The notes under the pieces: generated by a model
Databases searched by the model: none
What the model was told of the DNA's origin: nothing
The model's input: only the letters and a program-made list of their open reading frames with translations
Sequence record: NZ_CP118102.1
From: a plasmid
DNA: 64,000 nucleotides
Direction: 5' to 3' (one strand)
Program-made: the position numbers and the translations under genes
Part shown: positions 1 through 64,000 of the stretch, piece after piece
How the letters are laid out: every line of letters starts with the position of its first letter
Numbering within the stretch: the stretch's first letter is position 1

Positions 1-16
1 ACTGTTTGATTACTTT

Positions 17-1720
17 ATGTTTGAGCAGGATTATCAGGTGGTTGACCAACACGAGATTTTCTTTAATCCACCGGCAGCGGTAGTTGCGTCTAGTAGTTCC
101 GGCAATAGCAAACAATTTGCTTACGACTGTGGTGAGGAATTACGGGGTGCACGAAAGCATCTTGCATCTGGCCTGGTAAAGTTCTCATCGGAGTGGCAGA
201 CAGCTATGGAAGTCGATCCTAGCCAGGCATATGATTTAGTCTGTAAAGATGGGTTAATCGGCTCACTGAATGCTGAGAATTTACAAGAAGAGGGTTATAC
301 TTCTGAGGCTGCTCTAGTTGTGAAACTAATCTGGGACCGTGTAAGTCAACGACCAGCCGATGATTCAGTTCAAAGAAGATATTTCATACAAGCTGTGAAT
401 GAACTGAGATCCTTATTTAGAGACGCGAAAACAGTGGATTCTGTTAAATCTGCAGTCTCAGAGCTGCGGATTAATGTTCGTAATGCCCATTACTCGCAAT
501 CCGAGTACCAGGTGAAAAAGAATCCGGAACTGTTGTCCTACTCGCATTGGCTGTCACTAGGAGATCGATTCAAATCTCTTTTTGTTACCAAGTCACGGGC
601 AGTGGCAGGATACCGCAAGATATATAAGAGAGCTTTTGAATCAGAGGAAGGACAGGATTGGAATTGGGCAAAGAAACGAAGGAATCAAAGTAACCGACGA
701 CAGTCAAATAAAGCCTACTGGGAGCGTAAAGTACCTGATGAGGTAATCCGCTTATCAGAGAAAGCATCCGGAGTTACGAAGCCTGAGGACTTTATTACTC
801 AATACGGTTTTCGTGGAATTCAGTTCGGTAATTGGGTGGATGATGCTGCAGGAAGATACCACGTACTTTGTTCTGGGAATGCTTGGGCAGATCTAGCTTC
901 TATTTTGAAGCTTCCTCCAAAAGCGATCTCATTCTATGGTGCTCTTGGGCTTGCCTTTGGAGCAAGAGGGAGTGGTAAAGCAGCAGCACATTTTGAGGTT
1001 TCTACCAACGTAATGAATTTGACCAAGCATCGCGGAGGAGGATCCCAGTGCCATGAATGGGCTCATGCGCTTGATCAAAATCTGTATTCATACTCCCATC
1101 AATTCTCGAACGGTAAGCGTGCCTTATTGTCCGGTTCTGAGGCAGGACCTCATCTTCCTGCAGAGTTAAAAGAAGCCTTCGCTGATCTAATGAAGGTGAT
1201 TAAAGAAGGTAATGGCAAGCGACTAGTGAAAGTTCCTGATCCGCTCCCGCTTCCCCAGAGTCGTTATTACGACAGAATTAAAGGGGCATTGGCGTTAAAT
1301 AATTACGATATAAGTACTGCATTACAGTCCTTGATTGGCCGATATCGTATAAAGAATAATCAATGGATGGATATTGCCATTTTATATTGTAATCTGCTAA
1401 AGGAAGCAGGGAAGGAAGTACCAAAGAGCTTCTACATTCCCTCTGATGAAAGCCTATTTTATTCCGATGCTAAAAACATGGGGGCATACTGGCGTCGTGA
1501 CCATGAGCTCTTTGCAAGAGCATTTGAATCATGGATTGAAGATGAATTGTCAGCGGCTGGTATGACTAACTCGTATTTAGTATATGGAACACAGTTTGGT
1601 AGTCCTTACCCGTATGGTGAGGAGAGGCAATTCATTAATGCTTCTTTCCGCAAATGGTGGGAAATCATGCTGCAGCTAGAACTCTTCACAAATGAACGTT
1701 TCTGGCAGAATGCGAATTGA
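17..1720 (+). CDS. 5'-truncated large protein with a zincin-like HExxH motif (CHEWAHALD); possibly a polyvalent or toxin-like protein of a conjugative element
   Basis: ORF runs in from the window edge. Single HExxH motif with Lys/Arg-rich linker regions. Stop codon overlaps the next start (ATGA). Confidence 0.4.
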   Translation: MFEQDYQVVDQHEIFFNPPAAVVASSSSGNSKQFAYDCGEELRGARKHLASGLVKFSSEWQTAMEVDPSQAYDLVCKDGLIGSLNAENLQEEGYTSEAALVVKLIWDRVSQRPADDSVQRRYFIQAVNELRSLFRDAKTVDSVKSAVSELRINVRNAHYSQSEYQVKKNPELLSYSHWLSLGDRFKSLFVTKSRAVAGYRKIYKRAFESEEGQDWNWAKKRRNQSNRRQSNKAYWERKVPDEVIRLSEKASGVTKPEDFITQYGFRGIQFGNWVDDAAGRYHVLCSGNAWADLASILKLPPKAISFYGALGLAFGARGSGKAAAHFEVSTNVMNLTKHRGGGSQCHEWAHALDQNLYSYSHQFSNGKRALLSGSEAGPHLPAELKEAFADLMKVIKEGNGKRLVKVPDPLPLPQSRYYDRIKGALALNNYDISTALQSLIGRYRIKNNQWMDIAILYCNLLKEAGKEVPKSFYIPSDESLFYSDAKNMGAYWRRDHELFARAFESWIEDELSAAGMTNSYLVYGTQFGSPYPYGEERQFINASFRKWWEIMLQLELFTNERFWQNAN

Positions 1721-1920
1721 TAACTCACAAAATGGGGGGATCCGGAATGGCTAAAACCTTGAAAGAGTTACTGAGGGATATAGAGAGGAAACGCGAGTGT
1801 TTAAATAGAGCTGAGAAGCGACTAGGGATTAAGTCAAAATATGTTCTTAAAAAATCCCAGGAGCTTGATGCTTTACTGAATGAATATGCAGCTAGAACCA
1901 TAGCTTGTATGGAGAAATAA
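1717..1920 (+). CDS. Spo0E-like sporulation regulatory (aspartyl-phosphate phosphatase) family protein
   Basis: Small helical protein. 'KSQELDALLNEY' matches the Spo0E-family signature region. True start probably the internal ATG near 1732 or 1747. Confidence 0.55.
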   Translation: MITHKMGGSGMAKTLKELLRDIERKRECLNRAEKRLGIKSKYVLKKSQELDALLNEYAARTIACMEK

Positions 1921-1976
1921 ATCACACTGGTATTTAATATGTAAACATGAATTTATTAGTAATATTCACTTAATAA

Positions 1977-2020
1977 AAACAGTTAAATCCTTGAATTCGA
2001 AGGTTTTAACTGTTTTTATT
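1977..2020 (+). terminator. Rho-independent terminator (compound hairpin followed by a T-run)
   Basis: aaaacagttaaa ... tttaactgtttt stem enclosing a ccttgaattcgaagg palindrome, followed by TTTTTATTT. Confidence 0.5.
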
Positions 2021-2159
2021 TGGAAAATTCTATTAATTGTAAACTCCATATTTTTCATATATTATTCTAATATATTACCTGAATTTTCATCTAAAGTTAT
2101 TCCTTTCTTTGGTCAAATTTAACTTAGATGTGATTCAAAAAACACCGAGGAGCTGACAC

Positions 2160-5100
2160 ATGAAAAAGAATTTCAAAAGTATGATATCGCTTACAATTGC
2201 CAGCGCATTGTTAACGACCACAATCTTGAGTCCCGATGTCATCGCATTATCCAATGAAAACAAAAGTACTGATACTGGAGGGTCTTTAATCGCACCAGAC
2301 GAACCAAAAAGAATTGAGGTTGCTACAGAGAGAGATGAATACTCGAAAACATACTTAAACAGTGATGGATCGTATACAACAGATATTTCACCGATTCCTA
2401 TTCATTACTACGATGAGACCATAAAGAAATGGATGCCTATTAAGAATGAGCTTAAAAAAGAAGCGAACAAGATTGTTTCAGATGAACACCCATTAAGTGT
2501 TGACTTACAGAGCACTTTCTCCGCGACCAATCAACTACTACAGATCTCCGAAGATGAGTACGAAATCAACTTAAGCCCAGTCGAAGAAGAGTTATCTGCT
2601 ACCGCCGAGGAAACACCTGCAGAGGTAGATCAAAATGAAGTGGTGTATCCGGAAATATTTGAAAACGCAGATCTAAAGTACACCCTTGGCAATGACCGTA
2701 TTAAAGAAGAAATCATTTTGAAAGAGCGTCCAGCAAACTTAGATAATCCAGTAATCTACAGTTTCTCACTAGATCTCGGTAATCTGACCTATAAAGAGCA
2801 AGAGAACGGTTCCATTCTGCTGGTAGATAAAGAGTCAGGGGAAACTCAATATTATATTGAAGCTCCTATGATGTTTGATTCATTCCGGCCTGATGGATAT
2901 AAAGAAGTATCGGGAGTAAACAGCATTCCAGAGGAAGCAATATCCTATGATATTCATTATGATGTCCGCTCCGAAAATAATCAGCTTTACTTGGATCTTG
3001 TTCCAAATCAAGAATGGTTGCTTGATCAGGAGCGTGAATATCCTGTAACTCTGGACCCAACAATCGTAAAGTTCCAGCCTCAATATGCTGTAACTGATAC
3101 GAACATTAGAAGCGAGTTCCCTAAACAAACCGCTCCAACGGAAACTACCCTTGGTGTAGGTCTTTATAAAAGTTCAACTCAAAACAATGTCATTCGATCC
3201 TTGTTGAAATTTAATGTAAGTTCTATACCTCAGGGCGTGGATATCATAACCGCAGATTTAAACTTATGGTTAGCTGCTGTGTCCAATGATACTAATATGA
3301 ATGTTTCATTACATGCCATAAATACTCCTTGGACGGAGTACTCTGCATCTTGGATGTATGCCGATGCAGGCAAGCTTTGGTCGACACAAGGAGGAGATTT
3401 TAACGCTTCTCAAGTTACTACCGTTCCTGTGGGGGCGTTAACACCGCTTGACGTCAATTACAAATGGTCGTTAACACCTTACATGGTTGAGAAATGGATC
3501 AATCAGCCTGACTCCAATATCGGTTTTCTATTAAAGAGTACGTCAGAAACAACGAATACGTATAAAAAATTCATATCTGGTGATGACACGGTTAACACAG
3601 AATATACTCCACTTTTAAGTGTTACCTATACTTCGGCTAGTCGACTGGGTTTAGAAGACTACTGGACCTTCGATAGCGTAGCTTTAAATTCCGGAGTAAA
3701 TTATACAAATTTAGGGACAGGAAATAATATTCTTGAATACAACGACTTTTCTCTAACTGGAAGAGGAGATGTTAAGCTCGAATTTACAAGGACGTATAAT
3801 TCCAAATCGAAAGAAGCATCTCCATTTGGATATGGATGGTCAAACAGCGGGTCAGAGACCCTGATTGATGCTCATAAAACAGGTAGGGTCTTTTATACAG
3901 AAGCCGATGGCACTACACATTATTTTGAGTACGATTCTAGCAAAGGAACATATAGTTCACCGCCTGGGAAGTATTTGAATCTTAGTCAACAAAGAAATGA
4001 TCAAGGTGCTGTCACGGGATATGTTATAACAGATAAATATGGCTATCGAACCTACTTTGAGGCACTAGAGAGTGATTCGGAAGTAAGTATCATAAAAGCT
4101 CGAATCAGTTATGAAGAAGATTTAAATGATAACCGATTAACTTATAATTATGATGATCAAGGAAGATTAAGAAGTATTGTTGATCCTTCAGGAAGGATTT
4201 TGGAATTTACTTATAATGCTCAGGGTATGGTGGATTCTGCTATTGTCGAAGGAGAAATTACAAAATATTCATACGATTCAAACAAGCGTTTGGAGAACGT
4301 GGATTATTATGAAACTATCGATACATTTGAAAGAACCAATTTCCAGTACAATGACAAAGGACTAATTTGGAAAGTTACTGATCCAAATGGCGGAATTTCA
4401 GAATTCACCTATGTTGGTGAGGATGTAATTGAAACGGTTAAGGAACCTTACAAGGATTCAACAAGTGTAACAACCTATGCTATTGATACAAAAAATCACA
4501 AAGCAATTGTTACAGATTCTAAAGGGAATATAGAAAATTATTTTCTTAATGCAGAGTATGCAGTGAAATCAATAACTGATGCTAAAGGACAAACAACTTC
4601 TACTACGTATGATGAGAATCTTAATCCTCTTTTGAAAACGGATGCCAAAGGGAATGTACATGAACTGCAGTATGATGAGAAAGGCAATGTCCTAAAAGAA
4701 ATTGATGGAGCAGGAAATGTAAAATCCTATACCTACAATAATCTTGGACGTGTTCTCACAGAGACCGATGAGAGAGGAAACAGAATAACTAACATCTATT
4801 ACCCCAATGGAAGAGATTTAAAATCGGTAACTGATGCTAAGAATCAAGTTACTTCTTATAACTATGACGATTATGGAAATTTAATTGAATCTATACTACC
4901 TGATGGTACCAAAGAAACTTATGAATATGATGCAGCAAATAATTACATTGAAAAATCTATCGATCCAAAGGGAAATACGACAGTTGAAATAACAGATTCA
5001 GTAGGAAACATCATAAACAAAACTGATGGCGAAGGAAATGCCACACAATTTAAATACAATAAACTCAACCAATTGACGAAAGTAATAGAGCCTGACGGAA

Positions 5101-7328
5101 GCACCACTTCCTACGATTATGATGATCTAGGGAATATAAACAAAGCAACGTATCCCAATGGAGAAACAAGGGACTATAAATACAACAAATCTGGAAACTT
5201 AGAGAATACAACTGATTCACTTGGTAACCAATATCAATATGATTACGATACAAACGGAAACCTTACTAAAATAATTACACCAAACAGAGATACAATCGTT
5301 CACGAGTATAATGAATTGAATTTACTTGTTCATACAAGAGTGAATAACGAACTCCTCTTCTCCTACCATTATGATGTAAATCTTAATCTCGAGACTGTGA
5401 ATGGAAATAAGGTCTACAACTATGATCAAAATAATGCAATCTCAAATATTAAGGATAGAGGTTCTGATATTCAAATTGGATATTACGAGAATGGCCTTCT
5501 TAAATCACTGGAGTATTCAAACGGAGCTGCTGAAACAAAAATTGAATACGGTTTAGACAATGTTGATCAGTTAACCGAGTTGAAAGTTAATGGACAAGTA
5601 ATTGCTACTTATGAATATAACAAAGCTGGTTATGAGGTAGCGGGAACAAGAGGTAACAAGACTACAGCAAAAATCGATTATGATTTGTCAAAAAATGTTA
5701 CTTTGCATCGTAATTTAAAGTCAGATGACTCCATCATCAGTGAGTACCAATACAGCTATGATAAAAACAACCGAATTGTAGGAATTAATTCTCCTAGAGG
5801 GGAGATTGTTTATACTTATGATAATAAGGACCAGCTTATTCAGGAAGAGCTTGCAGATGGGACATTTATCAAGTATGACTACGATAAAGTTGGTAATCGT
5901 ACTTTAAAAGAAATTCATAAAGGAACAGAAATTGAAAGTATAGTATCTTTGTTTAACAGCGCAAACCAATTAAATACTGTGAATAATAAGAAATATAATT
6001 ATGATAGTAATGGTAATCTTATTGAGAATGAAGAATATCAATATGTTTATAATAAGTTAGACCAACTTATTGAAGTAAAAAGTAAGGAAAGCAATACCAC
6101 CATCTTTAAGGCTAGTTACAATGAAGATGGTAAACGAATTCGTACAGAGAACAGTCAAGGTGTCCGCAATTATTATTATAATGGTGACGATCTTGTTCAA
6201 TACGAGACAGACGATCAAGGAAATGTCATTATTGAATATTTCTATGATTCAAATAAAAAGTTAGTTGGGTTTAATTTTGATGAGGCAAGATACTATTACC
6301 ATTCAGATGGGCAAGGAAATATTGTAAATATTACGGATTCAAATGAGAACATTGTTGCTAGCTACGAATACGATGCTTGGGGGAATGTACTTAGTTCAGA
6401 AGGAGATTTAGCGAATATTAATCCTTACCGTTACAAAGAGTATCGATATGATTCAGAACTAAAATTATATTATTTAAATGCTAGATATTATGACGCAAAT
6501 ACAGCTACATTTCTTGCAAAAGATCCTATGCCAGGCTCAGCTTTTGAACCAACTACACAAAATGGATACAACTACGTAGGTAATAACCCGGTCAAATTTG
6601 TTGATCCTTCCGGAGAACTTAGGTGGATATTTAAATTAGGCCAGTGGATATATAAAGCAATTAAATCATCTGGCAAAAAAACTCCCAAAGCTGTTAAGGG
6701 GTGTAACTGTTTTGTAGCAGGTACCAAGGTTCTTACAGAAAACGGAGAGAAGAATATTGAAGACATTGAAGTCGGTGATAAGGTCCTCGCTAAAGACGAA
6801 TACAATGCAGAAGGAGATTTGGCCTACAAGGAAGTAACAGGTCTATACCAAAACCAGCGTGACGATATCATTAAATTGCACGTTGGAAAACAAATCATAG
6901 AAACAACAGACAACCATCCATTTTGGGTTGAAGACAAAGGCTGGATTTTTGCAGATGAACTTCAAGTAGGAGACAAACTACAAAAAGCAGATGGAAGCAA
7001 CCTTGTAATAGATAAAGTAGAATTTTTGAAACTTGGAAAACCAGTTACCGTATACAACTTTACGGTTGCTGATTACCATACGTATTATGTAACGGATCTT
7101 GGAATCTGGGTCCATAACACTAAATGTGGGCTTGATATTAAAAAATTGGATGATAAATATTTAAAAAAACAAAAAATTGATGCACATGACCTGAAGCGGG
7201 AATTTTTAGGTAGAAAAGCTAAGATAGCAGAATATGATCTCTATTCAAATAAGAAAACTGGTGAAATAATGATCTTTAGAAAAGGAGGAAAAGGAGAAGG
7301 TATACGAACAGGACACTATATCGACTAA
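2160..7328 (+). CDS. Secreted RHS/YD-repeat polymorphic toxin: signal peptide, DNRLRE-like domain, RHS/YD repeats, Hint domain, short C-terminal toxin domain
   Basis: N-terminal signal peptide. Many YD repeats (YDYDDQGRL, YTYNAQGM etc.). 'PxxxxDPSGE' RHS core end. Hint domain (CFVAGTKVLT...HPFW...TYYV...VHN). About 68-aa divergent tail. Strong RBS. Confidence 0.85.
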   Translation: MKKNFKSMISLTIASALLTTTILSPDVIALSNENKSTDTGGSLIAPDEPKRIEVATERDEYSKTYLNSDGSYTTDISPIPIHYYDETIKKWMPIKNELKKEANKIVSDEHPLSVDLQSTFSATNQLLQISEDEYEINLSPVEEELSATAEETPAEVDQNEVVYPEIFENADLKYTLGNDRIKEEIILKERPANLDNPVIYSFSLDLGNLTYKEQENGSILLVDKESGETQYYIEAPMMFDSFRPDGYKEVSGVNSIPEEAISYDIHYDVRSENNQLYLDLVPNQEWLLDQEREYPVTLDPTIVKFQPQYAVTDTNIRSEFPKQTAPTETTLGVGLYKSSTQNNVIRSLLKFNVSSIPQGVDIITADLNLWLAAVSNDTNMNVSLHAINTPWTEYSASWMYADAGKLWSTQGGDFNASQVTTVPVGALTPLDVNYKWSLTPYMVEKWINQPDSNIGFLLKSTSETTNTYKKFISGDDTVNTEYTPLLSVTYTSASRLGLEDYWTFDSVALNSGVNYTNLGTGNNILEYNDFSLTGRGDVKLEFTRTYNSKSKEASPFGYGWSNSGSETLIDAHKTGRVFYTEADGTTHYFEYDSSKGTYSSPPGKYLNLSQQRNDQGAVTGYVITDKYGYRTYFEALESDSEVSIIKARISYEEDLNDNRLTYNYDDQGRLRSIVDPSGRILEFTYNAQGMVDSAIVEGEITKYSYDSNKRLENVDYYETIDTFERTNFQYNDKGLIWKVTDPNGGISEFTYVGEDVIETVKEPYKDSTSVTTYAIDTKNHKAIVTDSKGNIENYFLNAEYAVKSITDAKGQTTSTTYDENLNPLLKTDAKGNVHELQYDEKGNVLKEIDGAGNVKSYTYNNLGRVLTETDERGNRITNIYYPNGRDLKSVTDAKNQVTSYNYDDYGNLIESILPDGTKETYEYDAANNYIEKSIDPKGNTTVEITDSVGNIINKTDGEGNATQFKYNKLNQLTKVIEPDGSTTSYDYDDLGNINKATYPNGETRDYKYNKSGNLENTTDSLGNQYQYDYDTNGNLTKIITPNRDTIVHEYNELNLLVHTRVNNELLFSYHYDVNLNLETVNGNKVYNYDQNNAISNIKDRGSDIQIGYYENGLLKSLEYSNGAAETKIEYGLDNVDQLTELKVNGQVIATYEYNKAGYEVAGTRGNKTTAKIDYDLSKNVTLHRNLKSDDSIISEYQYSYDKNNRIVGINSPRGEIVYTYDNKDQLIQEELADGTFIKYDYDKVGNRTLKEIHKGTEIESIVSLFNSANQLNTVNNKKYNYDSNGNLIENEEYQYVYNKLDQLIEVKSKESNTTIFKASYNEDGKRIRTENSQGVRNYYYNGDDLVQYETDDQGNVIIEYFYDSNKKLVGFNFDEARYYYHSDGQGNIVNITDSNENIVASYEYDAWGNVLSSEGDLANINPYRYKEYRYDSELKLYYLNARYYDANTATFLAKDPMPGSAFEPTTQNGYNYVGNNPVKFVDPSGELRWIFKLGQWIYKAIKSSGKKTPKAVKGCNCFVAGTKVLTENGEKNIEDIEVGDKVLAKDEYNAEGDLAYKEVTGLYQNQRDDIIKLHVGKQIIETTDNHPFWVEDKGWIFADELQVGDKLQKADGSNLVIDKVEFLKLGKPVTVYNFTVADYHTYYVTDLGIWVHNTKCGLDIKKLDDKYLKKQKIDAHDLKREFLGRKAKIAEYDLYSNKKTGEIMIFRKGGKGEGIRTGHYID

Positions 7329-7357
7329 CTATTTATATATGGAGCTGAAGTGTTAAA

Positions 7358-7762
7358 ATGAACGATATAACAACTGTTATGGCTGAGTTCGCAATTATAG
7401 GTGAAAATTTTACTAAGCAGAATATAACTAACCAACTGCAAATTGAACCAACAGAATTTTACTCCAAAGGTGACAAAATAAAAAACAGAGACCTTTATAG
7501 AAAAGAAACTGCATGGAGTCTAGCTACGGAATATGAGGAGTCCTTGGATATCAATTTACAATTAAATAAGCTAATATCTATTCTGAATGACAAAAAGGAA
7601 GAATTACTCAAGTTAAAAAGGACTTATAACTTGTTTTATAAATTTTTTATTGTTATTAAAATTGAAGAAAACGAGACTCCAGCAATATATCTAGATACGA
7701 CCACAATTTCTTTCGCCAATGATTTAGGAATTGAATTTGACTTTGACCTTTATATCTTTTAA
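7358..7762 (+). CDS. Candidate cognate immunity protein for the RHS toxin
   Basis: Small ORF 30 bp downstream of the toxin C-terminal domain gene. A toxin gene followed directly by a small immunity gene is the usual layout. Confidence 0.4.
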   Translation: MNDITTVMAEFAIIGENFTKQNITNQLQIEPTEFYSKGDKIKNRDLYRKETAWSLATEYEESLDINLQLNKLISILNDKKEELLKLKRTYNLFYKFFIVIKIEENETPAIYLDTTTISFANDLGIEFDFDLYIF

Positions 7763-7780
7763 ATCCGATAATTTGTCAAA

Positions 7781-7807
7781 AGCTACCCTTAAATGGGTAG
7801 CTTTTTT
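7781..7807 (+). terminator. Rho-independent terminator
   Basis: agctaccc-ttaaat-gggtagct hairpin followed by TTTTTT. Confidence 0.6.
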
Positions 7808-7857
7808 CAATTCAAGTTTATTTTTATATGTTAGAAGGGAACCCCCTATATTTTACA

Positions 7858-7887
7858 TTGATAAAAGAACTAATGTTCGCATATAAT
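7858..7887 (+). promoter_or_regulatory. Sigma-A-like promoter (TTGATA-17-TATAAT) with an embedded LexA/Cheo box AGAACTAATGTTCG
   Basis: GAAC-N4-GTTC dyad at 7867-7878 lies in the spacer between the -35 and -10 elements. It sits upstream of the Y-family polymerase operon. Confidence 0.55.
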
Positions 7888-7906
7888 ACAAACAAACGTT
7901 CTTAAT

Positions 7907-8293
7907 GTGGGGTGGATAGTAATGTTGAGTATTGGGCTGAATTCAGACGATATCAAAATTGTTAAGGATTATGCTTTATTGCCGATACTACTCGATGTAC
8001 TGGAGAAGGACTGGGAGCTCCTTTGTCGGTCCGATATCAAAACCTTGGAATTGACTCGAGTGATGATTGAACGGTTACAAAATGCGGCAATGAGTGATTT
8101 GACCTCAGCTCGAAAGCTAATGCGAGAAAAGAATTTAAAGGTGTATGAGTATCGTAAGACCAATCATGGCGTTGAATTGCAGTATGTAAGCAAGGGATAC
8201 CATAGAAAGTTGTCTATGCTTTGGGGGCTGATTGAAGCAGAAATTGAGCAACGTTCATACAACTACCTTGGGTTTGAGAGAGAGCAATTATGA
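7907..8293 (+). CDS. Hypothetical protein, first gene of the putative SOS operon
   Basis: ORF. Stop overlaps the polymerase start (ATGA). No recognisable motif. Confidence 0.4.
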   Translation: MGWIVMLSIGLNSDDIKIVKDYALLPILLDVLEKDWELLCRSDIKTLELTRVMIERLQNAAMSDLTSARKLMREKNLKVYEYRKTNHGVELQYVSKGYHRKLSMLWGLIEAEIEQRSYNYLGFEREQL

Positions 8294-9561
8294 AGACGAA
8301 AGAGCGAGTCATTATGTTAGCTGACTGTCAGTCGTTCTATGCCAGTGTTGAAAAGGCAGAGCATCCGGAGTACAAAAATCGGCCGCTCGTTGTAGCCGGT
8401 GATCCTGAAAGACGTTCAGGAATCGTATTGGCTGCTTGTCCCATTGCCAAATCTAAAGGAATAACTACTGCTGAAAGACTAGGGGAGGCACTGGCTAAGT
8501 GTCCGGACCTTGTGGTCGTTAAACCACGCATGCAGCAATATATTGATGTCTCAATGAAAATCACCGAAATCTACAAGTCTTATACTGATTTGGTGGAGCC
8601 GTACAGTATCGATGAACAGTTCTTAGATGTCAGCGGGAGCCTGCACCTATTTGATTGCACACCTGAAGAATTGGCCCGTTTAATACAAAATCATGTCCAA
8701 GAAGCAACAGGAGTGTACACCCGATTTGGAATATCCAATACTAAAATACTTGCAAAGACCGCGTGTGATAATTATGCGAAAAAGAATGCTGCAGGAGTCT
8801 ACACTTTAACCAAAGAGATGCTACCAGAGACGTTATGGAAGCGACCTGTCAGCGACATGTTTATGGTAGGGAGCCGAATGAAACGGCATCTTACAGTAAT
8901 GGGACTTACTACGATCGGAAGTGTCGCTCAAACGCCATTATCCAGGCTTAAGGATATGATGCGTCGTAAGTTCGGAAAAAATTCTGACATTCAGGCAGAG
9001 ATGTACTGGAGAATAGCCAACGGGATCGATGATAGTCCAGTGCGCCCTGGCACTCACCAAGATGCACCTAAATCAGTCGGCCATATGATGACCCTGCCCA
9101 GAGACTACGGAACCATTGATGAAATTAAGGTTGTTCTGCTGGAGTTGACGGAGCTAGTCTGCCAACGCTGCCGTACACTTGGGTTAATGGGGAACGTAGT
9201 GTCAGTAGGATGCTTAGGCGCTGATTTTGACCGGCCTACAGGCTTTTCTAGGCAACTTAAAATGGAAGACCCGACGAATATAACCAATCAAGTTTACCAA
9301 TGGGCCTGCAAGCTGTTAGATCAATTTTGGGATGGCTTCCCGATTCGTAGGGTGGGTATCAGTTTGTCTCAGCTTTCACCTGATAATGAATACCAAGTAT
9401 CCATGTTTGACTCCGGTCGTGAGAAATCTATGGCTCTTGAACGAGTTACTGATGCTCTAAAGCAGAAGTACGGGGATACAGTTGTCATGCGCGCTGTTTC
9501 CAAAACGGCAGCGGGCCAAGCGGTCGACCGATCTGATAAAATAGGAGGTCACTTCAAATGA
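8290..9561 (+). CDS. Y-family (UmuC/DinB/UvrX-like) translesion DNA polymerase
   Basis: N-terminal 'MLADCQSFYASVE' palm motif. Conserved 'DEQFLDVSGS' catalytic region. Length about 420 aa. Confidence 0.85.
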   Translation: MKTKERVIMLADCQSFYASVEKAEHPEYKNRPLVVAGDPERRSGIVLAACPIAKSKGITTAERLGEALAKCPDLVVVKPRMQQYIDVSMKITEIYKSYTDLVEPYSIDEQFLDVSGSLHLFDCTPEELARLIQNHVQEATGVYTRFGISNTKILAKTACDNYAKKNAAGVYTLTKEMLPETLWKRPVSDMFMVGSRMKRHLTVMGLTTIGSVAQTPLSRLKDMMRRKFGKNSDIQAEMYWRIANGIDDSPVRPGTHQDAPKSVGHMMTLPRDYGTIDEIKVVLLELTELVCQRCRTLGLMGNVVSVGCLGADFDRPTGFSRQLKMEDPTNITNQVYQWACKLLDQFWDGFPIRRVGISLSQLSPDNEYQVSMFDSGREKSMALERVTDALKQKYGDTVVMRAVSKTAAGQAVDRSDKIGGHFK

Positions 9562-9899
9562 CAACTCGAAAAAAACTCGAAGGTAACGGATTATGGGAGT
9601 CAAGTCGAATGATGCTCCCGGAGCATAAAGAGGTAATAATACGGCAGCAGGTTGAAGAAAACAAAAAAACAAAACCAATTCTAGATTCCCAAGAGGTAGA
9701 GCTCATCCAACTCGCACTTGCAGAGTCTCTTCATCAACATCGGCGTATAAATTTGCAATTATATGATGAATATAAAGACATACATCTGAGCGGGTTCGTT
9801 GTTTTGATAAATGCTTACAAAAGGGAATTTAAATTTGTCACTAATCGAGATGAATGGCATTGGGTAAGTGTTCAGGACATCGTTTCAGTTAGCTCATAA
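9558..9899 (+). CDS. YolD-like protein (proposed UmuD functional analogue), translationally coupled to the polymerase
   Basis: ATGA overlap with the polymerase stop. 'LWESSRMMLPEH' resembles the W...LPEH motif I recall for the YolD family. The family assignment rests on memory, not a search. Confidence 0.4.
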   Translation: MTTRKKLEGNGLWESSRMMLPEHKEVIIRQQVEENKKTKPILDSQEVELIQLALAESLHQHRRINLQLYDEYKDIHLSGFVVLINAYKREFKFVTNRDEWHWVSVQDIVSVSS

Positions 9900-9918
9900 T
9901 CTAATGAGAATTTTTTTA

Positions 9919-9955
9919 AAGATTGCTAAATAACTAACTAGCAATCTTTTTTATT
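9919..9955 (+). terminator. Rho-independent terminator
   Basis: agattgcta ... tagcaatct stem followed by TTTTTT. Confidence 0.6.
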
Positions 9956-10059
9956 TTTTATGCATATCTTTTTCATCCACTCAATAATGTTGTAGGAGTA
10001 TAATATCGTTTTTCTTACTTGTAGTGCTTCTTTCGTTTTTTTAATTGTATTTATTTGTT

Positions 10060-10330
10060 CTCAAAATATGAGATAGGGTCTCTCAACATCTGATCCAAAC
10101 TCTCTCAAATCTTCAGAGAGGGCCTCTCAGTTATTGACTAGCGAATAGGCCTTTCAAAATTTGAAAGGCAGCTTCTCGAAAATTGAGAGGCGAGATTTAT
10201 TAGTTAAACCGCCTCTCAAAAATTGAGAGACGACGCTTTTCAAATTTTTATACCCCGCTACTCAAATTTTGAGAGGCGGCTTCTAAAAATTTGATAGTCG
10301 GCATTTCAGATTTTGAGAAGCGGACAATTA
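10060..10330. repeat. Array of about 9 degenerate 17-21-bp palindromes (consensus CTCTCAAAATTTGAGAG), spaced about 30 bp apart
   Basis: gcctttcaaaatttgaaaggc, cctctcaaaaattgagaga, ctactcaaattttgagagg and similar copies seen directly. Lies just 3' of the replication-initiator gene. Confidence 0.7.
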
Positions 10331-10337
10331 CATAAAA

Positions 10338-10361
10338 AAACAGACCATGAGGTCTGTTTTA
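10338..10361. terminator. Bidirectional Rho-independent terminator
   Basis: cagacc-atga-ggtctg hairpin flanked by an A-run and a T-run. Abuts the stop of the minus-strand replication-initiator gene. Confidence 0.6.
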
Positions 10362-11348
10362 CTAATCTAACTGTACACAATCAAAGTGTATCTCGCTGAT
10401 ATCGCAGGCAAAAGGCAAGACAATTTGTAAAATCGTATCTTTATACCGTTCTCTTAGCCAATCCCTTGTAAAGGGGACTGGAGAGTATACTGTAAGCACT
10501 TGTCCTCGCTTAATAGCAAAAGTATTTTTAAACCAAGTATCGAAAGAAGGACGGGAAAGAGTTGTACTTATTCCACTTAATACTTGATCCCATAACTTTG
10601 TGTCTTCATCGGTACGCTCTTGTTCGAGTAAGCTTATCTTGTTGAGTGTTTCCTTTTCCAATTGCAGCACTGATTTTTCTTTACGTACTACAGTGCCATG
10701 TTTAACAACATCATCATAAATCTCTAAGTAGTCAACGGCTGGGTTCAGGTTGAGAAATTGATCAAAATTCGCAACAATCCCCTGCATGTACTTATCGTGA
10801 TCAAGTTTTAATTCAGTCGGAAGCTGCTCATAGAGCTCCTGGGGCAGGAAAGGGACCTGCTTACGAACCTTATAGAGGGGACTTTCCTCCATATTATTCA
10901 TGTCTGCATTCTGAACATTGAAGACAAGTACGAAACCATATCGCTCAAGAGTGCCTAAAAACTTTTTAATCGTATTCCGACTCTTGTTCATTTTCAAGCT
11001 AATTAGTTTGAGATCTGGCCAGCAGTAATCTTTATCCCCATAGCAGTAGCGTTTCAAATGAGCGTATAGAGCCACACCCTCAGCACCGAGAAAATGACTC
11101 CAATAGTCAAAGATATAATTGCTCAGAATAGTAACGTGACCATCTACATAGGGAATAGGCTGCCCGTGCTTGTCTAAGCTGAACTTACGCACATTATCTT
11201 CTGTAATATAGATTTTCTCTAATTCTTTTTCGGTGTAGATTTGTTCAACACCGTCGACTTTTCTCACTTTAGGTGTCTCTGTACCCGTTGGCCTATACCG
11301 ATAATACATTAACTTATGTTGTGTACCTTTTAGATTCTTGTTGATCAT
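10362..11348 (-). CDS. Putative replication initiator or replisome organiser: winged-helix N-terminal region plus a C-terminal domain resembling DnaA domain I
   Basis: C-terminal 'SFDTWFKNTFAIKRGQVLTVYSPVPFTRDWLRERYKDTILQIV' resembles DnaA_N. RBS AGAGGAG present. Confidence 0.55.
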   Translation of the reverse strand: MINKNLKGTQHKLMYYRYRPTGTETPKVRKVDGVEQIYTEKELEKIYITEDNVRKFSLDKHGQPIPYVDGHVTILSNYIFDYWSHFLGAEGVALYAHLKRYCYGDKDYCWPDLKLISLKMNKSRNTIKKFLGTLERYGFVLVFNVQNADMNNMEESPLYKVRKQVPFLPQELYEQLPTELKLDHDKYMQGIVANFDQFLNLNPAVDYLEIYDDVVKHGTVVRKEKSVLQLEKETLNKISLLEQERTDEDTKLWDQVLSGISTTLSRPSFDTWFKNTFAIKRGQVLTVYSPVPFTRDWLRERYKDTILQIVLPFACDISEIHFDCVQLD

Positions 11349-11761
11349 AAGAATACTCCTCTAACGCCCTATGAACAAAGCAGGTGACCTTCACAGAGTT
11401 TTGAGACTATGCTAAAATAGCCATAATCTAATTAATGTGAATGAAGTCCTTACTTCCTCACATTTACTGTCTTATGCTTGGCGGCCGCGGACAGCAAATG
11501 TTGACTAGAATGAGGGCTTTATTTTTTATGTAACAGTTATTGAATTCATTCTAATATATATATTAATATATTACCTTCAAAGTTCTACATATTTCCACTC
11601 CTTATTTTGTGACAGAAAAAGAAATTAAGAAGAATTGAAAAAAGCTATGTCGCATACTGTTTGTTTATTAATATTGTTTTGTTATTTAAAATGATTAACA
11701 AATTGATTGCTTGTTTACAGGTCTATGAATCTATTGAATTGACGGGCTTTCTAGCACTTTG

Positions 11762-11892
11762 CTGTCACAAGATAAGGAGTTAACAGTCACAACTTGGGGA
11801 GTATAGATGTCACAGTTAGAGGAGTAAAGTATCACATTTGTAGGAGTGAGCCGTCACAATAAAAGGAGTAGAGGTGTCACAATTAGAGGAGT
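11762..11892. repeat. Iteron array, minus orientation (6 copies of TGTCACAnnnnnnnGGAGT)
   Basis: Regularly spaced copies, about 22 bp apart, read directly from the sequence. Confidence 0.75.
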
Positions 11893-11998
11893 AGATATAG
11901 TAAAACTTCACCCAATTCGTTACCGATTATATATATACGAATGATTTCTTCTCTGATCTTGGTCTAGGTTGTTTCAAAGTGATACTGATATAAAATTT

Positions 11999-12435
11999 AC
12001 TCCTTTTATTGTGACAGTAAGGGTTGATTACTCCTAATTTTGTGACACTTGTGATTGGATACTCCCTACACTGTGACAGCTAGGAAATGATAATTATGAA
12101 AACAACTCCTTTATTTGTGACAGACAAAGGCCGATTCCTGCAAATTTGATGGCATACGTAAAGAAAGTCACCAGGTAATGTGTTTTACTCCTAAGTTTGT
12201 GACAGAAAGTAAATACTACTCCTTAAAATGTGATAGTTTGCTTTATTTACTCCTTTATTTGTGACAGCTAAGCGTATATGATTCAAAAAACTCCTCGTTA
12301 TGTGACAGAAAACTAGAAAGAGACTCCTCATTATGTGATAATTACGTTCTAGAAAGCATAAAAGCACTCTATTATAAGAAAGAAAATTCAACTCTTTAGC
12401 AATGTTCGGTTAAAAAACTCCTCTTTTTGTGACAG
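11999..12435. repeat. Iteron array, plus orientation (10 copies, consensus ACTCCTTTATTTGTGACAG), ending at the Rep_3 gene promoter/RBS
   Basis: Direct repeats seen. An AT-rich 100-bp spacer (11893-11998) separates the two opposed arrays. Probable theta-replication origin. Confidence 0.75.
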
Positions 12436-12542
12436 AAGTTCAGTTACTGAAGGAAGTTATTTACTTTTATCTGTCACATATAAAGGAGTGGAAAATCAGT
12501 AACCGGTTATTTATAGTAATTTTAAAGGGAGGGTTAAGAGAA

Positions 12543-13778
12543 ATGAAAGCAGAGCAGTTAGAATTCGACCTAGAACCAACATCTATTTCACCCGAGTACA
12601 TCGTTACGAAATCAAATGCATTGATCGAAATGCCTCTTAACCTGGACCTGCAGGAATCACGAGTAATCTATACACTTATATCCTTGATTCAACCAGACGA
12701 TGAGGATTTTAAAACTCATTTTGTTAAAGTGAAAGAATTTGCTGATATTCTAGATCTGCAGGAAAAGAACTTCTATAAGAAAATAAGAGAAGTTGTAACT
12801 GGGCTGCAGCGAAAAACACTCGTTATCCGTGAAAATAATGGGGAATCAGAGCTAGTGGTAAACTGGCTTTCCGCGTCTCGTTATCACCATCGGAAAGGTG
12901 TAGTTGAATTAGAGTTCTCGCCTCAGTTGAAGCCTTACCTACTGAAGCTTAAGAAGGACTTTACCCGATATAAATTAGCTAACGTTCTGGTCCTTAGAAG
13001 TAAATACTCGATTCGGATGTATGAACTGCTGAAACGTTATCTCAATTTTGGAAAGAGAAGGTTCACACTTGAGCAGCTTCGTAACTTACTCGAGATTGAA
13101 CCAGGCAAATTAACGCATTATGGACACCTAAAGCAGCGGGTACTTTTAAAAACACAAGAGGAGCTGGCTGAGAAGACCGATATTTCTTTTGATTTTGAGG
13201 AGACAAAAGTCGGACATAAGGTAGTCGCAATTACTTGTTACATAAAACAAAATCACCGTAAAAAGTTGCTGCAAAAGGATCCTGATTTATTTGAAGAAGG
13301 TGTCACAGCGATATCTTTATTGACTCGCTTCGGTGTAAGAAAGTCTGTTGCTGAAGACTTACTTAAAACATTTGGCGAAAAGAGAGTCAAAGCCAATATT
13401 CAGTATGTTTATGAGACTAAACAAGAGGCGAGCATTGACAATATAAGCGGTTATATGGTTAAAGCAATCCGGGAGGATTTTGTGAATAACGGAGCAGGAT
13501 ATGAGGAGGAAGATCTTTATGATTTTGAGACATCGATTCCTCATTTGAATGCCCGCTTGCGCCGGCTGATTGAAAATCATCAGGAAAAGATGGATCAGGC
13601 GAAAAAGTCTGAAGAGAAAAAAATGCGTAGTGACATGACTCAAGCGGTTGTTGATGAAATTCACAGAACACTTGAAATACGCAGGAGCCGAAATCTTCGG
13701 CCACTTGATCCGGAGGATTTTGAGCAGAAGTATGTACGAGAGCTGTATGAATACTTATTGGAGCACCCCTATGTATGA
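12543..13778 (+). CDS. Rep_3-family (RepB-like, iteron-binding) plasmid replication initiator
   Basis: 'SKYSIRMYELLKRYLNFGKRRFTLEQLRNLLEIEP...HLKQRVLLKTQEEL' is the Rep_3 signature. RBS AAAGGGAGGG. The upstream in-frame extension from 12429 covers the iterons and is rejected as the start. Confidence 0.75.
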   Translation: MKAEQLEFDLEPTSISPEYIVTKSNALIEMPLNLDLQESRVIYTLISLIQPDDEDFKTHFVKVKEFADILDLQEKNFYKKIREVVTGLQRKTLVIRENNGESELVVNWLSASRYHHRKGVVELEFSPQLKPYLLKLKKDFTRYKLANVLVLRSKYSIRMYELLKRYLNFGKRRFTLEQLRNLLEIEPGKLTHYGHLKQRVLLKTQEELAEKTDISFDFEETKVGHKVVAITCYIKQNHRKKLLQKDPDLFEEGVTAISLLTRFGVRKSVAEDLLKTFGEKRVKANIQYVYETKQEASIDNISGYMVKAIREDFVNNGAGYEEEDLYDFETSIPHLNARLRRLIENHQEKMDQAKKSEEKKMRSDMTQAVVDEIHRTLEIRRSRNLRPLDPEDFEQKYVRELYEYLLEHPYV

Positions 13779-14881
13779 TTGGGGTGCTTTTTCTTTCGAT
13801 TATTGCTTACAAAACCATGGATATCATTGATAATCTTGTCCTTAGCCTTGAGCCAAAGCTGAAGAGTGTTCCTTTCGTATCCATTGTCTTCGCAGTACTG
13901 TCTAAATTCCTTTTCTATCACAAATTGAGGAGTCACACTGGTAATATTCCTGAAGGGATCCAGGAAGCCACGAATCAGCAGGTATTCTTCAGGTCTCAGT
14001 CCGTTTATTACTTGTCCAAAGTTTTCAGTCTCAATAAGTTTTGATAAATACGGCACCGGCTGCCGGATTGATCCAATTCGAGTTTGAACATAATCAAGTG
14101 CAACAATAAAAGCATATTCTCCTTTTTGCAGCCACTTGGAATAGAGGTCCGGAGTAAGCTTGGCATCAATGAACTTTGTGAAAAGCTTGGCTTGATCCAA
14201 AAAGTAGTCCTGGTTGATATCCAGGTGAGCATGCGAGATGGAACGGGATAGTTGGATTTGCAAACTATTTATTCGATTTCCTGATTTTTGCTCGATGAAA
14301 TTTATCGACAAGCCAAGGAGAGATTTAATTTCTTCAGAAGCTGGCACCAGTATCCTTGCTTTAAAGTTAGCATAGCGTGGGTATTGATCATGTACATCTA
14401 ACATCTCTCTTAATTCTTCGATAGTAACAATATCACCGTTCCACACGCTGTCACGAACAAGAGTATACAATTTGATAGTAAAAGTACTTTTGGCTTTCAG
14501 CAGTAAGTTTATTTCATCGGTATTAAACATTTTGGCGAGTCTAAGAAACAGAATTTCTATGGCAGCATGCATCTTGAAGCTAATTACTTGGGATCTGCTA
14601 GGAATCTCGATATTTTCAATCAACCTTTTCTCGAATTCTAGAGACCGCTCTTGCACTAAGATTTCGGTTTCGGCCAGTTGGATAAAAGTCGATTTTAACT
14701 CTGTATATTTAATATTTTTATGGTTCATTCTCTCAGATAAATCGGAAAGTCTGATGACATATTGATGCAATGGAGAAATGTTCCAACGAATCAAGTCTGT
14801 AAGCCAAAGTAGAATCTTGATTTCAGTGAGGGTAAGTTTCTTTAATCGATTATTTGAGAACTTTTCAAAAAACATATACAT
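13769..14881 (-). CDS. Second Rep_3-family replication initiator, convergent with the first
   Basis: 'FTIKLYTLVRDSVWNGDIVTIEELREMLDVHDQYPRYANFKARILVPASEEI' matches the Rep_3 core. SD GAGGTGG before the ATG at 14881. Confidence 0.6.
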   Translation of the reverse strand: MYMFFEKFSNNRLKKLTLTEIKILLWLTDLIRWNISPLHQYVIRLSDLSERMNHKNIKYTELKSTFIQLAETEILVQERSLEFEKRLIENIEIPSRSQVISFKMHAAIEILFLRLAKMFNTDEINLLLKAKSTFTIKLYTLVRDSVWNGDIVTIEELREMLDVHDQYPRYANFKARILVPASEEIKSLLGLSINFIEQKSGNRINSLQIQLSRSISHAHLDINQDYFLDQAKLFTKFIDAKLTPDLYSKWLQKGEYAFIVALDYVQTRIGSIRQPVPYLSKLIETENFGQVINGLRPEEYLLIRGFLDPFRNITSVTPQFVIEKEFRQYCEDNGYERNTLQLWLKAKDKIINDIHGFVSNNRKKKHPNHT

Positions 14882-15174
14882 ATTCACCACCTCACTGGCT
14901 ATTATATCTAAACCTCAAACATTTTGATACTCGACCAGTAACTACATATTTGCGTCTTCCTGCCATAAATCTATGTAATATCCAGAAACTAATAAATGGT
15001 ATATTTTATGTATTGATAAATGTTATGTATATGTATTAATATTCTACTGCTTGCCATATATTACTCACTGAGTAATATGTTTCATAGTAAATTATATTTA
15101 ATAAAGGTTATGAATTAGCACAACATAAACACGATAAATATGGTAGGAAAAGATAAGTTTGGAGGTTTTTAAGA

Positions 15175-15549
15175 ATGAATAAAAAAGAGTTTGAGGCTGT
15201 AATTAATTTACCATCAAATGTTCGATACGAATATTTTATAAAAAAAGTAGCTGATTATGAAGAAGTATGGGGGCTGTATGATAACGGATGGGCTGTAACA
15301 TCAGACCCAAACGGGAATTTATTACTTCCTTTCTGGCCTAAGAAAGAATTTGCAGAGGCATGTGCAATTGAGGATTGGAAGAATTATAAAGCTGAATCTA
15401 TTGATCTAAGTGGATTTATTGAAGAATTCTTGCCACAATTAAAAGAAGATGGTATCAAACCTTCTATTTTCTTTAATAATGATGATTCAGCCGTGCTGGA
15501 AGTTAACACTTTGATCGAGGATATTGAGACTGAATTAGAAAAATATTAA
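15175..15549 (+). CDS. Hypothetical protein (DUF2750-like)
   Basis: ORF with a good RBS. Family assignment from memory only. Confidence 0.35.
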   Translation: MNKKEFEAVINLPSNVRYEYFIKKVADYEEVWGLYDNGWAVTSDPNGNLLLPFWPKKEFAEACAIEDWKNYKAESIDLSGFIEEFLPQLKEDGIKPSIFFNNDDSAVLEVNTLIEDIETELEKY

Positions 15550-15567
15550 TCTAGATGAGTAACACAA

Positions 15568-15599
15568 GTCACCGATCAAATAATGATCGGTGACTTTTT
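15568..15599 (+). terminator. Rho-independent terminator
   Basis: gtcaccgatc-aaataat-gatcggtgac hairpin followed by TTTTT. Confidence 0.7.
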
Positions 15600-15876
15600 A
15601 TAATTACAAACATATAAATATCTTTTTTCTATTGATATTAAATGCTATAATCTAACCAACAGATATGTATTACATTAATTTTCTCTGCTGTCTTACATTT
15701 CGGTGGAGTGGGAGTAGCTGTATTAATGGCAAATAGATAGTTGGATTGCTGGTGCATGCGGTATAAGTATGTACTTTTTTTGCGTCCATTTTTGTGAGCT
15801 CATCGATAGATGAGCTCTTTTTTTATGCCCATAGGAGATTAAAAACAACAGGTTTCATAAAGAAAGGGGTTAATTC

Positions 15877-17127
15877 ATGAGATTACGTAGAACTAGACAT
15901 GCTGATTGGTTTGAGATTATGTCGCTGTGCCCGATCTGTGGAAAGAAAGGGTGGTGTGCGATCAATAAGGATCAGACCATTGTTCATTGCATGCGAGTAC
16001 CATCGGATAAATACAAAGATTCAGATATTGGTCGGCAATATACACATTATTTAACGGAGAGTGCACCGCGGGAGCGAATTGAAATTGAGCTATCCAATGC
16101 GGTAGAGAAGCGATCAAATGACCATCTGAATCATGTATACCGTACCTTTACTAAAGAAGTCCCTCTGTCTACAAAGCACGCAAGTCACTTACGTAGCGAC
16201 CGAATGATGGACGAGGACTCAATACGAATGAGAGAATATCGGACAATGCCAGAAAGGGACCGTTATAAAGTCGCTAAAGGGATGATAGGGCGATTAAGCA
16301 GCGAAAATGACTTACTAGGTGTTCCAGGATTTTTTGCAGCTGAGGGTCGCTATGGAGCATACTGGACGATAGCTGGGAATACGGGTCTAATGGTTCCGTA
16401 TCGATCAATCCGTAATGAAATCACTGGCTGGCAAATTCGTGTAGATAAACCACCGCTCGAGTTGTCGATGCAGGGTTCTATAAAAGGTGAAATTATGGAG
16501 GAGGTTGAGCCACTTCCTAATGGCTTGAGACGAGCTAAATGCTCACTCCAAGTCCAGGATAAAACACTTGAAGTAATTCTTACTGAAAAGGATAAGAAGA
16601 TATGTCATTCCAAGTCCGGTCAGTTTGTCTTCAGTGTAAAACTTGAGCAGGGTACCAAGTACTGGTGGTGGAGCAGCGGATCTAAAATGAATGGTGCTTC
16701 TATAGGGGGGCCACTGCCGGTTCATTTGGCTCTTCCTTATCCATGTCTCCCATATTGGAAAACAGGGGAGGATCCCAGCGATATTATCGACTGTTCAGAG
16801 GTATGGGTGACAGAGGGAGCACTAAAAGCAGATCTTGCAGCTGATCTAATGGTAAAGCCGTTCTTCGCCGTTCCTGGAACGGGAGCTTTTAGATTAGCCC
16901 TTGAACCATTAAAGGAGCTCGGCTGCAAACATGTCGTTTTAGCCTTTGACGCCGACGCAGTTACAACTCCTGAAGTACAACGTTCTCTAGAGCTATGCGC
17001 AGAGTTTTTTGCAAAAGAAAGCGATATGGCACTAAGCCTTGCAATGTGGGACGTTTCATTAGGAAAGGGAATTGATGATCTACTGCGGGCAAATTATGTT
17101 CCTCAGGTGTCTTCTTTATTGAGTTAA
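15877..17127 (+). CDS. Primase-like protein: N-terminal zinc ribbon plus C-terminal TOPRIM domain
   Basis: 'CPICGKKGWCA...HC' zinc finger. 'VWVTEGALKADL...VLAFDADA' matches the TOPRIM E...DxD pattern. Confidence 0.55.
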   Translation: MRLRRTRHADWFEIMSLCPICGKKGWCAINKDQTIVHCMRVPSDKYKDSDIGRQYTHYLTESAPRERIEIELSNAVEKRSNDHLNHVYRTFTKEVPLSTKHASHLRSDRMMDEDSIRMREYRTMPERDRYKVAKGMIGRLSSENDLLGVPGFFAAEGRYGAYWTIAGNTGLMVPYRSIRNEITGWQIRVDKPPLELSMQGSIKGEIMEEVEPLPNGLRRAKCSLQVQDKTLEVILTEKDKKICHSKSGQFVFSVKLEQGTKYWWWSSGSKMNGASIGGPLPVHLALPYPCLPYWKTGEDPSDIIDCSEVWVTEGALKADLAADLMVKPFFAVPGTGAFRLALEPLKELGCKHVVLAFDADAVTTPEVQRSLELCAEFFAKESDMALSLAMWDVSLGKGIDDLLRANYVPQVSSLLS

Positions 17128-17450
17128 GGCTTTGTGTGGCAGGGAGTTCAAAATTAACTATAGAAAGAACAACATTAATATGAAAAAAATAGAATCTGTG
17201 GATGACGTAACAAAAATAAATCAGGGAGTGGTTAAAGCAGAGGGGATGCAGTTTAGCAATGTTGAGCTACTCTTAATCGAAAGTGCTCTATAGAGGAATC
17301 TGGATTTTTTATCGGTCCGGGTCAACGTTTATATGACAAAGTACGTAGTCATCTAGAGCCACAATGTTACAGATTTAACGAGACTGGTTCGTACTATCGG
17401 GTTATGTAGGATCGGTACAAATAAAAGAAGCATAAAAGGGTGATAAAAAC

Positions 17451-17780
17451 ATGCCAACTTGTATAAAATGTGGCTTTTACGATGATATAGATGCTGATTT
17501 TTTAACAAAGAAAAAAGATATCTGTATAAGTTGCGGACCACATATTTTAGTAGAATTCATCGTTAGTGATAAGCTCGGTAAATATGTGAATGTACATATC
17601 AAGAACCTCCTGGATTATAGTGGAGATGACGATGCAACTTTCTATAGTGAAAGTAAACACTCTTACAAAAAAGATGCAATTGATTACGCTAAGCAAGCTG
17701 CTGATAAAAACCAGAGGAATTTAATCATTTTGTACAGGGGAATCAGCCCTTGGTTGGCAGATAAAGAGTTGAGCATTTAG
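17451..17780 (+). CDS. Hypothetical zinc-ribbon protein
   Basis: CxxC...CxxC near the N-terminus. ORF with an RBS. Confidence 0.3.
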   Translation: MPTCIKCGFYDDIDADFLTKKKDICISCGPHILVEFIVSDKLGKYVNVHIKNLLDYSGDDDATFYSESKHSYKKDAIDYAKQAADKNQRNLIILYRGISPWLADKELSI

Positions 17781-17796
17781 GTCAGGAGAAGATAGC

Positions 17797-18036
17797 ATGC
17801 AATTTCAAATAAAACAAGTAGGTCGGCGCTGGTTTAAAGTCGAGGTTTTAGAGCCCATAGATGGCAGCAGGTCCTATTATGATAGAGGAAAAGCGGAAGC
17901 CAGTTTTAGTGTTAATCTTGAGTCATCGAATAGGAAATGGACGATCACAGGCACTGGATCAAGAGCTTACCGGAAAGAAATGATACAAGAATTAGAAAAT
18001 TATGTTGAGCTGCACGAACCATGGATTGAAGAGTAG
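17797..18036 (+). CDS. Hypothetical protein
   Basis: ORF with RBS GGAGAAG. No recognisable motif. Confidence 0.3.
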   Translation: MQFQIKQVGRRWFKVEVLEPIDGSRSYYDRGKAEASFSVNLESSNRKWTITGTGSRAYRKEMIQELENYVELHEPWIEE

Positions 18037-18120
18037 CAGCGGTGTTATATGTCCAGGTTTCATTCCGGGACAATTCTAATGTACTCATTAAACAAAATAT
18101 CGGGTTATAAAAGAATGAAA

Positions 18121-18147
18121 GCGAGGACAAGACGTCCTCGCTTTTTT
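18121..18147 (+). terminator. Rho-independent terminator
   Basis: gcgaggac-aagac-gtcctcgc hairpin followed by TTTTTT. Confidence 0.65.
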
Positions 18148-18216
18148 GACTTTTTGAGATGACTATTTTCGACAACAATTCTAACCTTTATACCATAAAT
18201 AGAGTCGTAATATATG

Positions 18217-18690
18217 CTAGGATATTTGTAAAGTTCGTAATGGAACTGAAGTACTTATAACTACTTGAGCTGTGGAAACACGCTCAATACATACAAATTC
18301 TTCTGGCGTTGCTGTATTGTTATTTTTTCTGTACGTTACTTCATTTTGTAGAACGATTCTTGCTTTCCTTTTGACATCTTCAAGAGATGGACTTTGGACT
18401 CGAATACGGAATCCTGGAATATAAGCTGTATAGTGATTTTTATCTCTATTGGATTCATACAAAACAGGGAACTTGGTTCCACCCATAAGAAGAGTTTCGG
18501 TACTAGCGTTATCGTCTGGAATTAGGCTGCCAGCATCGATAAGCGATGAAATTTCATGATTTAGAATTTCTTGAGTAATTTCACGTGCTTCTTCGTAAGT
18601 ATCACCGATGATGTCCATGTTTAGAGCAGGTATGTAAGCTACAACATTCGACGTAGCTCGATCTCCTTCGTAAATTACTATATAAGACAC
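18217..18690 (-). CDS. Tandem HicB-like (UPF0150) domain protein
   Basis: Two repeats of the 'Y.AYIP...G.T.EEA...EIL' HicB N-terminal-domain pattern. GTG start with [10 protein letters not shown]. No HicA gene nearby. Confidence 0.5.
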   Translation of the reverse strand: MSYIVIYEGDRATSNVVAYIPALNMDIIGDTYEEAREITQEILNHEISSLIDAGSLIPDDNASTETLLMGGTKFPVLYESNRDKNHYTAYIPGFRIRVQSPSLEDVKRKARIVLQNEVTYRKNNNTATPEEFVCIERVSTAQVVISTSVPLRTLQIS

Positions 18691-18851
18691 AGAATAATGC
18701 CCCCCCTTTTGCCTGATTGCGAACGTTCTACTTGAAGTTTATAACAAATTTGTTAACAGTGGAATATTAATGGCCTAAAATGGAGATTAAACGACCTGAA
18801 ATGTAAATTATGTAGGTAAAAGGAGGCAGGACTTAGGAAGGATATGTTTTT

Positions 18852-20546
18852 ATGCCTGAAAGAAAATTTGCGTTTTTATCCGCAATAACTATATTTATTT
18901 TCCTATTAACAAATCTATTTATCTTCTATAACATAAGTAAAAAGACCTTTTTAAATCATATGTCAAGTGACACGATGGTCATTTCAGAATATATTTCTTC
19001 TGATATAGACAAATTTAGCAGCACTATTAAGATCTCCGATGCGCTATTATCGGATTCTTTACGAAATGCAGCTATAGCAATACGCAATAGTCTACCGATA
19101 AAGTATAAAGATGTTACAAATGATCAGTTGAAGGATTTAGCGAGTCGTTTAGAGGTCAGTGTGATTTCATTAATTGCACTAGTAAAGGGGGATTATACTG
19201 TTGTACTCTCTTCAGATGCATCCCGGATAGGTAAGAAGTTAAGTGATTGTGATACATGTGATACTGCGATGTCCGATCCCTATTGGTCTGTTAAGCCACC
19301 TGTGCAGTCTATTAATTCTGAGACTCATCATAAACATGGTTATTACTATGAAGGAGAAGCGGATTATATTATCAATCCTTATGTAGATAATGGATATTAT
19401 TTTTTAGTTAATCAAGAGATGGACGTAGATACATACGTAAATAACATTCTCCAAGACCATAAGGGGGAATTACTTGATATAACCGCGTTGTTTTGGATTG
19501 ATGTTATCGAACCTTCTGTAAATAGAGAGCTAACTATGACTTCCCCTCTTAGAGGAACTAATCCTACAGAGGAGGATATATTTTTAGGATCAAACTCATT
19601 TGCGAGTTCTAGGGATATAGATCACATGCAAAGAGCTGCATTAACGGGGGATTATACAACTTATGAAGACGTAATAAACGGCCAACGTGTCATAAAAACT
19701 TTCTACCCAGGTGTCGTTGATGGATATACGTTTATTATTAGCATCACAGGCAACATGGAAATATCGAATCCGGTATTGAACAGTCTTATTTCTAAGTACG
19801 GGATTCTTTTAACAAAAGTAACGATCATAAGTCTATTATTCGGGTGGGCTGTACTGAAGTTGTCTAAATATCCAGGTCGTTCTGTTACGAATGAGCATGA
19901 AAAAGCTGAGGGTAATATCGATCATTTGTGGGTCGAGGTGAAAGGTCAACGGCATGACTTAAACAATCATTTGGATACCCTGCATGGTCTTATTGAACTT
20001 GGATTTTATAATGAGGCAAAAGAATATATCAATGAGATAGTTGAAGAGACATCAACTATCAACGAGATAATTGATATTGGGCAGCCGGAAATTGCAGTGT
20101 TAATTCTATCTAAGATGTCTCAGGCAACTGCTAAGAATATCGATTTTCAGTTTGAAATTCTAAATAAAACTGAATCAAAATTAGTTCTTTTAGGAAGTAG
20201 GAAAATGGACGTAGTAAAAATCCTCGGAAACCTATTGGATAACGCATTTGAGGAGGTGATGAAGTTAAGTCCAGATCAAAGACTGGTTGTGCTTAATGGA
20301 GAAATACGTAACGATGTATTCCGATTTTTTATAAAAAACAAATTGAGCCAACACCTATCTCCTGCCATGATTAAGCAAATGTTCCTTCCAAGAAAGACTA
20401 CAAAAAACAGCACTGGAATTGGGCTAAGCATTGTTAATGAGAGGGTAAAACGTAACGAAGGAAGCATTATTTGTCAGCTTACGGAAGAAGGTTTTATCCA
20501 GTTTAATGTGTTGCTACCGACGGAACAGAGTAAACTAAGGGAATAG
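18852..20546 (+). CDS. Sensor histidine kinase, AgrC/ComD-like (HPK10-type) kinase core, with a 2-TM, roughly 280-aa extracytoplasmic sensor domain
   Basis: 'RHDLNNHLDTLHGLIELGFYNEA' H-box. 'LLDNAFEEV' and 'GIGLSIVNERV' ATPase boxes. Two predicted TM segments. Confidence 0.7.
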   Translation: MPERKFAFLSAITIFIFLLTNLFIFYNISKKTFLNHMSSDTMVISEYISSDIDKFSSTIKISDALLSDSLRNAAIAIRNSLPIKYKDVTNDQLKDLASRLEVSVISLIALVKGDYTVVLSSDASRIGKKLSDCDTCDTAMSDPYWSVKPPVQSINSETHHKHGYYYEGEADYIINPYVDNGYYFLVNQEMDVDTYVNNILQDHKGELLDITALFWIDVIEPSVNRELTMTSPLRGTNPTEEDIFLGSNSFASSRDIDHMQRAALTGDYTTYEDVINGQRVIKTFYPGVVDGYTFIISITGNMEISNPVLNSLISKYGILLTKVTIISLLFGWAVLKLSKYPGRSVTNEHEKAEGNIDHLWVEVKGQRHDLNNHLDTLHGLIELGFYNEAKEYINEIVEETSTINEIIDIGQPEIAVLILSKMSQATAKNIDFQFEILNKTESKLVLLGSRKMDVVKILGNLLDNAFEEVMKLSPDQRLVVLNGEIRNDVFRFFIKNKLSQHLSPAMIKQMFLPRKTTKNSTGIGLSIVNERVKRNEGSIICQLTEEGFIQFNVLLPTEQSKLRE

Positions 20547-20562
20547 AGTAAGAGGTGCAAAA

Positions 20563-21366
20563 ATGGAAACAAATTTTACAATTATTATAGCTGAAGATGG
20601 AGTTGTCCAACGAGGAAAATTAAAATTATATGTCGAGAAGATGGGACATACCGTCGTAGACATGGTAAGTTCGGGTTCACGTTTGATTGAAAGCTGCGCA
20701 ATATACCGACCGGACATTGTTCTCCTTGATATCGGACTCGAGAAGCTGGATGGATTATCCGCATTTCGTATACTTCGAGAAAGCGGGAATAACTCAAAAA
20801 TGATCTTTGTGACGGGTTCTGGGAATCCTACACATCTTTTAGCGAGCTATGATTTGGATAGCATTGATTACATCCTGAAACCCGTAACCTTTGAACGCCT
20901 AAAAAAGGCGATAGATAAAGCTGTTATACAGTTGAGTGCAGAGAACATCTTAAGTACAAGACAGAATGAGGATGTAAACATGATCACTGTTATGTCTAAC
21001 AGACGTGATCTACTAGTAAACGAGAAAAAGATACTTTTCGTCGAGAAGATTAACGATACAAAATGGATAAAGATTCATCTCAAAGATGGAGAAATCATTG
21101 AAACAAGAACACCTTTAAAAAAAATATTGGATCAGACATCGAGGATTATTTTTTGTCCACATCGGAGTTTTCTCGTAAACATGTTGTGTGTGGAGGAGGT
21201 AAGGGCAGATCCAGTCACTAAAGGAAACTATCTGATCTCATTGCAGAATTCTGTTGCCGTTATCTTACTTTCTAGAAACCACTATGAAGAATTCTTACAA
21301 CGACAATCTGAACTGAAGAATAGGATGAACATTGATGGCTGGTTAAGCTTGCAGGGAACCAATTGA
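20563..21366 (+). CDS. LytTR-family response regulator
   Basis: Receiver domain (IIIAEDG...LLDIGLEKLDG). C-terminal LytTR DNA-binding domain (IHLKDGEIIETR...FCPHRSFLVN). Confidence 0.8.
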   Translation: METNFTIIIAEDGVVQRGKLKLYVEKMGHTVVDMVSSGSRLIESCAIYRPDIVLLDIGLEKLDGLSAFRILRESGNNSKMIFVTGSGNPTHLLASYDLDSIDYILKPVTFERLKKAIDKAVIQLSAENILSTRQNEDVNMITVMSNRRDLLVNEKKILFVEKINDTKWIKIHLKDGEIIETRTPLKKILDQTSRIIFCPHRSFLVNMLCVEEVRADPVTKGNYLISLQNSVAVILLSRNHYEEFLQRQSELKNRMNIDGWLSLQGTN

Positions 21367-21373
21367 ATTAATA

Positions 21374-21405
21374 TAATGATGGTATTACGATTTACCATTA
21401 TTTTT
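21374..21405 (+). terminator. Probable Rho-independent terminator
   Basis: aatgatggta...accattatt imperfect hairpin followed by a T-run. Confidence 0.4.
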
Positions 21406-21458
21406 CATCACCGCTATCATTTCGGTAGGTGAGCGAGTAACCCAATTTAGGGAACATA

Positions 21459-21540
21459 AATATGAGGCATGAATTGCCGTGGAGAACAAAGACACGCCAG
21501 AGGTGTGTTTTTTTGTTTCTTCACGGCTTTTTTTGTGCTT
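21459..21540 (+). promoter_or_regulatory. Conserved structured leader element, copy A: outer stem GCCGTG/CACGGC enclosing an intrinsic-terminator-like hairpin plus U7, then TTTTTGTGC
   Basis: Shares 'AATATGAGGC', GTGTGT-T7-G and 'CACGGCT-TTTTTGTGC' with the element at 43847-43930. The outer stem shows compensatory changes between the two copies. Confidence 0.5.
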
Positions 21541-21562
21541 AAAAACTGGGAGGAATTTAGAA

Positions 21563-22729
21563 ATGGCAAAAGCAGTGGAAGAACGTGTTACTACGGCAGT
21601 TAAGGCAGAGGGAGTATCGTTTACCGTTGATCATGAAGCGATTATGAACGTATTAACGACTTGTTCTAAGGTAGTGCCGAGAAGCAGCGTTGTTCCAATA
21701 CTGAAATGTATTAAGTTTGATTTAAACAAAGATGTTCTTTTCGTTACGGCAATGTCCGATTCCCAATCGGTTATTGTGAAACTGCAGGTAGAGAATACAG
21801 GAAATCAGGATGGGAGCTATCTATTTCCTTCAAGAGAAGGAATAGAACTTGTAAAACGTTTGCCAAGCGGTTCGCTATCGTTCAGTGTAAATGAGGCCTC
21901 TGTACGTATCTCGTACGGGAACAATGGTTCTGCATCGCTTAAGGTCTTGGATCCGGACGAGTATCCTCAGCTGCCGTCAGTGGCCGGAGTAAAGTTTGTG
22001 CCGGTTCCAATGGATGCCCTGCGAAAGGGTGCTGCAGCCCAGCGTTTTGCCTCAACTGATTCCAGTACTGCTATTCTCTGCGGTATTAATATCCGCAAAG
22101 TAGAGGATAAGCTTGGATTTACCGCGACGAATAGGCATCGGATATATGATTTCGTTTCTGACGTAAAGATACCAAATCCAGACGAGTTTCGTGGTGGAGT
22201 TATCGATGCTATAAATTTCAAAAGTATCGTAGATACTTTTAGAACCTCTGAAAGAATTGATTTTGCAGTGACGGATCATCATTTAATTTTAAGAGACCGT
22301 AGCAGCAATTCAGTGTACTTTGGTAGGCTAGTTGAGGGAAGTTATCCTGATATTGCGAAACTCTGTGAGATGCCTGAGCAGTCCTGTCTTGCAAGGATTC
22401 CGCTTGGGCGCCTCGACGAGACGTTGAACCGGATGTTATCGCTAGAATCCGAAAATCATCGTGTATATTTTTTACATGGAGATAACGGAGAGCTGGTTGT
22501 TAAATCGGAAAGCCACACAGGTGAGATTGTAGAGTCAATTGAAGGCTCCGTTGTAGATAAAAGTATGGGAATGATCAGGTTCAATGCTCGATATCTGAGG
22601 GATGCCCTTTCAGCCAGTGACCGGGATGTGAACGATGTTTTATTTAACATTACAGGTCAGAGTACTCCATCATATATTACGTATGATGGAGATCCATCGG
22701 TATTGAACGTTGTATTACCCGTGAGGTAA
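21563..22729 (+). CDS. dnaN-like: DnaN-like DNA polymerase III beta sliding-clamp homologue
   Basis: About 390 aa. N-terminal 'VSFTVDHEAIMNVLTTCSKVVPRSSVVPILKCIKFD' and 'LDPDEYPQLP' match the DnaN domain I-II pattern. RBS GGGAGG. Confidence 0.65.
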   Translation: MAKAVEERVTTAVKAEGVSFTVDHEAIMNVLTTCSKVVPRSSVVPILKCIKFDLNKDVLFVTAMSDSQSVIVKLQVENTGNQDGSYLFPSREGIELVKRLPSGSLSFSVNEASVRISYGNNGSASLKVLDPDEYPQLPSVAGVKFVPVPMDALRKGAAAQRFASTDSSTAILCGINIRKVEDKLGFTATNRHRIYDFVSDVKIPNPDEFRGGVIDAINFKSIVDTFRTSERIDFAVTDHHLILRDRSSNSVYFGRLVEGSYPDIAKLCEMPEQSCLARIPLGRLDETLNRMLSLESENHRVYFLHGDNGELVVKSESHTGEIVESIEGSVVDKSMGMIRFNARYLRDALSASDRDVNDVLFNITGQSTPSYITYDGDPSVLNVVLPVR

Positions 22730-22757
22730 TAAATATCAAGATAAAAGAGAGCTGCGC

Positions 22758-23840
22758 ATGCGCGGCTCTTCTAATTTCTATTGGGGGTTAATAAATATGT
22801 CCGATAACATGAAGCGCATGTTTGATCGAATTATTAGAAACAAAATTCGTATGGGTAACTTTGAGACAACTGATCGAGATATGGACTGCGTACGAAAACT
22901 ATTACAATTTCCTGATCGGCCGTTCTCAGCTGCGGATTTTTGTGCAGGAAGTGGCCGTGCAATGGAGATTCTTACACAAGGTTCAAAGGCTGTAACGTTT
23001 GGTGTGGAACCTAATGAAGAGAAGTACCTGGAGCTCCGAGAGCGCGTACACCAAGCATGTTTTGGAGGCTATGAACAGTGCCGTATCTCTAAGGACTACT
23101 TCAGGCTCATATACTTAAATCCTCCCTATGATGATGATTCGGAATCAGAGGAGAGCAAGCGAGAGCGTAAAGAAAAGGTGTTCCTTCGGCACATCATTCA
23201 GTACTTGGCGGTTGACGGAATACTTATCTATAACATTCCGAGGCGACGTATGACTAAGGATATTGTCAATTTGCTAGTCACTAATCTGGATGAGATTAAT
23301 GTTTATCAATCTCATGACGATACATACGGTCAAGTATATGTTTTCGGTCGTAAACGATCTGTAAAGTTCATTGATCGACCGGAAGTACAAAGAATACTTG
23401 GATTAGTTGCTGAAGGAATTGTACTTAGTCGGTTACCTGAAGCAATAGATCCTATTTATAAAGTGCCGGCAGGGAACGTCACTCCAAAATACTTCAGATC
23501 GATAATCATGGACGTAGACCAGCTCAGGGTCGTTTCTTGCCATTCATCTTTGTCACGAAGAGGCATGGAATGGACGACACCTAAAGCACCTGCTTTGAAG
23601 CTGCAGCCGCTCCTTCCGGATAAAGAAATGCATAGGGTCCTAAGAATGGCCTCAGGCCGATTAAACGGAAAAGTTGGCAGCGGAGAACTTCTTCACGTTC
23701 TAAAAGGCATTGTGAAGAAGGATGCTACTACGGAAATTGAAAAAGTCGGGGATGAGACCATAGAGACGACAAGGGAAACCTTTAAGATTACCTTTCGTAT
23801 CGTGGACCGGTTTGGAAATATTCGAACGGTTCAGAGCTAA
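22758..23840 (+). CDS. N6-adenine DNA methyltransferase (motif I FCAGSG before motif IV NPPY), apparently an orphan
   Basis: FxGxG and NPPY motifs read directly. The C-terminal roughly 230 aa could be a target-recognition domain. No restriction-endonuclease partner recognised. Alternative start at 22797. Confidence 0.6.
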   Translation: MRGSSNFYWGLINMSDNMKRMFDRIIRNKIRMGNFETTDRDMDCVRKLLQFPDRPFSAADFCAGSGRAMEILTQGSKAVTFGVEPNEEKYLELRERVHQACFGGYEQCRISKDYFRLIYLNPPYDDDSESEESKRERKEKVFLRHIIQYLAVDGILIYNIPRRRMTKDIVNLLVTNLDEINVYQSHDDTYGQVYVFGRKRSVKFIDRPEVQRILGLVAEGIVLSRLPEAIDPIYKVPAGNVTPKYFRSIIMDVDQLRVVSCHSSLSRRGMEWTTPKAPALKLQPLLPDKEMHRVLRMASGRLNGKVGSGELLHVLKGIVKKDATTEIEKVGDETIETTRETFKITFRIVDRFGNIRTVQS

Positions 23841-23874
23841 CATCTTAGAAAGCAAATGAGGGGGAATAGAGACC

Positions 23875-24516
23875 ATGAAATTTATGGAGTTTACTCATAA
23901 GGACATATATGTGAAGGTTCATTGCTCACTATTAGTGACAAAGTATGATTCAACTACTAAAAATAATTATCTCATTTATACGAATGTTATAGATATTGAT
24001 TCGCGTGTGCAGGCAGTTTTTGCTCAATTTCATCATGCCAAGAAAGCAGAAGATGTAACTTTTCGTTTCTATCATGCACCGCGTATTGGAGAGAAAGGGT
24101 ATGATCGATCCTCTTTTTATATTAAACCCTATGGAAAATACAAGCATCTCTCACAGCGCGAAGATGAGACGCTGGTTACCGGAATTGTTGCCAGTGAAAG
24201 AGTTTTATCGCGCCAGGACCAAGGTTATTGTATTTTTGCATGGGATGGCAATATACACGAAAGACTTTTCTGGGCAATCGATGCTTACTATGAGACGCCA
24301 ATGCTAGAAGAGTGGATCCCTTACTTATATCTTCGGCTATTCCAGGATGGTTATCTCGTTCAACTTGATGTATATGATTACACGGGAGACTATCAAAACC
24401 TGGTTGCTTTTGAGCTGCTCGCTGGAGAGGAAATATTGGATGAGTATATATCTTATGGACTCAGAACAGGGGCAATTCAACTGGTTGAGGATATAAATGG
24501 GGAGGCCGTTTCATGA
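23875..24516 (+). CDS. Hypothetical protein, translationally coupled to the downstream helicase
   Basis: RBS GAGGGGG. Stop overlaps the helicase start (ATGA). Confidence 0.4.
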   Translation: MKFMEFTHKDIYVKVHCSLLVTKYDSTTKNNYLIYTNVIDIDSRVQAVFAQFHHAKKAEDVTFRFYHAPRIGEKGYDRSSFYIKPYGKYKHLSQREDETLVTGIVASERVLSRQDQGYCIFAWDGNIHERLFWAIDAYYETPMLEEWIPYLYLRLFQDGYLVQLDVYDYTGDYQNLVAFELLAGEEILDEYISYGLRTGAIQLVEDINGEAVS

Positions 24517-26777
24517 GTGAATCTTCAGAAATAAGCAATGTGGTGATTGAGGCAATTGACCCTGCTCTGGAAGAGAAAAAGGTTTCCTCTCTTTCCGATG
24601 TGGAATCTATTGGGGATTATTTAGGGTTATTTGGAGCAGACCTGATTAGACGTCTTAACGATGAATATGTACCAGTTCATCATCCAGGTCAAAATAAACC
24701 ACTCCAGTTGTTAGAGAACCTTAAGCGTCCATTATTTCAAGCACAAGCTCACGTCGTAACTGCATTAATTAAGGGGTTTCAGCGTCATCGTAATCTCTTA
24801 GTTATTGGTGAGCCTGGAACAGGGAAAACATCCGTCTCTATCTCAGTTTTTTATTCCCTAATCACAGAATTACTCCAGAAAAAATCTGGACGGGTTCTTT
24901 ATATGGTCCCAAATCATCTGATAAAGAAGACGAAGCGGGAATGGGGTATTCTGCTAGATAAGGATCTGTTTGAGGTTCACTTTCTATCAGACTATATTGA
25001 CGTTATCAAGCTCCGAGATAGCAGAAGATTGGAGACGAAACCTAAAAAAATTGAGGTTTACATCATTGCAAGGGATACTGCTAAACTAGGTTATATTTAC
25101 GAACCGGTTGCACATTGGTCGGACCGTACATATCAGCAGCAGTTTCAAAACAATGATGGGACAGTTCGAACTGTTGAAAAGGTTGCTTTTCGCGGATGGA
25201 GATGCCCCGATTGTGGTGGACAATTAATGAAAGAGAAAGAGGACAGTCTTGTACCGATGGAGTATGAGGACTTTTTTAATAAGCATGGAAAGCCTACGCG
25301 TAGAAAAACGAACTTGTACTGTTCTAATCAAGTACGCCTCTATAAAAATGTAGATCCCGACAAGGACGAGACCCGTATTTGTGGGTCAAGACTTTGGCAG
25401 GCGAAGAATTCGAAAAAATCATATATATCTGGTAAGCCGAAACCGGTTGCTGGGGTGGCGCCACGAAAAGTATCTCCTGCGGATTTGTTTAAGCGTTGGT
25501 TTAAAGGCAAATTTGACCTGGCCATCGGTGACGAATGCCATGAGTTAGCAGGAGGGAGCGCTCAAGCTCATGCTTTTCATGTATTTTTGAATTGTGCCAA
25601 ACGAGGGATCGCAATGACCGGAACTTTGTCCAATGGTTATGCTTCTTCCTTATTCGAATTGTTTTTCCGGATGTTTCCCTCTCGTCTGAAGCAGATGGGC
25701 TTTAATTGGGGAGACGTAGGAAAGTGGGTCGATTTGTACGGTGTACGGGAAAGGGTCACTAAAATACGTGATGACGGAGATTTGAACAGCTCTAGTAACG
25801 GGAAGTCGAAAAGGACAAGTGTTAAGGAGTTGCCGGCTGCCGCACCGCAGCTCTTCACGGACATACTCAGTGACGTTGCAGTTTTTATACAGATGGCTGA
25901 TATGTTCGAAGTCCTGCCGGAACTCAAAGAAGGACCGATGAGTGTTCCTCTTGAGGGTGAAAGAAGACTTATAAGCTGCAAAACCCAAATTGTTCGACGA
26001 CCAGGTAGAAAGAGAAAGATTGAAAAGAAAATGAGGTTACTTGCGCCGGATTGGTATCTCAGAAAAAATCTGACTGAAGTCGAAAATCGTCTGCGAGAAG
26101 CTGTGCAAAAAGAGCTCGCTGCAGGTGGCCAGTCGGTACTTCTAGGGAGCCTTGTGAATACACTTTTGAGTTATTCAGATGTCCCTTTCAATTTCGAAGG
26201 TGTCCTTCATCCGGATACAGGAGAATGCATAGTGTCGGATAGTTACCGGCTTAGTGAGCGCCTATTATATCCTAAGGAGCTTCAGATGATCAAGTTTGTC
26301 CGATCGCAGCTAAAGCTCGGGCGAAGGGTAGGCATTTATGCGACTTATACGGGGAAAATGGGTACTCTGCAGCGACTCTCTCAGTTACTTGAAGAAAGAG
26401 GGATAAAGACAGCCCTACTTGGAACAGAGGTAAAGGGACCAGATCGAGAAGAGTGGATTGCCGAAAGGGTAAGGGAAGGTGCTCAGGTAATACTGACGAA
26501 TCCAATCCTGGTCAGCACTGGCCTTGATTTATTGATGTTTCCTTCACTTTATTTCTATCAGACTGGGCACCGTCTGAATATTGTGCGGCAGGCATCAAGA
26601 CGGCATTGGCGGATAGGTCAGCCGAATAAATGTCTTACTGTTTACAACTCATATCAGGGGACAATGCAGGAGCTGGCCATTAATCTTATGGCAGCCAAAA
26701 TGAGCGCTGCCCAAGCCTTAGAAGGGGTACCGCCAACAAAACGCGGAAAACGTACGCTAAGCCCATTAATTGAGTAA
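24513..26777 (+). CDS. SNF2-family helicase, 3' end interrupted by the transposon (last 17 codons are read from the transposon inverted repeat)
   Basis: GEPGTGKT (motif I), DECHE (motif II), MTGTLSNGYASSLFELF (SNF2 motif III), QASRRHWRIGQ (motif VI). Internal CxxC...C zinc ribbon. The native reading frame continues at 33881. Confidence 0.7.
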   Translation: MSESSEISNVVIEAIDPALEEKKVSSLSDVESIGDYLGLFGADLIRRLNDEYVPVHHPGQNKPLQLLENLKRPLFQAQAHVVTALIKGFQRHRNLLVIGEPGTGKTSVSISVFYSLITELLQKKSGRVLYMVPNHLIKKTKREWGILLDKDLFEVHFLSDYIDVIKLRDSRRLETKPKKIEVYIIARDTAKLGYIYEPVAHWSDRTYQQQFQNNDGTVRTVEKVAFRGWRCPDCGGQLMKEKEDSLVPMEYEDFFNKHGKPTRRKTNLYCSNQVRLYKNVDPDKDETRICGSRLWQAKNSKKSYISGKPKPVAGVAPRKVSPADLFKRWFKGKFDLAIGDECHELAGGSAQAHAFHVFLNCAKRGIAMTGTLSNGYASSLFELFFRMFPSRLKQMGFNWGDVGKWVDLYGVRERVTKIRDDGDLNSSSNGKSKRTSVKELPAAAPQLFTDILSDVAVFIQMADMFEVLPELKEGPMSVPLEGERRLISCKTQIVRRPGRKRKIEKKMRLLAPDWYLRKNLTEVENRLREAVQKELAAGGQSVLLGSLVNTLLSYSDVPFNFEGVLHPDTGECIVSDSYRLSERLLYPKELQMIKFVRSQLKLGRRVGIYATYTGKMGTLQRLSQLLEERGIKTALLGTEVKGPDREEWIAERVREGAQVILTNPILVSTGLDLLMFPSLYFYQTGHRLNIVRQASRRHWRIGQPNKCLTVYNSYQGTMQELAINLMAAKMSAAQALEGVPPTKRGKRTLSPLIE
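26724..26761. repeat. Tn3-family terminal inverted repeat, left copy (GGGGTACCGCCAACAAAACGCGGAAAACGTACGCTAAG)
   Basis: Perfect 38-bp reverse complement of 33838-33875. Flanked by TAGAA. Confidence 0.9.
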
Positions 26778-26839
26778 TAAGCCGGTTTTCCCCGTACGCT
26801 AAAGGGGTACCGGCTCCGAAATTCGCAACGTGTTAATTG

Positions 26840-29797
26840 TCAGTAGAGAGGTTTCTTTAATGGCCGTAACGACGTTAGAGTTGTTGCTTGTTTTAGATCA
26901 AACTTGTACTCCCCTAGAAAATTAATATGTTCCCATCCTAGAGGTGAGGTATGTTGCATTAGTTCTTCTTTAAACGTTCCTTGGGTCTTTTTATATTCTG
27001 TTGCATGAGACAAATAGACAGTATTCCATACGCTGATTGCATTAATCAAAATGTTCAAGGCGCTGGCTCGTTGGAGTTGATCTTGCAGTGCGCGCTCCCG
27101 TAACTCCCCGTGTTTACCGAAGAAAATCGCTCTGGCCAGTGCGTTCATAGCCTCACCTTTATTCAGCCCCCTATGAATCTTCCGGCGCAGGGCTTCGCTT
27201 GATATGTAATCCAGAATAAAGATTGTCTTTTCAATGCGCCCCATTTCACGTAGAGCGGTTGCTAAGCGATTCTGCCGCGAGTAGGAACCGATCTTCCCCA
27301 TGATAAGTGATGCAGATACTGTCCCTTCTCGAATAGAATGGGCTAGCCGCAGCACATCATCATAATTTTCCTGAATGACCTTCGTATTGATTTGACCACG
27401 CAGCAGTTTCTCCAGTTTTGGGAAATCAGTAGGCTTCCCGATGATGTAAAGCTTAGAATCAGAAAGATCTCGTAAGCGCGGCGCAAATCTGAATCCGAGT
27501 AGTTGAGTCAAACCAAAAACTTGATCTGTATATCCTGCAGTGTCCGTATAATGTTCTTCGATGGTCAAGTCAGTTTCATGATGAAGTAGTCCATCGATCA
27601 CATGAACAGCATCCCTAGCATTCGTGTTAATCACTTTAGAATAGAAGCTTGAAAATTGATCACTGACAAAACGATAAATGGTTGCGCCCTTGCCAGTTCC
27701 GTAGTGCGGATTAGCATCCGCATGAAGCGCAGCTACGCCAATCGGCACCCTCATTCCGTCTGACGAAGACGTGGTGCCATCGCCCCAATAGGAGGGCAAA
27801 GATAACTTGTGGTGGAAGTTGACGAGGACAGCTTGAGCTTTATTCATTGCATCCTCATATAGCCGCCATTGTGCCGTATTGGCCATTTGCCGGTATGAAA
27901 TATCCGGCGTGGCATCCCCCATCTTGGTCAATCCAATGTTCGTTCCCATCGCCATCAGTGTTGCCATGAGAATTAACGTTTCTTCTTCATTGGGAATCCG
28001 ATTTGTTGAAGCATGGATAAATTGTTCATGAAAACCAGTCCAATGCGCTACCTCCATTAAGACCTCAGTCAATTTAATACGTGGAAGTAGTTCGTACAAG
28101 GATGAGCTAAAATTTCTGGCATCCTCCGGAGTATCTTTCTCTAGGCGGCTAATGTGAAGTTTTCCTTGCTCAAAGTTAATACCTTCTAGATCCTCAATGT
28201 TATTCGAAACCCATTCTAAGCGCTGTATCAGAGATGCGGTACGTTCGGCTAGGTAATCGCTCGCAGTCATGCTAACTACCAATTTTGTTTCATCAGGCTG
28301 AATACGGCTCCATTCATCTTTGGAGACAAGATACTCATCAAAATCTTTATGCTGCCGGCTCCCGACAATGGACACATCACCGGAGCGAACATAATTACGC
28401 AGCTCAGTTATTACAGCCATTTCGTAATAATGACGGTTAATCGTTCCGTCATCATCGTAGACATGCTTTTGCCAACGATTTGTTACAAAATTTAAGGGTG
28501 CGTCTTTTGGTACTTTACGTTTACCAGTTTCATTAATGTCCCTTATAACATCAATAGCCTTCATAAGTGGCTCTGCGGATTTATTAGAACGGAATTCCAA
28601 CGTTTTCAGCAGTGTTGGTGTATATTTGCGCAGCGTGTAAAACTTCTTCTCCAGCAAATCCAAATAGTCGTAATCAATGGGACGGGCCAGTCGCTTTGCT
28701 TCCTCTACAGATGCGACGAGCTGATCCCAGGGCATTACCGTCTCCAACGCAATAAATGGGTCTATGCCTTCGTCCCTAGCTTTTATGAGTGCTGCGCCAA
28801 GATCAGCATAATGAACCACCTTTTCGTTAATCGATTTTCCATTTTGTTTTTGGATTTCTTCTTGAGCCTTACGGCCTTTGGAATGTAGCTGTAATATCTG
28901 ACGGTCGTGAATTTCAAATGCTTGATCCGTTAAATCTTGTGTTAGATCGAGTAAATAAGCAACTAAAGTAGCATATTTCTTGGGGTCATCGAAACGACGG
29001 AAGGACTGCGGTTCATACCTTGCCCCGATTTTGGAGAGCTGACGTAATCGGTTTGGATGAATTCCCTTTGTATCGATTTGAAGCTGGACTTTTCGTATAT
29101 ATTCAAGTTTTTCAATGATCTTAAGGAAAGCATCCGGGGAACAGGTGCCTGGTACTTCTCTTAGCCATGCCAGATACGTTTTGTTGCTCTCCGGCATTGG
29201 GGATAGGATGTTTTCAAGTTTATCGACCTGCTCCACTGATAAGGAAGAAATAAGCATTTTATATATTTTCTCCTCGGCCCGTTGCCTCACTTCCCACACA
29301 ACCCGTTCGATTGTAGTCATCCCAGGTATAATGATTTTCTGTTTTCGTAATTCATCAAGGGCTACACGGATTAAATACATGGAGTTACCATTTTCTAACG
29401 AAAAATTCAGCATGATATTGGATAAGAACCGATATTCACGAAGCGTGAAGTTCCGATACCCATAGGTTTGCCGAATCTCCTCCATATGTTCTCGTCTAGT
29501 CGGTTCCCGTTGGGCATAAAGGGGAAATACATCAGGTGCCACGCCAACCTGCTTGGCAATGTAGCTTATTACAGAATCCGGTATGTGTTTCAAATCAGAT
29601 AAAGACCATCCTGGATAACGCAGGATGGCCAATTGAACGGCAAAGCCTAATCGGTTATGATCACGGCGATGTTTATTGATGATATCGAGATCGTGTTGCG
29701 AAAATGTATAGTACGTACCTAAATCCCAATCGTCGTCTGAAGGGATTTGCATAAATTCTGCGCGCTGATCTAATGTTAATAATTCCTTTCCTCTCAA
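26840..29797 (-). CDS. tnpA: Tn3-family DDE transposase
   Basis: 985 aa. N-terminal 'DWDLGTYYTFSQHDLDIINKHRRDHNRLGFAVQLAILRYPGW' is typical of Tn3-family TnpA. Confidence 0.9.
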   Translation of the reverse strand: MRGKELLTLDQRAEFMQIPSDDDWDLGTYYTFSQHDLDIINKHRRDHNRLGFAVQLAILRYPGWSLSDLKHIPDSVISYIAKQVGVAPDVFPLYAQREPTRREHMEEIRQTYGYRNFTLREYRFLSNIMLNFSLENGNSMYLIRVALDELRKQKIIIPGMTTIERVVWEVRQRAEEKIYKMLISSLSVEQVDKLENILSPMPESNKTYLAWLREVPGTCSPDAFLKIIEKLEYIRKVQLQIDTKGIHPNRLRQLSKIGARYEPQSFRRFDDPKKYATLVAYLLDLTQDLTDQAFEIHDRQILQLHSKGRKAQEEIQKQNGKSINEKVVHYADLGAALIKARDEGIDPFIALETVMPWDQLVASVEEAKRLARPIDYDYLDLLEKKFYTLRKYTPTLLKTLEFRSNKSAEPLMKAIDVIRDINETGKRKVPKDAPLNFVTNRWQKHVYDDDGTINRHYYEMAVITELRNYVRSGDVSIVGSRQHKDFDEYLVSKDEWSRIQPDETKLVVSMTASDYLAERTASLIQRLEWVSNNIEDLEGINFEQGKLHISRLEKDTPEDARNFSSSLYELLPRIKLTEVLMEVAHWTGFHEQFIHASTNRIPNEEETLILMATLMAMGTNIGLTKMGDATPDISYRQMANTAQWRLYEDAMNKAQAVLVNFHHKLSLPSYWGDGTTSSSDGMRVPIGVAALHADANPHYGTGKGATIYRFVSDQFSSFYSKVINTNARDAVHVIDGLLHHETDLTIEEHYTDTAGYTDQVFGLTQLLGFRFAPRLRDLSDSKLYIIGKPTDFPKLEKLLRGQINTKVIQENYDDVLRLAHSIREGTVSASLIMGKIGSYSRQNRLATALREMGRIEKTIFILDYISSEALRRKIHRGLNKGEAMNALARAIFFGKHGELRERALQDQLQRASALNILINAISVWNTVYLSHATEYKKTQGTFKEELMQHTSPLGWEHINFLGEYKFDLKQATTLTSLRPLKKPLY

Positions 29798-29846
29798 TGG
29801 TTACACACCTTTCACTAAAATCAGAAGTTCAGTCAATAGGAGATGT

Positions 29847-30428
29847 TCAGGTCACCTGAAGGCTTTGTGTAGTCTTATTCCGGTTTGTAAGTGTTTGATA
29901 GATTTTTGCTTTAGATACACCGGTTCGTTCTGTTATTTCCTTAATGGTGTACTTTTCACTATCGTAAAGTGTAAGAGCCATGTCAATTTTGTTTTTATCC
30001 ATTGGAGGACGACCGCCTTTCCTGCCTCTCGCACGTGCAGCCTGTAATCCAGCAATGGTTCGCTCTCGGATTGTCTCTGCTTCCATCTCCGCCAGTCCAG
30101 CCATGATAGCAAAGAAAAGTTTCCCAGCGGGCGTACTCGTATCAACACCAAGAGTAATGATCTGCAGTCCAATCCCTATTTCCTGAAGGCCATGCGATAA
30201 TTCGATTAGTTGCCGCGTGGTTCTTCCCAAACGATCCAGCTTCCAAATGACAAGCGTATCACCTGGTCTCAAATATTCTAGGCAACGGGTCAGCTCCACT
30301 CGATCACTTTTCTTCCCAGAAGCCTTCTCCTCAAATATTCGCTCGCAGCCAGCAGCTTTTAACGTGTCGATCTGTAGGTTCAGTGATTGATCAGCTGTCG
30401 AGACACGAGCATAACCAATTTTGGCCAC
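29847..30428 (-). CDS. tnpR: Serine recombinase (resolvase) with a C-terminal HTH
   Basis: 'GYARVSTADQ' catalytic-serine motif. About 190 aa. Confidence 0.9.
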   Translation of the reverse strand: MAKIGYARVSTADQSLNLQIDTLKAAGCERIFEEKASGKKSDRVELTRCLEYLRPGDTLVIWKLDRLGRTTRQLIELSHGLQEIGIGLQIITLGVDTSTPAGKLFFAIMAGLAEMEAETIRERTIAGLQAARARGRKGGRPPMDKNKIDMALTLYDSEKYTIKEITERTGVSKAKIYQTLTNRNKTTQSLQVT

Positions 30429-30690
30429 ATGAATATCTCCTTTTGTCTATTAAACATATATTTATGATAATTTATACACTTTGAATTTTATACGACTTAA
30501 TAGACAATAACAATGCTATTTCTTACTGTATTTTAAGCTATGCACAAAAAGTATACAAAACGATCGTTTTTTAGACCCGACAATAGATACAACAAGCTGA
30601 TATATAATAAAACGCAGGACGCGGCGGTGAAGTAGCTTTTGTGATTCAACTAGATGGTAGCATATTCAACTTCTTGAAGGGAAATAATGT
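30429..30690. promoter_or_regulatory. Probable res (resolution) site and tnpR promoter region
   Basis: AT-rich region between tnpR and merR containing tgtctatta/taatagaca inverted motifs. Position is standard for Tn3-family elements. Confidence 0.4.
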
Positions 30691-30693
30691 TCC

Positions 30694-30725
30694 TTGACCA
30701 TGTACCATGGTACATGGTCTATACT
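30694..30725 (+). promoter_or_regulatory. mer promoter with MerR operator: TTGACC, 20-bp spacer containing the ATGTACCATGGTACAT dyad, TATACT
   Basis: Perfect 16-bp palindrome between -35 and -10 elements with over-long spacing. This is the hallmark of MerR-type promoters. Confidence 0.65.
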
Positions 30726-30744
30726 TTATTTAGAGGTGATGAAA

Positions 30745-31170
30745 ATGAATTATCGCTCCGGAGATATTTCTAAATTGTGTAACGTTAACAAAGAAACATT
30801 AAGATATTACGAACGAAAAGGTCTGATTCATGAACCAGTAAGATCGGATGCTGGCTACAGGCTTTATCCGGAAGAAACGATAAACCGAATCATGTTCATT
30901 AAACGCATACAGGAGCTTGGTTTTACATTGTCTGAAATTGATAAATTGCTTGGTGTTGTTGATAAAGACGATGTGAGATGTGCGGGTATGAATGATTTCG
31001 TTGTTCAAAAGCTGGAAGATGTTCAGTCGAAAATTAGAGACTTTCAACGAATCGAAACGATGCTAAAAGATTTAAAAGACCGCTGTCCAGATGAAAAAGC
31101 GATACACGAATGCCCAATCATCGAAGCGCTCATTGACAATAATCAAAAGGAAAAGGAGGAAGTCCAATGA
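30745..31170 (+). CDS. merR: MerR-family Hg(II)-responsive regulator
   Basis: N-terminal HTH (ISKLCNVNKETLRYYERKGLI). C-terminal Cys residues. RBS AGAGGTGA. The longer ORF from 30694 covers the promoter and is rejected. Confidence 0.8.
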   Translation: MNYRSGDISKLCNVNKETLRYYERKGLIHEPVRSDAGYRLYPEETINRIMFIKRIQELGFTLSEIDKLLGVVDKDDVRCAGMNDFVVQKLEDVQSKIRDFQRIETMLKDLKDRCPDEKAIHECPIIEALIDNNQKEKEEVQ

Positions 31171-31418
31171 AAGAAAATGCAAAAAAAATAGGTTGGGGCT
31201 TTTTAGCTCTGCTTTCCTGTCCTTGCCATCTTGTTTTGATTCTCCCTTTACTTGCGGGAACTACATTTGGAGCGTATTTTGCTCTCCATCAAACAGCCGT
31301 CAGTGTTATTTTAGGAATCGTATTTGTAATTTCTCTTGTCATGATGTTTAAACGAGCCAGCAAACAAGCAAAAACCGATGAATCACACGATTGCTGCTCA
31401 GTTCCGGAGCGAAAATGA
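31167..31418 (+). CDS. merE: MerE-like mercury transport membrane protein
   Basis: 'LLSCPCHLVLILPLLAGTTFGAY' matches the MerE 'LTCPCHLPILAAVLAGTTAGAF' region. RBS AAAGGAGGA. Confidence 0.7.
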   Translation: MKENAKKIGWGFLALLSCPCHLVLILPLLAGTTFGAYFALHQTAVSVILGIVFVISLVMMFKRASKQAKTDESHDCCSVPERK

Positions 31419-31423
31419 GGTGA

Positions 31424-31735
31424 ATGATTTTGAGAGAAAAAATGACTAGCTTGGCAACGATATTTTCAGCGTTTCTTATGTCCGGCTGTTGCCTCGGGCC
31501 CTTAATTCTCATTCCGTTTGGGTTATCAGGTTTTGCAGGAACGCTTGCAATTTTTTCAATCAAGTACCAACTGTTTCTTATGGTCATGACGATATTATTT
31601 CTTGGTGTATCGTTTTATTTGGTTTATGGACGAAAATGCAAAAAGAAAAGTACGGTCATCACATTATGGATATCGACCGTTTTGGTTTTAGGAGCATTTT
31701 TATATTTATGGTTGGCTGAAAGTGGACTGTTATAA
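31424..31735 (+). CDS. merT: MerT mercuric ion transport protein (Gram-positive type)
   Basis: Three TM segments. Vicinal 'GCC' in TM1. Start codon uncertain (ATG 31424 or TTG 31430). Confidence 0.6.
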   Translation: MILREKMTSLATIFSAFLMSGCCLGPLILIPFGLSGFAGTLAIFSIKYQLFLMVMTILFLGVSFYLVYGRKCKKKSTVITLWISTVLVLGAFLYLWLAESGLL

Positions 31736-31751
31736 GAAAGAGGTGTGTTAC

Positions 31752-32081
31752 GTGAGAGCAACAATGGGAATTATGATGTTATTAACTCTTTTATTATTGG
31801 GTACTGCTTGTGGTAACAATGAAAATACGGTGGAAGCTGCAGCCGCGCAAAGTACACCCGTTGCAAATGGATCAGCGACGTTCACGGTGACGGGACTTGA
31901 TTGCTGCCCGCCTTCAGTGATTCAAGATTTAATTTCAAAGGTCGATGGGGTTAGCAAAGTAGACATAGAACCCATGGGAAGCAAAGGGAAAGTTACGGTT
32001 TCCTTTGATGATAAAAAAACTGATTTAAAGCAGATTCAAACATCGGTTACAAAATATGGATTTGGCGTAATAGGAGGATAA
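31752..32081 (+). CDS. merP: MerP-like Hg-binding lipoprotein (heavy-metal-associated fold, atypical 'GLDCC' site)
   Basis: Lipoprotein-like N-terminus (LLGTAC). A metal-binding domain between merT and merA. GTG start with SD AAGAGGTG. Confidence 0.5.
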   Translation: MRATMGIMMLLTLLLLGTACGNNENTVEAAAAQSTPVANGSATFTVTGLDCCPPSVIQDLISKVDGVSKVDIEPMGSKGKVTVSFDDKKTDLKQIQTSVTKYGFGVIGG

Positions 32082-32084
32082 AAA

Positions 32085-33725
32085 ATGAAAAAGTACCGTG
32101 TACATGTGCAAGGCATGACTTGCACCGGCTGTGAAGAGCACGTTGCAACGGCACTTGAAAGCATTGGAGCTGCGAATATTGAGGCGAGCTTTCGCCGCAA
32201 TGAAGCCACGTTTGAATTACCGGATGACGTTGCGATCGAAACAGCCCAAAAAGCCATCAACGAGGCAAAATATCAATCCGGAGATGTGGAAGTTATCGAA
32301 TCCCATGATGCTCCGGTTCTCGGCGATGAGGGCGACTATGATTTTCTTATCATCGGTTCCGGTGGGGCAGCGTTTTCCGCCGCGATTCAAGCGGTCGAAC
32401 ATGGTGCAAAAGTGGCGATCATCGAGCAAGGAACGGTAGGCGGAACCTGCGTAAATGTGGGCTGCGTGCCATCGAAAACCCTGCTGCGTGCCGGTGAAAT
32501 CAATCACTTAGCCAATAATAACCCTTTCTTGGGGCTAACTACATCTGCAGGAACGGTGGATTTGGCTGAGCTAGTGAAACAAAAAAATGAACTTGTAACC
32601 GAAATGCGTGAACAAAAGTATGAACATTTGATTGGTGAGTACGGATTTGAACTCATTCGCGGAGAGGCAAAATTCGTTGATGAAAAAACCATCGAGGTCG
32701 GTGGACGAAAGCTTACCGCTAAACGATTTTTAATCGCGACAGGAGCTTCACCATCGATTCCGGATATTCCAGGATTAAAAGACGCTAACTATTTAACAAG
32801 TACGTCACTGCTTAACCTTAAAGAATTGCCAAAAAGACTTGCTGTGATTGGCTCAGGTTATATTGCACTGGAATTAGGTCAGTTGTTTCATAATTTAGGA
32901 TCAGAAGTTACGCTGTTGCAAAGAAGTCCTCGGTTGTTAAAAGAGTATGACCCTGAAATTTCCGAATCTGTGACAAAAGCAGTCACCGAACAAGGGATAA
33001 ATCTGATTACCCGTGTCACGTATGAGCGCGTTGAAACTAATGGGGATTTGAAACAAATTCATATTGCAGTAAACGGCGAAAAGAAAGTCATCGAAGCCGA
33101 GCAGTTGCTTATTGCAACCGGCAGAAAACCGAATACCGAAGCACTGAATCTTCGTGCAGCGAACGTCATTATTGGTACCAAATGCGAAATCGTGGTCGAT
33201 GATTTTTTAAAAACCTCAAATCCTAGGATTTACGCCGCAGGCGATGTGACGATGGGTCCGCAGTTTGTGTACGTGGCTGCCTATGAAGGACGCATCGCGG
33301 CGGATAATGCAGTTGGTGGGTTAGAAAAAAAAGTAAACCTTGAAACTGTTCCGGGGGTCACGTTCACTTCACCTGCGGTGGCGACGGTAGGACTTACGGA
33401 AGAACAAGCCAGGGCAAAAGGATATGATGTGAAGACTTCTGTACTTCCTTTGGATTCGGTGCCTAGAGCACTTGTAAATCGCGAAACAACAGGCGTTTTT
33501 AAATTAGTTGCTGACTCCAAGTCGTTAAAGGTGCTCGGTGTTCATATTGTCGCAGAAAATGCAGGAGACGTGATTTACGCCGCAACACTTGCTGTAAAAT
33601 TCGGTTTAACGGTCGAGGATCTACGCGACAGCCTTGCTCCTTATTTAACGATGGCAGAAGGATTAAAACTGGCAGCGATTACGTTTAATAAAGATGTATC
33701 CAAATTATCCTGTTGCGCTGGGTAA
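32085..33725 (+). CDS. merA: Mercuric reductase
   Basis: N-terminal HMA domain ([11 protein letters not shown]). '[13 protein letters not shown]' redox disulfide. C-terminal 'CCAG'. 546 aa. Confidence 0.9.
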
Positions 33726-33837
33726 GATATATTATCTGTGGTAATTAACATGGTTGAGGAGAACGATTTCAATAAACTACAGGCTGCCCAGGCAGCCTGT
33801 TTTTGCGCATATATGGCTGTTTCTCTTATAAGTATAC

Positions 33838-33875
33838 CTTAGCGTACGTTTTCCGCGTTTTGTTGGCGGTACCCC
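33838..33875. repeat. Tn3-family terminal inverted repeat, right copy
   Basis: Exact reverse complement of 26724-26761. Followed by TAGAA. Confidence 0.9.
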
Positions 33876-34495
33876 TAGAAGGTCAGTTTTCCCAGGAAGG
33901 CTTATCAGCTCTTACTGAAGGTTCTGGAGGGAGCCTTGCTACGGAATTGGCGAAACGCTTTGTTGGTAATAATATCGAAGGTGTGGAAAGTGCTGAGTCC
34001 ATTTGGGGCAAGATGACTATATATGCGACTCAGTTTATTCCGGAATCTTCGGTACAAGCTTTGGTACAGGAAGATACTATTAACGACAATTCCAGTGATT
34101 TTGTTGAGGTGGAAGTTCCTTCAGTAGATGTTATTGAAGCGGGATCCCTGCAAGAAGTACTCCTTAAATGGGCAGATGAGTCTATACCAGCTGATCTTCA
34201 TTCACGATTTGAGCAACAAATAAAATATGTTGTGGAGCGAGTAAAGCAAGGTGTAGAGGGCTTAGAGTTCTCCTGCAGTGCTGAGTCTACGGTTCTAAGC
34301 TGGGATTGTTCAAAAGCACCAAGAGATGCGATTGATTTTCGTCGATGGGTTTTCAACTTGACGAATAAGATTGTTCATGAGCAGTCTACATCGAAACAGG
34401 AGAAAATTAGACTTGTGGTCGAAGGTAATAAACCAGCTGCCAAAACGAAGAAGAAATACAACGTGGGAGCTGGCCAGATAGCTTTCAAATTTTGA
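33876..34495 (+). pseudogene. Orphaned 3' fragment (about 204 codons) of the SNF2 helicase gene, severed by the transposon insertion
   Basis: Removing the transposon and one TAGAA copy joins ...AQALE to GQFSQEGLSAL... in frame, giving a 941-aa ORF that ends at 34495. Confidence 0.8.
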
Positions 34496-34668
34496 AACTC
34501 GAATCAGTGATCTGAAAATGAGTTTGATAATACAGAAAATCGTTATAAAAAAAAGGTGCCGGCTTGCCGGCATCTTTTTCTGTTTTTATTTATGAAAAAA
34601 TTTTGTGAAAATCAACTTCCGTTATATGATAAATACAAAATATACGGAAAAAGGGAGATTTTTATCTA

Positions 34669-35012
34669 TGGGAACACAGAAAATTAATCCAACATGCAGA
34701 ATTTGTGAGAAGCTCAATGATGAAATGACGCATTGTGCTGTCTTTGGGGCAATAACACCAGAAAACACTAATAATACAGCGCTAGGGGCGGCTTGTGCTA
34801 AATTAGGTGATTATGTGAGATTGTTACATGCACGTCCTAATGAGTACAATTATGGCTATAGACAAGTAGATAGTGTTGTTGCTGAGAGAGAAGATGAGGA
34901 GCTTTTAGTATTTGACGCAGCTGATGAGGCAGAGGGTTTTCAAATTCAGAATGGCATTACATTAGAGGAATGGGCAAGAATGACCTTCGGCAATGGAAAT
35001 AATCAGGTCTAG
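34669..35012 (+). CDS. Hypothetical small zinc-ribbon protein
   Basis: 'CRICEK...HCAVFG' motif. RBS AAGGGAG. Confidence 0.35.
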
Positions 35013-35036
35013 AAATAAGATAGAGGGGGATCCAGG

Positions 35037-36827
35037 GTGGCTAAGCTATCAAATCAGAAAAAGGAACGTCAGACGGTAAATGCAATTGAATATCTGGCAA
35101 ATTTACCAGACTCCTATTTGATACCTGATATACCAGTGGGAGATAAGGGGATTTCGTTTGATGGGCATATCTCGGTAATGGAAGATGATTCAGAGACTAA
35201 AGAATCCCTAATTGGAAGAGTACCGGTACAAGTAAAGGGGACTGAAGTAGAGCATTTTACTGAAGGAGTTAGGAGTTTCAGCTTCGAGTTAGCTGATTAT
35301 CGAAATTTTTTTAATTCCGATGGTGTTTTATTACTTGTTGGTGAGGTCAAACCTAACGGAGAAACTAAGCTTTTTTACAAAGCTTTGCTTGCTCTCGAGA
35401 TAAATGAATTACTACAACGTTTTAACAAACAGAAACAGAGGGTTATAGAATTACGACCACTGGATGAAACAAGATTGTATGATGTTTGTTATAAATTTTT
35501 GGCAGAACAAACACTGCAGTCAAGAGAACTAGTGACGCATAAGCCATTTCAAATTGATGACTTTAGAGAGTTAAGGTTGACCAGTATGACATACTCTCCT
35601 TCACTTGATGAATCACTGGAGAAAATTTTTGACCATGACTTTACGATGTATGGTGTTAAAAATCAAGCTCATTTTCCCTTAAAGAGAATAAGAATTGGGT
35701 CAATCAATGTTCGAAAAGATAACGTCATTTTTAGTGATATGAAGAATGAATATAGAATTCTTACTGACATAGAAGTAAAACAGAATGTTACAGCCTACAC
35801 CTTGGAAAAATCATTTATCTTAGAGATAAGCAATAATGATGGTGTATTCAAACTTAATTATGAAATTTTGGACTTTAATACACTTGCTGCTCAACTAAAA
35901 GTTGTTCCTATGTTAATAAGTTTATTTTCAGGTAATAAAATAAGTTTCCGAGGTAATTATATTCAGCTCGATTCTCAAAAAGAAACTTTAGAAGGGTTTC
36001 GAGAGCGATATGAATGTTTGCTCGAGTTGGAGAGAACTTTTGAGCTTCTTGGCATCGACAAAACAACACTTATTGAACAAGAATGTGATGATCAACTAGG
36101 TGAAGAATTAGAGTGGTTAATTCTTAGAGTACTAAAGAATGATGTTAGAGGATTTTCGTTTGGTGAAACAAAGAGAGGAATATTCAACTTTAAAGTCGGA
36201 AAGCACTTAGTATTGTTGTTCTATAATTCCACCGCAAAGCAAAGAATAGTAAGTGTTTTTTCTGATGAGGTTGCTGCTTCTGAATTATACATGGTTGACG
36301 AGGGTGATGGCGAGGAATATCGTCACAGTATTTATATTTCTCTTTCTGAAGAGTCTTTAGCTAAGGGAATCAACATAAATAGTCAAGCAATCTGTAATTC
36401 TTTTGATCAAATTGATCCATTTTCGAGTAATACAGTTTCTGATTTTACTAACAACTTCTGTTTAAAATGTATTAACGCATTTATTAAGTCTGGTAAGAGA
36501 GAACTCTTAGATATAGCTGAGAATATCTATGCAAAATCTAATGGACAGGCAAATGTAAATAATGAATATATTTTGATAAATAAACTACAGATTAAATTAT
36601 GGAGAGATGGGAGTCTAACTGATGAAGAGAATCAGTTACTATATCAAAAAAAAATGCAGGCTATAAAAGAAGAAAACGCAGAGCTATCATTTTGTGTCAG
36701 CGTACTGCTCAAAAATTTAGACGAGAGTCGATTTTTCTTTAACTTGATGGACAAAGAACTACAAGACTTCTATATGATGCTACCAATCTATAAATTGTAT
36801 GAGTCTGTGAATCCTGTAACTGAATGA
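35037..36827 (+). CDS. Large hypothetical protein with a possible N-terminal PD-(D/E)xK-like (DUF4365-like) nuclease fold
   Basis: 'FDGHISV...RVPVQVKG' resembles a D...(E/Q)xK motif. Roughly 430 aa of uncharacterised C-terminal region. GTG start with SD GAGGGGGA. Confidence 0.35.
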   Translation: MAKLSNQKKERQTVNAIEYLANLPDSYLIPDIPVGDKGISFDGHISVMEDDSETKESLIGRVPVQVKGTEVEHFTEGVRSFSFELADYRNFFNSDGVLLLVGEVKPNGETKLFYKALLALEINELLQRFNKQKQRVIELRPLDETRLYDVCYKFLAEQTLQSRELVTHKPFQIDDFRELRLTSMTYSPSLDESLEKIFDHDFTMYGVKNQAHFPLKRIRIGSINVRKDNVIFSDMKNEYRILTDIEVKQNVTAYTLEKSFILEISNNDGVFKLNYEILDFNTLAAQLKVVPMLISLFSGNKISFRGNYIQLDSQKETLEGFRERYECLLELERTFELLGIDKTTLIEQECDDQLGEELEWLILRVLKNDVRGFSFGETKRGIFNFKVGKHLVLLFYNSTAKQRIVSVFSDEVAASELYMVDEGDGEEYRHSIYISLSEESLAKGININSQAICNSFDQIDPFSSNTVSDFTNNFCLKCINAFIKSGKRELLDIAENIYAKSNGQANVNNEYILINKLQIKLWRDGSLTDEENQLLYQKKMQAIKEENAELSFCVSVLLKNLDESRFFFNLMDKELQDFYMMLPIYKLYESVNPVTE

Positions 36828-37517
36828 TTAGTCCTTCGGTAAAAAAGCACAAGCCCGCTTTTTGTATGGTAAAGAAAGGTGGGTTTGATTGCATACCCGT
36901 GTTTACACTAAGCGTGTTTACACGAATAAACTCGACTCATACAGCTTCACCGTCGTTCTTCCTGCCACCGACCACCGTATCCATCCATTGTGTGTCCGGC
37001 TGGCTGCTCCCCAGATAATTCTCTCACTAGATATACAGCTTCGTTACCTTACTTACATCCGCGATTATGTACCTTGAACACAACCCCTTTTTCCTTCTTC
37101 TTTTTTCATTTCTTCTACAATTCTTTGGATTCTTTTGATACCTTTTTAACCAGGTTTTCGCGCAGCGCGCGGCCCCCCCGACGGTCGTAATCTGTTACTG
37201 GATTCGGATTAAGTTACAGTGTTATTATTTGCAGCTAGATACGTACTTAGCAAAAGAATAGATCCGGATTGAGTTGTAGATATAGAGTTCTGCAGCTAGG
37301 TTCGAATCTAGATACAGAAGAAGTAGAAATTGGTATAAAGGGGATAAACAAAAGAGATTGCTCGTATGATGGAGAGTGGGAAGGAAAAGGCGTGTAAACA
37401 CGGATAGTAATACCACGCTTTGGTTGAGAAATATGTTATAATTAGTACATTATATTGGGGGCCCTGCCCTATTCAATTTAACGGTTAACCCTGATACTTT
37501 GCAAGAGGAGGCTGGTT

Positions 37518-37904
37518 ATGCCTAGAAATGATAATCCCGTCGAAAAAGAGGGGACCTTGGGTTATGTTGTTAAAGTGCAGCAAGTAATCGATTTTGTTGT
37601 TTTATCCGAGTTGCAGGGTGGCAAGCAACTCTATGTAAGTGAGCTGGATAAGAAGATTGCGTCCGTTTTAGGCGGAATTGGCGTGAACGATTCATATCTT
37701 AGTGCTAGGCTCAGAAAGTTGGCCGAGAATGGGCACGTCATTCGTGAGTGGAAAGGTGATGATCGATACAACCGGTATTATAGCATCACTGATTCTGGCC
37801 ACGAATACTTCATTCAAATGTTACGTGATCTACCTGAACGAGTCACAATGGCAAAGAAGGTCTATTCTAACTTTGAAAAATACATGAAGAAGTTTGATGT
37901 ATAA
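37518..37904 (+). CDS. PadR-family transcriptional regulator
   Basis: Winged-helix pattern (YVSELDKKIASVLGG...SYLSARLRKLAENGHVIREWKGDDRYNRYYSITDSGHEYF). RBS GAGGAGG. Confidence 0.6.
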   Translation: MPRNDNPVEKEGTLGYVVKVQQVIDFVVLSELQGGKQLYVSELDKKIASVLGGIGVNDSYLSARLRKLAENGHVIREWKGDDRYNRYYSITDSGHEYFIQMLRDLPERVTMAKKVYSNFEKYMKKFDV

Positions 37905-37980
37905 GAGGTGTACTAAAAACTGAAATCAGTTTCCCTCCAGATCGGATGTGACTGATGTATTAATGTCGGGAGTGAAAAAT

Positions 37981-38643
37981 ATGGACGAGCTGAATTACCC
38001 AGATGTTGTTCGGAGGCTAAAGGAGTCATTTCCAGAAGGAACAGTCAAGCTGCGATCCGACACACAAAAAGCGTATATTCCGAATCAGATATATACTGAC
38101 AGGCTGGAAGCTGCAACGGAGGGGCAGTGGAGCAAAACCATTAAAGATATCGAAATCAATTTAGAGCAGCAGTACGTCAAGGTTATAGTTTCGATTTCTA
38201 TAAGTGATTACACCAGAGATGGATTCGGATTTGCTTATATTGATAAGGATGGCCAGGGACGTCCGAGAGTCTCCAACGCACTTGATCAGGCTGCCGCCAG
38301 CGCTTTTGTTGAAGCGGTAGATAGTTGGCAAATGGGATGGAAGGATCTTGCTCCATATAAGGATTGGGGAGATAATCCAGCTTTGCGTCATCTTATAGGC
38401 AGTGATCCTGCTCCAGAAGGACAGAAACGAGTTGTCCAATCCAAATCAAGGGTTGAACGAAATTGTATAATGACAGGCTGCGGAAAATCATTATCAGCTG
38501 ATGAATGGGAGCTGCTCAAACAAGTTCCGAATCTCAACCGCGATAAAATGGTTTATTGCTTTGATCATCTCCCAGATCATTTAAAGCGGAAAATCCCTGA
38601 TAAAAAACTAGAAGCATTCTTACAACATCGAGAATCAGAATAA
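37981..38643 (+). CDS. Possible Rad52/Sak-like single-strand annealing protein with a C-terminal zinc finger
   Basis: 'RDGFGFAYID...ALDQAAASAFVEAVDSW' loosely matches the Rad52-family core. 'CIMTGCG...CFDHL' motif. Low certainty. Confidence 0.3.
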   Translation: MDELNYPDVVRRLKESFPEGTVKLRSDTQKAYIPNQIYTDRLEAATEGQWSKTIKDIEINLEQQYVKVIVSISISDYTRDGFGFAYIDKDGQGRPRVSNALDQAAASAFVEAVDSWQMGWKDLAPYKDWGDNPALRHLIGSDPAPEGQKRVVQSKSRVERNCIMTGCGKSLSADEWELLKQVPNLNRDKMVYCFDHLPDHLKRKIPDKKLEAFLQHRESE

Positions 38644-38867
38644 GAAGCAATATAAATACTGTCAACGGATAATTGAGTAATATTTCATGGTTTTATCTAG
38701 CACCAAGAGATCCTATGTTATGTCACATTAGCTACAATTCATTTTATAAAGAAATGGATCAATTAATTAAAATTAAAAGAGCAGATCTTTATCGATTATA
38801 GCCAACTTATTTTACCCGACGGCAACGAGGTACTTACAGCGATTGGTAGGATCATGGAGGAATTCGT

Positions 38868-39560
38868 TTGAAGAATTTAAATGTTATACTGCTGCGTACT
38901 TTTCTTGGACGTTTACTAGCCTTGCTAGTATGCGTTATCTTGTTAATATCATTGTTTTATTATCCGCTTGCTTCCATTAAAGGTTTATTTTTGTTTTTCT
39001 TTTTGTTTTTTTTATACTTGATCTTCTTCTCTGCAGCTATTCGTGAATGTGATGAAGAAGATGAAAAAAAGTTTGAAAACAGATATGCCATTCACTTTGT
39101 GAGCAAAGTACATAATGCTGATCAACAAGGAAGGATTCCTCTTTACCCCAGTGCGGGAGATAGCAAGGGCAAACCTAGGGTTTGGTTCCATCTGTCAACT
39201 TCGGTCGATTCAACTGATCCTTCTGAAAAATCTTTTTTTAGAAATCATGTACAGTGGAAGGAATTGCGTAGCTATAAAGTAATTATCCCTTGGAAAGAAC
39301 TTAGGCAATCAGTAAAGGAACAATCAAGAAATATTAAGGTGAGACCTAGTGATGGCTCTATTGCTATAGAAGGTACAGATCCTATTTGGGTAAAGAATGC
39401 TAAGATTGAAACTGAGTTCTACTGGTATCAAGATCGCATTGGATTTAAATATATCCTGCAGTATTTAGTCGGTATTAACATATTAAGTTATATTTTTTAC
39501 ATCATCTATTTCTCAGATCAATATTTTTATAAACTAAGAAAGATATTAGCAAAGAGATGA
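38868..39560 (+). CDS. Hypothetical membrane protein (two N-terminal TM segments, one C-terminal)
   Basis: Hydrophobic segments. TTG start with SD ATGGAGGA. Confidence 0.35.
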   Translation: MKNLNVILLRTFLGRLLALLVCVILLISLFYYPLASIKGLFLFFFLFFLYLIFFSAAIRECDEEDEKKFENRYAIHFVSKVHNADQQGRIPLYPSAGDSKGKPRVWFHLSTSVDSTDPSEKSFFRNHVQWKELRSYKVIIPWKELRQSVKEQSRNIKVRPSDGSIAIEGTDPIWVKNAKIETEFYWYQDRIGFKYILQYLVGINILSYIFYIIYFSDQYFYKLRKILAKR

Positions 39561-39766
39561 AGTACGATATCTTGAACAAGAACATTCAACAGTCGCATTA
39601 ATATGCGGCTTTTTCTCGTGGTTCAATCAATATATTATCTTGTAAGTAAGTAGGTAGGTACTTAATTTTCATTTAACAAAAAGTTTTGCAATTAGATAGT
39701 CTTATTGTACTATATATGTATATTAGTATATTAACTAACATACAATAATTGTTGAGGGGCGGTTCT

Positions 39767-41686
39767 GTGGAAGAGTTTATTCAAAGAGCACTCGGGGCTG
39801 GGGGACATCTGTCGAAGCTAGTAAAAGGTTATTCTCCACGTTCACCGCAGATGCTCATATCAAACAAAGTGGGGGCAGCGTTAGAGGGAGAAAAGCATCT
39901 ATTGGCTGAAGCAGGTACAGGTACAGGGAAGTCGCTTGGCTATTTGATACCTGCAGCCAAGTGGGCTGTTGAAAACAACAAGACTGTTATTGTTTGTACC
40001 CACACGATCCCGCTAATGACTCAGATAGTAAATGTAGAACTGCCTCGTGTACAACAGATTTTAAAAATGGAGCATCAAAATCTTAAGTATCAACTTGTTA
40101 AGGGAAAGTCACATTACGTTTGCTACTCGAAGCTTGAGAATTTGTGGCAAGAAACGCTACGGAGCATAAATGAAGAAGCTAAAACAGTGCAGAAGATCTT
40201 CAAAAAAGTGACCCGAGAGTATGTAAATGATCGTACAGGGCTTGGATTCGATGTAGAAGATAGCTTATGGAAGAAAATATCTGCGAGCAATTGTCCAGCG
40301 ATTAATAAGCCTGAGTCATGCGTAATTGAAGAGCTGAAAGAAAAAATGATTCAATCCCATATCATTGTTACAAATCATGCATATTTCTTCTCAGATCTTG
40401 CCATTCGGCGGAAGACAGGAAATGGTTCTCTTCCAAATTACGATGCCGTCATTTTCGATGAGGCTCATGAAATGGAAGATGTCTGCTGCCAAATCTTTGA
40501 GAAGTCTGCTGACATAAACCAGTTTGAGTCTTTATTCGATCAATTGTTCCAACGTGACATCTTTAAAGAATTAGATCATGGTGCGCAGCTTAAGCTATCT
40601 CAACTTCGCCAGGACATCCACCGTAACCTTGACCAAGTATTTGCTGAGATTGGAAATGAAATGGGGAACAAAGCATATCAGCTCTTAGACAAACAGATTG
40701 ATGTATCAGAGGCTTGCTCTTTAATCAAGGATTTCTTGGAGACATTAAAAAGTATGAATGTCCGTGGTGCTTCCGATATTCTTGATCAGCTCTTTGAGTA
40801 TAATGATGACCTTGATTTCATTAGTAACAATGCTAAACGATCCTGGGCATACTGGGCTACTGTTCGTGGCCGTGATCAGATCACCCTGCATGCTGCTCCA
40901 CTGTTTCCAAAAGTTGTACTGGCTTCTAGCTTATTCGATAAAGTGCCTGTTATTCTAACAAGCGCTACGATGTCCAACAGCGGGAACTTTTCTTTCTTTG
41001 CTGGACGGGTTGGAGTCAAAGAGTATGATTCAGTCGTTGTCGGTAGTCCGTTTGATTACATAAACAAGACGATGATTATCGTACCGGATGATGCACCTGA
41101 ACCAAACAGTCCTGGTTTCAACGGATATACTGCAGAAAAGCTAGAGGAGATAACGATGTATACTGGCGGTCGTATGCTTGTCCTTTTTACAAGTTTTGAT
41201 GCGATGAACCAGGTCGCTCGTTCTTTCCAAAAGTATTGTAGTGAAGTGGGTTATCATCTATTGGTTCAATATCCTGGATGTAATCGTGAAGAACTCATCC
41301 AACAACTAAAAAATGAGCCAAGAACAATCGTATTTGGGTCATCTAGTTTCTGGACCGGTGTTGATGTCGCAGGAGAAGCTCTTACTACAGTAGTGATCCC
41401 TAGATTACCTTTTCCACATCCCGACGATCCTTTAATAAAAGCACAAATTGAGCTTCTTGAGAAAGCCAATCGAAGCAGCTTTTTCGACTATATGTTTCCC
41501 AAGATGATATTTAAACTTAAACAGGGTTTTGGCCGTTTAAATCGCTCAGTTCATTGCCAAGGAGCTGTTATCATCTTGGATAACCGAATGAGAACGAAGC
41601 GATATAAAGGACTTATTATTAAATCACTACCGAAGTGTCAATATTCATCTACAGTATCGGATTTAGTACATATCCTGCCGGTATAG
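39767..41686 (+). CDS. DinG/Rad3-like ATP-dependent DNA helicase
   Basis: 'AEAGTGTGKSLGYLIPA' Walker A. 'VIFDEAHEMED' DEAH box. C-terminal 'SFWTGVDVAGE...VVIPRLPFPHPDDP'. GTG start with SD GAGGGG. Confidence 0.75.
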   Translation: MEEFIQRALGAGGHLSKLVKGYSPRSPQMLISNKVGAALEGEKHLLAEAGTGTGKSLGYLIPAAKWAVENNKTVIVCTHTIPLMTQIVNVELPRVQQILKMEHQNLKYQLVKGKSHYVCYSKLENLWQETLRSINEEAKTVQKIFKKVTREYVNDRTGLGFDVEDSLWKKISASNCPAINKPESCVIEELKEKMIQSHIIVTNHAYFFSDLAIRRKTGNGSLPNYDAVIFDEAHEMEDVCCQIFEKSADINQFESLFDQLFQRDIFKELDHGAQLKLSQLRQDIHRNLDQVFAEIGNEMGNKAYQLLDKQIDVSEACSLIKDFLETLKSMNVRGASDILDQLFEYNDDLDFISNNAKRSWAYWATVRGRDQITLHAAPLFPKVVLASSLFDKVPVILTSATMSNSGNFSFFAGRVGVKEYDSVVVGSPFDYINKTMIIVPDDAPEPNSPGFNGYTAEKLEEITMYTGGRMLVLFTSFDAMNQVARSFQKYCSEVGYHLLVQYPGCNREELIQQLKNEPRTIVFGSSSFWTGVDVAGEALTTVVIPRLPFPHPDDPLIKAQIELLEKANRSSFFDYMFPKMIFKLKQGFGRLNRSVHCQGAVIILDNRMRTKRYKGLIIKSLPKCQYSSTVSDLVHILPV

Positions 41687-41705
41687 TGGAAAGGAGCTGG
41701 CGTCT

Positions 41706-42425
41706 ATGATGGGAAGAGCACATTTAGTTATCAGTACGGGGCTATCCTTATCTGCACTCCAACTAGCTGATCAAGAAATTACAATACCCGTAATAGTAGT
41801 TGCTGTTTTAAGTTCACTACTTCCTGATATCGATGAACCAAATTCTCTTTTAGTTTCAAGAGCAATTCCAAAAACAGTAATTCGCACATTCCAGCTGCTT
41901 CTCTTATTGGCTGCAGCTGCTGTCATCTTTCTTGGAGAAGCGTATTCTCCGTGGAATTATATGTTGGCCATAGCTGCAGCAATCATTACCTTTCTCCCGA
42001 ATCGAACATTGAAGAATGTCATTATGATTTTAACGGGAATCATACTGATTGCTTTCGGCAGCCAAATCTCGCCTTGGAACTATATTGGAGGTTCCTTACT
42101 TATACTTGTGTCGTTCCTGCCGCACCGAGGATTAACTCATACAATCTATGGATTGGTTGGTTGGACCTTGATCTTATATTTGACTACAGGTGATATATCT
42201 ATCTGGCTAGCTGGAGGGTTATCCTACATGCTTCATCTACTTGCAGATGCATTAACGAACCGTGGTATACGAATTCTCCCACCATTTAAGTACGTACTGA
42301 GATTTCGGATTATGAGTACAGGAAGTTTCAGAGGTTCCCTAGTTGAATATCTTTGCATGGGAGTGACACTTGGTGTGGTCTGGCTCACATTTTTCTTAGA
42401 TAAAAATTTATTTACTGGAGGCTAA
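41706..42425 (+). CDS. Membrane-bound metal-dependent hydrolase family protein (DUF457/YdjM-like)
   Basis: Multi-TM protein. 'HRGLTHT' and 'HLLADALT' conserved-His motifs. Confidence 0.55.
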   Translation: MMGRAHLVISTGLSLSALQLADQEITIPVIVVAVLSSLLPDIDEPNSLLVSRAIPKTVIRTFQLLLLLAAAAVIFLGEAYSPWNYMLAIAAAIITFLPNRTLKNVIMILTGIILIAFGSQISPWNYIGGSLLILVSFLPHRGLTHTIYGLVGWTLILYLTTGDISIWLAGGLSYMLHLLADALTNRGIRILPPFKYVLRFRIMSTGSFRGSLVEYLCMGVTLGVVWLTFFLDKNLFTGG

Positions 42426-42428
42426 ATT

Positions 42429-42695
42429 ATGAGTCTTGATCTTCAAATTATTAGAATCAATTTATATCCCGTTTTTAAGGAATTAAAGGCTAAATACGGA
42501 CTAACAAAGAGAGAAACACAAGTGATTGAAGCTTTAACTATCTACGGTGAAAACAACCATAATCTAGGGAGCAGATTAAAAGTTAGTGAGAACACAATAA
42601 AAAATCATATGTCCCGAACATTGGTTAAGACCAAACTTAGCTCTGCCCGTGAACTTCAAGCTCTTATTCTAAGATCCTTAATGAGTTTTGAATAA
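42429..42695 (+). CDS. Small LuxR/GerE-type HTH regulator
   Basis: 'LTKRETQVIEAL...LGSRLKVSENTIKNHMSRTLVKTKLSSARELQ' matches the LuxR-type HTH. Confidence 0.5.
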   Translation: MSLDLQIIRINLYPVFKELKAKYGLTKRETQVIEALTIYGENNHNLGSRLKVSENTIKNHMSRTLVKTKLSSARELQALILRSLMSFE

Positions 42696-42785
42696 AGTAA
42701 CTGCTACAGTAATCACATCCTTAAACCAGCTAAATACATAATTAGTAGATGTTAAGAACACATTCAGGGAAGGAGACCTCTTAAA

Positions 42786-43253
42786 ATGTCATATATTCAT
42801 TTATCCGTACAAGAGCTACAGCGATTACTTTCTTTGTTTCCTGCTTCATTAAAAACAGAAGATACATCTCTTTATAACAAGTTGCATGATTGCCTCGAAA
42901 AAAATAAAGAAAGAAGTAAATATGATTTTCTCATTGAGCAATTTTCAGAGTTCCGATTATCTCAAATATTCGAAATTCCTGAACACTTGATGGATCTAGA
43001 AGTAGGGTACTATTTTGGTCAGTTTGAAGGGAAAACTTATCGCAGCGTGGCAAAGTATTTAAAGCGTAATGACTATACCATTATGCGAGACTTAATGGAG
43101 ATTACCGTATATAAGCTAGGTAATATTCGTTATATTGGACCCATCGGAAGATCTGCTATCTTTGATGCCTTAGATCCCTATTTAATACCTAAATATTTTC
43201 CAACAGATGTTACTACACGGTCTGAACACACCACACACAAGAGTGTTATCTGA
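42786..43253 (+). CDS. Hypothetical protein
   Basis: ORF with RBS AAGGAGA. No recognisable motif. Confidence 0.35.
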   Translation: MSYIHLSVQELQRLLSLFPASLKTEDTSLYNKLHDCLEKNKERSKYDFLIEQFSEFRLSQIFEIPEHLMDLEVGYYFGQFEGKTYRSVAKYLKRNDYTIMRDLMEITVYKLGNIRYIGPIGRSAIFDALDPYLIPKYFPTDVTTRSEHTTHKSVI

Positions 43254-43336
43254 TATATTTGTTTATGAGAGAAGGGTTCTCGAGTCTCATCGGTCTTAGT
43301 TATAAGTAACATACATACATTTAGGAGGAAATTCAA

Positions 43337-43507
43337 ATGAAACCTAATGAGATTACAGAAGAAAAGCCCAAAACAACTAAAAATCTTGATAAAAATGACT
43401 TCTTAAAGAGAATAAAGAGCATTAAATCTGAGGATTTGATAGGCATTATCGGTATGACCATCGCGTTAGCTACTGCTTTTATTCTGATTATCGGAGTTTT
43501 TATGTAG
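43337..43507 (+). CDS. Small (56 aa) hypothetical membrane protein, not in the supplied ORF track
   Basis: ATG preceded by AGGAGGA. C-terminal hydrophobic segment 'IGIIGMTIALATAFILIIGVF'. Confidence 0.3.
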   Translation: MKPNEITEEKPKTTKNLDKNDFLKRIKSIKSEDLIGIIGMTIALATAFILIIGVFM

Positions 43508-43846
43508 AGGCTTGGAAGAAATGTTTTTGAGCATTACGTTATATACAGTAGTAGCGAACATCAAATAAAGCAAAGTCGGTAAGTAGATAAAGAAGGGGGA
43601 ATTTTGGAAACAATCTCGAAGGATTACTTAAGGTCAGCATAAATAAGGTTCAGCCGTTTGGGGAAGGGTGAGACACACCTTTCTCCATCCTTAAAACTAA
43701 CTGCTCATTTATAAGGCGTATAGTTTACACCGTAGAGCTTCACTCAGGTTGAATCATATGCTATACTTACTTCATTATTAGTACTTAATGTTTTTCTTTG
43801 CCGCTATAGTTCGGTAAAGATAGGGGAAACGGTATTATACCGTCAA

Positions 43847-43930
43847 AATATGAGGCTACCTATTAGCCGTTGGAAACAGGAGACAACCTTTGGTGTGTCT
43901 TTTTTTGTTTTCAACGGCTATTTTTGTGCC
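43847..43930 (+). promoter_or_regulatory. Conserved structured leader element, copy B: outer stem AGCCGTTG/CAACGGCT enclosing a hairpin plus U7, then TTTTTGTGC
   Basis: Homologous to the element at 21459-21540 with compensatory outer-stem changes. Sits immediately upstream of the ORF at 43950. Confidence 0.5.
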
Positions 43931-43949
43931 TAATTGAGGAGGAATAAAA

Positions 43950-44291
43950 ATGCGTATTAACATGAACACTCTTAAGCAAATCCTGCCCTGTCTACCAGAT
44001 GGACAAACCACCTCAAAAACACTATCAGTTGGAATCTTCCGTGCTATTGAGGCTGCCCATGAATTGGTTGATAGCAGTGAAGTTGACTGGAATTCGTTTA
44101 CGCTTGCGGAAGCTGAAGAAGCTTTAGATCATGCTATGGCGTACGAGTGCGATGAACACATCGAGCATGGGGATTATGCCAACATCAACAGTGGTAATGC
44201 AATTCACGAATACCTGCATAGTCATAATCTCATATTTCAGTTGAAGCGGTCTGCTCCTGAAAAACAGACAGCCGCAATTCAATTCTTTTGA
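43950..44291 (+). CDS. Hypothetical protein
   Basis: ORF with RBS GAGGAGG, downstream of leader copy B. Confidence 0.4.
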   Translation: MRINMNTLKQILPCLPDGQTTSKTLSVGIFRAIEAAHELVDSSEVDWNSFTLAEAEEALDHAMAYECDEHIEHGDYANINSGNAIHEYLHSHNLIFQLKRSAPEKQTAAIQFF

Positions 44292-44307
44292 GAGGTGTGA
44301 GGAGAAT

Positions 44308-44589
44308 ATGGAGAAGTCCTACTACTGTTCAGAACAGGTTGGACAAATGCAGGCTACCTACGACTCTTTAGTCATGCTGAAGATGATCGAGGTTGCTGGA
44401 TGTGATATCGTGAACAACCCAGTCAATTACTACTGTTATGATTGGGGGGATCAATATCCCGTATTTGTTACATGCATTAAAAGAGTATTTGGAGGTTGGT
44501 GGCGCAGCTGGTGGAGTTTAACGTGCTGTTGGCGGTGCTTGCGTTGTCGTTCGTTGAAGAGTTGTCAGCATTGGAGGTATTGGTGGTAG
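44308..44589 (+). CDS. Hypothetical small protein; 3' end overlaps the convergent repeat-protein gene
   Basis: RBS GAGGAG. The C-terminal 35 aa read antisense to the neighbouring gene, so the true stop is uncertain. Confidence 0.3.
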   Translation: MEKSYYCSEQVGQMQATYDSLVMLKMIEVAGCDIVNNPVNYYCYDWGDQYPVFVTCIKRVFGGWWRSWWSLTCCWRCLRCRSLKSCQHWRYWW

Positions 44590-45799
44590 TATTATCGCCT
44601 GTCGACGCTGTTGCTGTAGGCGTAGAGGTGTTATCACCTGTGGTGGCAGTGGCACTGGTTGTGGATGAATTATCGCCAGTGGTTGAGGAACTGTCACCTG
44701 CACTCGATGTAGCATCTGTATCCGATGAGTTTGTTGCAGGACCACTTGTTGTGGTTGACGTATTATCACCATTCGTTGATGTGCTATCACCTGAGCTGCT
44801 GGTGGCGTCCGTATCCGATGAGTTGGCCGCAGGACCACTACTTGTGGTGGAGGTATTATCTCCATTGGTGGAGGTACTATCACCCGATGACGAAGTGCTG
44901 GTGGCGTCTGATGCGTTGTTCGAGCCGCTAGTTGAGGTTAATGTATCGGTCACGGTAGCCGAACTATCATTATCACTGTTGTTGGTTGCACCACTGGTGG
45001 AATTAACCGTTTCGTTAATGGTAGAGTCACTATCGGTATTAGAGGTATTGTTCGAGCCGCTTGTGCTTGTTAATGTGTCATTGACAGTAGCCGAACTATC
45101 ATTATCACTGTTGTTGGTTGCACCACTGGTGGAATTAACCGTTTCGTTAATGGTAGAGTCACTATCGGTATTAGAGGTATTGTTCGAGCCGCTTGTGCTT
45201 GTTAATGTGTCATTGACAGTAGCCGAACTATCATTATCACTGGTGTTGGTTGCACCACTGGTGGAATTAACCGTTTCGTTAATGGTAGAGTCACTATCGG
45301 TATTAGAGGTATTGTTCGAGCCGCTTGTGCTTGTTAATGTGTCATTGACAGTAGCCGAACTATCGTTATCACTGGTGTTGGTTGCACCACTGGTGGAATT
45401 AACCGTTTCGTTAATGGTAGAGTCACTATCGGTATTAGTGGCGTTCGTTGCCGTACTTTGGTTATCGACTTTTTCGAAAATTTTCGAGTCGCTGTCGCTT
45501 TCCGAATGATTTTTAGCGCCACTTTCGCTTGTAAGTTGATCGTTAATGGTGGATCCGCTGTCGTTATCATTTGTGCTTGTGGCATTACTAATGGCATGAG
45601 CTTGGTTTTTAGCAAGGTTTTTAGCAAGGTTTTTAGCAAGGCTTTTGGCAATCGCCTTGTCGATCGCCTTGGCTAAGGAAATCGTCACTTTGACAGGCGG
45701 CTTGCGGTGTTTGTGTTTTTTACGATGACAGCTACACGCTGTTTGCTGGGAAGATTTTTTTTTGCAGGTTGTTTTTCTTTTTCTAAATTCCTTTGTCAT
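44477..45799 (-). CDS. Ser/Thr/Asn/Asp-rich tandem-repeat protein with a Cys/Lys-rich N-terminus
   Basis: RBS AAGGAGAGG. Four 44-aa repeats (DSDSTINETVNSTSGATNTSDNDSSATVNDTLTSTSGSNNTSNT). N-terminal 'CKKK...CSCHRKKHKHRK' and '(AKNL)n'. No signal peptide. Confidence 0.45.
   Translation of the reverse strand: MTKEFRKRKTTCKKKSSQQTACSCHRKKHKHRKPPVKVTISLAKAIDKAIAKSLAKNLAKNLAKNQAHAISNATSTNDNDSGSTINDQLTSESGAKNHSESDSDSKIFEKVDNQSTATNATNTDSDSTINETVNSTSGATNTSDNDSSATVNDTLTSTSGSNNTSNTDSDSTINETVNSTSGATNTSDNDSSATVNDTLTSTSGSNNTSNTDSDSTINETVNSTSGATNNSDNDSSATVNDTLTSTSGSNNTSNTDSDSTINETVNSTSGATNNSDNDSSATVTDTLTSTSGSNNASDATSTSSSGDSTSTNGDNTSTTSSGPAANSSDTDATSSSGDSTSTNGDNTSTTTSGPATNSSDTDATSSAGDSSSTTGDNSSTTSATATTGDNTSTPTATASTGDNTTTNTSNADNSSTNDNASTANSTLNSTSCATNLQILF
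44955..45440. repeat. 132-bp tandem DNA repeats (about 3.7 copies) inside the repeat-protein gene
   Basis: Near-identical 132-bp units starting at 44955, 45087, 45219 and 45351. Confidence 0.8.
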
Positions 45800-46051
45800 T
45801 ACTTCTATCCTCTCCTTTGATGGGGGTAGTTGACTACCCTTTAGTATATTTGCCTGCTATTAACTCGGAAACGGCGAATCTACCTATAAATTTTTGTCCA
45901 TCTATCAAATACACAGAAAATGGGCAAAAAAAGACCTTGTCTCGCTCTCGGCAAGACAAGGTAAGGTCCATGACAAAGGAGGTGTAGCTACCCTATGTTT
46001 GATATATGCAGGAGGACGGGTTTTCGCTCCCCTTGCCCTGGACAGTCAACC

Positions 46052-46089
46052 GGGGTATTGCCAACAAAACGCGGAAAGCGTACGCTAAG
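46052..46089. repeat. Solitary third copy of the Tn3-family inverted repeat (35 of 38 identical; same orientation as the left copy)
   Basis: GGGGTATTGCCAACAAAACGCGGAAAGCGTACGCTAAG against GGGGTACCGCCAACAAAACGCGGAAAACGTACGCTAAG. Confidence 0.8.
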
Positions 46090-46323
46090 AAACCTTGAAA
46101 TTTATTAGCCTCAATCTATCCAAATGATTCCATCCAAAAGAAGCAAACCCTCCCTACTTTGCAAGGGCTAGGGGGATTACCAAGAATATAAAAGAGAAAA
46201 GAATCGGAAATAAGATCAACCTCAAATAGTCGGTGATTCCTTAAGTATAAGAAACGTTGGCTTTTTTATATAGAAAAATCCTTAGAGTATATTTTCGTCA
46301 AAATGTTGGATGGACCCCTAAAG

Positions 46324-46351
46324 GGAAAAAAAGGGGAGCCGTGGGGGCTCC
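46324..46351 (-). terminator. Rho-independent terminator for the minus-strand ABC operon
   Basis: gggagcc-cccac-ggctccc hairpin followed by a T-run on the minus strand. Confidence 0.6.
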
Positions 46352-46368
46352 CGCAAAGAATCCCGTTT

Positions 46369-47706
46369 CTATTGGTTTGCTCTAGCAAGCATTTTTTGCA
46401 TTTCCGTCACGAATTCTTCCGAAGCGGAATCGATGGAGGCTGCGCCGAAGGCGATTTTCTCGCTCGTCAATTTCAGAAGCTTGATGAATTCGTTGTCATA
46501 AGGGAAGTGCTCGTATCCGTTGCCCGTCGAAATCTTCGTCGCGAGCGAGATGTAGTCGTACAGAATTTTGTCGATCGGAGTCGATTCCGCGGACAGCGCG
46601 TCGCGGATTTTCGCCGAAGGCGGAACGCCGCGGGTGCTGCCCAGGATAGCGGCCGCTTCCGGATCGTTGACCATGAAGTCCATGAACTTGGCGACTTCCT
46701 CCGGATATTTCGTTCCTTCATAGGAAGTAATGAATTGTCCGGACACCGGAGGGCTCATGCCGTTGCCGGCAGGACCGGCAGGGTTCGGCAGCAGGCCGAG
46801 CTGGTCTTCCGTCAAAGCTTGATAACCGAAAATTTGCGAAGCGGATGCGCCCTGGATGGCGACTTGCCCTTTCACGATCAACGATTTGTCGACGGCATCC
46901 GGCGGATTGGCGACTTGAACTTCCGCAGGTACGATCGCTCCGGCTTGGCGAAGCTCGTCCCACATCGAGAACCAGTTGACCACGTCCTGCTTGTCGAACT
47001 TGAGCTCGCCGCTGCGATATAGCTCTTTGCCGTGGGCGGCCAGGTAAGTGGTGAAGGACGCGTTGTCGCTGGACAGATCGTAAGAGCCGTAGAAGCCTTT
47101 GCCAAGCTTCTCGCTGATTTGCAGCGCGCTGTTCTTGAAGTCGTCGAACGTCCAGCTTTCGCCGTTCGGGACCGGAACGCCGGCTTTGTTGAACATCGTC
47201 GCGTTGAACAGCAAGGCTGTCTGGCTGACGCCCAGCGTGACGCCGTACAATTTGCCGTCCGCGGTCGCTTCGTTGATCAAGCTTTGATCGAAGTCTTCCA
47301 GGCGGATGGCATTGCCGACATACGGCTGCAAGTCGAGCAGCGCGTTGCGTCCGACGTACTCCATGATGTTGCCGCCCATCTGGATCAGATCCGGAGCGTT
47401 GCCCGCGGCGATCTGCGTGTTCAGCTTGTCGAAGTAGCCGTCCATGCCGGAATATTCGGCCGTGATTTTGATGTTCGGATTCTGTTTCTCGAACAGCTCG
47501 ATGGCGGCAAGCGTTTTATCGTGTCTCTCTTGCGACCCCCACCATGCCATTCTGAGTTCAACGTTGCTCGGTTTCTCCGAAGCTTTGGCCGAAGCGCTGG
47601 GACTGGCTGCGCCAGAGCCCGACTTGGAGTCGTTCGCGTTGCCGCAAGCGGACAGCAGAAGCGCGCATGTCGCTAGCGCGGCGAACAAAGGTTTTTTGCG
47701 TAACAT
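46369..47706 (-). CDS. ABC transporter substrate-binding lipoprotein
   Basis: Lipobox LLSACGN. Low-complexity SGSGAASPSASAKAS linker. Solute-binding fold. RBS AAGGAGG before the ATG at 47706. Confidence 0.75.
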   Translation of the reverse strand: MLRKKPLFAALATCALLLSACGNANDSKSGSGAASPSASAKASEKPSNVELRMAWWGSQERHDKTLAAIELFEKQNPNIKITAEYSGMDGYFDKLNTQIAAGNAPDLIQMGGNIMEYVGRNALLDLQPYVGNAIRLEDFDQSLINEATADGKLYGVTLGVSQTALLFNATMFNKAGVPVPNGESWTFDDFKNSALQISEKLGKGFYGSYDLSSDNASFTTYLAAHGKELYRSGELKFDKQDVVNWFSMWDELRQAGAIVPAEVQVANPPDAVDKSLIVKGQVAIQGASASQIFGYQALTEDQLGLLPNPAGPAGNGMSPPVSGQFITSYEGTKYPEEVAKFMDFMVNDPEAAAILGSTRGVPPSAKIRDALSAESTPIDKILYDYISLATKISTGNGYEHFPYDNEFIKLLKLTSEKIAFGAASIDSASEEFVTEMQKMLARANQ

Positions 47707-48074
47707 GGAATCGGACCTCCTTTTTTTAACCTGCATGTTCATCATAAGAACTATTCGGTCCCGCGAACATAAAGAAAAGTAAGGGGAACGTATAAAAATG
47801 TTAGGTGTTGCCGAAGACGCAGAAAGAAAAGGCGTCCCTTGGTCCGTTTCGGACGACGGAAGGGACGCCTCTGTTACTCCAATGTACTTTCTTATAGTGC
47901 GTGTTCAAAAAGTCGGCTTTTCAGGACCGAGAAGGTTGGATGAAGCTTAGGGATTGAGGAGCGGAGCGTAGGAAAACCTACGTGAGCACCGGAAAGCCCG
48001 GCTGAATTCAAGATTCGATGTCGAATTCTTCCTGCTCTACTTCGTCATCAAAAGCTGACTTTTTGAACATCCTC

Positions 48075-48995
48075 TTATAGATAAGAATGCTTGGCGTAGG
48101 TCCGCTTGTAGCGCTGCTCAAGTCCGTTGGAAACGAGCTGGAAGCCCATGATCAGCAGGACGTAGGAAGCCAGGGGAATGAACAGAATCCATTGATTCAC
48201 GTACAGGAAGCCCCGGGCTTGTCCGATCAAACCGGCCCATTCGTTGGTGCGGCTATGATACTCGGGAGGGTCCATGTACATCGTCGTGCCGCCTACGAAC
48301 AGGTTAAAGATCGCCAGCTGCCCGAACAGCGTCAGCACGAGCACGATTTCCTGCACGAGCAAAATGAGGAAGCTTTCCTTCAGGAACGGGAACAGATGAG
48401 AACGAACGATCGTCCAATGCCCGGCCCCGAGCGATTCGCTGGCAAGCACGTAAGGCCGGTCGCGCAGGACGAGCGTCTTATCCTTGATCGTCGACAGGAC
48501 GGAAGGGACCCCGACCGCCGTCAGCACGATTCCGAGCAGCACGGAAAGCTGCAGCGGAGACAGGGAGGAATTGATCGAGATGCCGATCAGCAGCAGCCAC
48601 GTGATCAGGAAGATCGGAATGCCGTTGAGCGCCTTCCAGGAGTCCCCCGCGGACCGCTTGTCCGCTTTGTTCCCTCCGAAATAGCCGAGCAGCATGCCGA
48701 GCAGACCGCCTGCGAATACGCGCGCCAAGGCGATGCCGAAGGACAGGAACAGCGTATATTTCGCGCCGTCCAGCAGCTTGGCCAGCAGGTCGTAGCCGTA
48801 TTTGTCCGTGCCGAGCGGATATTCGCTGCCCGGAGCGGCAGGAGGAGCGACGACTGTTCCCTTGCCTTGATCGTCCACGATATATTCGACTTTTAATTGG
48901 TCTTGCAGATCGTGGGGCGACAAATATCCGCCGAACAGGGCGCCGAGCGTAATCAGGACGGTAATCGCCAGTCCGGCCAGCAAGCTCTTGTTCAT
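48075..48995 (-). CDS. ABC transporter permease (OppC/DppC-like)
   Basis: 'PLGTDKYGYDLLAKLL' N-terminal motif. 'ESLGAGHWTIVRSHLFP' EAA-type loop. ATGA overlap with the upstream permease gene. Confidence 0.7.
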   Translation of the reverse strand: MNKSLLAGLAITVLITLGALFGGYLSPHDLQDQLKVEYIVDDQGKGTVVAPPAAPGSEYPLGTDKYGYDLLAKLLDGAKYTLFLSFGIALARVFAGGLLGMLLGYFGGNKADKRSAGDSWKALNGIPIFLITWLLLIGISINSSLSPLQLSVLLGIVLTAVGVPSVLSTIKDKTLVLRDRPYVLASESLGAGHWTIVRSHLFPFLKESFLILLVQEIVLVLTLFGQLAIFNLFVGGTTMYMDPPEYHSRTNEWAGLIGQARGFLYVNQWILFIPLASYVLLIMGFQLVSNGLEQRYKRTYAKHSYL

Positions 48996-49879
48996 CGGGC
49001 GATCACCTTCTCCCATCCCCATAGATACAGTCTGATCAGCGCGTATACGACGGCGTACAGAACAATTAATGTCATTAATCCATTAACGACCAGCGCGTAT
49101 TGGTACCCGCCGAAGCCGAAAGCGTCGGAGAACAGGAACATTGTCACTCCATTGAGGTTGTACAAATATTCCACGACGAAAATGTTGCCCATGAGAATGC
49201 CGAGCAGCTTGTGCAGATCCGCCTTGAAGAAGGGAAGCACGTTGGGCAGGGCATGATGGAAGACGATGCGCATTCTGCTTAATCCGCTCGCTTTGGCGAA
49301 GCCGATGTAATCCTCGCTCAGCGTAAGCTTCATCTGCATCGCCACGTTCCGGATCATGTAGTTGGCCGGAATGATCGTGGCAGAGAGCAGCGGCAGCGCG
49401 ATCGCGGGATCGTCCGTGGACAAGCTGGCGACCTGGAACACGACGGCTCCGGTTTTCGATGCGATGAAGACGACGGCGAATTGCAGCAGCATAATCATTA
49501 CGAAGTCAGGCAGCGCGCCCAGCAGCTCGACGATCCGTTTCAGCCATTCGGCCTTGGAGAGGGCGAAGTAAACGCCGATTATCAGGCCAAGCGTCATGCC
49601 GAGCAGGCTTCCGGCGGAAATATAGAAGAACGACACTTTGAAGGAAGCGCCGATCCGCTCCCAGAAGGAGTATTCGTTTTTGCCGGAGACGAAGCGGAAG
49701 GAATCCCCCGATCCGAGTCCGCCTAAGTAGTCGCTTAAGGCGGCAAAGCTTTGCGACCAGTGCAGCCGAAGCGAGCCGCCGTCCCCGTCCAGCTGAAGCA
49801 GCAGCGGAAGAAGGGAGACGGAGAGTATGAACGCCAGCGCGATTGGAACGATCATCGAGGCTTTGACGAGCCTGAGCAT
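48992..49879 (-). CDS. ABC transporter permease (OppB/DppB-like)
   Basis: 'FAKASGLSRMRIVFHHALPNVLP' signature. Start chosen at the ATG preceded by AAGGAAG. Confidence 0.7.
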   Translation of the reverse strand: MLRLVKASMIVPIALAFILSVSLLPLLLQLDGDGGSLRLHWSQSFAALSDYLGGLGSGDSFRFVSGKNEYSFWERIGASFKVSFFYISAGSLLGMTLGLIIGVYFALSKAEWLKRIVELLGALPDFVMIMLLQFAVVFIASKTGAVVFQVASLSTDDPAIALPLLSATIIPANYMIRNVAMQMKLTLSEDYIGFAKASGLSRMRIVFHHALPNVLPFFKADLHKLLGILMGNIFVVEYLYNLNGVTMFLFSDAFGFGGYQYALVVNGLMTLIVLYAVVYALIRLYLWGWEKVIAR

Positions 49880-50114
49880 GCTGAATTTCGCTTCCTTTCC
49901 ATCATTCTGATCCATCTAGTATAGCTTCGGACAGAAAAGATGAGAAGCGGATTCCGCAAAATCCAGGCGCCGTTAACATGATACAAACGAGGCATTTCTT
50001 ACATTAATCAACGGACTATTCCTCGATGCGCTGAATTTTCCGCACACTTGTAATAAAATGGCATCATTGCGCAGCTAAAACCGGGGGTGGATACCGTTGA
50101 GTAAGAGGCACGTG

Positions 50115-51434
50115 ATGCTGATCGCCGCAACCGCTCTAGCGCTAATAGCCGGGGGATGCGCTTCGAAGCCGGACGGCGGAGGGGAATGGAAAACGTTCGA
50201 GCAGGACGAACAGGCGTCGTTAAAGGTGATGTACTGGGACGAGCAGTCGTTCCATGAGGATTACGGGAATCTGTTTAAAAGTTATTACCCGAACGTCGAA
50301 TTCGAAGTGATCGGGCTTCCGGTCGGCTCGGATCCGTCGCTTACGGTTACCGAATTATACAACCGGCATATCGAAGAGAACCGCCCGGATATTCTATTTG
50401 TCGACAAGCACCGGTGGCTTGCGGAGGAAGGCAAGCTGTTGGAGCTGGACCCGATCATCAAGCGGCAGGAGTACGACTTGAGCGGCTACATGCCGGCCGT
50501 TCTCGCCAAGCTCCGGGAGGAGGGGGACGGCAAGCTGTATGGTCTGTCCCCGAATTTCAGAAGCTTCGGTCTCTATTACAACGCCGCCTTGTTCGAGAAA
50601 TACGGGATAGAGCGGCCTCGCGATTCGATGACGTGGGAAGAAGTGTTCGAGCTGGCGAAGCGGTTCCCGGCTGACGGAGAAGGGAACGACAGGGTGTACG
50701 GGTTTACGTTGGACGGATTTTCGTCGCCGCTGACGGACATTGTGTACAGCCTGATGGCGCAAAACAGAAAAATTCTCAATGCGGACGGGACGGCGGTCGG
50801 GCTGGAAGGCGATTCCTGGAGGGGGATTTTCGAATCGATCGTCAGCGTCGTGCGATCCGGGTCCTTCTACTTGCCGACGCCGGAAGAGACCGCCAAGCGG
50901 ACGAGATTCATAGAGGACGACCGATTCCTGATGGGGAGGTCGGCCATGACGTATCGGGATCATCTCTATCTTCGCCAACTGGAGAATGCCTCCGTCGACT
51001 GGGCGGTCGTCAGCGCTCCCGTCGATGCGCTTAATCGCACGCAGAGCAGCGCCTACGAGCCGGGTCCGGCATTCGTCATCAGCAGGCAGTCTGCCAATCC
51101 CCGCGCGGCGTGGGAATTCGTCAAGTACGCCAATTCCGGGGAGTTCGCCCAGATCAAGTCGAAATCGAGCTCCGACTTCCTGTTCAGCAGAACCGAATAC
51201 ATCCGTCCTCCGTCGGAGCGCGACGTGACGGGACTGTATACACTGGATCCTGTCGCGAATGCGAGCGACGAGTTCGCGGCGCTCGAACCGAGGCTTAAAG
51301 TCGACTTGGTGGAGTTGATCGCAAGCGAATTGACGGCCGCGGCGGAAGGCAGCAAGACGCTGGACGCGGCAATCGAAGCAATGCGCGAGGACGGCAATGT
51401 TTTGCTGGCGCAGATGAAGGCGGCGAGACCGTGA
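50115..51434 (+). CDS. ABC transporter substrate-binding lipoprotein (paralogue 1)
   Basis: Lipobox LIAGGCAS. Shares KLYGLSPNF and LFELAKRFP blocks with the next gene. Confidence 0.7.
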   Translation: MLIAATALALIAGGCASKPDGGGEWKTFEQDEQASLKVMYWDEQSFHEDYGNLFKSYYPNVEFEVIGLPVGSDPSLTVTELYNRHIEENRPDILFVDKHRWLAEEGKLLELDPIIKRQEYDLSGYMPAVLAKLREEGDGKLYGLSPNFRSFGLYYNAALFEKYGIERPRDSMTWEEVFELAKRFPADGEGNDRVYGFTLDGFSSPLTDIVYSLMAQNRKILNADGTAVGLEGDSWRGIFESIVSVVRSGSFYLPTPEETAKRTRFIEDDRFLMGRSAMTYRDHLYLRQLENASVDWAVVSAPVDALNRTQSSAYEPGPAFVISRQSANPRAAWEFVKYANSGEFAQIKSKSSSDFLFSRTEYIRPPSERDVTGLYTLDPVANASDEFAALEPRLKVDLVELIASELTAAAEGSKTLDAAIEAMREDGNVLLAQMKAARP

Positions 51435-51471
51435 ATGCTCGCGAGAAAAAACGGTCAAGGGGCTGTTCGAC

Positions 51472-52821
51472 ATGAACCATATAGGCCGGATAAAATCGGC
51501 GATTCTCGCATTTGCGCTAGTCGTCGCAGGCTGCGACGGCGGAAGCGCGCCAAGCGGTGAGTGGGCGCCGCTCGGCTCGGAGGAAGAAGCGGCGATAAGA
51601 ATCGGCTATTGGAGCGAGAAGCAATTCAACGACGACTACGGATTGATGTTTCGGAGCAAGTATCCGAACGTGAGCTTCGAAGTAATCGGCTTGGACGACC
51701 TGTATTCCGACCCGACCCTGACCGCCGCTCAGGCGTATGCCAAGTATATCGAACGTCATCAGCCGGACGTCTTGTATCTCGGCAATACTTACCGAACGTT
51801 GGCCCAGGAAGGAATGCTGCTTGAACTGGACCCTTGGATCGAGAAGCACAAATTCGATCTGGACAGCTATTCGCCTGTGTCCCTCGCGCTTCTTCGCCAG
51901 GAAGGGGACGGTAAGCTGTACGGGCTAAGCCCGAATTTTTCTTCCTACGGAATTTTCTACAATGCAAAATTGTTCGAGAAGCACGGCGTCATGCTTCCTC
52001 ATAACGCGATGACTTGGGAAGAGCTGTTCGAGCTGGCGAAGCGGTTTCCGACGGCCGGGGACGACGACAGCCGGCTCTACGGATTCACGATCGACGGCTA
52101 CTCGTCTCCGCTGTTCGACATTCTGTACAGCCTTGCCGGCCAAAATAGAAAGCTGGTGGACGCCTCGAAGTCAAGGTTGACGGTTGACGGCGAGCAGTGG
52201 AGAAAGCCGTTCGAAGCAATCGTCGACGTATTCCGCTCCGGTTCGTTCCGCCATCCTTCGCCCGAAGAGCTGACCAGAACGATGAGGACGGCCGGGGACA
52301 ATCGGTTTCTTGCCGGCCAGTCGGCGATGACTTACAGCCAGTCGTATTTGATTCGGGCGTTAAGCTCTTCGGCCCTCAATTGGGGCGTCGTCTCCGCGCC
52401 GGTAGACGGGCTCGACCGGTCGAAGAGCGGCTCGTATAGTCTGGACGGCGTGTTCGCCATCAGCAAGACCACCCGCAACGCGCGGGCGGCATGGGAATTC
52501 GTCCAATACGTCAATTCGGCCGATTTCGCCCAGGTGACGTCCAGAGCGGGCAGGGAAGTGCTGTACAGCCGTTCCGAATTCATACGGCCTCAGGAGGGCC
52601 GGGACATCTCCGGCTTGTACAGTCTTGAGCCTCTGCTCCACGCAGATGAATCGTTCGCTTCACTTCCGAATCCGGTTCAAGCGAAGCTTACGCTTGCGAT
52701 CGTTAACGAGCTCATCGCGGTCATCGATCATTCCAAAACGCTGGACGAAGCGATCGAAGCGATGCTGGCGGAAGGGGAGGAGATACTGCTTCAAACGAAT
52801 GCGGAGGAGAAGTCCGGTTGA
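51472..52821 (+). CDS. ABC transporter substrate-binding lipoprotein (paralogue 2)
   Basis: Lipobox VVAGCDG. Collinear similarity to the preceding gene. Confidence 0.7.
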   Translation: MNHIGRIKSAILAFALVVAGCDGGSAPSGEWAPLGSEEEAAIRIGYWSEKQFNDDYGLMFRSKYPNVSFEVIGLDDLYSDPTLTAAQAYAKYIERHQPDVLYLGNTYRTLAQEGMLLELDPWIEKHKFDLDSYSPVSLALLRQEGDGKLYGLSPNFSSYGIFYNAKLFEKHGVMLPHNAMTWEELFELAKRFPTAGDDDSRLYGFTIDGYSSPLFDILYSLAGQNRKLVDASKSRLTVDGEQWRKPFEAIVDVFRSGSFRHPSPEELTRTMRTAGDNRFLAGQSAMTYSQSYLIRALSSSALNWGVVSAPVDGLDRSKSGSYSLDGVFAISKTTRNARAAWEFVQYVNSADFAQVTSRAGREVLYSRSEFIRPQEGRDISGLYSLEPLLHADESFASLPNPVQAKLTLAIVNELIAVIDHSKTLDEAIEAMLAEGEEILLQTNAEEKSG

Positions 52822-52901
52822 AATGACTCTTTGATCGTGTTAGGATATACGTATTCTAATGTTGGGAGTGAATGGATCGAATGTGATTATTCTTGCGAAC
52901 G

Positions 52902-52932
52902 GTAAAACAATATCGCTTCAAGCGATCGTCTG
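52902..52932 (+). terminator. Leader terminator/attenuator hairpin in the 5' UTR of the ABC-F gene
   Basis: atcgc-ttcaa-gcgat hairpin followed by CGTCTGTTTTATTTTG. Preceded by a short upstream ORF starting at the ATG at 52858 (MLGVNGSNV...). Confidence 0.45.
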
Positions 52933-53088
52933 TTTTATTTTGTCGTGCAAGAAAATTGCATTCCTCTTTCGCTCAGACCGTATATCCTGATTCTGCCCGC
53001 TTGCGGGTCGGGTTAGCCGTATATCTATTTGAGTCGCGAGAATGTAATTTTCTTGCGGCTTATTTATTTGTGCGGAGGGATGTATTTT

Positions 53089-54567
53089 ATGTCATTAATT
53101 AATGTGCAAAACCTTACGTTCGCCTATGACGGCAGCTACGATAACATTTTCGAAAACGCGAGCTTTCAGATCGATACCGATTGGAAGCTCGGATTCACGG
53201 GGAGGAACGGCAGAGGGAAGACGACGTTCCTCAACCTGCTGCTGGGCAAATACGAATATGAGGGAACGATTCACGCGAGCGTGGATTTCGAGTATTTTCC
53301 GTTCCCCGTGCGGAACAAAGAAAGCAATACGTTGGACGTCGTCGACGAAATATTGCCGGACTACGAGTATTGGCAATTGTCGCGCGAGCTGTCGCTGCTC
53401 AAGCTGTCGGACGACGTGCTGTACCGTCCGTTCGAATCGCTGTCCAACGGGGAACAGACGAAGGTGCTGCTGGCCGCGCTGTTTCTGAAGGAAAACAGCT
53501 TCCTGCTGATCGACGAACCGACGAACCATCTGGACTTGAACGCCAGACGAATCGTGAGCGACTACTTGAAGGCCAAGAAAGGCTTCATTCTCGTCTCGCA
53601 CGACCGTGCCTTCCTCGACAACTGCGTGGATCACGTTCTGTCCATCAACAAGACGAATATCGAGATTCAGCGCGGCAATTTCTCCGACTGGTGGGACAAT
53701 AAGCAGCGCCAGGACAACTTCGAGCAGGCCGAGAACGAGAAGCTGAAGAAGGACATCAAGCGTCTGAACGAAGCGGCCAAGCGGACGAGCAAGTGGTCGG
53801 ACGAGGTGGAGAAGTCGAAAACCGGCATCCGGAACGCCGACTTCTTCGTGGACAGAGGCTATATCGGCCATAAGGCCGCGAAAATGATGAAGCGTTCCAA
53901 ATCGATGGAGCGCAGGCAGCAAGAGGCGATCGACGAGAAGTCGAAGCTGCTTAAAAACGTCGAAAATGCGGAACAGCTGAAGCTTGCGCAGCTTGCTTAC
54001 CATAAAAGCCGGCTTGTCGAGCTCGACCGGGTATCGATCCGCTACGGGGAGAGAACGGCGTGCGAGGACGTCGGCTTCACGGTCGAGCAAGGGGACAGAA
54101 TCGCGCTAATGGGACCGAACGGTTCCGGCAAATCGAGCATTCTCAAGCTGATTTGCGGGGAAAAGCTTGAGTACGACGGTACGCTCAGGGTGGGAAGCCA
54201 GCTCAAAATTTCCTACGTCTCGCAGGACACGTCGTTTTTGCGCGGCAGCTTGACGGATTACGCGAGGAGCAGCGGCATCGACGAAAGCTTGTTCAAGTCC
54301 ATTTTGCGCAAGCTCGACTTTGCCCGGGTTCAGTTCGAGAAGGACATGTCCGCCTACAGCGGCGGGCAGAAGAAGAAGGTGCTGATCGCGCGCAGCCTAA
54401 GCGAGCAGGCGCATCTGCACGTATGGGACGAACCGCTCAACTTCGTGGACGTCATCTCCCGCATGCAGATCGAAGAGCTGCTGTTGGAGCATTCGCCGAC
54501 GCTTCTGTTCGTGGAGCACGACAGCGAGTTCTGCGACAATATCGCGACTAAGGTCGTGCGGCTGTAA
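53089..54567 (+). CDS. ABC-F family protein (tandem ATP-binding domains, no TM domain); likely antibiotic-resistance (ARE/Lsa/VmlR-like) ribosomal protection type
   Basis: Two Walker A motifs (GRNGRGKTT, GPNGSGKSS). Two ABC signatures (LSNGEQTK, YSGGQKKK). Charged interdomain linker. Confidence 0.7.
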   Translation: MSLINVQNLTFAYDGSYDNIFENASFQIDTDWKLGFTGRNGRGKTTFLNLLLGKYEYEGTIHASVDFEYFPFPVRNKESNTLDVVDEILPDYEYWQLSRELSLLKLSDDVLYRPFESLSNGEQTKVLLAALFLKENSFLLIDEPTNHLDLNARRIVSDYLKAKKGFILVSHDRAFLDNCVDHVLSINKTNIEIQRGNFSDWWDNKQRQDNFEQAENEKLKKDIKRLNEAAKRTSKWSDEVEKSKTGIRNADFFVDRGYIGHKAAKMMKRSKSMERRQQEAIDEKSKLLKNVENAEQLKLAQLAYHKSRLVELDRVSIRYGERTACEDVGFTVEQGDRIALMGPNGSGKSSILKLICGEKLEYDGTLRVGSQLKISYVSQDTSFLRGSLTDYARSSGIDESLFKSILRKLDFARVQFEKDMSAYSGGQKKKVLIARSLSEQAHLHVWDEPLNFVDVISRMQIEELLLEHSPTLLFVEHDSEFCDNIATKVVRL

Positions 54568-54581
54568 TAGGGGGATTGGCG

Positions 54582-55130
54582 GGGCTGCAACCGGATGGGA
54601 TCGGGTTAGAGTGAGTCGAGGCGTGTGTTTAGGGCTGCAACCGGACTGGGTCGGGTTAGAGCGAGCGTCGGCGCATTTTTAGGGCTGCAACCGGATGGGA
54701 TCGGGTTAGAGCGAGCAGCGGCGTGTGTTTAGGGCTGCAGCCGGACTGGGTCGGGTTAGAGCGAGCGTCGGCGCATTTTTAGGGCTGCAGCCGGATTGGG
54801 GCGGGTTAGAGCGAGCGTCGGCGTGTGTTTAGGGCTGCAGCCGGACTGGGTCGGGTTAGAGCGAGCGTCGGCGCATTTTTAGGGCTGCAGCCGGATTGGG
54901 GCGGGTTAGAGCGAGCGTCGGCGTGTGTTTAGGGCTGCAACCGGATTGGGATCGGGTTAGAGCGAGCCACGGCGCATTTTTAGAGCTGTAGCCGGGTTAG
55001 GTCGGGTTAGAGCGAGCCGCGGCGCATTTTTAGGGCTGCAGCCGGATGGGGGCGAGTTAGAGTGAGCGTCGGCGCATTTTTAGGGTTGTAGCCGGATGGG
55101 ATCGGGTTGGAGCGAGAGAATAGAGGTTGG
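54582..55130. repeat. Tandem array of about 11 copies of a 50-bp repeat (GGGCTGCAACCGGATGGGATCGGGTTAGAGCGAGCGTCGGCG[CATTTTT or TGTGTTT]A), with a 100-bp higher-order period
   Basis: Units start every 50 bp from 54582. Units 4-5 are exactly duplicated as units 6-7. No unique spacers. Confidence 0.85.
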
Positions 55131-55140
55131 TGAAGCTTGT

Positions 55141-55172
55141 AGCCCGACTGCGTCGGGCTATTCTTTCTGTCC
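55141..55172 (+). terminator. Possible terminator hairpin after the repeat array
   Basis: agcccgac-tgcg-tcgggct hairpin followed by ATTCTTTCTGT. Confidence 0.35.
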
Positions 55173-55310
55173 ATCATTTTTGTCGGACTGACTCATGGGG
55201 ATAGCCCCTTCATCATGCAGCAGAGTTGATATTGCAATTAAAATGAGATAAAATGATATCAAATGATAGATCATACTATCATATACAGTGAAAAGGAGGA
55301 GGAAGAAGCT

Positions 55311-55889
55311 ATGAGCAGCGGCAGAACGGCAGCCAAGGAGGCGAAGCTTCGCGCCATTCTCGACGCGGCGACGGAACTGCTCGTCGAGAAGCCGACCGCT
55401 TCGTTAAACGATATCGCAGAATACGCCGGCATCGGCATCGCCACGCTGCACCGCTATATCGAAAGCAGGGAGCAGCTTATGCTGCAGCTCGGCCTGCGGG
55501 CGGTCGAGGTTGTGGAGGAGACGTTAAGGCGGATTCGGCCCGTCGGGGAGATCGGCGACGATTACATTCGGGAGCTGATCGAAGCGCTTATTCCGCTTGG
55601 CGACAAGATCAACTTCCTCGCCAACGAAACATCGCTTCACTACAGCGAAGAGATGGGCGCTGCCGAAGCAAGGGTGAAGGAGCCGATCCGGGAAGCGATC
55701 CGATCGCTCCAGAGCGGGGGCGCATTCCGCGAGGATATGAGCGCGGACTGGATTTTGGAAGTGCTGTATTCGCTGCTGTTCGTTACCTGGCAGCAGGTTC
55801 ACGAGGGGCGCATCGCCAGCAAATCGGCGGCGAAGCAGTTTATCGACACGTTGTATCACGGTGTGGCGGCAGACGCGGATCGCGGCTGA
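55311..55889 (+). CDS. TetR-family transcriptional repressor (Bm3R1-like position upstream of the P450 gene)
   Basis: N-terminal HTH '[18 protein letters not shown]'. RBS AAAGGAGGAGG. Palindrome ATGATAGATCATACTATCAT just upstream. Confidence 0.75.
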
Positions 55890-55920
55890 CGATATCCAAT
55901 CGGAGAGGATGTGGAGCGCG

Positions 55921-58900
55921 ATGAAGACCGGTTATGTTCCCGAACCGAAATCCTACGGCTTGCTTGGCCATCTGTCTTTGATCGATAAAGAAAAGCCGAC
56001 CCTGTCCATGTGCAAGCTGGCGGAGGAGCTCGGCCCGATCTACCGGCTGCGGGGCCCCGGATTTTCCATGCTTGTCGTGTCGGGACACAAGCTAGCGGCG
56101 GAAGTGTGCGACGTATCCCGGTTCGACAAGAACGTCTACGGCGAATTGCAGAACGTGCGCGCCTTCAGCGGCGACGGGCTGTTCACGAGCTGGACGCACG
56201 AGCCGAACTGGCGCAAGGCGCACAACATTTTGCTGCCGACGTTCAGCCAGCAGGCGATGAAAGGTTACCACGACATGATGACGGATATCGCTCTGCAGCT
56301 CGTGCAGAAATGGGCGCGGCTGAATTCCGACGAGAGCATCGACGTGGCTGACGACATGACTCGGCTTACGCTCGATACGATTGGCTTATGCGGTTTTAAC
56401 TATCGATTCAACAGCTTCTACAAGGAGAGCCACAGCCCGTTTATCGTCAGCATGGTGCGCGCGCTGAACGAGGCGATGAATAGGAGCGGACGGCTCGGCA
56501 TCCAGAATTTCTTCATGGTCAAGACGAAGCGGCAGTTCCAGGAAGATATCGCGACGATGTTCGAACTGGTGGACAAAATTATCGCCGAGCGAAAGGCCAA
56601 GGGGAGCCAAGGCGACGTCGATCTGCTGGCCCGCATGCTGAGCGGCAAAGACCCGCAGACGGGGGAGACGCTGGACGATGAGAACATCCGCTACCAGATC
56701 ATCACCTTCCTCATTGCCGGACACGAGACGACGAGCGGCCTGCTGTCGTTTGCGCTCTATTTTCTGCTGAAAAATCCGTCCGCGCTCAAGAACGCCTGCG
56801 AGGAAGTCGACCGCGTGCTGACCGGATCGATCCCGACGCACAAGCAGGTTACCCAACTGAAGTACATCCGCATGATTCTGAACGAGTCGCTGCGCCTGTG
56901 GCCGACCGCTCCGGGGTTCGACTTGTACGCCAAGGAGGACACGGTGATCGGCGGGCAGTATCCGATGAAAAAAGGAGACACCGTCAGCGTGCTGCTGCCG
57001 CAGCTTCATCGCGATAAAGAGGCATGGGGAGAGGATGCCGACTCGTTCCGCCCGGAGCGGTTCGAGGATCCGTCCAAGGTGCCGAATCATGCCTACAAGC
57101 CGTTCGGCAACGGAGAGCGCGCCTGCATCGGCATGCAGTTCGCGCTGTATGAGGCCACGCTTGTGCTCGGCATGATTGTCAGGCATTTCGAGCTGATCGA
57201 TCACCGCGACTATCAGCTGGACGTAAAGCAGACGCTGACGATTAAGCCCGGCGACTTCACGATGCGCGTCCGTCTTCGTCCTGGACGGCAAGTATCGGCG
57301 GCAAGCGCGGCTCCGGCAGCGGCTGAAGAGATCGCCGGGCAGCAGGAGGAGCGCCAGCCGCTTGCTCCGACCGCCGTGCCGGGGGCGGAGAAGACGTCCT
57401 TGCTCGTGCTGTACGGCTCCAACCTCGGAACGGCGGAAGGCATTGCCCGGGCGGCGGCCGATTCGGCCCGCGCATTCGGCATGAAGGGCGAGGTCGCGCC
57501 GCTTAACGATTGGGCCGGCAAGCTGCCGACGGACGGAGCGGTGCTGATCGTGACCGCGTCCTATAACGGCAAGCCTCCGCAGAATGCAGCCGGCTTCGTG
57601 AAATGGCTGGAGCAGGCCAAGCCGGGGGAACTGGAAGGCGTGCGCTACGCAGTGCTCGGCTGCGGCGACCGCAACTGGTCGAACACGTACCAGAGCGTAC
57701 CGCGATATATCGACGAGCTGCTTGAGAGGAAGGGCGGCCGCAGAATTTCCGCCCGGGCGGAAGCTGATGCCGGCGGCGATACGGAAAAACAGCTCGGGCA
57801 GTGGAGGCGGGCGCTGTGGGCGGATATCGGCAAAACGTTCGAGCTGAACGTCGGCGGAGACGAGGGGCGGGAAGGGCCGGCGCTGGGCGTTCGGTTCGTC
57901 AACGCGCCGCCGGACGTTCCCTTCGCGCGAACCTACGGCGCCGCGTACGCCGACGTGCGCGACAACTGCGAGCTTCAGTCGGAGGGCAGCGGGCGGAGCA
58001 CGCGCCATCTCGAAATCGCCGTACCGGCAGGAACGGCATACCGGGAGGGCGATCACCTCGGCGTGCTGCCGGTTAACGGCAAGGATAACGTCGACCGCGC
58101 CATTCGCCGCTTCCGTCTTAACGCGAGCAGCCAATTGATCTTGACCGCGGAGGGGAGCGGCGCTGCGCATCTGCCGCTGAACCGTCCCGTGAACGCAGGC
58201 GATCTGCTCAGCCATTGCGTGGAGCTGCAGGAGCCGGCGACCCGCGCGCAATTGCGGGAGATGGCCGCGTATACGGTCTGCCCGCCGCATAAGCGCGAGT
58301 TGGAGAGCTGCCTGGAAGAGGCCGCTTACGAGGAGCGCATTCTGAACCCGCGTGTATCGATGCTGGATTTGCTCGACAAATACGAAGCGTGCGAGCTGCC
58401 CTTCGAGAAATTTCTGGAGCTGCTCCCGCCGCTTAAGCCGCGCTACTATTCGATCTCCAGCTCGCCGCGCGTCCAGCCGGAACGGCTAAGCATAACGGTT
58501 GCCGTCGTCCGGGAGCCGGCCCGAAGCGGGTTGGGCGAATATCGCGGCGTCGCTTCCACTTACTTGGCCGGCCGTCAAGCGGGCGACGACGTGCTCGTAT
58601 TCGTCCGCTCGCCCGAATCGGGCTTCCGTCTGCCGGAAGATCCGGCTGCGCCGATCGTTATGGTCGGGCCGGGAACGGGCGTGGCCCCGTTCCGGGGTTT
58701 CCTTCAGGCGCGGGCGGAACTGAAGAAGCAAGGAGCCGGGCTTGGCGAGGCTCATCTGTTCTTCGGCTGCCGGAGCGAGGCGGATCATCTGTACCGGGAA
58801 GAGCTGGAGCAGTACGAGAAGGAGCGCATCGTTACGCTTCATACCGCCTATTCGCGGATGGAAGGAAAGTCCAAGACGTATGTGCAGCATTTGCTGTCCC

Positions 58901-59109
58901 GCAACGCCGCCGAAATCATCCGTTTGTTATCCGAGCAAGGCCATCTTTACCTTTGCGGAGACGGCGTCAGGATGGCGCCAGACGTCGAAGCCGCGCTGAT
59001 GCAGGCATATCGCGACGAGCGGGGAGCGACGCCGCAGGAGGCGGCGGATTGGCTGCTCGCCCTGGAGCATGAAGGCCGGTACGCAAAAGACGTGTGGGTC
59101 GGAAAATAG
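55921..59109 (+). CDS. Self-sufficient cytochrome P450 fused to an NADPH-P450 reductase (CYP102/P450 BM3-like)
   Basis: '[14 protein letters not shown]' heme-Cys motif. 'AGHETTS' I-helix. Flavodoxin-like ([13 protein letters not shown]) and FAD/NADPH domains. 1,062 aa. Confidence 0.9.
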
Positions 59110-59232
59110 CAAAGAAGGTCTCGGGCCGTCAAGAAGCGAATGTAATCTTGACGGCTTTTTCGGCTATGTTGCGATCGCAGGCAACGACGGCTTCGGCCAG
59201 CCAATTCGACTCGTCCGTCAGGAGGGCTTGCA

Positions 59233-60947
59233 TGACTTCTCAACCGCCTCTCGCCGGCAGAGCTTCCGCCGGAGCCGGCGCGGGCGCGGCGCGACTGCTG
59301 AAGCGCACCGGCATTGCCTCGGCGCTGTTAGTCGCGCTGTTCGCCGGACTGCTGCAGGTTCGCGCTCCGCAGCCCGCCGGTCCGGACGCTCCGGCCGACG
59401 CGTTCTCCGCCGCACGCGCGATGGAGAAGGTCGGTGTCATCGCCGCCGAGCCGCGTCCTGCCGGATCGCCCGCCCATGACAGGGTGAGGGATTTTTTGCT
59501 GGCGGAGCTTACAGGGCTCGGACTTCAGCCGGAGGTGCAGACGGCGGAAGCCGATTCGATATGGGAACCCGGGCGTCGCGTCCCCATCGAAAATATCATC
59601 GCACGTTTTCCCGGCACGGCCGGCGGCAGCGGCAAAGCCGTCTTGCTCATGGCGCATTACGATTCCGTCCCGGGCACTCCGGGAGCGGGAGATAACGCGG
59701 CGGCCATCGCCGCCATGCTCGAAACGGCGCGGGCGCTTAGAGCGGGCGAACCGCTCAAGAACGACGTGCTGCTGCTTATGACGGACGGGGAAGAAATGGG
59801 GCTGCACGGAGCCAAAGCGTTTGCGTACGAGCACCCGTTGGCAAGGAGCGTCGGGCTGGCGCTTAATTTCGACGCGCGGGGCAATCGCGGGCCTTCCTTT
59901 ATGTTCGAGACGAGCGAGGACAACGGCGGCCTGATCCGGGAATTCGTTCGGGGGGCTCCGCAGCCGGTAGCGTATTCCCTGCTGCATTATGCGTATAACC
60001 TGCTGTCCAACGAAACCGATCTGACCCCGCTTATGGACAGCGGGCTGCCCGGCATGAACTTCGTGTTCGCCATGGGGCTGAACGCTTACCACAAGGAGAG
60101 CGATACGCCGGACAATCTGGACGCCGCAAGCCTGCAGCACCACGGCAGCTATATGCTGGGCCTTGCGAGGCATTTCGGTGGATTGGACCTGGAGAATATC
60201 CGGCGGGAGGATAGAGTGTATTTCAACGTTTTCGGCGGAACGATGGTCAGCTATACGCACACTTGGGCGGTCGGTCTGACACTGCCGTGCGCGCTGCTGC
60301 TCCTCGCCACGCTATGGCACGGATTCAAACGGCGGCGCTTGACCGTCGGAGGACTGGGAGGCGGCCTGCTGCTGGCGCTGCTCGGCATAGGCCTGACATA
60401 CGGAATCGGAGCGCTGGCATGGTCGATCGTTCGGGCCGAGGCGTCGCCTCCTCAATATGCGGAGATCGTGGAAGACCCGATCGTCTCCGCGTTCTATTTT
60501 GTCGGCGTGCTGGCATTGGCGCTGGCGATCGCGTTTGTGCCGGTTCGGCTCGTCTCCCGATTGATTCGGGCGGACGATCTGTGGGGCGGCGCGCTGCTGC
60601 TGTGGATGCTGTTATGCGCAGGAACGGCGCTGTGGCTGCCGGGCGGGAGCTACCTGCTGCTGTGGCCGCTCCTGTTCAGCTTGATCGGCTTGAACGTCAG
60701 CTTCGCCGTGCAACGGAATGCGGCCGGGATGCTCTCCGCTCTATCGGCGATGCCGGGCATCGCACTTTTCGCGCCGGTCGCGTATTTGACGTTCGTTATG
60801 CTCACGTCGGAAATGACGGCAGAGCTCGTCGCGTTCTCGACGCTTCCGTGCACGCTCATCTATCCGCTGTTGAAGGGCGCGGGACGCAATGGGAACGGGA
60901 AGGGCGCCAGTAGAGGGAAAGAGGAAATGGAGGAGCAATTGACTTGA
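59233..60947 (+). CDS. M28-family peptidase with a C-terminal multi-TM domain
   Basis: 'MAHYDSVPGTPGAGDNAAAIAAMLE' and 'DGEEMGLHGA' Zn-ligand blocks. About 6 hydrophobic segments. Confidence 0.6.
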
Positions 60948-61735
60948 TTCGAGAATTAACGCCGGATGAGCTTGATCAAATTTTAAGTACGATAGACAGG
61001 AAACGTCATTTTCTATACTACTCGTATCTCACGATCCGCAGGCCCAACACGATTCATTTCGGACAGTATTCGGAGCGGGGGGAACTGCTCGGCGTATTGG
61101 CTTTTTTAAGAGGACTGCCGTTTCACGCCTTCTCCGTGTATCCTCTGGCCTGTTCGTTCCGGATAGGACCGCTGTTGTCGTTCGCGCGAACGCGGCTGAG
61201 TCTGCCGGACGGCGCCACAGGCAGCTTTATCGTCAACTCGAAGGATTTGGCCGATCTGGAGGCGCAGCTGAGATGGACGGGATCTCCAAGGGAACTGCTG
61301 CTGATGAAGCACGTTCGCGAAGAGATTTTGCCTTTGCCGTCTGAAGGACCGCAGGTTCAACTGCTCGACGCTTCGTATTTCGGCCGGATCGAGGCCAAGC
61401 AGCGGGAGTGGAACGCGATGGCTTTTTCCCGGGAAGAACTGAACTATCCGTTCTACGGGGTGACGGAGCAGGGGGAGCTGGTGGCGGCGGGCGGCTACCA
61501 TGTCTTTACCGACGAATACGCGGAGCTGGGGAACATAGGAACGGACGTTGCGCGAAGAAGGAGGGGGCTCGGAACAAAAGTGTGCGCGGAGCTGACCCGC
61601 CATGGAAGGGCGGCTTGCGCCGAAGTGTACTTGAACGTGCTGACGGAAAACGAAGGCGCGGTTCGACTGTACGAATCGCTGGGCTACGAGATCGTGTGCA
61701 GGCAGTATATTGCCGAATTCGCCGTCGAGGGCTGA
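60944..61735 (+). CDS. GNAT-family N-acetyltransferase
   Basis: C-terminal 'RRRGLGTKVCAEL...LYESLGYE' acetyl-CoA-binding pattern. TTG start. Confidence 0.5.
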   Translation: MIRELTPDELDQILSTIDRKRHFLYYSYLTIRRPNTIHFGQYSERGELLGVLAFLRGLPFHAFSVYPLACSFRIGPLLSFARTRLSLPDGATGSFIVNSKDLADLEAQLRWTGSPRELLLMKHVREEILPLPSEGPQVQLLDASYFGRIEAKQREWNAMAFSREELNYPFYGVTEQGELVAAGGYHVFTDEYAELGNIGTDVARRRRGLGTKVCAELTRHGRAACAEVYLNVLTENEGAVRLYESLGYEIVCRQYIAEFAVEG

Positions 61736-61879
61736 AGAATGCGCGCGGCTGGACGAAAAGGAAAGAGGGGCTGGGACAGCCCCCAACCCCTTAAATACGA
61801 GGGATGTTGTCAGGTTAATCTAAATTCGCGAGGTTGTAGGAGCAAATGTTCGCAATCGAACGACTCGGAATCGCATAGG

Positions 61880-62060
61880 ACGATGGGATAACGTTATGGG
61901 TTTCGGACGTTGACGGTTGAATGAAGGTTAGCGTTATGGCGTAACGTTATTTCATGGGTTCAGGACGAGATCGGGGGACAAATGGGGAAATAACGTTATG
62001 CCGTCGCTCTATTGGCCGCTAGCCTGGCCCGCGTCGGGCATTTAACGTTACGCCGTAACG
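61880..62060. repeat. Cluster of AACGTT-centred palindromes (ATAACGTTAT, GCGTAACGTTAT; a 30-bp near-perfect palindrome at 62029-62058) in a convergent intergenic region
   Basis: At least six AACGTTA(T/C)G copies seen, in direct and inverted pairs, followed by a CCA/CGA-rich tract (62070-62140). Confidence 0.6.
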
Positions 62061-62286
62061 TTATGCGATTACCGCCATCACCACGACCACCATCGCGACC
62101 ATCACCAACGACCACCATCGTCACGATCACGACGTCTACCCAACGGCAGTTGTTCCCCGCGAGCCAGGTTCCCGCCCACCCAACCTTGTGCAAAGGGATG
62201 GCGGTGTCGCGAAGCGTTGTTCCTGGCTGTATGCGTTGCTCCCTCTCTGGGGCTTAATCTGACCACATTGGGACAGCCCCCTCATC

Positions 62287-63330
62287 TTAACGGACGTAGA
62301 TGCCTCTTGCGTATTGTACGGGCGGTTCGGCTTTTCTGGCGACGGTCATAATCGCGTGAAGCGCCCAATAAGGATCGTTCAGCATACCCCGCCCGACGGC
62401 GACCAGTTCGGCGTCTCCGTTGCCCAAAGCGGCCTCGGCCAAGTGCGGCTGGTCCAAATTGCCGACGGCGATGATCGGCACGTTCAGCGCTTCCTTGAAG
62501 GCGCGCGCGAACGGAAGCTGATAGCCGGGATGATTGGCGGGCTTGCGGCTGCCCGGAGGCGCTTCGCCGCCGCTGGATACGTCGAACATATCGACGCCGG
62601 CGTCCTTGTAGCGCTTCGCGATCCGCAGCGCATGCGCGAGGTCGTAGCCGCCGTCCATGTATTCGACCGCGGACATGCGCATGATGAGCGGCATGTCCGC
62701 AGGCATGACGCTGCGCGCGGCCTGCACGATTTCCTCGCCGAAGCGAGCCGGATCGCGTCCGTATTCGTCGGAGCGATTGTTGATGCCCGGGGAATGGAAC
62801 TGGTGGATCAAGTAGCCGTGCGCGCCGTGCAGCTCGATCGTGTCGAAGCCGGCCTCGACGGCGCGGCGGACGGCGTCCCGGAACTTCCCGACCATCGTCC
62901 GGACTTCCTCGGCGCCCAGCGCCCGCGGACGCCGGGAGACCGGGTCTCCGTTCGCGCCCGGAACCGGGATATCCGACGCTCCGACGGGCGTCGGCGCATC
63001 CTCCGCTTTGCGTCCTGCGTGCGCGATCTGGATGCCGATTTTCGCCCCGTATTTATGTACCTCATCGACGATTCTCGCGAAGGCGGGAATTTGCTCGTCC
63101 GACCAGAGCCCCAAGTCGCGGTCGGTTATTCTTCCGTCCGGCTCCACGTCGGTCATCTCCACAATGATCAGTCCCGCGCCGCCTATCGCCCGGGAGACGT
63201 AATGAACGAAATGCCAATCGTTCGGCTTGCCGTCGTTCGTCTCGACGGAGTATTGGCACATGGGCGGCATGACGATGCGGTTTTTCAAGGCGAGCCCTTT
63301 CAGGGAAAAGGGGGAGTCTAGATGGGTCAT
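62287..63330 (-). CDS. NADH:flavin oxidoreductase, Old Yellow Enzyme family (YqjM/NamA-like)
   Basis: 'IVMPPMCQYS' N-terminus. 'GFDTIELHGAHGYLIHQF' signature. Confidence 0.85.
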   Translation of the reverse strand: MTHLDSPFSLKGLALKNRIVMPPMCQYSVETNDGKPNDWHFVHYVSRAIGGAGLIIVEMTDVEPDGRITDRDLGLWSDEQIPAFARIVDEVHKYGAKIGIQIAHAGRKAEDAPTPVGASDIPVPGANGDPVSRRPRALGAEEVRTMVGKFRDAVRRAVEAGFDTIELHGAHGYLIHQFHSPGINNRSDEYGRDPARFGEEIVQAARSVMPADMPLIMRMSAVEYMDGGYDLAHALRIAKRYKDAGVDMFDVSSGGEAPPGSRKPANHPGYQLPFARAFKEALNVPIIAVGNLDQPHLAEAALGNGDAELVAVGRGMLNDPYWALHAIMTVARKAEPPVQYARGIYVR

Positions 63331-63401
63331 CGCTGATCTCTCCTCAGTCTATATAGATTGAACCAATGAAACGGGAAGTTCAACCTATATAGTTAATGGT
63401 G

Positions 63402-64000
63402 TTAAATTTCTTTCGTATTGGCGTTCTCCGGACTTGTTGTCTTGGACGCGCCCCGGTCCAGCGTCTTGCGAATCGCGGTTTCGATCCAGCGCCAGGGCAG
63501 AAAACGGACGGCGGTCACCAGCAAACGGGCGCCTCGCCCGATCGGATGCCTTAGCTTGCGCGTTCGGCCGGAGGCTGCCAGCCGGGCGACCAGCTCGGCG
63601 ACTTCCCGCGGATGCGGGGCGGATTCGGCCGATTTGCGGGCGAAGCCCAGCACGGAGTTAAGCATTTTCCCGTAAGGGGAGTCGGGCTTGGCGTGGATCG
63701 CAGCGAAACCTTTGTCCCAGATCGGCGTACGATAGGCTCCGGGCTCCACGAGGTACACCCGGATGCCGTAGGGCGCAACCTCGAGCCGCAGACTCTCGCT
63801 GAAGCCTTCGACCGCGAACTTGGAGGCGGCGTATGCTCCGTAGCCGGGCAAGCCGATCCGCCCGCTGACGCTGCCGATCTGGATGACCGTTCCTTCGCGC
63901 TGCCGGCGCATGATGGGCAGAACGGCCTGCGTCGCAGCGACGACGCCGATGAAGTTCGTCTCCATCTGCGCTCTCCACGCTTCCAGCGGCACTTCTTCGG
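63402..64000 (-). CDS. Short-chain dehydrogenase/reductase (SDR), 5' end beyond the window
   Basis: 'YAASKFAVEGFSESLRLEVAPYGIRV' YxxxK active site. The N-terminal Rossmann motif is not in the window. Confidence 0.65.
   Translation of the reverse strand, partial: EEVPLEAWRAQMETNFIGVVAATQAVLPIMRRQREGTVIQIGSVSGRIGLPGYGAYAASKFAVEGFSESLRLEVAPYGIRVYLVEPGAYRTPIWDKGFAAIHAKPDSPYGKMLNSVLGFARKSAESAPHPREVAELVARLAASGRTRKLRHPIGRGARLLVTAVRFLPWRWIETAIRKTLDRGASKTTSPENANTKEI

Follow-up and report, generated by a model that had tools for sequence, protein, structure and literature searches.

Three genes resembling replication initiators lie close together on the large Paenibacillus plasmid NZ_CP118102.1, and the question is which of them would drive replication, and from which origin. 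The window, i.e., the whole stretch of 64,000 nucleotides that was analyzed, contains them in the following arrangement:

10362-11348, minus strand: open reading frame of the pBS72-type initiator, 328 aa
12543-13778, plus strand: rep3A open reading frame, 411 aa, nested in a longer GTG-started open reading frame from 12429
13769-14881/14890, minus strand: repB open reading frame, 370 aa from the ATG at 14881; the RefSeq start is 14875 and the longest open reading frame starts at the GTG at 14890
15877-17127, plus strand: toprim/DUF3854 gene (Pfam DUF3854; 'toprim domain-containing protein' in RefSeq)

It is likely that the locus comprises two complete, unrelated replicons side by side, together with an accessory Rep_3 paralogue. 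The observations behind this reading are the homologies, the two iteron arrays, the pairing of each repeat family with a gene, the synteny and the selection on the genes. No other annotated initiator was found on the entire 190-kb plasmid beyond the rep region. A preliminary description had placed the three genes at coordinates that match the open reading frames, and the HMM scan that it proposed returned Pfam assignments all above the gathering cut-offs (DnaA_N for the first gene product, Rep3_N and Rep3_C for the other two). All three genes are under purifying selection, with dN/dS values of 0.014 for rep3A, 0.076 for the pBS72-type gene, and 0.22 for repB. The cumulative GC skew of the plasmid has its minimum at 33 kb and its maximum at 136 kb, with the rep region at 81-85 kb, and gives no support to an origin in the rep region because it simply tracks gene orientation.

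The C-terminus of the minus-strand gene product had been described as similar to DnaA domain I, and Pfam confirms this, with HTH_36 (E 6.5e-7) and DnaA_N (E 2.3e-11, residues 251-309) both detected. From N- to C-terminus, the protein is made up of a β-hairpin, an HTH_36 winged helix (residues ~77-161), and a DnaA domain I (residues ~247-324). The protein sequence matches PDB entry 4TPS, a DnaA domain I (E 3e-11), and the AlphaFold2 model (pLDDT 83) gives Foldseek TM values of 0.80 to 0.82 to 4TPS. The C-terminal 75 residues share the KH-like fold of chromosomal DnaA domain I and are 39% identical to that of Bacillus subtilis DnaA; unlike DnaA, the protein has the domain at its C-terminus rather than its N-terminus, lacks the AAA+ domain and domain IV, and presumably binds DNA through the unrelated winged helix. 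DnaA residues T26, W27, and F49 recruit DnaD (PMC10201431), and they are retained as T271, W272, and F293. Over 99% of the query, the protein is 36% identical to B. subtilis pBS72 RepA (E 9e-67), the product of the first gene of pBS72 (NZ_KX711616.1), a gene that the vector pHT01 also carries; a further match is phrog_26369, 'replication initiation protein' (E 2e-63). Judged by homology, the gene that ends in DnaA domain I encodes a pBS72 RepA homologue over its full length rather than an adaptor. Derivatives of pBS72 are low-copy theta replicons (PMC5615212).

The preliminary description recognized a single, bipartite Rep_3 origin. The Rep_3 assignment is supported, but the locus has two origins, the overlooked one lying just past the stop codon of the pBS72-type gene:

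9990-10058: AT-rich stretch (72-78% AT) at the distal end of the iteron array and, by composition alone, a candidate unwinding element for origin 1
10056-10323: origin 1 iterons, approximately 11 22-bp units broken by two gaps, of 27 and 40
10337-10360, minus strand: terminator-like hairpin directly after the pBS72-type stop codon, a 10-pair stem followed by a T run

Each unit consists of a palindromic core, TCTCAAAAWTTGAGAG (also written TCTCAAAAWTTGAGAGGCG), followed by GCG or GCC. The core pattern has 18 matches in the window compared with 3.15 expected, and 13 of the 18 fall within 10056-10323. In L008, L009, L010, L011, L012, and pBS72 (L004), an equivalent array directly follows the orthologous gene, and the gene-then-array order is seen in pBS72 and in six further members of the family, including pCR3, pG9842_140, pTHECO01, and plasmids of P. 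sonchi and P. rhizovicinus. The outer bases of the palindrome shift with the clade of the pBS72-type protein. The rule of gene plus array has exceptions, since the pBS72-type gene of P. polymyxa has no array downstream. DnaA boxes, at up to one mismatch, were found in neither origin 1 nor origin 2.

The Rep3A protein contains Rep3_N (4e-41) and Rep3_C (2e-14), with a WH1 plus WH2 architecture and a C-terminal extension of ~180 aa; it matches PDB entries 1HKQ (3e-10), 1REP (2e-8), and 2NRA, and is 32 to 37% identical to the Rep proteins of Priestia megaterium and B. methanolicus pBM19. The repeat ACTCC-N7-GTGAYA, with up to one mismatch, occurs 19 times in the window compared with 1.16 expected, a number reached by 0 of 100 shuffles. 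The elements of origin 2 and related sites are:

11597-11614, plus strand: lone outlying Rep_3 iteron that bounds the AT-rich element, at the same site and in the same orientation in L002, L003, L017, L018, and L008
11620-11745: conserved AT-rich element, 75-88% AT, with repeated TGTTT motifs, beyond the six-copy array
11763-11892, minus strand: six Rep_3 iterons spaced 22-23 bp apart, opposite in orientation to rep3A
11999-12434, plus strand: ten Rep_3 iterons at spacings of 31, 31, 44, 82, 31, 31, 41, 33, and 94 bp
12472-12489, minus strand: iteron 54 nt ahead of the rep3A start, inverted with respect to its partner at 12417-12434
13916-13933, minus strand: iteron-like site ACTCCTCAATTTGTGATA within the 3'-terminal part of repB, 147 nt ahead of its stop codon

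The earlier count of six inverted and ten direct iterons is exact but incomplete, with three further copies at 11597 (plus), 12472 (minus), and 13916 (minus). The 100-bp spacer between the two sets (11893-11998), which had been called AT-rich, is only 65 to 75% AT compared with ~62% locally. For the unwinding of origin 2, 11620-11745 is the best candidate, with conserved blocks that survive in the comparison with Thermobacillus, for which synonymous sites are saturated. The six-copy run is the probable core origin of replicon 2. Of the six loci in the window's clade, five have exactly six inverted copies at 22-23 bp, as does P. polymyxa (L006), and the remaining one, L018, has five at up to one mismatch. 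The tight run of L012, L020, and L021 is oriented like rep3A. Direct-orientation iterons vary in number from 3 to 15 across lineages, with the tight run retained. Loosely spaced control iteron sets are known from F (incC) and P1 (incA), and by analogy 11999-12434 is probably a copy-number control array acting by titration or handcuffing. The inverted iteron proximal to rep3A, found in 10/10 Rep3A loci examined, is a probable autorepression operator, for which the RepE and pPS10 RepA operators (2Z9O) are the model. Equivalents of the 13916 site lie at the same distance from the stop codon in Thermobacillus (L008 1080-1096) and in L002 and L003 (7945/7947, one mismatch); protein constraint may partly explain this conservation, because the site encodes T-P-x-F-V-I.

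Comparison between plasmids identifies Rep3A as the owner of the ACTCC-N7-GTGAC iterons, because they travel with rep3A in P. polymyxa and their half-site covaries with clade. In P. polymyxa pSb31l, the Rep3A homologue retains six inverted, three direct, and one operator-like iteron, and the right half-site is GTGAC in 6/6 loci of the window's clade and GTGGC in 4/4 of the other clade.

The toprim/DUF3854 gene, whose product might, at a guess, be primase-like, and the pBS72-type gene are divergent neighbors in plasmids without an adjacent Rep_3 gene. Because the two adjoin each other in six such loci (L007, L009, L012, and L019-L021), we propose an insertion: the synteny suggests that a Rep_3 cassette of iterons, rep3A, and repB entered between the pBS72-type gene and its usual toprim neighbor, the direction of the event being inferred. 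The multi-replicon or cointegrate ancestry considered in the preliminary description is supported by this proposed insertion beside what would be an older pBS72-type replicon, and by the presence of two different initiator families, each with an iteron origin of its own.

A plasmid with several replicons often relies on one of them at a time. The bifidobacterial megaplasmid pMP7017 has two putative replicases, of which only one acts as initiator (PMC8313286). It is conceivable, if unlikely, that a single replicon is similarly active in the present host, the other serving as a silent reserve, extending the host range, or remaining from cointegration as an incompatibility determinant. That rep3A is the most conserved of the three genes would agree with this, as would the sibling plasmid NZ_CP118105.1, whose pBS72-type protein has lost DnaA domain I to a +1 frameshift although this plasmid is maintained. 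However, the frameshift may be a sequencing error, because the gene is otherwise identical and differs only by one additional A in a run of five (A5); moreover, purifying selection clearly acts on both initiator genes, and the two arrays remain conserved among lineages with saturated synonymous sites.

A division of labor had also been suggested, in which Rep3A is the sole initiator and the HTH-DnaA_N protein is a trans-acting adaptor bringing the helicase-loading machinery to the Rep_3 origin. The pBS72-type and rep3A genes do flank the Rep_3 iterons divergently, that origin is without DnaA boxes, and the DnaD-binding surface of the pBS72-type protein is intact. Furthermore, of nine PLSDB plasmids encoding a Rep3A homologue at 45% identity or more, eight have a pBS72-type gene as well, and in L012, L020, and L021 less than 10 kb separates the two genes. 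We nevertheless consider the adaptor improbable, because the protein is the full-length homologue of a stand-alone initiator, has its own 22-bp array downstream at the family-typical position, is encoded without a nearby Rep_3 gene in pCR3, pHT01, and a P. sonchi plasmid, and lies 76 kb from the Rep3A homologue in P. polymyxa pSb31l. The pHT01 homologue is the only Bacillus-derived replication gene found in that vector, no second initiator is present within the 9 kb examined of pCR3 (21 kb), and the P. sonchi plasmid has no close Rep3A homologue. The genes are 29 kb apart in P. peoriae, and related Rep_3 genes occur in Alkalihalophilus and Sutcliffiella, genera with no pBS72-type gene found.

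RepB contains Rep3_N (1.5e-7) and Rep3_C (5.6e-14) and is 23% identical to Rep3A (E 4e-10). As described previously, the two convergent Rep_3 genes overlap at their 3' ends, by 10 nt (13769-13778), and repB is without iterons of its own: a search of five lineages, within the gene and on both sides of it, gave no RepB-specific repeats. Upstream, only the RBS and the following element are conserved among the five:

14901-14906, minus strand: repB -10 box, TATAAT

RepB is rare, with only six orthologue clusters found, and repB presence accompanies larger iteron arrays (18-28 vs 10-12 copies), a relationship seen in two clades only. Most likely, RepB would have a regulatory role, modulating replicon 2 rather than initiating alone. 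A third independent initiator, with its origin elsewhere or too degenerate to recognize, is very improbable. In its favor, the AlphaFold2 model (pLDDT 81) predicts an intact WH1-WH2 fold matching iteron-bound RepE54 over residues 1-213, the family-wide WH2 residues Y170, K174, and R176 are invariant in the alignment, the gene is under purifying selection, and the next closest relatives (~25% identity) are Rep_3 proteins annotated as initiators on B. cereus-group plasmids. Against it, no repeat family was found around or inside repB, the gene is found only adjacent to and convergent with rep3A, and the protein evolves 3-4x faster than Rep3A.

Both replicons would be theta-type iteron replicons, arranged back to back. 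The pBS72-type initiator probably binds the ~11 palindromic-core 22-bp iterons via its winged helix, and its C-terminal DnaA domain I probably recruits host DnaD, leading to the DnaB plus DnaI/DnaC helicase-loading pathway; by this proposal, host DnaA and DnaA boxes are not needed. The ACTCC-N7-GTGAC iterons are probably bound by monomeric Rep3A through WH1 and WH2. The six tight copies and the neighboring conserved AT-rich element would form the origin proper of replicon 2, the ten spaced copies would titrate or handcuff Rep3A for copy control, and the inverted copy before rep3A would be the autorepression operator. RepB may modulate replicon 2 via shared iterons, heterodimers, or convergent transcription into rep3A.

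The pBS72 replicon, the basis of pMTLBS72, pHT01, and pNDH33, resembles the first replicon in initiator homology, in HTH_36 plus DnaA_N architecture, and in the short array downstream of the gene, with its palindromic AT core and G/C-rich flank. It differs in its iteron (GGGATTAAAATTTAATGA vs TCTCAAAAWTTGAGAGGCG), in copy number (three to four clear copies vs ~11 units), in having no toprim gene seen beside repA, whereas one is linked in the Paenibacillus clade, and in lacking the second replicon inserted immediately upstream in the window. Titok and co-workers are said to have found in 2006 that pBS72 replication needs DnaB, DnaC, DnaD, DnaG, and DnaI, not DnaA, and reportedly noted a DnaA-like helicase-interaction domain in its RepA. 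With Rep_3 replicons (RepE, π, pPS10 RepA, and the ~400-aa Bacillaceae initiators), the second replicon shares WH1 and WH2 domains, iterons of ~19-22 bp at two-helical-turn spacing beside an AT-rich element, an inverted copy before the rep gene comparable to the repE and repA operators, and a looser second iteron set that may be analogous to F incC and P1 incA. In contrast to them, both iteron sets are upstream of rep3A in mutually opposite orientation, the origin is without DnaA boxes, Rep3A carries the long C-terminal extension, and the convergent paralogue repB overlaps the rep3A 3' end.

Multi-replicon plasmids such as IncF (FIA/FIB/FII), Acinetobacter bi-replicon Rep_3 plasmids, and pMP7017 similarly have more than one initiator gene and a cointegrate or insertional origin; unlike theirs, the replicons of the window come from unrelated families and are nested within 4 kb. 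The two-replicon arrangement is an ordinary kind of multi-replicon plasmid, and it is kept across at least six Paenibacillaceae lineages (the window, L017, L018, L002, L003, and L008). The two replicon types co-occur on one plasmid more often than independence suggests, and the 8/9 co-occurrence therefore makes some functional coupling of the replicons possible.

At this locus, iteron replicons of two known kinds are nested, and an orphan Rep_3 paralog accompanies them. Its three genes, a pBS72-type initiator gene (10362-11348, minus strand), rep3A (12543-13778, plus strand) and repB (13769-14881, minus strand, convergent with rep3A), lie where the preliminary description had placed them. Profile searches assign HTH_36 and DnaA_N domains to the first and Rep3_N and Rep3_C domains to the other two, all above the Pfam gathering thresholds and in agreement with NCBIfam. 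RefSeq already labels the first product "DnaA N-terminal domain-containing protein" and the two others "replication initiation protein". The suggestion that three adjacent initiator genes reflect a multi-replicon locus was right: two kinds of iteron replicon are present, each with its own initiator and array.

A tblastn search of plasmids with the pBS72-type protein identified homologs in 48 records from Bacillaceae and Paenibacillaceae, including the first gene of Bacillus subtilis pBS72 (NZ_KX711616.1; 36% identity, 99% coverage, E 9e-67) and a gene of the expression vector pHT01, in which no other Bacillus-derived replication genes were found. Full-length homology and the HTH_36/DnaA_N architecture, which is common to approximately 70 family clusters, place the 10362-11348 gene in the pBS72 RepA family. 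In work by Titok et al. from 2003 and 2006, RepA and an iteron origin reportedly suffice for pBS72 replication, which is said to require DnaB, DnaC, DnaD, DnaG and DnaI and not to require DnaA; a domain of RepA is also said to resemble the helicase-interacting domain of DnaA. Vectors derived from pBS72 are low-copy theta replicons, and one, pNDH33, is "thought to" be DnaA-dependent (PMC5615212).

The AlphaFold2 model of the pBS72-type protein (32 family members, pLDDT 83) consists of an N-terminal β-hairpin, a winged helix (residues ~77-161) and a C-terminal domain. The winged helix weakly resembles the DNA-binding N-domains of the staphylococcal RepA_N initiators 4PQL, 4PT7 and 5KBJ (E 0.03-0.1) and that of DnaD (2V79). 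The C-terminal domain has the KH-like fold of DnaA domain I: it scores 43.7 bits with DnaA_N (cut-off 24.6), matches the sequence of B. subtilis DnaA domain I (4TPS) with an E value of 3e-11, and superposes on that structure with a TM score of 0.80-0.82, an rmsd of 1.4-1.6 Å and 39% identity. Residues T271, W272 and F293 align with the DnaD/SirA-binding residues T26, W27 and F49 of DnaA; W272 does not vary among the aligned family members. The T26A, W27A and F49A substitutions in B. subtilis DnaA are lethal, abolish the interaction with DnaD and prevent its recruitment to oriC (PMC10201431). The gene does not encode a whole DnaA, as the TIGR00362 match covers only positions 1-71 of 437 with 23 bits against a cut-off of 344, and Pfam detected neither AAA+ nor Bac_DnaA_C (DnaA domains III and IV). 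Nor is the protein a RepA_N initiator of the pSK41, pAD1 or pLS32 type: there is no RepA_N Pfam match, and whereas RepA_N initiators have the origin inside the rep gene, the array here lies outside it.

Two variants of this gene were noted on other Paenibacillus urinalis plasmids. A distant paralog (31% identity) is encoded at 124575-125462 of the third P. urinalis plasmid, NZ_CP118109.1 (215 kb), so the family seems to have diversified into variants able to coexist in one species. On the sibling plasmid NZ_CP118105.1 (148742-149726; 1501-2490 of locus L023), one extra A in an A5 run shortens the product to 247 aa, with loss of DnaA domain I. This was rejected as a natural knockout of the pBS72-type replicon, the extra A in a homopolymer being indistinguishable from a sequencing error.

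Because the repeats of pBS72 sit directly 3' of repA, we looked for an array at the equivalent position, and approximately 11 units of 22 bp, each with the core TCTCAAAAWTTGAGAG followed by GCG, were found at 10056-10323. The array, absent from the preliminary description and referred to here as origin 1, begins 40 bp past the stop codon of the pBS72-type gene, after a terminator hairpin, and is thus adjacent to and downstream of its gene as in pBS72 itself. The core pattern has 18 matches in the window (3.15 expected), 13 of them within the array. The same gene-then-array layout was found in six other family members, which include Thermobacillus pTHECO01 and a P. rhizovicinus plasmid. Downstream arrays have the core CTCTCAAATTTTGAGAG in a P. 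sonchi plasmid, CCTATCAAAATTTGATACCC in B. cereus pG9842_140 and CCCTAATTAAATTTTAA in B. licheniformis pCR3, and across pBS72-type relatives the outer bases of the palindrome vary with protein clade. P. polymyxa pSb31l, whose pBS72-type gene has no downstream array, is an exception to the layout.

No DnaA boxes with one mismatch or fewer were detected in either origin, and their window-wide number is that expected by chance. Since the DnaD-binding residues are kept and DnaA boxes are absent from both origins, the most economical mechanism would have the pBS72-type initiator bind the iterons of origin 1 and offer DnaD a DnaA-like surface, bypassing DnaA. The preliminary description had offered as an alternative that the protein is a helicase-loader adaptor using its DnaA domain I in the service of the Rep_3 initiator; this is unlikely, as it is a pBS72 RepA homolog with its own array at 10056-10323. 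The 250-bp gap between the start of the pBS72-type gene and the first Rep_3 iteron contains a GC-rich inverted repeat, CTGTC...GGCGGCCGC...GACAG (11460-11500), in an otherwise AT-rich region.

The second replicon is formed by rep3A and its iterons. Rep3A scores 141.1 bits with Rep3_N (WH1; Pfam gathering threshold 22.4) and 54.1 bits with Rep3_C (WH2; 21.1), and its matches in the PDB are the WH1 domain of pPS10 RepA, RepE and π. The window holds 19 matches to the iteron pattern ACTCC-N7-GTGAYA, where 1.16 would be expected, in the following arrangement.

Iterons of the Rep3A type in the window
11597, plus strand: extra iteron, ACTCC-N7-GTGAYA match
11763-11892, minus strand: six tight iterons, ACTCC-N7-GTGAYA, spacing 22-23 bp
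11999-12434, plus strand: ten spaced iterons, ACTCC-N7-GTGAYA, spacing 31-94 bp
12472, minus strand: extra iteron shortly upstream of rep3A, paired in inverted orientation with 12417
13916-13933, minus strand: iteron-like site of the Rep3A type in the repB coding sequence, 147 nt before the stop codon

The six inverted and ten direct copies are as originally claimed, and the copies at 11597, 12472 and 13916 had gone uncounted. An AT-rich spacer had also been described between the two blocks; the spacer exists but is only 65-75% AT, and the richest and most conserved AT stretch, 11620-11745, lies on the outer flank of the six-copy block.

The position of these iterons, between two divergent initiator genes, leaves their ownership ambiguous. 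P. polymyxa pSb31l has a Rep3A homolog (47% identity) that lies 76 kb from the pBS72-type gene. The iteron at its Rep3A locus reads ACTCC-N7-GTGGC and is present in six inverted copies spaced by 22 bp, in three direct copies and in a further inverted copy that precedes the gene; the pBS72-type locus has no ACTCC-type iterons. We compared the right half-site over ten Rep3A loci: the six that belong to the window's clade all read GTGAC, and the four of the other clade all read GTGGC. All ten retain the tight block with its 22-23 bp spacing as well as the proximal inverted copy, and the number of spaced copies varies. We assign the iterons to Rep3A because the array follows Rep3A in P. polymyxa and the half-site covaries with the Rep3A clade, i.e., a cognate direct-repeat array tracks the gene in evolution. 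By analogy with the pPS10 RepA, RepE and π systems, the tight block beside the conserved AT-rich element would be the origin proper, the spaced block a copy-control array, and the 12417/12472 inverted pair a putative autorepression operator.

RepB is more divergent. It scores 32.3 bits with Rep3_N (threshold 22.4) and 52.6 bits with Rep3_C (21.1), and shares 23% identity with Rep3A (E 4e-10). A direct PDB sequence search with RepB gave no match, and we therefore turned to structure prediction. The AlphaFold2 model (pLDDT 81) reproduces in full the WH1-WH2 fold that RepE54 adopts when bound to iterons (Foldseek probability 1.0, target-normalized TM ~0.63) and adds a helical C-terminal region. 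Orthologs are rare: a set of 5.8 billion proteins yielded six clusters, every one from Paenibacillus, and tblastn detected one more ortholog on the Thermobacillus plasmid; after a gap, the next relatives are Rep_3 proteins of the B. cereus group at ~25% identity. RepB was seen only convergent with rep3A, and is absent beside more distant Rep3A homologs. Identities of the pBS72-type, Rep3A and RepB proteins to those of the window are 82, 92 and 65% in P. lautus and 59, 71 and 36.5% in Thermobacillus, making RepB the fastest evolving of the three. Its dN/dS in the closest pair is 0.22 (Rep3A, 0.014; pBS72-type, 0.076), and RepB is under purifying selection.

In three lineages we searched the surroundings of repB for repeats that could serve as RepB iterons or operator and found none, and in five lineages neither the gene nor its flanks held conserved repeats, which bears out the earlier remark that the second Rep_3 gene has no obvious iterons of its own. 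One candidate, a 23-bp tandem repeat (14990-15041, 2.2 copies), was rejected because other lineages do not conserve it. Upstream of repB, a −10 box and ribosome-binding site are the only elements conserved among the five lineages compared; a promoter scan performed no better than shuffled sequence (20 sites, 17.4 expected), and we therefore restrict promoter claims to this −10 box. The site at 13916 is kept in position in four lineages, among them Thermobacillus (L008, 1080-1096) and a locus of the window's clade (L002, 7945-7962). Rep3A may act on it as a regulatory site close to where the two genes converge; alternatively, the conserved T-P-x-F-V-I peptide that it encodes may account for its presence. 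Because the fold is present and iterons of its own were not found, RepB is classified on structural grounds as a Rep_3-fold protein that lacks the iterons expected of an initiator. For its role on the Rep3A replicon we favor, with low confidence, a modulatory one.

Synteny was examined by tblastn of four proteins against all fetched loci. Wherever no Rep_3 gene adjoins, the divergent neighbor of the pBS72-type gene is a toprim/DUF3854 gene (15877-17127 in the window), as in P. polymyxa, P. sonchi, P. rhizovicinus and three draft genomes. Between these two genes, the window's clade (window, P. provencensis, P. rubinfantis, P. lautus and Paenibacillus sp. Cedars) carries the iterons, rep3A and repB. 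Because the pBS72-type and toprim genes are adjacent where no Rep_3 gene intervenes, the block of iterons, rep3A and repB is most simply explained as an insertion between them. Thermobacillus has the three rep genes arranged alike and no toprim homolog within the 10 kb examined. With 416 aa and a Cys-rich N terminus (CPICGKKGWC...HC), the toprim/DUF3854 protein is 52-98% identical in 11 loci; it matched no PHROG or NCBIfam family and may be a plasmid primase of the pBS72-type replicon.

In the other Rep3A clade the Rep3A gene is 7-9 kb, 29 kb or 76 kb from the pBS72-type gene. The pBS72 type occurs alone on pCR3, pHT01 and a P. sonchi plasmid, and the Rep_3 type alone in Alkalihalophilus, Sutcliffiella and many Priestia plasmids. 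That both families are found alone and are separable supports, as far as sequence comparison goes, two autonomous replicons that are frequently co-resident on one plasmid backbone. Eight of nine plasmids with close Rep3A homologs also carry a pBS72-type gene, and with co-residence this frequent some coupling of the replicons may exist; the co-occurrence figures are small and phylogenetically non-independent, a contig search with one protein having given six loci. Our literature search found no description of a pBS72-type/Rep_3 pairing.

Between 10.0 and 15.2 kb the window shows 100% identity to P. urinalis plasmid unnamed2 (NZ_CP118110.1, 190 kb, from a blood isolate) and to the sibling NZ_CP118105.1, and ~75% DNA identity to the Paenibacillus sp. 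Cedars and P. lautus plasmids; a phage search with this segment gave no match. Adjoining origin 1 is a gene pair for a UmuC-like DNA polymerase IV and a YolD-like protein (8290-9899), which also flanks the module in the Cedars plasmid; in the P. lautus plasmid a YolD gene flanks it. Collinearity with NZ_CP118110.1 is partial, with matches at 1-26725 and 33873-44494. The intervening 7.1 kb (26726-33872) is extra in the window and absent from the otherwise 99.98%-identical NZ_CP118110.1, so that these close plasmid variants differ by an insertion or a deletion. Beyond 44494 there is no NZ_CP118110.1 counterpart, and GC content jumps from 33-45% to 53-64% at ~45-46 kb; 44500-64000 could have come in as a foreign island or could reflect another variant of the plasmid.

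No other initiators are annotated on NZ_CP118110.1. Its replication-related genes include one at 92162-93328 (window ~21560-22730), and it encodes a DNA polymerase III β clamp, several helicases and a second TOPRIM protein, an unusually rich set for a plasmid. A TubZ-type partition GTPase is encoded at 30944-32600, at the GC-skew minimum. GC skew was discarded as a locator of the active origin: the cumulative extremes, at 33 kb and 136 kb of NZ_CP118110.1, lie away from the rep region and follow gene orientation, and what lies at the minimum is the TubZ partition gene together with a relaxase-accessory gene rather than an initiator. Rfam gave no credible match to antisense or copy-control RNAs in 9500-16000.

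We think it improbable that the nesting is itself functional, which could take either of two forms. RepB, derived from a duplicated or captured Rep_3 initiator, would be a trans-acting controller that acts on the Rep3A iterons, including the conserved site in its own 3' end, or through convergent transcription, and would set copy number or arbitrate between the two origins. Alternatively, the DnaA domain I of the pBS72-type protein would be a module shared by both origins, recruiting DnaD to each. If either were true, the locus would amount to a dual-initiator origin that works in a coordinated way and is conserved among the megaplasmids of Paenibacillaceae.

Two nested replicons with an orphan paralog, as we read the locus, provide a testable replication map for the 150-250 kb megaplasmids of Paenibacillaceae, including the clinical P. 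urinalis blood-isolate plasmids. Genetic tools for Paenibacillus are few, and the two candidate minimal replicons could supply vector backbones that are compatible with each other. The pBS72 RepA family, with DnaA domain I and its DnaD-recruiting residues intact, is extended to dozens of plasmids with recognizable cognate origins, which is useful for the study of DnaA-independent helicase loading in Firmicutes. RepB provides a natural example of a Rep_3 paralog without an origin of its own, whether lost or never possessed, that is still kept by selection; its role and the DnaA-domain-I initiator family are the parts of the locus most deserving of experiment.

Follow-up and report, generated by a model that had tools for sequence, protein, structure and literature searches.

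The window, a stretch of 64,000 nucleotides of the plasmid record NZ_CP118102.1, was found to share its gene order from position 1 to about 44.6 kb with the Paenibacillus urinalis plasmid NZ_CP118110.1. Its backbone genes include rep genes, iterons, and the genes for a primase, a DnaN protein, and helicases, and a Tcp-like transfer operon lies elsewhere on the replicon. This agreement in gene order places the element studied here on the plasmid backbone. A preliminary description of this DNA had proposed a structured leader shared by two distant operons, which would coordinate the operons of an island. Upon reading positions 21300-21700, 43700-44100, and 15650-15950, all of the motifs listed in that description were found, and a promoter-plus-leader module was indeed shared among operons. 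The replicon, however, is a large conjugative-type plasmid backbone rather than a chromosomal island, and the operons preceded by the module number at least seven on the source plasmid, not two. As delimited here, the element is a cassette of about 230 bp composed of a strong promoter and a 175-nt folded leader RNA that ends in an unusually long terminator. The window holds exactly three copies on the plus strand, namely, copy A (21343-21568), copy B (43732-43951), and copy C (approximately 15643-15830). The local alignment of copies A and B covered about 165 nt (21401-21565 against 43791-43952), and a wider multiple alignment extended their similarity to about 230 bp, showing that the 104-nt element originally reported is present but represents the 3' half only; its start lies about 115 nt further 5', at the promoter, and it includes two more covarying hairpins.

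Copy A opens with a promoter at the position conserved in the family, comprising a -35 hexamer TTGCAG (21349-21354), a 17-bp spacer, and a -10 hexamer TATAAT (21372-21377). This promoter overlaps the stop codon (21366) of the LytTR regulator gene. The leader is predicted to begin with ATTACGA (21384-21390), with a degenerate second nTnAC 7 nt on, and continues through the hairpin P0 (TTCATCACCG / CGGTAGGTGAG, 21404-21433; U-rich 9-nt loop, 91-96% of cells paired), the purine box GAGCGAG (21431-21437) after P0, and the covarying hairpin P1 (ACCC / GGG, 21439-21452). The AATATGAGGC box was read in the sequence at 21459-21468 in copy A and at 43849-43856 in copy B; within it lies the 5' strand of the helix P3, GAGGCATGA (21465-21473), which pairs with 21532-21540. 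The long hairpin P2 (21476-21527, ΔG -29.7 kcal/mol) is composed of the outer stem GCCGTGGAGAAC / GTTTCTTCACGGC (GCCGTGG.../...CACGGC) and a nested inner hairpin AAGACACGCC-AGA-GGTGTGTTT (GACACGCC-AGA-GGTGTGT) at 21489-21511, which has its own T-run extending to 21515 and was matched by the terminator scan at 21488-21512. The outer U-tract TTTTTTT (21528-21534) runs into the 3' strand of P3, TTGTGCTT (21533-21540), corresponding to the TTTTTGTGCT box of the preliminary description and assigned to the helix by its cognate duplex energy. The RBS GGGAGG (21548-21553) and the ATG of the DnaN-like gene (21563), the start annotated in the P. urinalis plasmid, follow.

In copy B, the promoter scan and the family alignment identified a promoter composed of TTCACT, a 17-bp spacer, and TGCTATACT (43739-43767), followed by a leader (43774-43942) whose 5' end reads ATTATTA. 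Its helices are P0 (CTTTGCCG/CGGTAAAG, 43794-43822), P1 (ACGGTAT/ATACCGT, 43829-43843), P3 (AGGC at 43853-43856 with GCCT at 43928-43931), and P2 (43866-43918), the last with the outer stem GCCGTTGG.../...CAACGGC and the inner hairpin at 43880-43901. The U-tract (43919-43925), the RBS (43936-43942), and the ORF start (43950) complete the copy, which folds at -56.7 kcal/mol into the same architecture as the other copies. In both A and B, a TTTTTGTGC(T/C)T box stands 3' of the P2 stem.

Copy C (15643-15830), previously noted as a weaker relative preceding the primase gene, proved to be a genuine divergent member of a two-terminator type, as it was recovered by nhmmer with an independent HMM built without it (E=0.0015; E=0.15 with the covariance model) and has two-terminator orthologues (L140:15263, L132:2541, and L008:10362). 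In the replicons of P. sonchi, P. gansuensis, and P. rhizovicinus, such orthologues stand before the equivalent gene. Copy C comprises an extended -10 element TGCTATAAT (15643-15651), P0 (15683-15708), a first long hairpin (15743-15787) with an inner hairpin and T7 (15751-15775 for the hairpin), and a second hairpin with T7 (15796-15817), then an ATGCCC box; the primase (toprim) gene starts at 15877. The terminator scan picked up both of its terminators. In the subgroup located before primase and DUF6094 genes, to which copy C belongs, this second hairpin with its U7 stands in place of P3.

The extent of the family was then evaluated by profile, covariance-model, and blast searches. On the P. 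rhizovicinus plasmid CP048287, which carries eight copies in total, a first HMM built from five sequences detected seven, each heading a different operon. Seven copies were found on the P. urinalis plasmid NZ_CP118110.1, which is near-identical to the source plasmid. A genome scan with a DnaN alignment returned only five relevant loci, those of P. provencensis (identical), P. gansuensis, P. melissococcoides, P. ihuae, and Paenibacillus sp. LHD-117, and tblastn with DnaN against PLSDB added plasmids of Thermobacillus composti, P. sonchi, P. peoriae, and P. polymyxa. RNAalifold applied to a plain MAFFT alignment recovered the P0 core only, since indels misalign P1 and P2, and this misalignment was overcome with a covariance model that was bootstrapped on the dnaN subgroup. 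The model R1 (176 positions, 44 pairs), built from eight dnaN-type leaders with copy A included and copy B left out, detected copy B at 68.3 bits (E=2e-12). A covariance-model search, as suggested in the preliminary description, revealed further copies, namely, 30 on the sense strand in about 630 kb of related replicons, and no match was obtained in 701 kb of unrelated control contigs. The likeness of A and B is thus well beyond chance, and the family amounts to at least 30 copies on large Paenibacillaceae plasmids.

By blastn of copies A, B, and C against PLSDB, only large Paenibacillus plasmids were matched, with identities of 100% to two P. urinalis plasmids and of 71-86% to plasmids of Paenibacillus sp. 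Cedars, P. lautus, and P. rhizovicinus. Searches of a phage collection with the copies by blastn gave no match. Scanning with the inner-hairpin pattern identified one true metagenome contig, which is Thermobacillus-like, and none among viral contigs; a collection scan with a short 14-base pattern gave at least 120 matches, which were random. Eight PLSDB records carrying the cassette also share a lineage-specific protein of the transfer operon. The family thus appears to be restricted to one lineage of Paenibacillaceae plasmids. Its known range is narrow and comprises the one metagenome contig and, from PLSDB and the GTDB species genomes, a dozen or so plasmids or contigs.

Every copy is sense to, and directly 5' of, an RBS, at a spacing of about 20 nt in essentially all of them, and on the P. 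urinalis plasmid the seven copies begin right after the transfer operon and lie on one strand throughout. The operons behind the copies encode DnaN, primase, helicases, orphan methylases, a Mom-like protein, RadC-region genes, PAPS-reductase-like and LPD1 proteins, and others. Hence, on both the P. urinalis plasmid CP118110 and the P. rhizovicinus plasmid CP048287, one sequence stands directly 5' of the RBS of several establishment-type operons. The first genes behind different copies are mutually unrelated, and the histidine kinase and LytTR pair neighboring copy A is not universal among the copies.

Across the family, the elements follow one order. The promoter is of the sigma-A type, with a -35 element TTGnnn or TTnACn at 17-bp spacing, a perfect TATAAT (6/6) in 18 of 28 copies, and a TGn extension in 19 of 28; no conserved motif was detected in the cassette alignment upstream of the -35 element or in the spacer. 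Exactly 6 nt separate the -10 element from the conserved 5' motif in 25 of the 28 copies. This motif, A(U/A)UACGA, is the predicted RNA 5' end and is followed 7 nt later by a degenerate second nUnAC; its columns carry the highest information among the unpaired columns of the 28-copy alignment. Thereafter come UUUUC, P0 (9 bp, U-rich loop), a GGAG-like purine box, P1, an A-rich linker, and a composite hairpin. P1 varies among the other copies as ACCG/CGGT, ACGGTAT/ATACCGT, CGGCAA/TTGCCG, and GTCCG/CGGAC. The composite hairpin comprises the 5' strand of P3 (part of the AUGAGGC box), the GC-rich outer stem of P2, an A-rich segment that pairs with the inner U-run, and the apical (inner) hairpin, whose sequence ACAYRCC/GGYRUGU is conserved. 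On its 3' side follow the outer stem, U6-8, the 3' strand of P3 (GUGC(U/C)U box), AAAAC, and the RBS. From motif to RBS, the leader measures 164-184 nt (16 leaders).

To evaluate the helices, base pairing was compared with that in slid (register-shifted) and shuffled controls. The proportion of paired cells was 86.9% in both the 16- and 24-sequence sets against 42-54% in the slid controls (24 sequences), the percentage being inflated as the alignments were fitted to the model structure, a concern which the slid and shuffled controls lessen but do not remove. Double-sided changes were found in 35 of the 44 pairs with 16 sequences and in 41 of 44 with 24 sequences, against 16-23 in the slid controls; the corresponding double-change cells numbered 103 and 188, against 26-48. 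None of 500 shuffles reached the observed values in either set. These controls argue that the structural signal is real despite the model-fitted alignments, and the compensatory stem change originally pointed out between A and B is thus general to the family. P0 and P2 were best supported, with approximately 92-96% of cells paired: all nine pairs of P0 covary on both sides, and P2 has 92% of its cells paired and double changes in 20 of 22 pairs. P1 showed 80% paired cells and double changes in all five of its pairs, and P3 was the weakest (69% and seven of eight pairs).

The strand on which the structure forms was indicated by its wobble pairs. G·U/U·G cells exceeded A·C/C·A cells by 78:16 (about 5:1), and the same bias was seen in every helix (P0, 20:4; P2, 63:9; outer P2, 25:1; inner P2, 26:8). 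In addition, the sense strand folded more stably than its complement by 12.3 kcal/mol on average, and did so in 28 of 30 copies. This wobble asymmetry and the better sense fold indicate a structure selected on the sense strand, and together with the covariation they uphold the earlier view that the helices are maintained as RNA. Combined with the fixed promoter on the 5' side, the invariant U-runs, and the fixed RBS on the 3' side, the sense folding indicates a transcribed leader RNA. The permissive scans of A and B against Rfam 15 gave only chance-level matches (E>0.5, far under the cut-offs), and the Rfam check suggested earlier returned zero matches at the gathering score over the whole window. 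The leader is thus an uncatalogued structured RNA outside the Rfam 15 families.

P2 conforms to the anatomy expected of an intrinsic (Rho-independent) terminator, and its function as such is a prediction. With about 22 bp and ΔG values of -21 to -32 kcal/mol, it is directly followed by at least five U residues in all 16 leaders examined. The U-run columns hardly vary among the copies of the family alignment, and the terminator scan matched copies A and C. An inner hairpin with a U-run nested in a longer helix, as previously proposed, was confirmed, and the longer helix was found to have a U-run after it as well. The AATATGAGGC and GTGC(T/C)T boxes, initially regarded as separate motifs, are instead the two strands of P3, which closes over the terminator and its U-tract. 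The mean energy of the P3 duplex was -8.6 kcal/mol for cognate strands, against -6.3 kcal/mol for non-cognate and -3.9±2.2 kcal/mol for shuffled ones. As P3 spans the termination point, the read-through transcript would be under selection, and the element would be a cis-acting leader rather than a free-standing sRNA gene. P3 can form only after the termination decision, and thus cannot itself regulate termination.

One of the possibilities raised at the outset, attenuation of the classical kind through a conserved alternative hairpin acting as antiterminator, did not withstand the comparison of cognate and non-cognate duplexes. Pairings of the P0 5' strand with the P2 5' arm, of the P0 3' strand with the P2 3' arm, and of the 5' end plus linker with either arm were no better between cognate strands than between non-cognate or shuffled ones, whereas P0 and P2 themselves, serving as positive controls in the same test, separated clearly. 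The base of P2 resembles P0 with the two strands exchanged. A pseudoknot linking the P0 loop to the AAAUAUGA box, as well as a pairing of the 5' AUUACGA with a GUAAU linker, occurred in some copies only, inconsistently, and no better than in shuffles. As for a leader peptide, copies A and B contain ORFs of 26 and 27 codons running from ATGAGG through the terminator to TAA, and this candidate was rejected because the start or the frame is lost in relatives: the ATG is missing in the P. rhizovicinus and P. lautus copies, leader ORFs are inconsistent in position and length, and an ORF of at least 15 codons is lacking in 5 of 19 leaders. Likewise, TTTACC-18-TATCAT was rejected as a promoter, given that its -10 element lies in the covarying P0 loop and a better-conserved promoter stands upstream. 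Neither an antisense RNA gene or promoter nor a complementary target was found elsewhere on the plasmids, the minus-strand matches being the palindromic hairpins themselves. With no alternative pairing, no conserved leader ORF, and no antisense partner, a self-contained RNA switch is unlikely.

As candidate regulators, NusG-, ANTAR-, CAT-, Q-, and ConAn1-type proteins were sought, and none was detected among the annotated and Pfam-scanned plasmid proteins, of which many remain hypothetical. A conserved GAF protein of the plasmids has no ANTAR domain. Small HTH proteins of the GerE/LuxR and PadR types are conserved on the plasmids, and these are DNA binders. A factor supplied by the host is another possibility.

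Taken as a whole, the sequence evidence leads us to favor, with moderate confidence, the interpretation that the cassette defines a plasmid regulon as a cis-regulatory leader gated by its terminator, through attenuation or antitermination. In several copies, the upstream operon has its own terminator just before the cassette promoter, which implies that the leader terminator is dedicated to the cassette's own transcripts, and termination of its own transcripts follows the logic of attenuation or antitermination rather than that of operon ends. The presence of the same cassette before many operons further implies that replication and establishment genes of the plasmid are co-regulated as one regulon. 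The cassette probably gates replication and anti-restriction genes. Repeated regulatory sequences in front of establishment operons and leaders built on terminators both have precedents on conjugative plasmids of Gram-positive bacteria (PMC8708921, PMC13401043). In the proposed mechanism, a strong sigma-A-type promoter, often with an extended -10 element, would start the RNA at A(U/A)UAC, and the first 75 nt or so would fold into P0 and P1 with the purine box between them. The polymerase would then meet, only about 20 nt 5' of the RBS, a nested terminator composed of the inner hairpin with its U-run, a GC-rich outer stem that encloses them and brings the total to about 22 bp, and a final U6-8; some copies would present a second terminator. 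By default, most transcripts would end at the leader terminator, and expression of the downstream operon would require read-through. In a read-through transcript, the segment after the U-tract would pair back to the segment before the hairpin to form P3, burying the U-tract in a hairpin of about 35 bp beside a free RBS.

Control of read-through in this gated leader may be exerted via the conserved 5' domain, the apical hairpin, or both, and the input may be a trans-acting factor common to the copies or some property of the polymerase during elongation rather than a self-contained RNA switch. Even if gating is granted, we give a specific trans-acting antiterminator less than half of the weight. 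The 5' motif, P0, the purine box, P1, and the apical hairpin are likely to constitute the recognition surface for the shared input. Counted against gating were the apparent strength of the terminators, the lack of a visible switch, and the lack of a candidate RNA-binding antiterminator.

These same points bear on a simpler explanation, in which a constitutively leaky terminator tunes a strong promoter down, and P2 and P3 serve as an insulator against upstream transcription that may be antitermination-modified, a 5' stabilizer, or an RNase III site. The failure to find either an alternative pairing or a factor is in accord with it, and so is the covariation of P3, which implies that the structure of the read-through RNA matters. 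An insulating role would also fit the length of P2 (about 22 bp), as stems of more than 14 bp resist conAn antitermination in pLS20 (PMC10325885), and it would fit copy A, where no other terminator was found between the upstream two-component operon and the cassette. An insulator would nevertheless be redundant in the many copies with a separate upstream terminator, and it would lie 3' of the cassette's own promoter. Moreover, a constitutive leader leaves unexplained why the 5' motif, P0, the purine box, and P1 are kept at fixed distances in all copies, and why the apical hairpin is conserved in sequence beyond its pairing. We judge this explanation to be rather unlikely.

The arrangement of promoter, structured RNA, and intrinsic terminator would likewise suit genes for trans-acting sRNAs of about 120-150 nt, the many strong promoters yielding abundant short RNAs that act as decoys or regulators, with the downstream genes being incidental. 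Against this, the end of the element is fixed about 20 nt 5' of an RBS in essentially every copy, the P3 pairing across the termination point would be meaningless for a terminated sRNA, and the plasmids offer no complementary target or antisense locus elsewhere. The sRNA interpretation is accordingly improbable.

Less probable still is that the hairpins act in single-stranded DNA upon conjugative entry, as sso-like priming sites or as Frpo-like promoters for leading-region genes, even though a Tcp-like transfer operon is present and the copies start right after it, on one strand and before genes of the anti-restriction type. The transferred strand of pLS20 is the non-template (sense) strand (PMC8708921), so that sense-strand hairpins could form on entry, and DNA tolerates G·T pairs. 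Frpo activity, however, needs a fold of the template strand, whereas the wobble asymmetry (78 versus 16) denotes a sense-strand fold, an argument that leaves a sense-strand sso unaffected; by inspection, no -35/-10 pair is created within the stems. The T-runs after both hairpins and the double-strand promoter and RBS at fixed distances are features of an RNA leader that an sso would not need. Equally remote is the notion that the palindromes and ATTACGA are double-stranded operators of a plasmid repressor of the GerE/LuxR or PadR type, giving transient expression in the manner of EGeRS2 and Reg576: strong promoters before establishment genes suit a repressor model (PMC8708921), ATTACGA at +1 to +7 lies where a bound repressor would block initiation, and small HTH proteins are conserved on the plasmids, but the stems vary while staying complementary, G·U far exceeds A·C even in the apical hairpin (26:8), which is an RNA signature, and there is neither a conserved motif 5' of the -35 element or in the spacer nor the Reg operator. 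A repressor at ATTACGA could coexist with the RNA mechanism.

The nearest parallel in genomic organization was found in the EGeRS of the pLS20 family, conserved sequences of two types that stand before several establishment operons (PMC8708921). EGeRS2 is a repressor-controlled strong sigma-A promoter flanked by Reg dual-heptamer operators, TTATCCCnnTTATCCC, and EGeRS1 is a promoter-less, GC-rich, structured sequence of 420-750 bp that stops read-through (PMC8708921). Like these, the cassette is repeated directly 5' of the RBS of several operons of a variable establishment and anti-restriction regulon on a large Gram-positive conjugative plasmid. It also has a strong sigma-A promoter as in EGeRS2, and it is rich in inverted repeats as in EGeRS1, which it resembles in that it would block read-through, in one orientation only. 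In contrast to EGeRS, the cassette is AT-rich, about 230 bp long, and built of a promoter, an RNA leader that covaries, and a nested terminator, and the Reg operator TTATCCCnnTTATCCC of EGeRS2 is absent from it. The confinement of the blastn matches of A, B, and C in PLSDB to Paenibacillus plasmids indicates no sequence relationship to EGeRS. On its sequence, then, the cassette shares the genomic logic of EGeRS and a similar gene repertoire, and is of unrelated sequence and different build.

At the RNA level, the leader can be compared with cATTpLS20, a zipper-type attenuator that occurs as a single-copy 456-nt leader upstream of conAn1 and in which extension of a stem sequesters a separate downstream terminator to give the antiterminator state (PMC13401043). 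Both have small upstream hairpins and a long imperfect stem extendable by its flanks, and in both the first RBS is closely preceded by an intrinsic terminator. In the cassette, by contrast, the long hairpin itself carries the U-tracts, and the P3 extension forms only past the terminator: its 3' partner lies after the U-tract, and no further terminator follows in A and B. The cassette also differs in being multi-copy and in preceding dnaN, primase, methylase, and other operons 3' of the transfer operon. No relative of conAn1 was identified; the relatives of the small protein with which the transfer operon opens are confined to this plasmid family.

In the lambda PR'-tR'/Q system and with the antitermination elements put of HK022, EAR, and conAn2, a modified polymerase reads through terminators. 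The layout of the cassette, in which a constitutive promoter and a promoter-proximal conserved element, here A(U/A)UAC and two hairpins, are followed by one or two strong terminators before the genes, resembles that of these systems. It differs in number, with 7-8 copies of the cassette as against one or two loading sites per element in those systems. Neither Q-, NusG-, and ConAn1-like proteins nor similarity to EAR or other Rfam families was found for the cassette. The cis-acting antitermination RNAs put and EAR have been summarized elsewhere (PMC8191782).

As to the length of its stem, P2 also invites comparison with TerR of pLS20, a perfect 15-bp stem that ends an operon and is resistant to antitermination, typical Bacillus terminator stems measuring 9±2 bp (PMC10325885). 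Like TerR, P2 is far longer than the Bacillus norm and is located on a conjugative plasmid; unlike TerR, it is imperfect and nested, spans about 22 bp, and lies in a 5' leader downstream of its own promoter.

More speculatively, the cassette may be the receptor of an undescribed plasmid-wide RNA-level switch, in which one antitermination input acting on the conserved 5' domain or the apical hairpin of 7-8 identical leaders times a burst of expression after entry; we put this forward tentatively, as a possibility that is more doubtful than gating as such. The input of such a switch could be an RNA-binding protein or a factor-independent, put-like RNA that modifies the polymerase, and the burst would cover anti-restriction, methylase, and replication genes.

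The narrow known distribution of the cassette limits its general impact. Within the Paenibacillaceae plasmids, it provides a compact, sequence-defined handle on a regulon of a kind whose workings, namely the coordination of dozens of establishment, anti-defense, and replication genes and their silencing in the donor, are being worked out only now in Gram-positive bacteria. The covariance model directly lists the member operons, including many genes annotated without a function, which are likely anti-defense candidates. If the switch reading is true, the cassette would represent a third, RNA-termination-based control of Gram-positive establishment regulons, beside EGeRS1 and the repressor-controlled EGeRS2. 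If read-through proves to be regulated, the cassette would furthermore be a tractable system in which to look for a new factor or mechanism of antitermination.

Beyond the extent of the window, four more copies of the cassette, that is, the promoter and folded leader RNA with its nested terminator, were found on the near-identical P. urinalis plasmid NZ_CP118110.1 (stretches L155 and L156). The first of these (L155:14519-14695) lies immediately after the Tcp-like transfer operon and precedes DUF4258, and the second (L155:26040-26200) precedes an operon encoding a Mom-family (XF1762) protein and a methylase. The third (L155:38141-38302) stands before the PAPS-reductase/LPD1/Spo0E operon, the end of which corresponds to window 17-1720, and the fourth (L156:12687-12850) before a second PAPS-reductase operon. 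In the P. peoriae plasmid copies (L141:8700-8790 and 7160-7250), a GC-rich structure of another kind, ~60 nt in length (CCCGGTCAGGGGAACGTAAAA..ACGTCCCCGTCTGAC..GGGGAC), lies between the first terminator and the RBS.

Short ORFs crossing the terminator were detected in two leaders of the window, namely, a 26-codon ORF (MRHELPW...FFCA, 21462-21542) in copy A, before the DnaN-like gene, and a 27-codon ORF (MRLPISRW...YFCA, 43850-43933) in copy B, before the ORF at 43950; neither was conserved in relatives. Immediately 5' of copy A are two genes (18852-21366), one for a GHKL histidine kinase, the other for a response regulator of the REC-LytTR type; the stop codon of the response regulator gene is overlapped by the cassette promoter. 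The pair also occurs in the plasmid of Paenibacillus sp. Cedars; however, since it is not adjacent to dnaN in the other plasmids, it is unlikely to serve as the general regulator.

The DEAD/DEAH helicase gene, unbroken in the P. urinalis plasmid, is split in the window (region 26724-34500) by the gene for a Tn3-family transposase, which occupies 26840-29797 on the minus strand, together with cargo. A 38-nt Tn3-type end (GGGGTACCGCC...GCTAAG) was identified at 26724-26761, and a second end in direct orientation, 92% identical to it, at 46052-46089. Beside this second end starts a stretch extending from ~46000 to 64000, where the GC content rises from ~38-42% to 53-64%; this stretch gave no megablast match in PLSDB and is outside the P. 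urinalis plasmid backbone. The window also contains three long tandem repeats (44654-45438, 54582-55116): units of 93 nt (2.5 copies) and 132 nt (4 copies, 96% identical), both inside the minus-strand ORF 44477-45799, and a 50-nt unit (10.7 copies) in the GC-rich part.

Iteron arrays at 10140-10322 and 11585-12440 flank a group of three replication-initiator genes, two on the minus strand (10362-11348 and 13769-14890) and one on the plus strand (12429-13778). The repeat unit of one array is 22 bp long; in the other, ACTCCTnnnnnTTGTGACAG occurs at least 10 times, with copies in either strand. The region presumably constitutes the plasmid origin.

Follow-up and report, generated by a model that had tools for sequence, protein, structure and literature searches.

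The window, a 64,000 nt stretch of a Paenibacillus megaplasmid (NZ_CP118102.1), contains a co-oriented series of genes that begins behind a structured leader and encodes a sliding clamp, a DUF6094 methyltransferase, a 213 aa protein, an SF2 helicase split by a mercury-resistance transposon, a small zinc-ribbon protein and a 596 aa nuclease-like protein (Table 1). The genes, motifs and transposon described in the original prediction were all recovered where it had placed them. It had treated the six genes as a single system; the region is read here, with moderate confidence, as a composite of three parts: a conserved backbone unit, a single-gene cassette and a recent Tn3-family mer transposon.

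Table 1. Features of the analysed region (positions are those of the window)
Feature	Position	Strand	Remarks
Conserved structured leader	21425–21545	+	Just upstream of dnaN
dnaN, plasmid-encoded DNA polymerase III beta sliding clamp (DnaN paralogue), 388 aa	21563–22729	+	All three Pfam DNA_pol3_beta domains
DUF6094 SAM-dependent methyltransferase, 347 aa	22797–23840	+	Pfam PF19587, E 1.4e-29; motif I DFCAGSG, motif IV NPPY (LNPPY)
213 aa protein	23875–24516	+	Translationally coupled (ATGA) to helicase, start 24513
Helicase 5′ part, codons 1 to about 736; SF2 (SNF2-related)	24513–26723	+	All ATPase motifs and four-Cys zinc ribbon
Tn3-family mercury-resistance transposon, 7,152 bp	26724–33875	.	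Perfect 38 bp inverted repeats GGGGTACCGCCAACAAAACGCGGAAAACGTACGCTAAG
tnpA	26840–29797	-	Pfam DDE_Tnp_Tn3
tnpR	29847–30428	-	Pfam Resolvase
merR	30694–31170		Pfam MerR
merT-like	31424–31735		Pfam MerT
HMA/merP-like	31722–32081		Pfam HMA
merA	32085–33725		Pfam Pyr_redox_2
Helicase 3′ part, last 205 codons	33876–34495	+	Ends in clamp-binding-type tail ...KKKYNVGAGQIAFKF (stop); collinear with L001 25320–25939
114 aa zinc-ribbon protein	34668–35012	+	Downstream of helicase, variable distance
596 aa standalone DUF4365-type PD-(D/E)xK nuclease	35037–36827	+	Beta-rich middle, TPR-like C-terminal domain

The leader is a long hairpin of three tiers that has U-runs and, inside, a terminator-like stem. 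A second copy, 77 % identical, lies in the window at 43846–43933, and the RNA fold z-scores of the two copies are −6.2 and −5.6. In 11 loci the element is kept in front of dnaN, with DnaN identities of only about 30–75 % among them, and compensatory changes are found at six of its base pairs. The predicted conserved leader is therefore genuine; no matching family is present in Rfam.

The clamp scores 129 bits against TIGR00663, under the cut-off of 137.65, and is for this reason termed divergent. Its gene has the same orientation as the helicase in 12 of 13 Paenibacillaceae loci, in all three Bacillus-type plasmids and in three Campylobacterota loci; no dnaN was found within 10 kb of the helicase in five of the eight Campylobacterota loci. 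A clamp gene at the head of such a module had been considered unusual, which its recurrence beside the helicase in these groups, across two phyla, contradicts.

dnaN, DUF6094, the 213 aa gene and the helicase occur together in 12/13 Paenibacillaceae loci and are co-oriented in P. urinalis, P. provencensis, P. sp. Cedars, Thermobacillus, P. sonchi, P. polymyxa, Cohnella and others, so that a conserved, uncharacterized module is indeed present. The same four genes are found in rearranged order on Bacillus/Paenibacillus plasmids of roughly 200–260 kb, and a rearranged form also occurs in Campylobacterota mobile elements. DUF6094 lies within 10 kb of the helicase in six of eight Campylobacterota loci, and likewise in Veillonellaceae, Muribaculaceae and Clostridium loci. 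In other lineages the 213 aa domain is the N-terminal domain of the helicase itself, and the methyltransferase aligns over its full length to the N-terminus of DUF6094–helicase fusion proteins of 1,540–1,650 aa; fusions of this kind were found in proteins of 1,233–1,646 aa. Most of the synteny was seen in Paenibacillaceae plasmids that are related and have backbone genes in common, which would suit mere neighbours co-inherited by descent with no functional unit among them; this is very improbable, being largely refuted by the fusions in unrelated lineages, and linkage across phyla despite rearranged order, the predicted ATGA coupling (the 213 aa gene overlaps the helicase start) and a helicase tail motif that suits the product of a neighbouring gene all argue against it as well.

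Both FCAGSG and NPPY, the motifs on which the methyltransferase had been recognized, are present. NPPY is invariant in Paenibacillaceae, Campylobacterota and the Bacteroidota/Clostridium relatives. It has degenerated to VNPQ or VDPY in the versions on Bacillus-type plasmids and to NSDY in the fused P0055, and is degenerate in L024 too, so methylation cannot be the whole story everywhere. NPPY is also found in methyltransferases that act on protein glutamine and on rRNA; the presumed target here is DNA and not RNA or protein. In the helicase, Walker A GxGK, DExH, motif VI and the cysteines C231, C234, C270 and C290 are invariant across 14 homologues, as are Q78, GxGK105, DExH340–343 and Q693/R697/R700. 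The four cysteines fall between motifs I and II, as expected of the predicted zinc ribbon within the ATPase core. The accompanying SNF2 label held less well, since the only Pfam assignment of the window helicase is to ResIII/DEAD, and SNF2-related matches come from distant homologues.

The extreme C-terminus of the helicase reads QIAFKF in the window and Q[IFY]AFNF in Paenibacillaceae. Bacillus plasmid helicases carry QELDLF or QALDLF two residues short of the end, Campylobacterota tails are QLSLF, QLSLPLF or QLAFAF, and the L011 and Parcubacteria proteins end in QGAFAFF and QLTFF, respectively. The motif is present in 26 of 32 orthologous helicase loci. When 476 ORFs were scanned for the pattern, 26 matched and 25 of these were helicase orthologues, leaving a single match among about 450 other ORFs; none of 87 control proteins carried it, compared with strict matches in 9 of 27 distant N-domain helicases. 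The fused DUF6094–helicase proteins examined have no C-terminal motif of this kind. The beta-clamp-binding consensus is QL[S/D]LF or QxxLF, and QLSLPL binds tightly (PMC12309361). As in clamp clients with QL[S/D]LF/QLxLxL (PolC, Pol IV, Hda, MutS/MutL, delta subunit), a flexible basic linker leads in the helicase to a short terminal motif, in which position 1 is Q and positions 4 to 6 are hydrophobic or aromatic; in some orthologues it is exactly the canonical QLSLF or QLSLPL. QxAFNF, the Paenibacillaceae form, departs from the usual pattern, and the DnaN that accompanies it is divergent and plasmid-borne. This helicase family terminates in a conserved beta-clamp-binding-type motif, a new observation in which binding is suggested by the short motif and which would explain the presence of the clamp gene. 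A literature search returned no description of a methyltransferase-partnered SF2 helicase as a clamp client.

The transposon interrupts the helicase gene as predicted, at about codon 736. The insertion point follows all ATPase motifs, so that only the C-terminal 205 aa, including the putative clamp-binding tail, are severed; past 26723 the reading frame continues in the transposon repeat as far as a stop at 26777. A 5 bp TAGAA target duplication flanks the element (26719–26723 and 33876–33880). This duplication, the 38 bp terminal inverted repeats beginning GGGG, the DDE_Tnp_Tn3 transposase, the serine resolvase and the merR-merT-merP-merA cargo are all shared with Tn3-family class II mercury-resistance transposons; merB was not detected in the element. 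PLSDB holds no close relative, the best match being 74 % identical and confined to the transposase. Otherwise near-identical P. urinalis plasmids lack the transposon and carry intact helicase alleles, with aligned flanks 99.98–100 % identical. The insertion is very recent.

The two genes downstream of the helicase differ in how they travel. Linkage of the 213 aa, zinc-ribbon and 596 aa genes to the methyltransferase and helicase had been proposed for checking: the first does travel with them, the second does so at variable distance and the third does not. By tblastn the 114 aa gene is present in 11 of 13 Paenibacillaceae loci, 0.2–3 kb after the helicase, at times with GAF-domain or other genes in between; its product has no match in Pfam, PADLOC, PHROG or NCBIfam. 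The 596 aa protein has the nuclease-like N-terminus that had been noticed, with an invariant D42...Q65-x-K67, and the fold search shows that the PD-(D/E)xK (DUF4365) fold is real. Its homologues occur alone in unrelated contexts, which tells against the six-gene system. Of the 20 plasmids with the 596 aa gene, none outside P. urinalis belongs to the 15 with the 213 aa gene, and the P. provencensis homologue is only 76 % identical where its neighbours are 99–100 % identical. The 596 aa gene is a separate single-gene cassette outside the conserved unit. It was acquired independently and, with its TPR-like sensor domain, is probably a stand-alone conflict gene.

The nearest fold to the 596 aa protein is that of the SPARDA effector (DREN/DUF4365-APAZ, partner of a short pAgo), which has a similar DUF4365 PD-(D/E)xK domain with D...QxK conserved; the top Foldseek match is XauSPARDA chain A (probability 0.99), although the global TM-score is low (0.20–0.27). 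Unlike in SPARDA, no Argonaute gene is annotated near the 596 aa gene, and the protein has a TPR-like C-terminal domain instead. PADLOC does not recognize it. In Priestia a homologue adjoins DndB-like genes and an AAA ATPase + UvrD-helicase pair, read as Gabija-like. The nuclease fold and the Priestia setting speak for host defence, in which methyltransferase, helicase and DUF4365 nuclease, perhaps joined by the zinc-ribbon protein, would make up a restriction–modification-like or MADS/DISARM-like anti-phage or anti-plasmid system whose cost selected the transposon inactivation. The gene set is akin to modification-dependent systems, and PADLOC gave weak hits to MADS mad2 (methyltransferase, E 3.6e-6) and mad8 (helicase N-terminus, E 1.2e-4). 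Such a system is improbable here: both hits cover only generic fold-level regions, the other six MADS genes are absent and no PADLOC system model was matched, in keeping with the earlier statement that no named defence system fits. Additionally, the nuclease is linked to the methyltransferase and helicase only in the P. urinalis/provencensis lineage, and the conserved unit itself has no nuclease or other effector domain by Pfam, PADLOC, PHROG or NCBIfam. Known restriction–modification-like systems have no room for a clamp-binding-type tail or an element-encoded clamp, the unit sits in replication modules and not in defence islands, and a single recent insertion is not evidence of selection.

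The DNA methylase–SF2 (SWI2/SNF2-like) helicase dyad, with P1 DarB as archetype, occurs widely on phages, plasmids and conjugative transposons and has a predicted counter-restriction role (Iyer et al. 2017, PMC5512222). The present unit shares with it an N-terminal adenine-type methyltransferase with motifs I to IV and an SF2 helicase, fused or neighbouring, on mobile elements; likewise, a gene with an LPD1 polyvalent-protein domain lies in the same plasmid region. The helicase profile is collinear with DarB residues 799–1545 (hhalign E 5.5e-5 over 560 columns, with a match probability of only 66 %), and tblastn revealed no BLAST-level similarity linking the unit's family to DarB. In contrast to DarB, whose methyltransferase is EcoKI/TaqI-like N6_Mtase/Eco57I, the unit has a DUF6094 methyltransferase, is spread over three genes and includes an additional 213 aa domain; a four-Cys zinc ribbon is inserted in its helicase, which also bears a clamp-binding-type tail, an element-encoded DnaN is present, and no virion or transfer-protein context is evident.

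The chances are judged about even that the unit is a split, clamp-tethered variant of this mobile-element dyad with a function in self-protection or establishment and not in host defence. Of the two settings originally offered, a defence island or an anti-restriction block, the latter fits better. The target of the unit is most likely the nascent DNA of the element itself. Clamps remaining on freshly made element DNA would recruit the helicase through its tail, be it in vegetative replication or when the complementary strand is made after a new host has been entered; the helicase, with the methyltransferase attached to it either directly or via the 213 aa domain, would then translocate on the duplex, and nascent DNA could be methylated or cleared ahead of host restriction or other DNA-targeting immunity. 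Plasmids carrying the unit are typed non-mobilizable, which weakens the scenario of conjugative entry.

The genomic setting raises the possibility of a replication or repair accessory: a clamp-associated fork remodeller or accessory translocase, comparable to eukaryotic PCNA-bound SNF2 remodellers, in which DUF6094 would be structural or regulatory and which would support replication and recombination and not anti-restriction. The unit is always found among primase, RecT, exonuclease, DnaN, Rep or Pol IV genes: iterons, Rep, a DnaA-N protein, a toprim protein and Pol IV in the window; RecT, a Cas4-like exonuclease and a DnaG-type primase in H. pullorum; RecT, primase and DnaN in Sulfuricurvum. 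A match to a known replication or conjugation operon, named in advance as counter-evidence to a module, was thus borne out in part, as the unit lies inside replication/recombination clusters but is not itself a known replication operon. The tail is conserved more widely than the methyltransferase catalytic motif, Bacillus-type plasmids keeping it while NPPY degenerates, and self-splicing elements occupy the unit, namely group II introns at codon 345 of the helicase and within DUF6094 and an intein in P0053; such elements usually reside in important replication-type genes. An accessory role of this type is nonetheless rather unlikely. Invariance of NPPY and motif I in most lineages argues for catalysis, and the window plasmid persists without the helicase C-terminus; together with a frameshifted allele in P. 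sp. Cedars and a C-terminally truncated one on record (P0001), this indicates that the helicase is dispensable for maintenance. Finally, methyltransferase–helicase fusion is a hallmark of conflict-type dyads (PMC5512222).

The genes for dnaN, the DUF6094 methyltransferase, the 213-aa protein and the SF2 helicase probably make up a functional unit, as gene fusions and retained linkage suggest. The six proteins were mapped onto 23 genome loci and onto plasmids with annotated contexts; in 13/13 Paenibacillaceae loci the genes for DUF6094, the 213-aa protein and the helicase stood side by side in the same orientation. dnaN is upstream in 12 of these 13, and the 114-aa zinc-ribbon gene is downstream in 11, at a distance of 0.2-3 kb and sometimes behind GAF-domain or other genes. 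P. urinalis and P. provencensis are the only species in which the 596-aa DUF4365 gene follows the unit; elsewhere its contexts are unrelated. Thus the original prediction, in which the six genes from dnaN to the 596-aa gene formed one defence or anti-restriction module, fails as a single system: the 213-aa and 114-aa genes do accompany the methyltransferase and helicase, but the 596-aa gene does not.

The DUF6094-helicase linkage is retained in Campylobacterota, Muribaculaceae and Clostridium loci. In distant helicase homologues of 1,233-1,646 aa DUF6094 is N-terminal, and the window methyltransferase aligns over its whole length to residues 4-386 of one fused homologue. Likewise, a profile built on the 213-aa protein finds 65 representatives; in 27 of them, proteins of 726-1141 aa, the domain is N-terminal, and the six long proteins scanned are SNF2/ResIII helicases. 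Fusions of the 213-aa domain to a helicase occur in P. sonchi, on Bacillus licheniformis and B. thuringiensis plasmids, on a second P. urinalis plasmid and at a Veillonellaceae locus.

Features of the window and of the comparison loci (positions are those of the window unless a locus is named)
Feature	Position	Details
LPD1 (large polyvalent-protein-associated domain 1) protein	17-1720	Upstream, same plasmid region
1,722-aa polymorphic-toxin HINT-domain protein	2160-7328	Upstream, same plasmid region
Seven direct iterons (ACTCCT...TGTGACAG; ACTCCTnnnTTTGTGACAG)	11597-12441	Upstream of rep
rep gene	12429-13778	Downstream of iterons
Inverted iteron copy	12466-12494	
Structured leader	21425-21545	Directly upstream of dnaN
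dnaN	21563-22729	All three beta-clamp Pfam domains matched
DUF6094 methyltransferase	22797-23840	E 1e-29; DFCAGSG and NPPY
Tn3-family transposon	26724-33875	Perfect 38-bp inverted repeats, TAGAA target duplication; interrupts helicase
596-aa gene	35037-36827	
Second leader copy	43846-43933	Ahead of 113-aa ORF
113-aa ORF	43950-44291	
1.8-kb stretch	44495-46320	Mostly inside ORF with 132-nt tandem repeats
High-GC segment	46300-64000	
Intact helicase allele	L001 23114-25939	
Helicase split in two ORFs	L005 10547-13392	P. sp. Cedars
596-aa gene	L015 13368-15155	P. provencensis
Group II introns	L019 6923-10001, L021 7440-10001	Helicase codon 345, just after DExH; P. melissococcoides, P. ihuae
Another intron 3' end	L019 4303-4387	Start of DUF6094 gene; P. 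melissococcoides
470-aa protein	L030 19325-20737	Sulfuricurvum; ends QISLF

All of the features that the original prediction had read from the sequence are found in the window. The methyltransferase with FCAGSG and NPPY motifs is the DUF6094 protein, and the proposed ATGA coupling is the overlap of the 213-aa ORF with the helicase start. The zinc ribbon said to lie inside the helicase is seen as four cysteines, invariant in the 14 homologues compared, that lie between motifs I and II; the Q, GxGK, DExH and QxxxRxxR motifs are invariant there too. The transposon is likewise inside the helicase, and its assignment to the Tn3 family follows from inverted repeats of ~38 bp, a 5-bp duplication, a DDE Tn3 transposase and a resolvase. 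Genes tnpA and tnpR and a merR-merT-merP-merA operon are encoded in it (Pfam); merB was not seen in the transposon, and a 546-aa cargo gene considered as groEL is merA by Pfam. PLSDB holds no close relative of the element, the best match being 74% identity to Bacillus pseudomycoides in the transposase only.

The break falls at about codon 736 of 941, 3' of all ATPase motifs, and the insertion costs the helicase its C-terminal 205 residues; it is the tail that is removed and not the ATPase core. The intact allele on the annotated plasmid L001 has zero differences from the two fragments in the window, and the insertion, a single event, is therefore recent. In P. sp. Cedars the helicase is also split. 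An 875-aa variant (P0001), 100% identical to the window helicase, stops short and is without the tail; it was found in run assemblies and may be an assembly error.

The helicase family ends, in the tail lost here, in a candidate motif that agrees with the consensus for clamp binding in bacteria, QL[S/D]LF, QxxLF or QLSLPL (PMC12309361). It reads QIAFKF in the window, GQ[IFY]AFNF in Paenibacillaceae, QELDLF and QALDLF (2 residues from the end) in the Bacillus-type plasmids L009 and L010, QGAFAFF at the end in the P. urinalis plasmid L011, QLSLF, QLSLPLF and QLAFAF in Campylobacterota, and QLTFF in one Parcubacteria locus. Across all loci, 476 ORFs have 150 aa or more; a permissive C-terminal pattern is matched by 26 of them, 25 of which are helicase orthologues, and occurs in 0/87 control proteins. 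Judged from these scans, the tail motif is specific to the helicase family. Among 27 distant N-domain helicases, 9 match strictly, and by eye ~19 have a QL-x-(L/F/W)-x-(L/F) tail in the last 20 residues.

A clamp gene at the head of such a module had been called unusual. However, three Campylobacterota loci also have dnaN close to the helicase; there it is missed by tblastn with the Paenibacillus DnaN and recovered by a custom HMM and Pfam. Its presence in both Paenibacillaceae and Campylobacterota loci makes the clamp a recurrent partner of the helicase, and the tail is plausibly the physical link between the two. The gene order in Sulfuricurvum is RecT, primase, dnaN, a 241-aa gene, helicase and DUF6094. 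The same element encodes a 470-aa protein with a QISLF end and no Pfam match, which may be a second clamp client. Nothing relevant on a clamp-linked methyltransferase or helicase, whether plasmid-borne or acting in defence, was found in the literature searched.

Clamps mark newly synthesised DNA. A clamp-bound translocase would carry the methyltransferase onto nascent element DNA, and because the pair would act there, a self-protection or establishment function of the element is favoured, at roughly even chances. The unit is always located within replication or recombination modules: a Cas4-like exonuclease, RecT and a DnaG-type primase in H. pullorum, and a helicase and primase in the Bacillus plasmids. 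The family as a whole occurs on plasmids, on contigs labelled phage and in RecT/primase modules. The main rival is that the unit is a replication or fork-remodelling accessory, which would agree with the degenerate NPPY in Bacillus-type plasmids; yet the unit appears dispensable, given the transposon in the window, the frameshift in P. sp. Cedars and the truncated allele P0001, and an accessory role is considered unlikely.

As the original prediction held, no named defence system is recognizable, with none assigned by PADLOC, NCBIfam or PHROGs. HMM searches with the six proteins gave Pfam types for dnaN and DUF6094 but matched no PADLOC system; the component profile sets of PADLOC-DB v2 (BREX, DISARM, Dnd, MADS, type I/III R-M and others) are not matched. 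The dnaN, 213-aa, 114-aa and 596-aa proteins have no PADLOC matches, and otherwise there are weak matches to mad2 (E 3.6e-6) and mad8 (E 1.2e-4) of MADS and marginal ones to type IIG and PDC-M27C. PHROGs returns only a weak match to phrog_62, 'DNA helicase', and PDB sequence searches return zero matches for the helicase, the methyltransferase and the 596-aa protein. With nothing convincing in PADLOC a known defence system was rejected, and a host-defence function is improbable, the linked effector such a system would have being absent.

A likeness is evident to the 'DNA methylase-helicase dyad', fused or neighbouring, on phages, plasmids and conjugative transposons, the archetype of which is P1 DarB and the predicted role of which is countering restriction (Iyer et al., PMC5512222). 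The SF2 helicase adjoins the methyltransferase in the window and is fused to it in homologues P0055-P0064, and the unit is also carried by mobile elements (plasmids, phage-labelled contigs). The helicase profile is collinear with DarB residues 799-1545 (hhalign E 5.5e-5, probability 66%), and SNF2-rel_dom matches are seen in distant helicase homologues. However, the DarB methyltransferase is N6_Mtase/Eco57I (PF02384, PF07669), whereas the window protein matches PF19587 (DUF6094) only; the EcoKI/TaqI-like methyltransferase of the DarB dyad is absent from the window, although motif I and NPPY are present. The unit would work as the dyad does, but the three-gene split, zinc ribbon, extra N-domain and clamp link also set it apart. 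Direct homology to P1 DarB was rejected, as P1 was not hit by tblastn whether the query was the helicase, the methyltransferase or a fused homologue. Given the different methyltransferase, no BLAST link between the window family and DarB and a profile alignment alone, the unit is read here as a dyad-like variant and not a DarB family member.

Taken further, self-protection could be the work of a replication-coupled 'private clamp' machine in mobile elements of at least two phyla, with DnaN paralogue, tail, translocase-methyltransferase and leader operating jointly; this fuller reading is tentative. The element-encoded DnaN paralogue would load on nascent element DNA, and a co-evolved tail would recruit the zinc-ribbon SF2 translocase bearing the DUF6094 methyltransferase, a QxAFNF tail pairing with the plasmid clamp and QLSLF being used where the host clamp serves. 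Element DNA would thereby be kept marked or protected, much as PCNA-DNMT1 performs maintenance methylation but in bacteria, and the operon would be under the control of its own structured RNA leader. If true, the helicase-methyltransferase complex would join the short list of bacterial clamp clients, and there would be a reason why megaplasmids and phage-like elements bring their own dnaN. Methyltransferase-helicase pairs are abundant on phages, plasmids and ICEs, and the clamp tail with its recurrent element clamp is a concrete, testable handle on them, DarB included: it predicts the enzyme's site of action, newly replicated DNA, and the route there. In the literature searched, a single paper mentions DUF6094. 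The intact and transposon-disrupted plasmids are a natural pair and a ready comparison.

The conserved leader ahead of the module, another element of the original prediction, is confirmed. It is ~90 nt long, has two U-runs and folds into a long three-tier hairpin whose inner stem resembles a terminator, with fold z-scores of about -6. Conservation extends over 11 loci, with compensatory changes at six pairs; the leader is upstream of dnaN in the window and in loci L005, L006, L007, L008, L016-L019, L021 and L022. No Rfam family matches it. Together with its second copy in the window, the leader could be an attenuator or antitermination target co-regulating two operons.

The 596-aa gene is a separate cassette, since its contexts are unrelated and, except in P. 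urinalis, it never shares a plasmid with the 213-aa gene. Its homologues occur alone in three different settings: adjoining conjugation genes in Brevibacillus, near DndB-like genes and an AAA ATPase/UvrD-helicase pair (read here as Gabija-like) in Priestia, and adjoining a ligase in Lysinibacillus. Between the P. provencensis and window copies identity is 76%, with neighbouring genes at 99-100%, which suggests that the cassette diversified rapidly or was replaced by another allele. The suspected nuclease-like fold is borne out by the AF2 model (pLDDT 89), whose top Foldseek match is the XauSPARDA DREN-APAZ subunit (probability 0.99). Residues E10, D36, D42, Q65 and K67 are invariant, and the C-terminus resembles the TPR-like sensor domains of ASK1, NprR, Rap and MalT. 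The protein shares with SPARDA a DUF4365 (DREN) PD-(D/E)xK nuclease domain, but no Argonaute is annotated around the gene in the plasmid contexts L001-L004. A stand-alone nuclease-plus-sensor conflict gene is plausible.

Recurrent disruption of the helicase was considered as a sign of inactivation and rejected, as whatever else interrupts the gene, group II introns and an intein, is removed by splicing and leaves it active. The introns match Rfam RF02004 and RF00029, contain a 607-aa reverse transcriptase ORF and occupy an identical helicase site in P. melissococcoides and P. ihuae; the intein, of the LAGLIDADG type, is in homologue P0053. Fragments the size of exon 2 account for 9 of the 47 close helicase homologue clusters.

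The window, over its positions 1399-44494, and the 190-206-kb Paenibacillus urinalis 2022CK-00829 plasmids are collinear, and the one large difference is the 7.15-kb insertion. A 1-nt indel relative to L001 lies somewhere within 1399-21562, 5' of dnaN (alignment of 25,327 nt vs 25,326 nt). Plasmid replication functions are located in this collinear region, and the iterons are probably the plasmid origin. Additionally, a DnaA-N-domain protein, a toprim protein, Pol IV with YolD and a DinG-like helicase are encoded there. Collinearity stops at 44494. The 1.8-kb stretch that follows matches several sites in plasmids of Paenibacillus sp. Cedars at 100% identity and Brevibacillus borstelensis plasmid sequences at 99.3%. 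From about 46.3 kb no plasmid match to the window DNA is found and GC jumps from ~40% to 55-64%; this last segment comes from foreign DNA or is a junction of another origin.

Follow-up and report, generated by a model that had tools for sequence, protein, structure and literature searches.

A Tn3-family mercury-resistance transposon within an SNF2 helicase gene of a Paenibacillus urinalis plasmid

We conclude with high confidence that a Tn3-family mer transposon inserted very recently into the SNF2 helicase gene of a Paenibacillus urinalis plasmid, and that a tail-less helicase results. The window, i.e. the whole stretch of 64,000 nucleotides that was analysed (record NZ_CP118102.1), is part of this 227-kb plasmid. 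A class II transposon carrying tnpA, tnpR, a putative res region and merR-merE-merT-merP-merA entered the helicase gene by DDE transposition into codon 737/738, duplicating the target TAGAA; transposition was presumably replicative, with cointegrate resolution.

Insertion boundaries and restoration of the helicase gene

The boundaries of the insertion and the pieces of the disrupted gene are the following.

24513..26723, + strand, helicase gene 5' part, codons 1-737 (ORF, Pfam, profile and fold searches)
26719..26723, unstranded, target-site duplication TAGAA, left copy (single copy at empty sites)
26724..26761, + strand, 38-bp terminal inverted repeat, tnpA end (GGGG...CTAAG), sequence GGGGTACCGCCAACAAAACGCGGAAAACGTACGCTAAG
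26724..26777, + strand, 17 foreign codons and stop closing the 754-aa helicase (translation)
26793..26842, + strand, subterminal copy of the inner IR end CGTACGCTAAA, then a degenerate IR-like unit GGGGTACCGG... (repeat search)
33838..33875, - strand, 38-bp terminal inverted repeat, mer end (sequence comparison)
33876..33880, unstranded, target-site duplication TAGAA, right copy (read from the sequence)
33881..34495, + strand, orphaned helicase gene 3' part, codons 738-941 and stop (in silico joining, conservation, structure)
34550..34579, + strand, strong terminator hairpin downstream of the helicase stop codon (hairpin search)

The sequence-only reading of this DNA had described a 7,152-bp element with perfect 38-bp inverted repeats and TAGAA on both flanks, and all three claims hold. 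The repeat GGGGTACCGCCAACAAAACGCGGAAAACGTACGCTAAG at 26724-26761 recurs at 33838-33875 as its exact reverse complement, the span 26724-33875 measures 7,152 bp, and the TAGAA direct repeat stops at 5 bp with no further extension. By hand arithmetic, about 1e-14 perfect 38-bp inverted pairs are expected by chance in 64 kb, and the chance of a matching flanking 5-mer is about 1 in 1024. Inverted repetition between the two ends is limited to 38-39 bp. The same repeat was found, exact, in 22 other genomic stretches. The degenerate second IR-like unit at the tnpA end finishes at the tnpA stop codon, and the subterminal motif CGTACGCTAAG lies ~66-78 bp inside many elements sharing the 38-bp IR.

As it stands, the helicase ORF (24513-26777) yields a product of 754 aa with the C-terminus ...AAQALE-GVPPTKRGKRTLSPLIE. 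Its 17-residue tail is indeed foreign; it had been ascribed to the inverted repeat alone, but 13 nt of subterminal transposon sequence contribute to it as well as the 38-bp repeat. When 24513-26723 and 33881-34495 were joined, an uninterrupted frame of 941 codons and a stop was obtained, free of internal stops, as had been predicted. The database search proposed for this product returned an identical protein, P0089, annotated on other P. urinalis plasmids, to which the rejoined protein is 100% identical, residue for residue. The insertion junction coincides exactly with the end of SNF2 brace helix I (helix 718-736), within a conserved stretch in which K729 is invariant.

An uninterrupted locus, which was to be looked for in relatives, is present in NZ_CP118105.1 and in the independent Logan contig L001, both empty sites with a single TAGAA. 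The flanks of both are 99.98% identical to those in the window (for NZ_CP118105.1, 99.976% over 8.2 kb and 99.985% over 6.6 kb), the sister plasmids without the transposon differing by ~2 substitutions per 10 kb. As neither the repeats nor the duplication show any mismatch, near-identical sister plasmids have no transposon and in silico excision restores their protein exactly, the insertion is very recent and clean, in agreement with the earlier claim. Within its unit no gene follows the helicase, and downstream polar effects are therefore not expected.

That the insertion is an artefact of assembly, such as a misjoin induced by repeats, is very improbable: the short-read Logan contigs L003 and L004 do break exactly at the transposon ends, which is how repeats behave in assemblies, but a misjoin would not yield a perfect 5-bp target duplication with both halves in register, three other genomes show the same architecture with different duplications, and the proteins annotated on the 227-kb contig match those of the window exactly. 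That the pieces are unrelated genes in frame by accident, the helicase naturally ending near residue 737, is the case that the sequence-only reading had named as its refutation; it is hardly credible and was rejected. Nothing speaks for it except that PGAP annotates the pieces separately, as proteins of 754 aa and of 182 aa ('hypothetical'), whereas the joined product equals the 941-aa P0089, over 30 homologues with lengths of 926-991 aa continue through the junction without a break and cover 97-100% of the protein, G738 and F740, which follow the junction directly, stay invariant in homologues down to 24% identity, and PDB SNF2 proteins align across it (SWR1 to profile position 799).

Transposon genes, copies and relatives

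The features found inside the transposon, in order, are the following.

26840..29797, - strand, tnpA, Tn3-family DDE transposase, 985 aa (NF033527, PF01526, PF13700)
29847..30428, - strand, tnpR, serine resolvase, 193 aa (PF00239 E=1.3e-44 and HTH_7)
30429..30693, unstranded, candidate res region, tnpR-merR spacer (position only)
30694..30725, + strand, MerR-type promoter TTGACC / 20-bp spacer / TATACT (read directly from the sequence)
30745..31170, + strand, merR, 141 aa from the ATG at 30745 (TIGR02051 167.6 bits, cut-off 150.85)
31167..31418, + strand, merE-like small membrane protein (PF05052 46.2 bits, cut-off 22.8)
31424..31735, + strand, merT, RC607 type (NF033560 158.1 bits, cut-off 130)
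31722..32081, + strand, merP, Gram-positive type (NF033553 158.7 bits, cut-off 110)
32085..33725, + strand, merA, mercuric reductase, 546 aa (TIGR02053 649 bits, cut-off 454, and Pfam domains)
33779..33800, unstranded, G+C-rich hairpin then T-run, after merA (hairpin search)

The matches to transposase, resolvase and mer operon confirm a mercury-resistance transposon of the Tn3 family. Five of its proteins, TnpA, MerR, MerT, MerP and MerA, exceed the curated NCBIfam cut-offs, TnpA scoring 1036 bits against NF033527 (cut-off 500), with Pfam matches to PF01526 (E=6e-155) and PF13700 (E=5e-59); translation of tnpA possibly starts at Met16, giving 970 aa. The merE-like product scored 55 against NCBIfam MerE, under the cut-off of 80. 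MerA has a single N-terminal HMA domain in Pfam. The 20-bp promoter spacer contains a perfect 12+12 dyad at 30696-30719. Inverted 11-mers, TTGTCTATTAA/TTAATAGACAA, plus the related AATAGATACAA, lie in the tnpR-merR spacer, whose position suggests, as a guess, a res site. The hairpin at 33779..33800 is likely a terminator halting mer transcripts ahead of the right transposon end. Inside 26724-33875 there is no unassigned ORF of at least 50 aa to encode MerB, and the mer operon is therefore predicted to be narrow-spectrum. With the transposon the plasmid would have acquired inducible Hg(II) resistance, provided that the mer operon is active.

The transposon belongs to the class II mer transposons of Bacillales. 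It has the large DDE transposase, the 38-bp GGGG...TAAG repeats and the 5-bp duplication of the Tn3 family, for which GGGG...TAAG is the end convention (PMC6920998), and, as in RC607-type operons, MerR with a long-spacer dyad promoter, MerT, MerP and MerA. With TnMERI1, Tn5084 and Tn5085, class II mercury-resistance transposons of Bacillus/Priestia (PMC6920998), it shares tnpA and tnpR (here with a putative res region) beside an RC607-type mer operon, the 38-bp ends, the 5-bp duplication and Bacillales hosts; the NCBIfam exception models matched by its MerT and MerP are those of the RC607 and Gram-positive types. Compared by description, it is smaller (7.15 kb versus 11.5-14.2 kb) and, unlike the broad-spectrum TnMERI1 and Tn5084, has neither merB nor a second merR. 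Its MerR is only 61% identical to that of the TnMERI1 host (Bacillus megaterium MerR, PDB 4UA1). TnARS1, a Tn3-family arsenic transposon of Bacillus sp. MB24, has ends that start with GGGG, finish with TAAG and extend over ~78 bp, and its duplication is also TAGAA (PMC6920998). A second CGTACGCTAA(G) motif ~70-80 bp inside the tnpA end of the P. urinalis transposon resembles this extended end, but the extended structure is found at the tnpA end only, and the cargo is mer rather than ars.

Three other copies were found, in Paenibacillus sp. 11B (a single mismatch over the 7,152 bp, duplication ATAAA), Paenibacillus sp. DMB5 (97.2% identity, duplication AAATA) and P. gyeongsangnamensis (96.2% identity, duplication ATCCC). 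The lineage occurs in Paenibacillus and, because these three sites each have their own 5-bp duplication, the transposon is or recently was mobile. No near-identical copy was found in PLSDB. The isolates carrying the 7.15-kb transposon include some from human blood.

The SNF2 helicase and its lost C-terminal region

The plasmid helicase belongs to the SNF2 family. This earlier assignment stands by family profile and fold search and not by Pfam, in which SNF2-rel_dom (PF00176) gave no match in the helicase itself, only ResIII and DEAD being found at E<=0.01; in homologues sharing 23-38% identity PF00176 is on record. The family profile retrieved only SNF2 ATPases from the PDB (best E 8e-21), in an alignment running through QASRRHWRIGQ and the next helix, and with Foldseek the top 50/50 matches, including RapA and ZorD, were SNF2-type at a probability of 1.00. 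In common with Rad54, ISWI, CHD1L, INO80, RapA and ZorD, the helicase has two RecA lobes, a DExH box (DECH) and a brace helix, and its motif VI is close to the SNF2 consensus QAxxRxHRIGQ. It differs from these ATPases by a large Cys4-cluster insertion between motifs Ia and II, by its own unique C-terminal domain and tail, and by being plasmid-borne and paired with a DUF6094 methyltransferase. A chromatin context does not apply.

Codons 1-737 encode both RecA-like lobes, the Cys4 insertion, motifs I-VI and brace helix I. The motifs that the 754-aa product had been said to retain all lie before residue 737: I (GEPGTGKT, ~99), II (DECH, 340-343), III (TGT, 369-371) and VI (QASRRHWRIGQ, 693-703). 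The insertion leaves a helicase with its two RecA lobes, brace helix I and ATPase motifs, which could retain partial activity.

The loss of 204 C-terminal residues was correctly read, but they do not form one domain. In 33881..34495 four parts are encoded, a conserved post-brace segment, an acidic linker, a small folded domain at residues 819-897 and a basic tail with GQIAFKF as its last residues, all of which the truncated helicase lacks. No structural relative of the small folded domain was detected. Segment 738-783 and the terminal motif rank among the best conserved parts of the helicase family. The tail is predicted to be disordered, and the motif Q-[IFYLMV]-A-F-N-F, with a background rate of 1 match per 35,121 positions, forms the last six residues in 47/48 close homologues. 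Homologues at 28-38% identity also carry the tail motif, and distant homologues end in QLVLLF, QLAFAF, QLMFDF or QVLLF.

Gene neighbourhood and possible partners of the tail

Upstream of the helicase gene, the window contains the following genes.

17-1720, LPD1-domain protein (Pfam search)
21479..22729, + strand, paralogue of DnaN (beta sliding clamp) carried by the plasmid (Pfam matches to the N, central and C domains of DNA_pol3_beta)
22758..23840, + strand, DUF6094 putative methyltransferase (PF19587 E=1.4e-29)
23875..24516, + strand, 213-aa protein, overlapping the helicase start (ORF)

The DnaN paralogue heads the gene row whose last gene is the helicase, and a DnaN gene lies upstream of the helicase, in the same synteny, in four Paenibacillaceae plasmids. 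The DUF6094 gene adjoins helicase homologues in 7/7 plasmid loci inspected, and in distant homologues (P0055-P0064) DUF6094 is fused to the helicase in proteins of 1,500 aa. The 213-aa protein, for which Pfam, NCBIfam and PADLOC searches gave no match, is fused to the helicase in a 1,143-aa CDS of P. sonchi. Genes of the AcrIIA9 family, ADP-ribosyltransferase and Rad52 neighbour the helicase in other plasmids. PADLOC matches to MADS components were weak (mad2, E 4e-6; mad8, E 1e-4), and membership in MADS is not established. Iyer et al. reportedly described in 2017 the 'polyvalent protein' components of plasmids and conjugative elements, among which we take DUF6094 methyltransferase and helicase modules to be. 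As in such modules, DUF6094 stands next to the helicase and is fused to it in some homologues; unlike in them, the genes are separate here, in a row with a DnaN paralogue.

From the short linear motif and the gene neighbourhood, we infer that the conserved QxAFNF tail resembles a beta-clamp-binding motif and is a candidate clamp tether. The published clamp-binding consensus is QL[S/D]LF or QxxLF (PMC12309361); the helicase tail, Qx[AL]Fx[FL], is compatible with a QxxLF-type consensus but departs from the canonical pentapeptide QL[S/D]LF. The tail would then tether the helicase to the beta sliding clamp, and DnaN paralogue, DUF6094 methyltransferase and SNF2 translocase may together form a clamp-tethered DNA-tracking machine, a reading that we hold tentatively, as falling only just short of even chances. 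The Thermoanaerobacterium and Alicyclobacillus homologues keep the motif with no DnaN gene nearby, so that the tail might bind the host clamp or have an altogether different partner.

A serious alternative, if on the doubtful side, is that the tail does not bind the clamp and instead contacts another partner, for example the 213-aa protein or the methyltransferase DUF6094, or acts as a secretion or transfer signal. The deviation from the canonical pentapeptide favours it, as does the gene neighbourhood, in which DUF6094 recurs more constantly than DnaN; in conjugative systems, moreover, disordered basic C-terminal tails serve also as type IV secretion signals. Against it, the tail has the setting usual for clamp-binding motifs, with the pattern Q-hydrophobic-x-(L/F)-x-(F/L) closing the protein behind a linker that is basic and flexible, the more distant homologues are near-canonical (QLVLLF, QVLLF) and Paenibacillaceae plasmids co-encode a dedicated DnaN.

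The truncated helicase would be expected to have lost its activity or the coupling to its partners. It is unlikely that the truncation is instead neutral or selected, the 204 residues being dispensable or auto-inhibitory and the 754-aa translocase active, possibly deregulated. Such a view agrees with the ATPase motifs and brace helix I all being kept, with an independent 38-bp frameshift deletion in L001 that gives an 875-aa protein (P0001) without the tail, and with a helicase gene split by a frameshift in Paenibacillus sp. Cedars; these lesions suggest that the gene is often damaged without plasmid loss. However, both may be sequencing or assembly errors, and the strong conservation of the lost segment 738-783 and terminal motif argues for a function. 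In SNF2 enzymes, the segment following brace helix I packs back onto lobe 1.

The insertion itself is clean but ordinary, and the practical gains are modest. The public annotation is corrected, WDH85258.1 (754 aa) and WDH85264.1 (182 aa, 'hypothetical') being halves of one disrupted gene, exact boundaries are set for a compact 7.15-kb mer transposon of Paenibacillus plasmids and chromosomes, and its very recent movement is demonstrated. The disrupted gene is part of a common, uncharacterised plasmid module of DUF6094 methyltransferase and SNF2 helicase, and nature already offers isogenic plasmids with and without the conserved helicase tail. The clamp tether is the sole non-routine idea to emerge, a lead rather than a result; if it is true, the clamp-tethered module might methylate or remodel newly replicated plasmid DNA, and the P. 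urinalis plasmid would provide a natural tail-less allele with which to test the tether.

Insertion site and intact helicase gene

The 38-bp sequence GGGGTACCGCCAACAAAACGCGGAAAACGTACGCTAAG at 26724-26761 is the exact reverse complement of 33838-33875, and a repeat finder returned this as the sole long inverted pair of the region (pair I1, 39 nt, 100%). By our own arithmetic, about 1e-14 perfect 38-bp inverted pairs are expected by chance in 64 kb. TAGAA abuts both ends of the 7,152-bp element (26719-26723 and 33876-33880), with a direct repeat no longer than 5 bp. Re-inspection of the sequence therefore bore out the perfect inverted ends and the target duplication described in the sequence-only reading. 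The present helicase ORF encodes 754 aa, of which the last 17 are foreign. These residues had been ascribed to the terminal inverted repeat (IR) alone; they are indeed read from the transposon, from the 38-bp IR plus 13 nt of adjoining transposon sequence. In the P. urinalis record (227,239 bp), the 5' half is annotated as WDH85258.1 (754 aa, 'DEAD/DEAH box helicase family protein') and the 3' half, apart from it, as WDH85264.1 (182 aa, 'hypothetical protein').

Fusion of 24513-26723 to 33881-34495 gave an uninterrupted frame of 941 codons up to a stop, so that removal of the element and one TAGAA restores the frame as claimed. An annotated protein of other P. urinalis plasmids (P0089, 941 aa, in the same 90% cluster as the window proteins) is identical to this stitched product at every residue. 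P0089 is encoded by NZ_CP118105.1 (strain 2022CK-00833) and NZ_CP118110.1, complete plasmids from human-blood isolates. The uninterrupted locus reads ...GCCCAAGCCTTAGAAGGTCAGTTT... in NZ_CP118105.1, with one TAGAA, and the same empty site was found in a Logan contig (SRR31381164). The flanks of NZ_CP118105.1 match the window, one of 8,175 bp at 99.976% and one of 6,620 bp at 99.985% identity. In Paenibacillus, Cohnella and Thermobacillus, more than 30 homologues with lengths of 926-991 aa covered 97-100% of the stitched protein, which excludes that proteins of this kind naturally end near residue 737.

The sister plasmids with the empty site differ by about 2 per 10 kb, in support of a clean and recent insertion, which must be younger than the split from these plasmids. 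The earlier description is thus confirmed and its interpretation supported: the event is a textbook class II mercury transposon insertion into a plasmid gene.

Gene content and relatives of the mercury transposon

Inward from the left end, the gene order is transposase, resolvase, spacer and mer operon.

Features of the transposon, from the left (tnpA) end inward
tnpA, minus strand: Tn3-family transposase, 985 aa (NF033527, 1036 bits against a cut-off of 500; PF01526, PF13700)
Resolvase gene: serine resolvase, 193 aa (PF00239, E=1.3e-44)
Spacer, 265 bp, inward of the resolvase gene: inverted 11-mers, candidate res subsites
merR, plus strand: TIGR02051, above cut-off
merE-like gene, plus strand: between merR and merT in the mer operon
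merT, plus strand: RC607-type (NF033560)
merP, plus strand: Gram-positive type (NF033553)
merA, plus strand: TIGR02053, 649 bits
Hairpin with a T-run: 3' of merA

Upstream of the merR start lie TTGACC, a 20-bp spacer with a perfect 12+12 dyad, and TATACT; such an over-long spacer is the usual layout of MerR promoters. As merB is absent from the element, its mercury resistance is predicted to be narrow-spectrum. Its MerR shares only 61% identity with the Bacillus megaterium protein (PDB 4UA1), so that the element is related to the TnMERI1/Tn5084 group without being a copy. Transposons of that group are 11.5-14.2 kb long and broad-spectrum (PMC6920998), whereas this one is of 7,152 bp with a predicted narrow spectrum.

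A PLSDB megablast of the whole element returned a 74%-identical tnpA on a Bacillus pseudomycoides plasmid as the sole match, and no named close relative there. An identical transposase is present in Paenibacillus sp. 11B, where the whole element differs by 1 base in 7,152 and lies downstream of a dinG-ydjM pair, at an unrelated site flanked by ATAAA. When one genome per species was scanned, 22 stretches contained the exact 38-bp IR (Paenibacillus, Priestia and Tumebacillus); the same mer transposon was found, with duplication AAATA, in Paenibacillus sp. DMB5 (97.2% identity) and, with duplication ATCCC, in P. gyeongsangnamensis (96.2%). Such a set of four independent insertions, each with its own, mostly A+T-rich, 5-bp duplication, is what marks Tn3-family transposition. 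Within a known group of transposons, this element is a new and compact member, narrow-spectrum by prediction, already in public genomes and unremarked.

At the tnpA end, about 70-80 bp inside the IR (site 26793-26842), the inner IR motif occurs a second time (CGTACGCTAAA). It is directly followed by a degenerate IR-like unit (GGGGTACCGGCTCCGAAATTCGCAA...), which runs up to the tnpA stop codon and matches the real IR at 19 of its first 26 positions. In many elements with this IR but unrelated cargo, the subterminal CGTACGCTAAG motif stands at the same distance; the P. gyeongsangnamensis copy has it in inverted orientation. The motif may serve the transposase as a second binding site or be what remains of an older terminus; the subterminal repeat unit can be compared with the 78-bp ends of TnARS1 (PMC6920998).

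Helicase family and expected consequences of the truncation

Pfam recognised ResIII and DEAD only in the helicase, and a PDB search with the single sequence gave nothing significant. A family profile built from 18 members and run against the PDB matched SNF2-family ATPases only (CHD1L, SWR1, INO80, CHD4, Snf2, Rad54 and the Sulfolobus Rad54-like enzyme; best E 8e-21), in alignments spanning DECH, QASRRHWRIGQ (SNF2 motif VI) and the next helix. The Foldseek matches of the AlphaFold model (mean pLDDT 72, core 80-94) were all of SNF2 type, bacterial RapA and ZorD among them. Taken together, these matches support SNF2 membership at the level of profile and modelled fold. The only NCBIfam match, with the SCO1167/SCO6262 helicase family, was sub-threshold at 20 bits (cut-off 1200). 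A MADS assignment of the module formed with the neighbouring DUF6094 gene was not adopted, the PADLOC matches being weak (mad2 for DUF6094, E 4e-6; mad8 for the helicase, E 1e-4); a literature search on DUF6094 and MADS returned plant MADS-box papers only.

Variants of the architecture were observed among homologues (P0053 and P0035-P0037; L029 4299-7730). One homologue, of 1,425 aa, carries intein and homing-endonuclease domains (PF14890, PF14528, PF05204), and in P. sonchi-type plasmids the helicase has the upstream 213-aa protein as an N-terminal fusion, giving 1,143-1,160 aa.

The element entered exactly where helix 718-736 ends, a helix that SNF2 brace helix I matches in the alignment (...KLsaalaleG|qF in the helicase, ...KRqLdnvviqeG|dF in SWR1). 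G738 and F740, among the first residues past the break, are invariant down to 24% identity. Four parts make up the lost 204 residues: segment 738-783, which is highly conserved, a linker that is variable, acidic and disordered, a small folded domain (819-897) and a basic disordered tail ending in GQIAFKF. As the sequence-only reading had stated, the ATPase motifs are all kept, and the truncated enzyme is complete in this respect; the conserved SNF2 and family-specific parts are gone. We expect from these features that the helicase function would be lost or uncoupled, and a truncation that is neutral or deregulating appears unlikely.

Because a strong terminator (34550-34579) follows the helicase stop, the insertion should not be polar, and an effect on downstream genes was rejected. 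No promoter-like site was found on the plus strand of 33726-33900, at the right end of the element, and in the absence of such an outward promoter the 3' fragment is probably silent.

Lesions of the same gene were found elsewhere. In the Logan contig (L001), a 38-bp frameshift deletion (window 34279-34316; L001 12571-12680) leads to an 875-aa product, P0001, from which the conserved C-terminal tail is gone too; this is either an independent second truncation or an assembly error. The helicase gene of Paenibacillus sp. Cedars is split by a frameshift. The two lesions, which could be sequence errors, hint that plasmid survival does not require the gene.

Plasmid surroundings and conserved helicase tail

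Other features of the window
17-1720 (+): 567-aa protein with an LPD1 domain ('large polyvalent protein-associated domain 1'), typical of polyvalent proteins in conjugative elements and phages
2160-7328 (+): RHS-repeat polymorphic toxin, 1,722 aa, with a PT-HINT domain and a C-terminal Ntox33 toxin domain
7358-8293: two small ORFs after the RHS toxin, which could be immunity genes
10261-10323, 11786-11895, 14990-15041: 22-23-bp iteron-like tandem repeats around the Rep_3/DnaA_N genes
10362-11348 (-): DnaA_N/HTH protein
12429-13778 (+), 13769-14890 (-): two divergent Rep_3-type initiator genes
39749-41686 (+): DinG/XPD-like helicase, 645 aa (PADLOC type IV-A CRISPR-associated DinG model, E 5.8e-118)
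41706-42425: YdjM-family gene after the DinG/XPD-like gene
44477-45799 (-): 440-aa ORF, no Pfam match, with tandem repeats (132-bp x4, 96% identical; 93-bp x2.5)
54582-55116: intergenic tandem array of a 50-bp G+C-rich unit (10.7 copies, 84% match)

The region 10261-15041 is probably the plasmid replication region. Near the DinG/XPD-like gene no csf genes were recognised, and the window holds no CRISPR array; the dinG-ydjM pair is the same that flanks the transposon copy in Paenibacillus sp. 11B. At about 46000-64000 the G+C content steps abruptly from 35-45% to 55-64%. This block, which contains the 50-bp array, encodes parts of a sugar-type ABC transporter, a TetR regulator, an M28 peptidase, a GNAT protein, an old-yellow-enzyme-type reductase and a P450-BM3-like fused CYP-reductase (1,082 aa), and looks like DNA of foreign origin within the plasmid. 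The 440-aa ORF at its border may encode a surface or linker protein of repetitive make-up.

Of 48 close homologues of the helicase, 47 end in six residues of the form Q-[LIVMFY]-x-[LFMI]-x-[FL], a pattern with 1 match in 35,121 other positions of the same proteins. Homologues at 28-38% identity, with otherwise unrelated tails, end in QLVLLF, QLAFAF, QLMFDF or QVLLF-AL. In setting and consensus, the tail resembles bacterial beta-clamp-binding motifs, QL[S/D]LF or more broadly QxxLF, for which a flexible C-terminus is a frequent site (PMC12309361).

The window gene row is a DnaN paralogue, a DUF6094 methyltransferase, the 213-aa protein and the helicase. Linkage to DnaN was also found in plasmids of Paenibacillus sp. 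Cedars, P. sonchi and Thermobacillus composti, while DUF6094 adjoins the helicase in every plasmid inspected, Thermoanaerobacterium and Alicyclobacillus included, and is fused to it in 1,500-aa homologues. From the tail consensus and this gene row, we propose that the tail peptide KKKYNVGAGQIAFKF may tether the translocase to a sliding clamp, a tether that the transposon insertion would remove. Since the motif is also kept in plasmids with no nearby DnaN gene, the host clamp, or something else, may be its partner. Besides the DnaN sliding clamp (21479-22729, +), the plasmid has its own Y-family (ImpB/DinB-type) DNA polymerase (8290-9561, +). Y-family polymerases are classic clamp clients, and the plasmid clamp may therefore serve several plasmid proteins. 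Beyond routine annotation, the sole lead here is that a plasmid SNF2 helicase has a conserved tail resembling a clamp motif.
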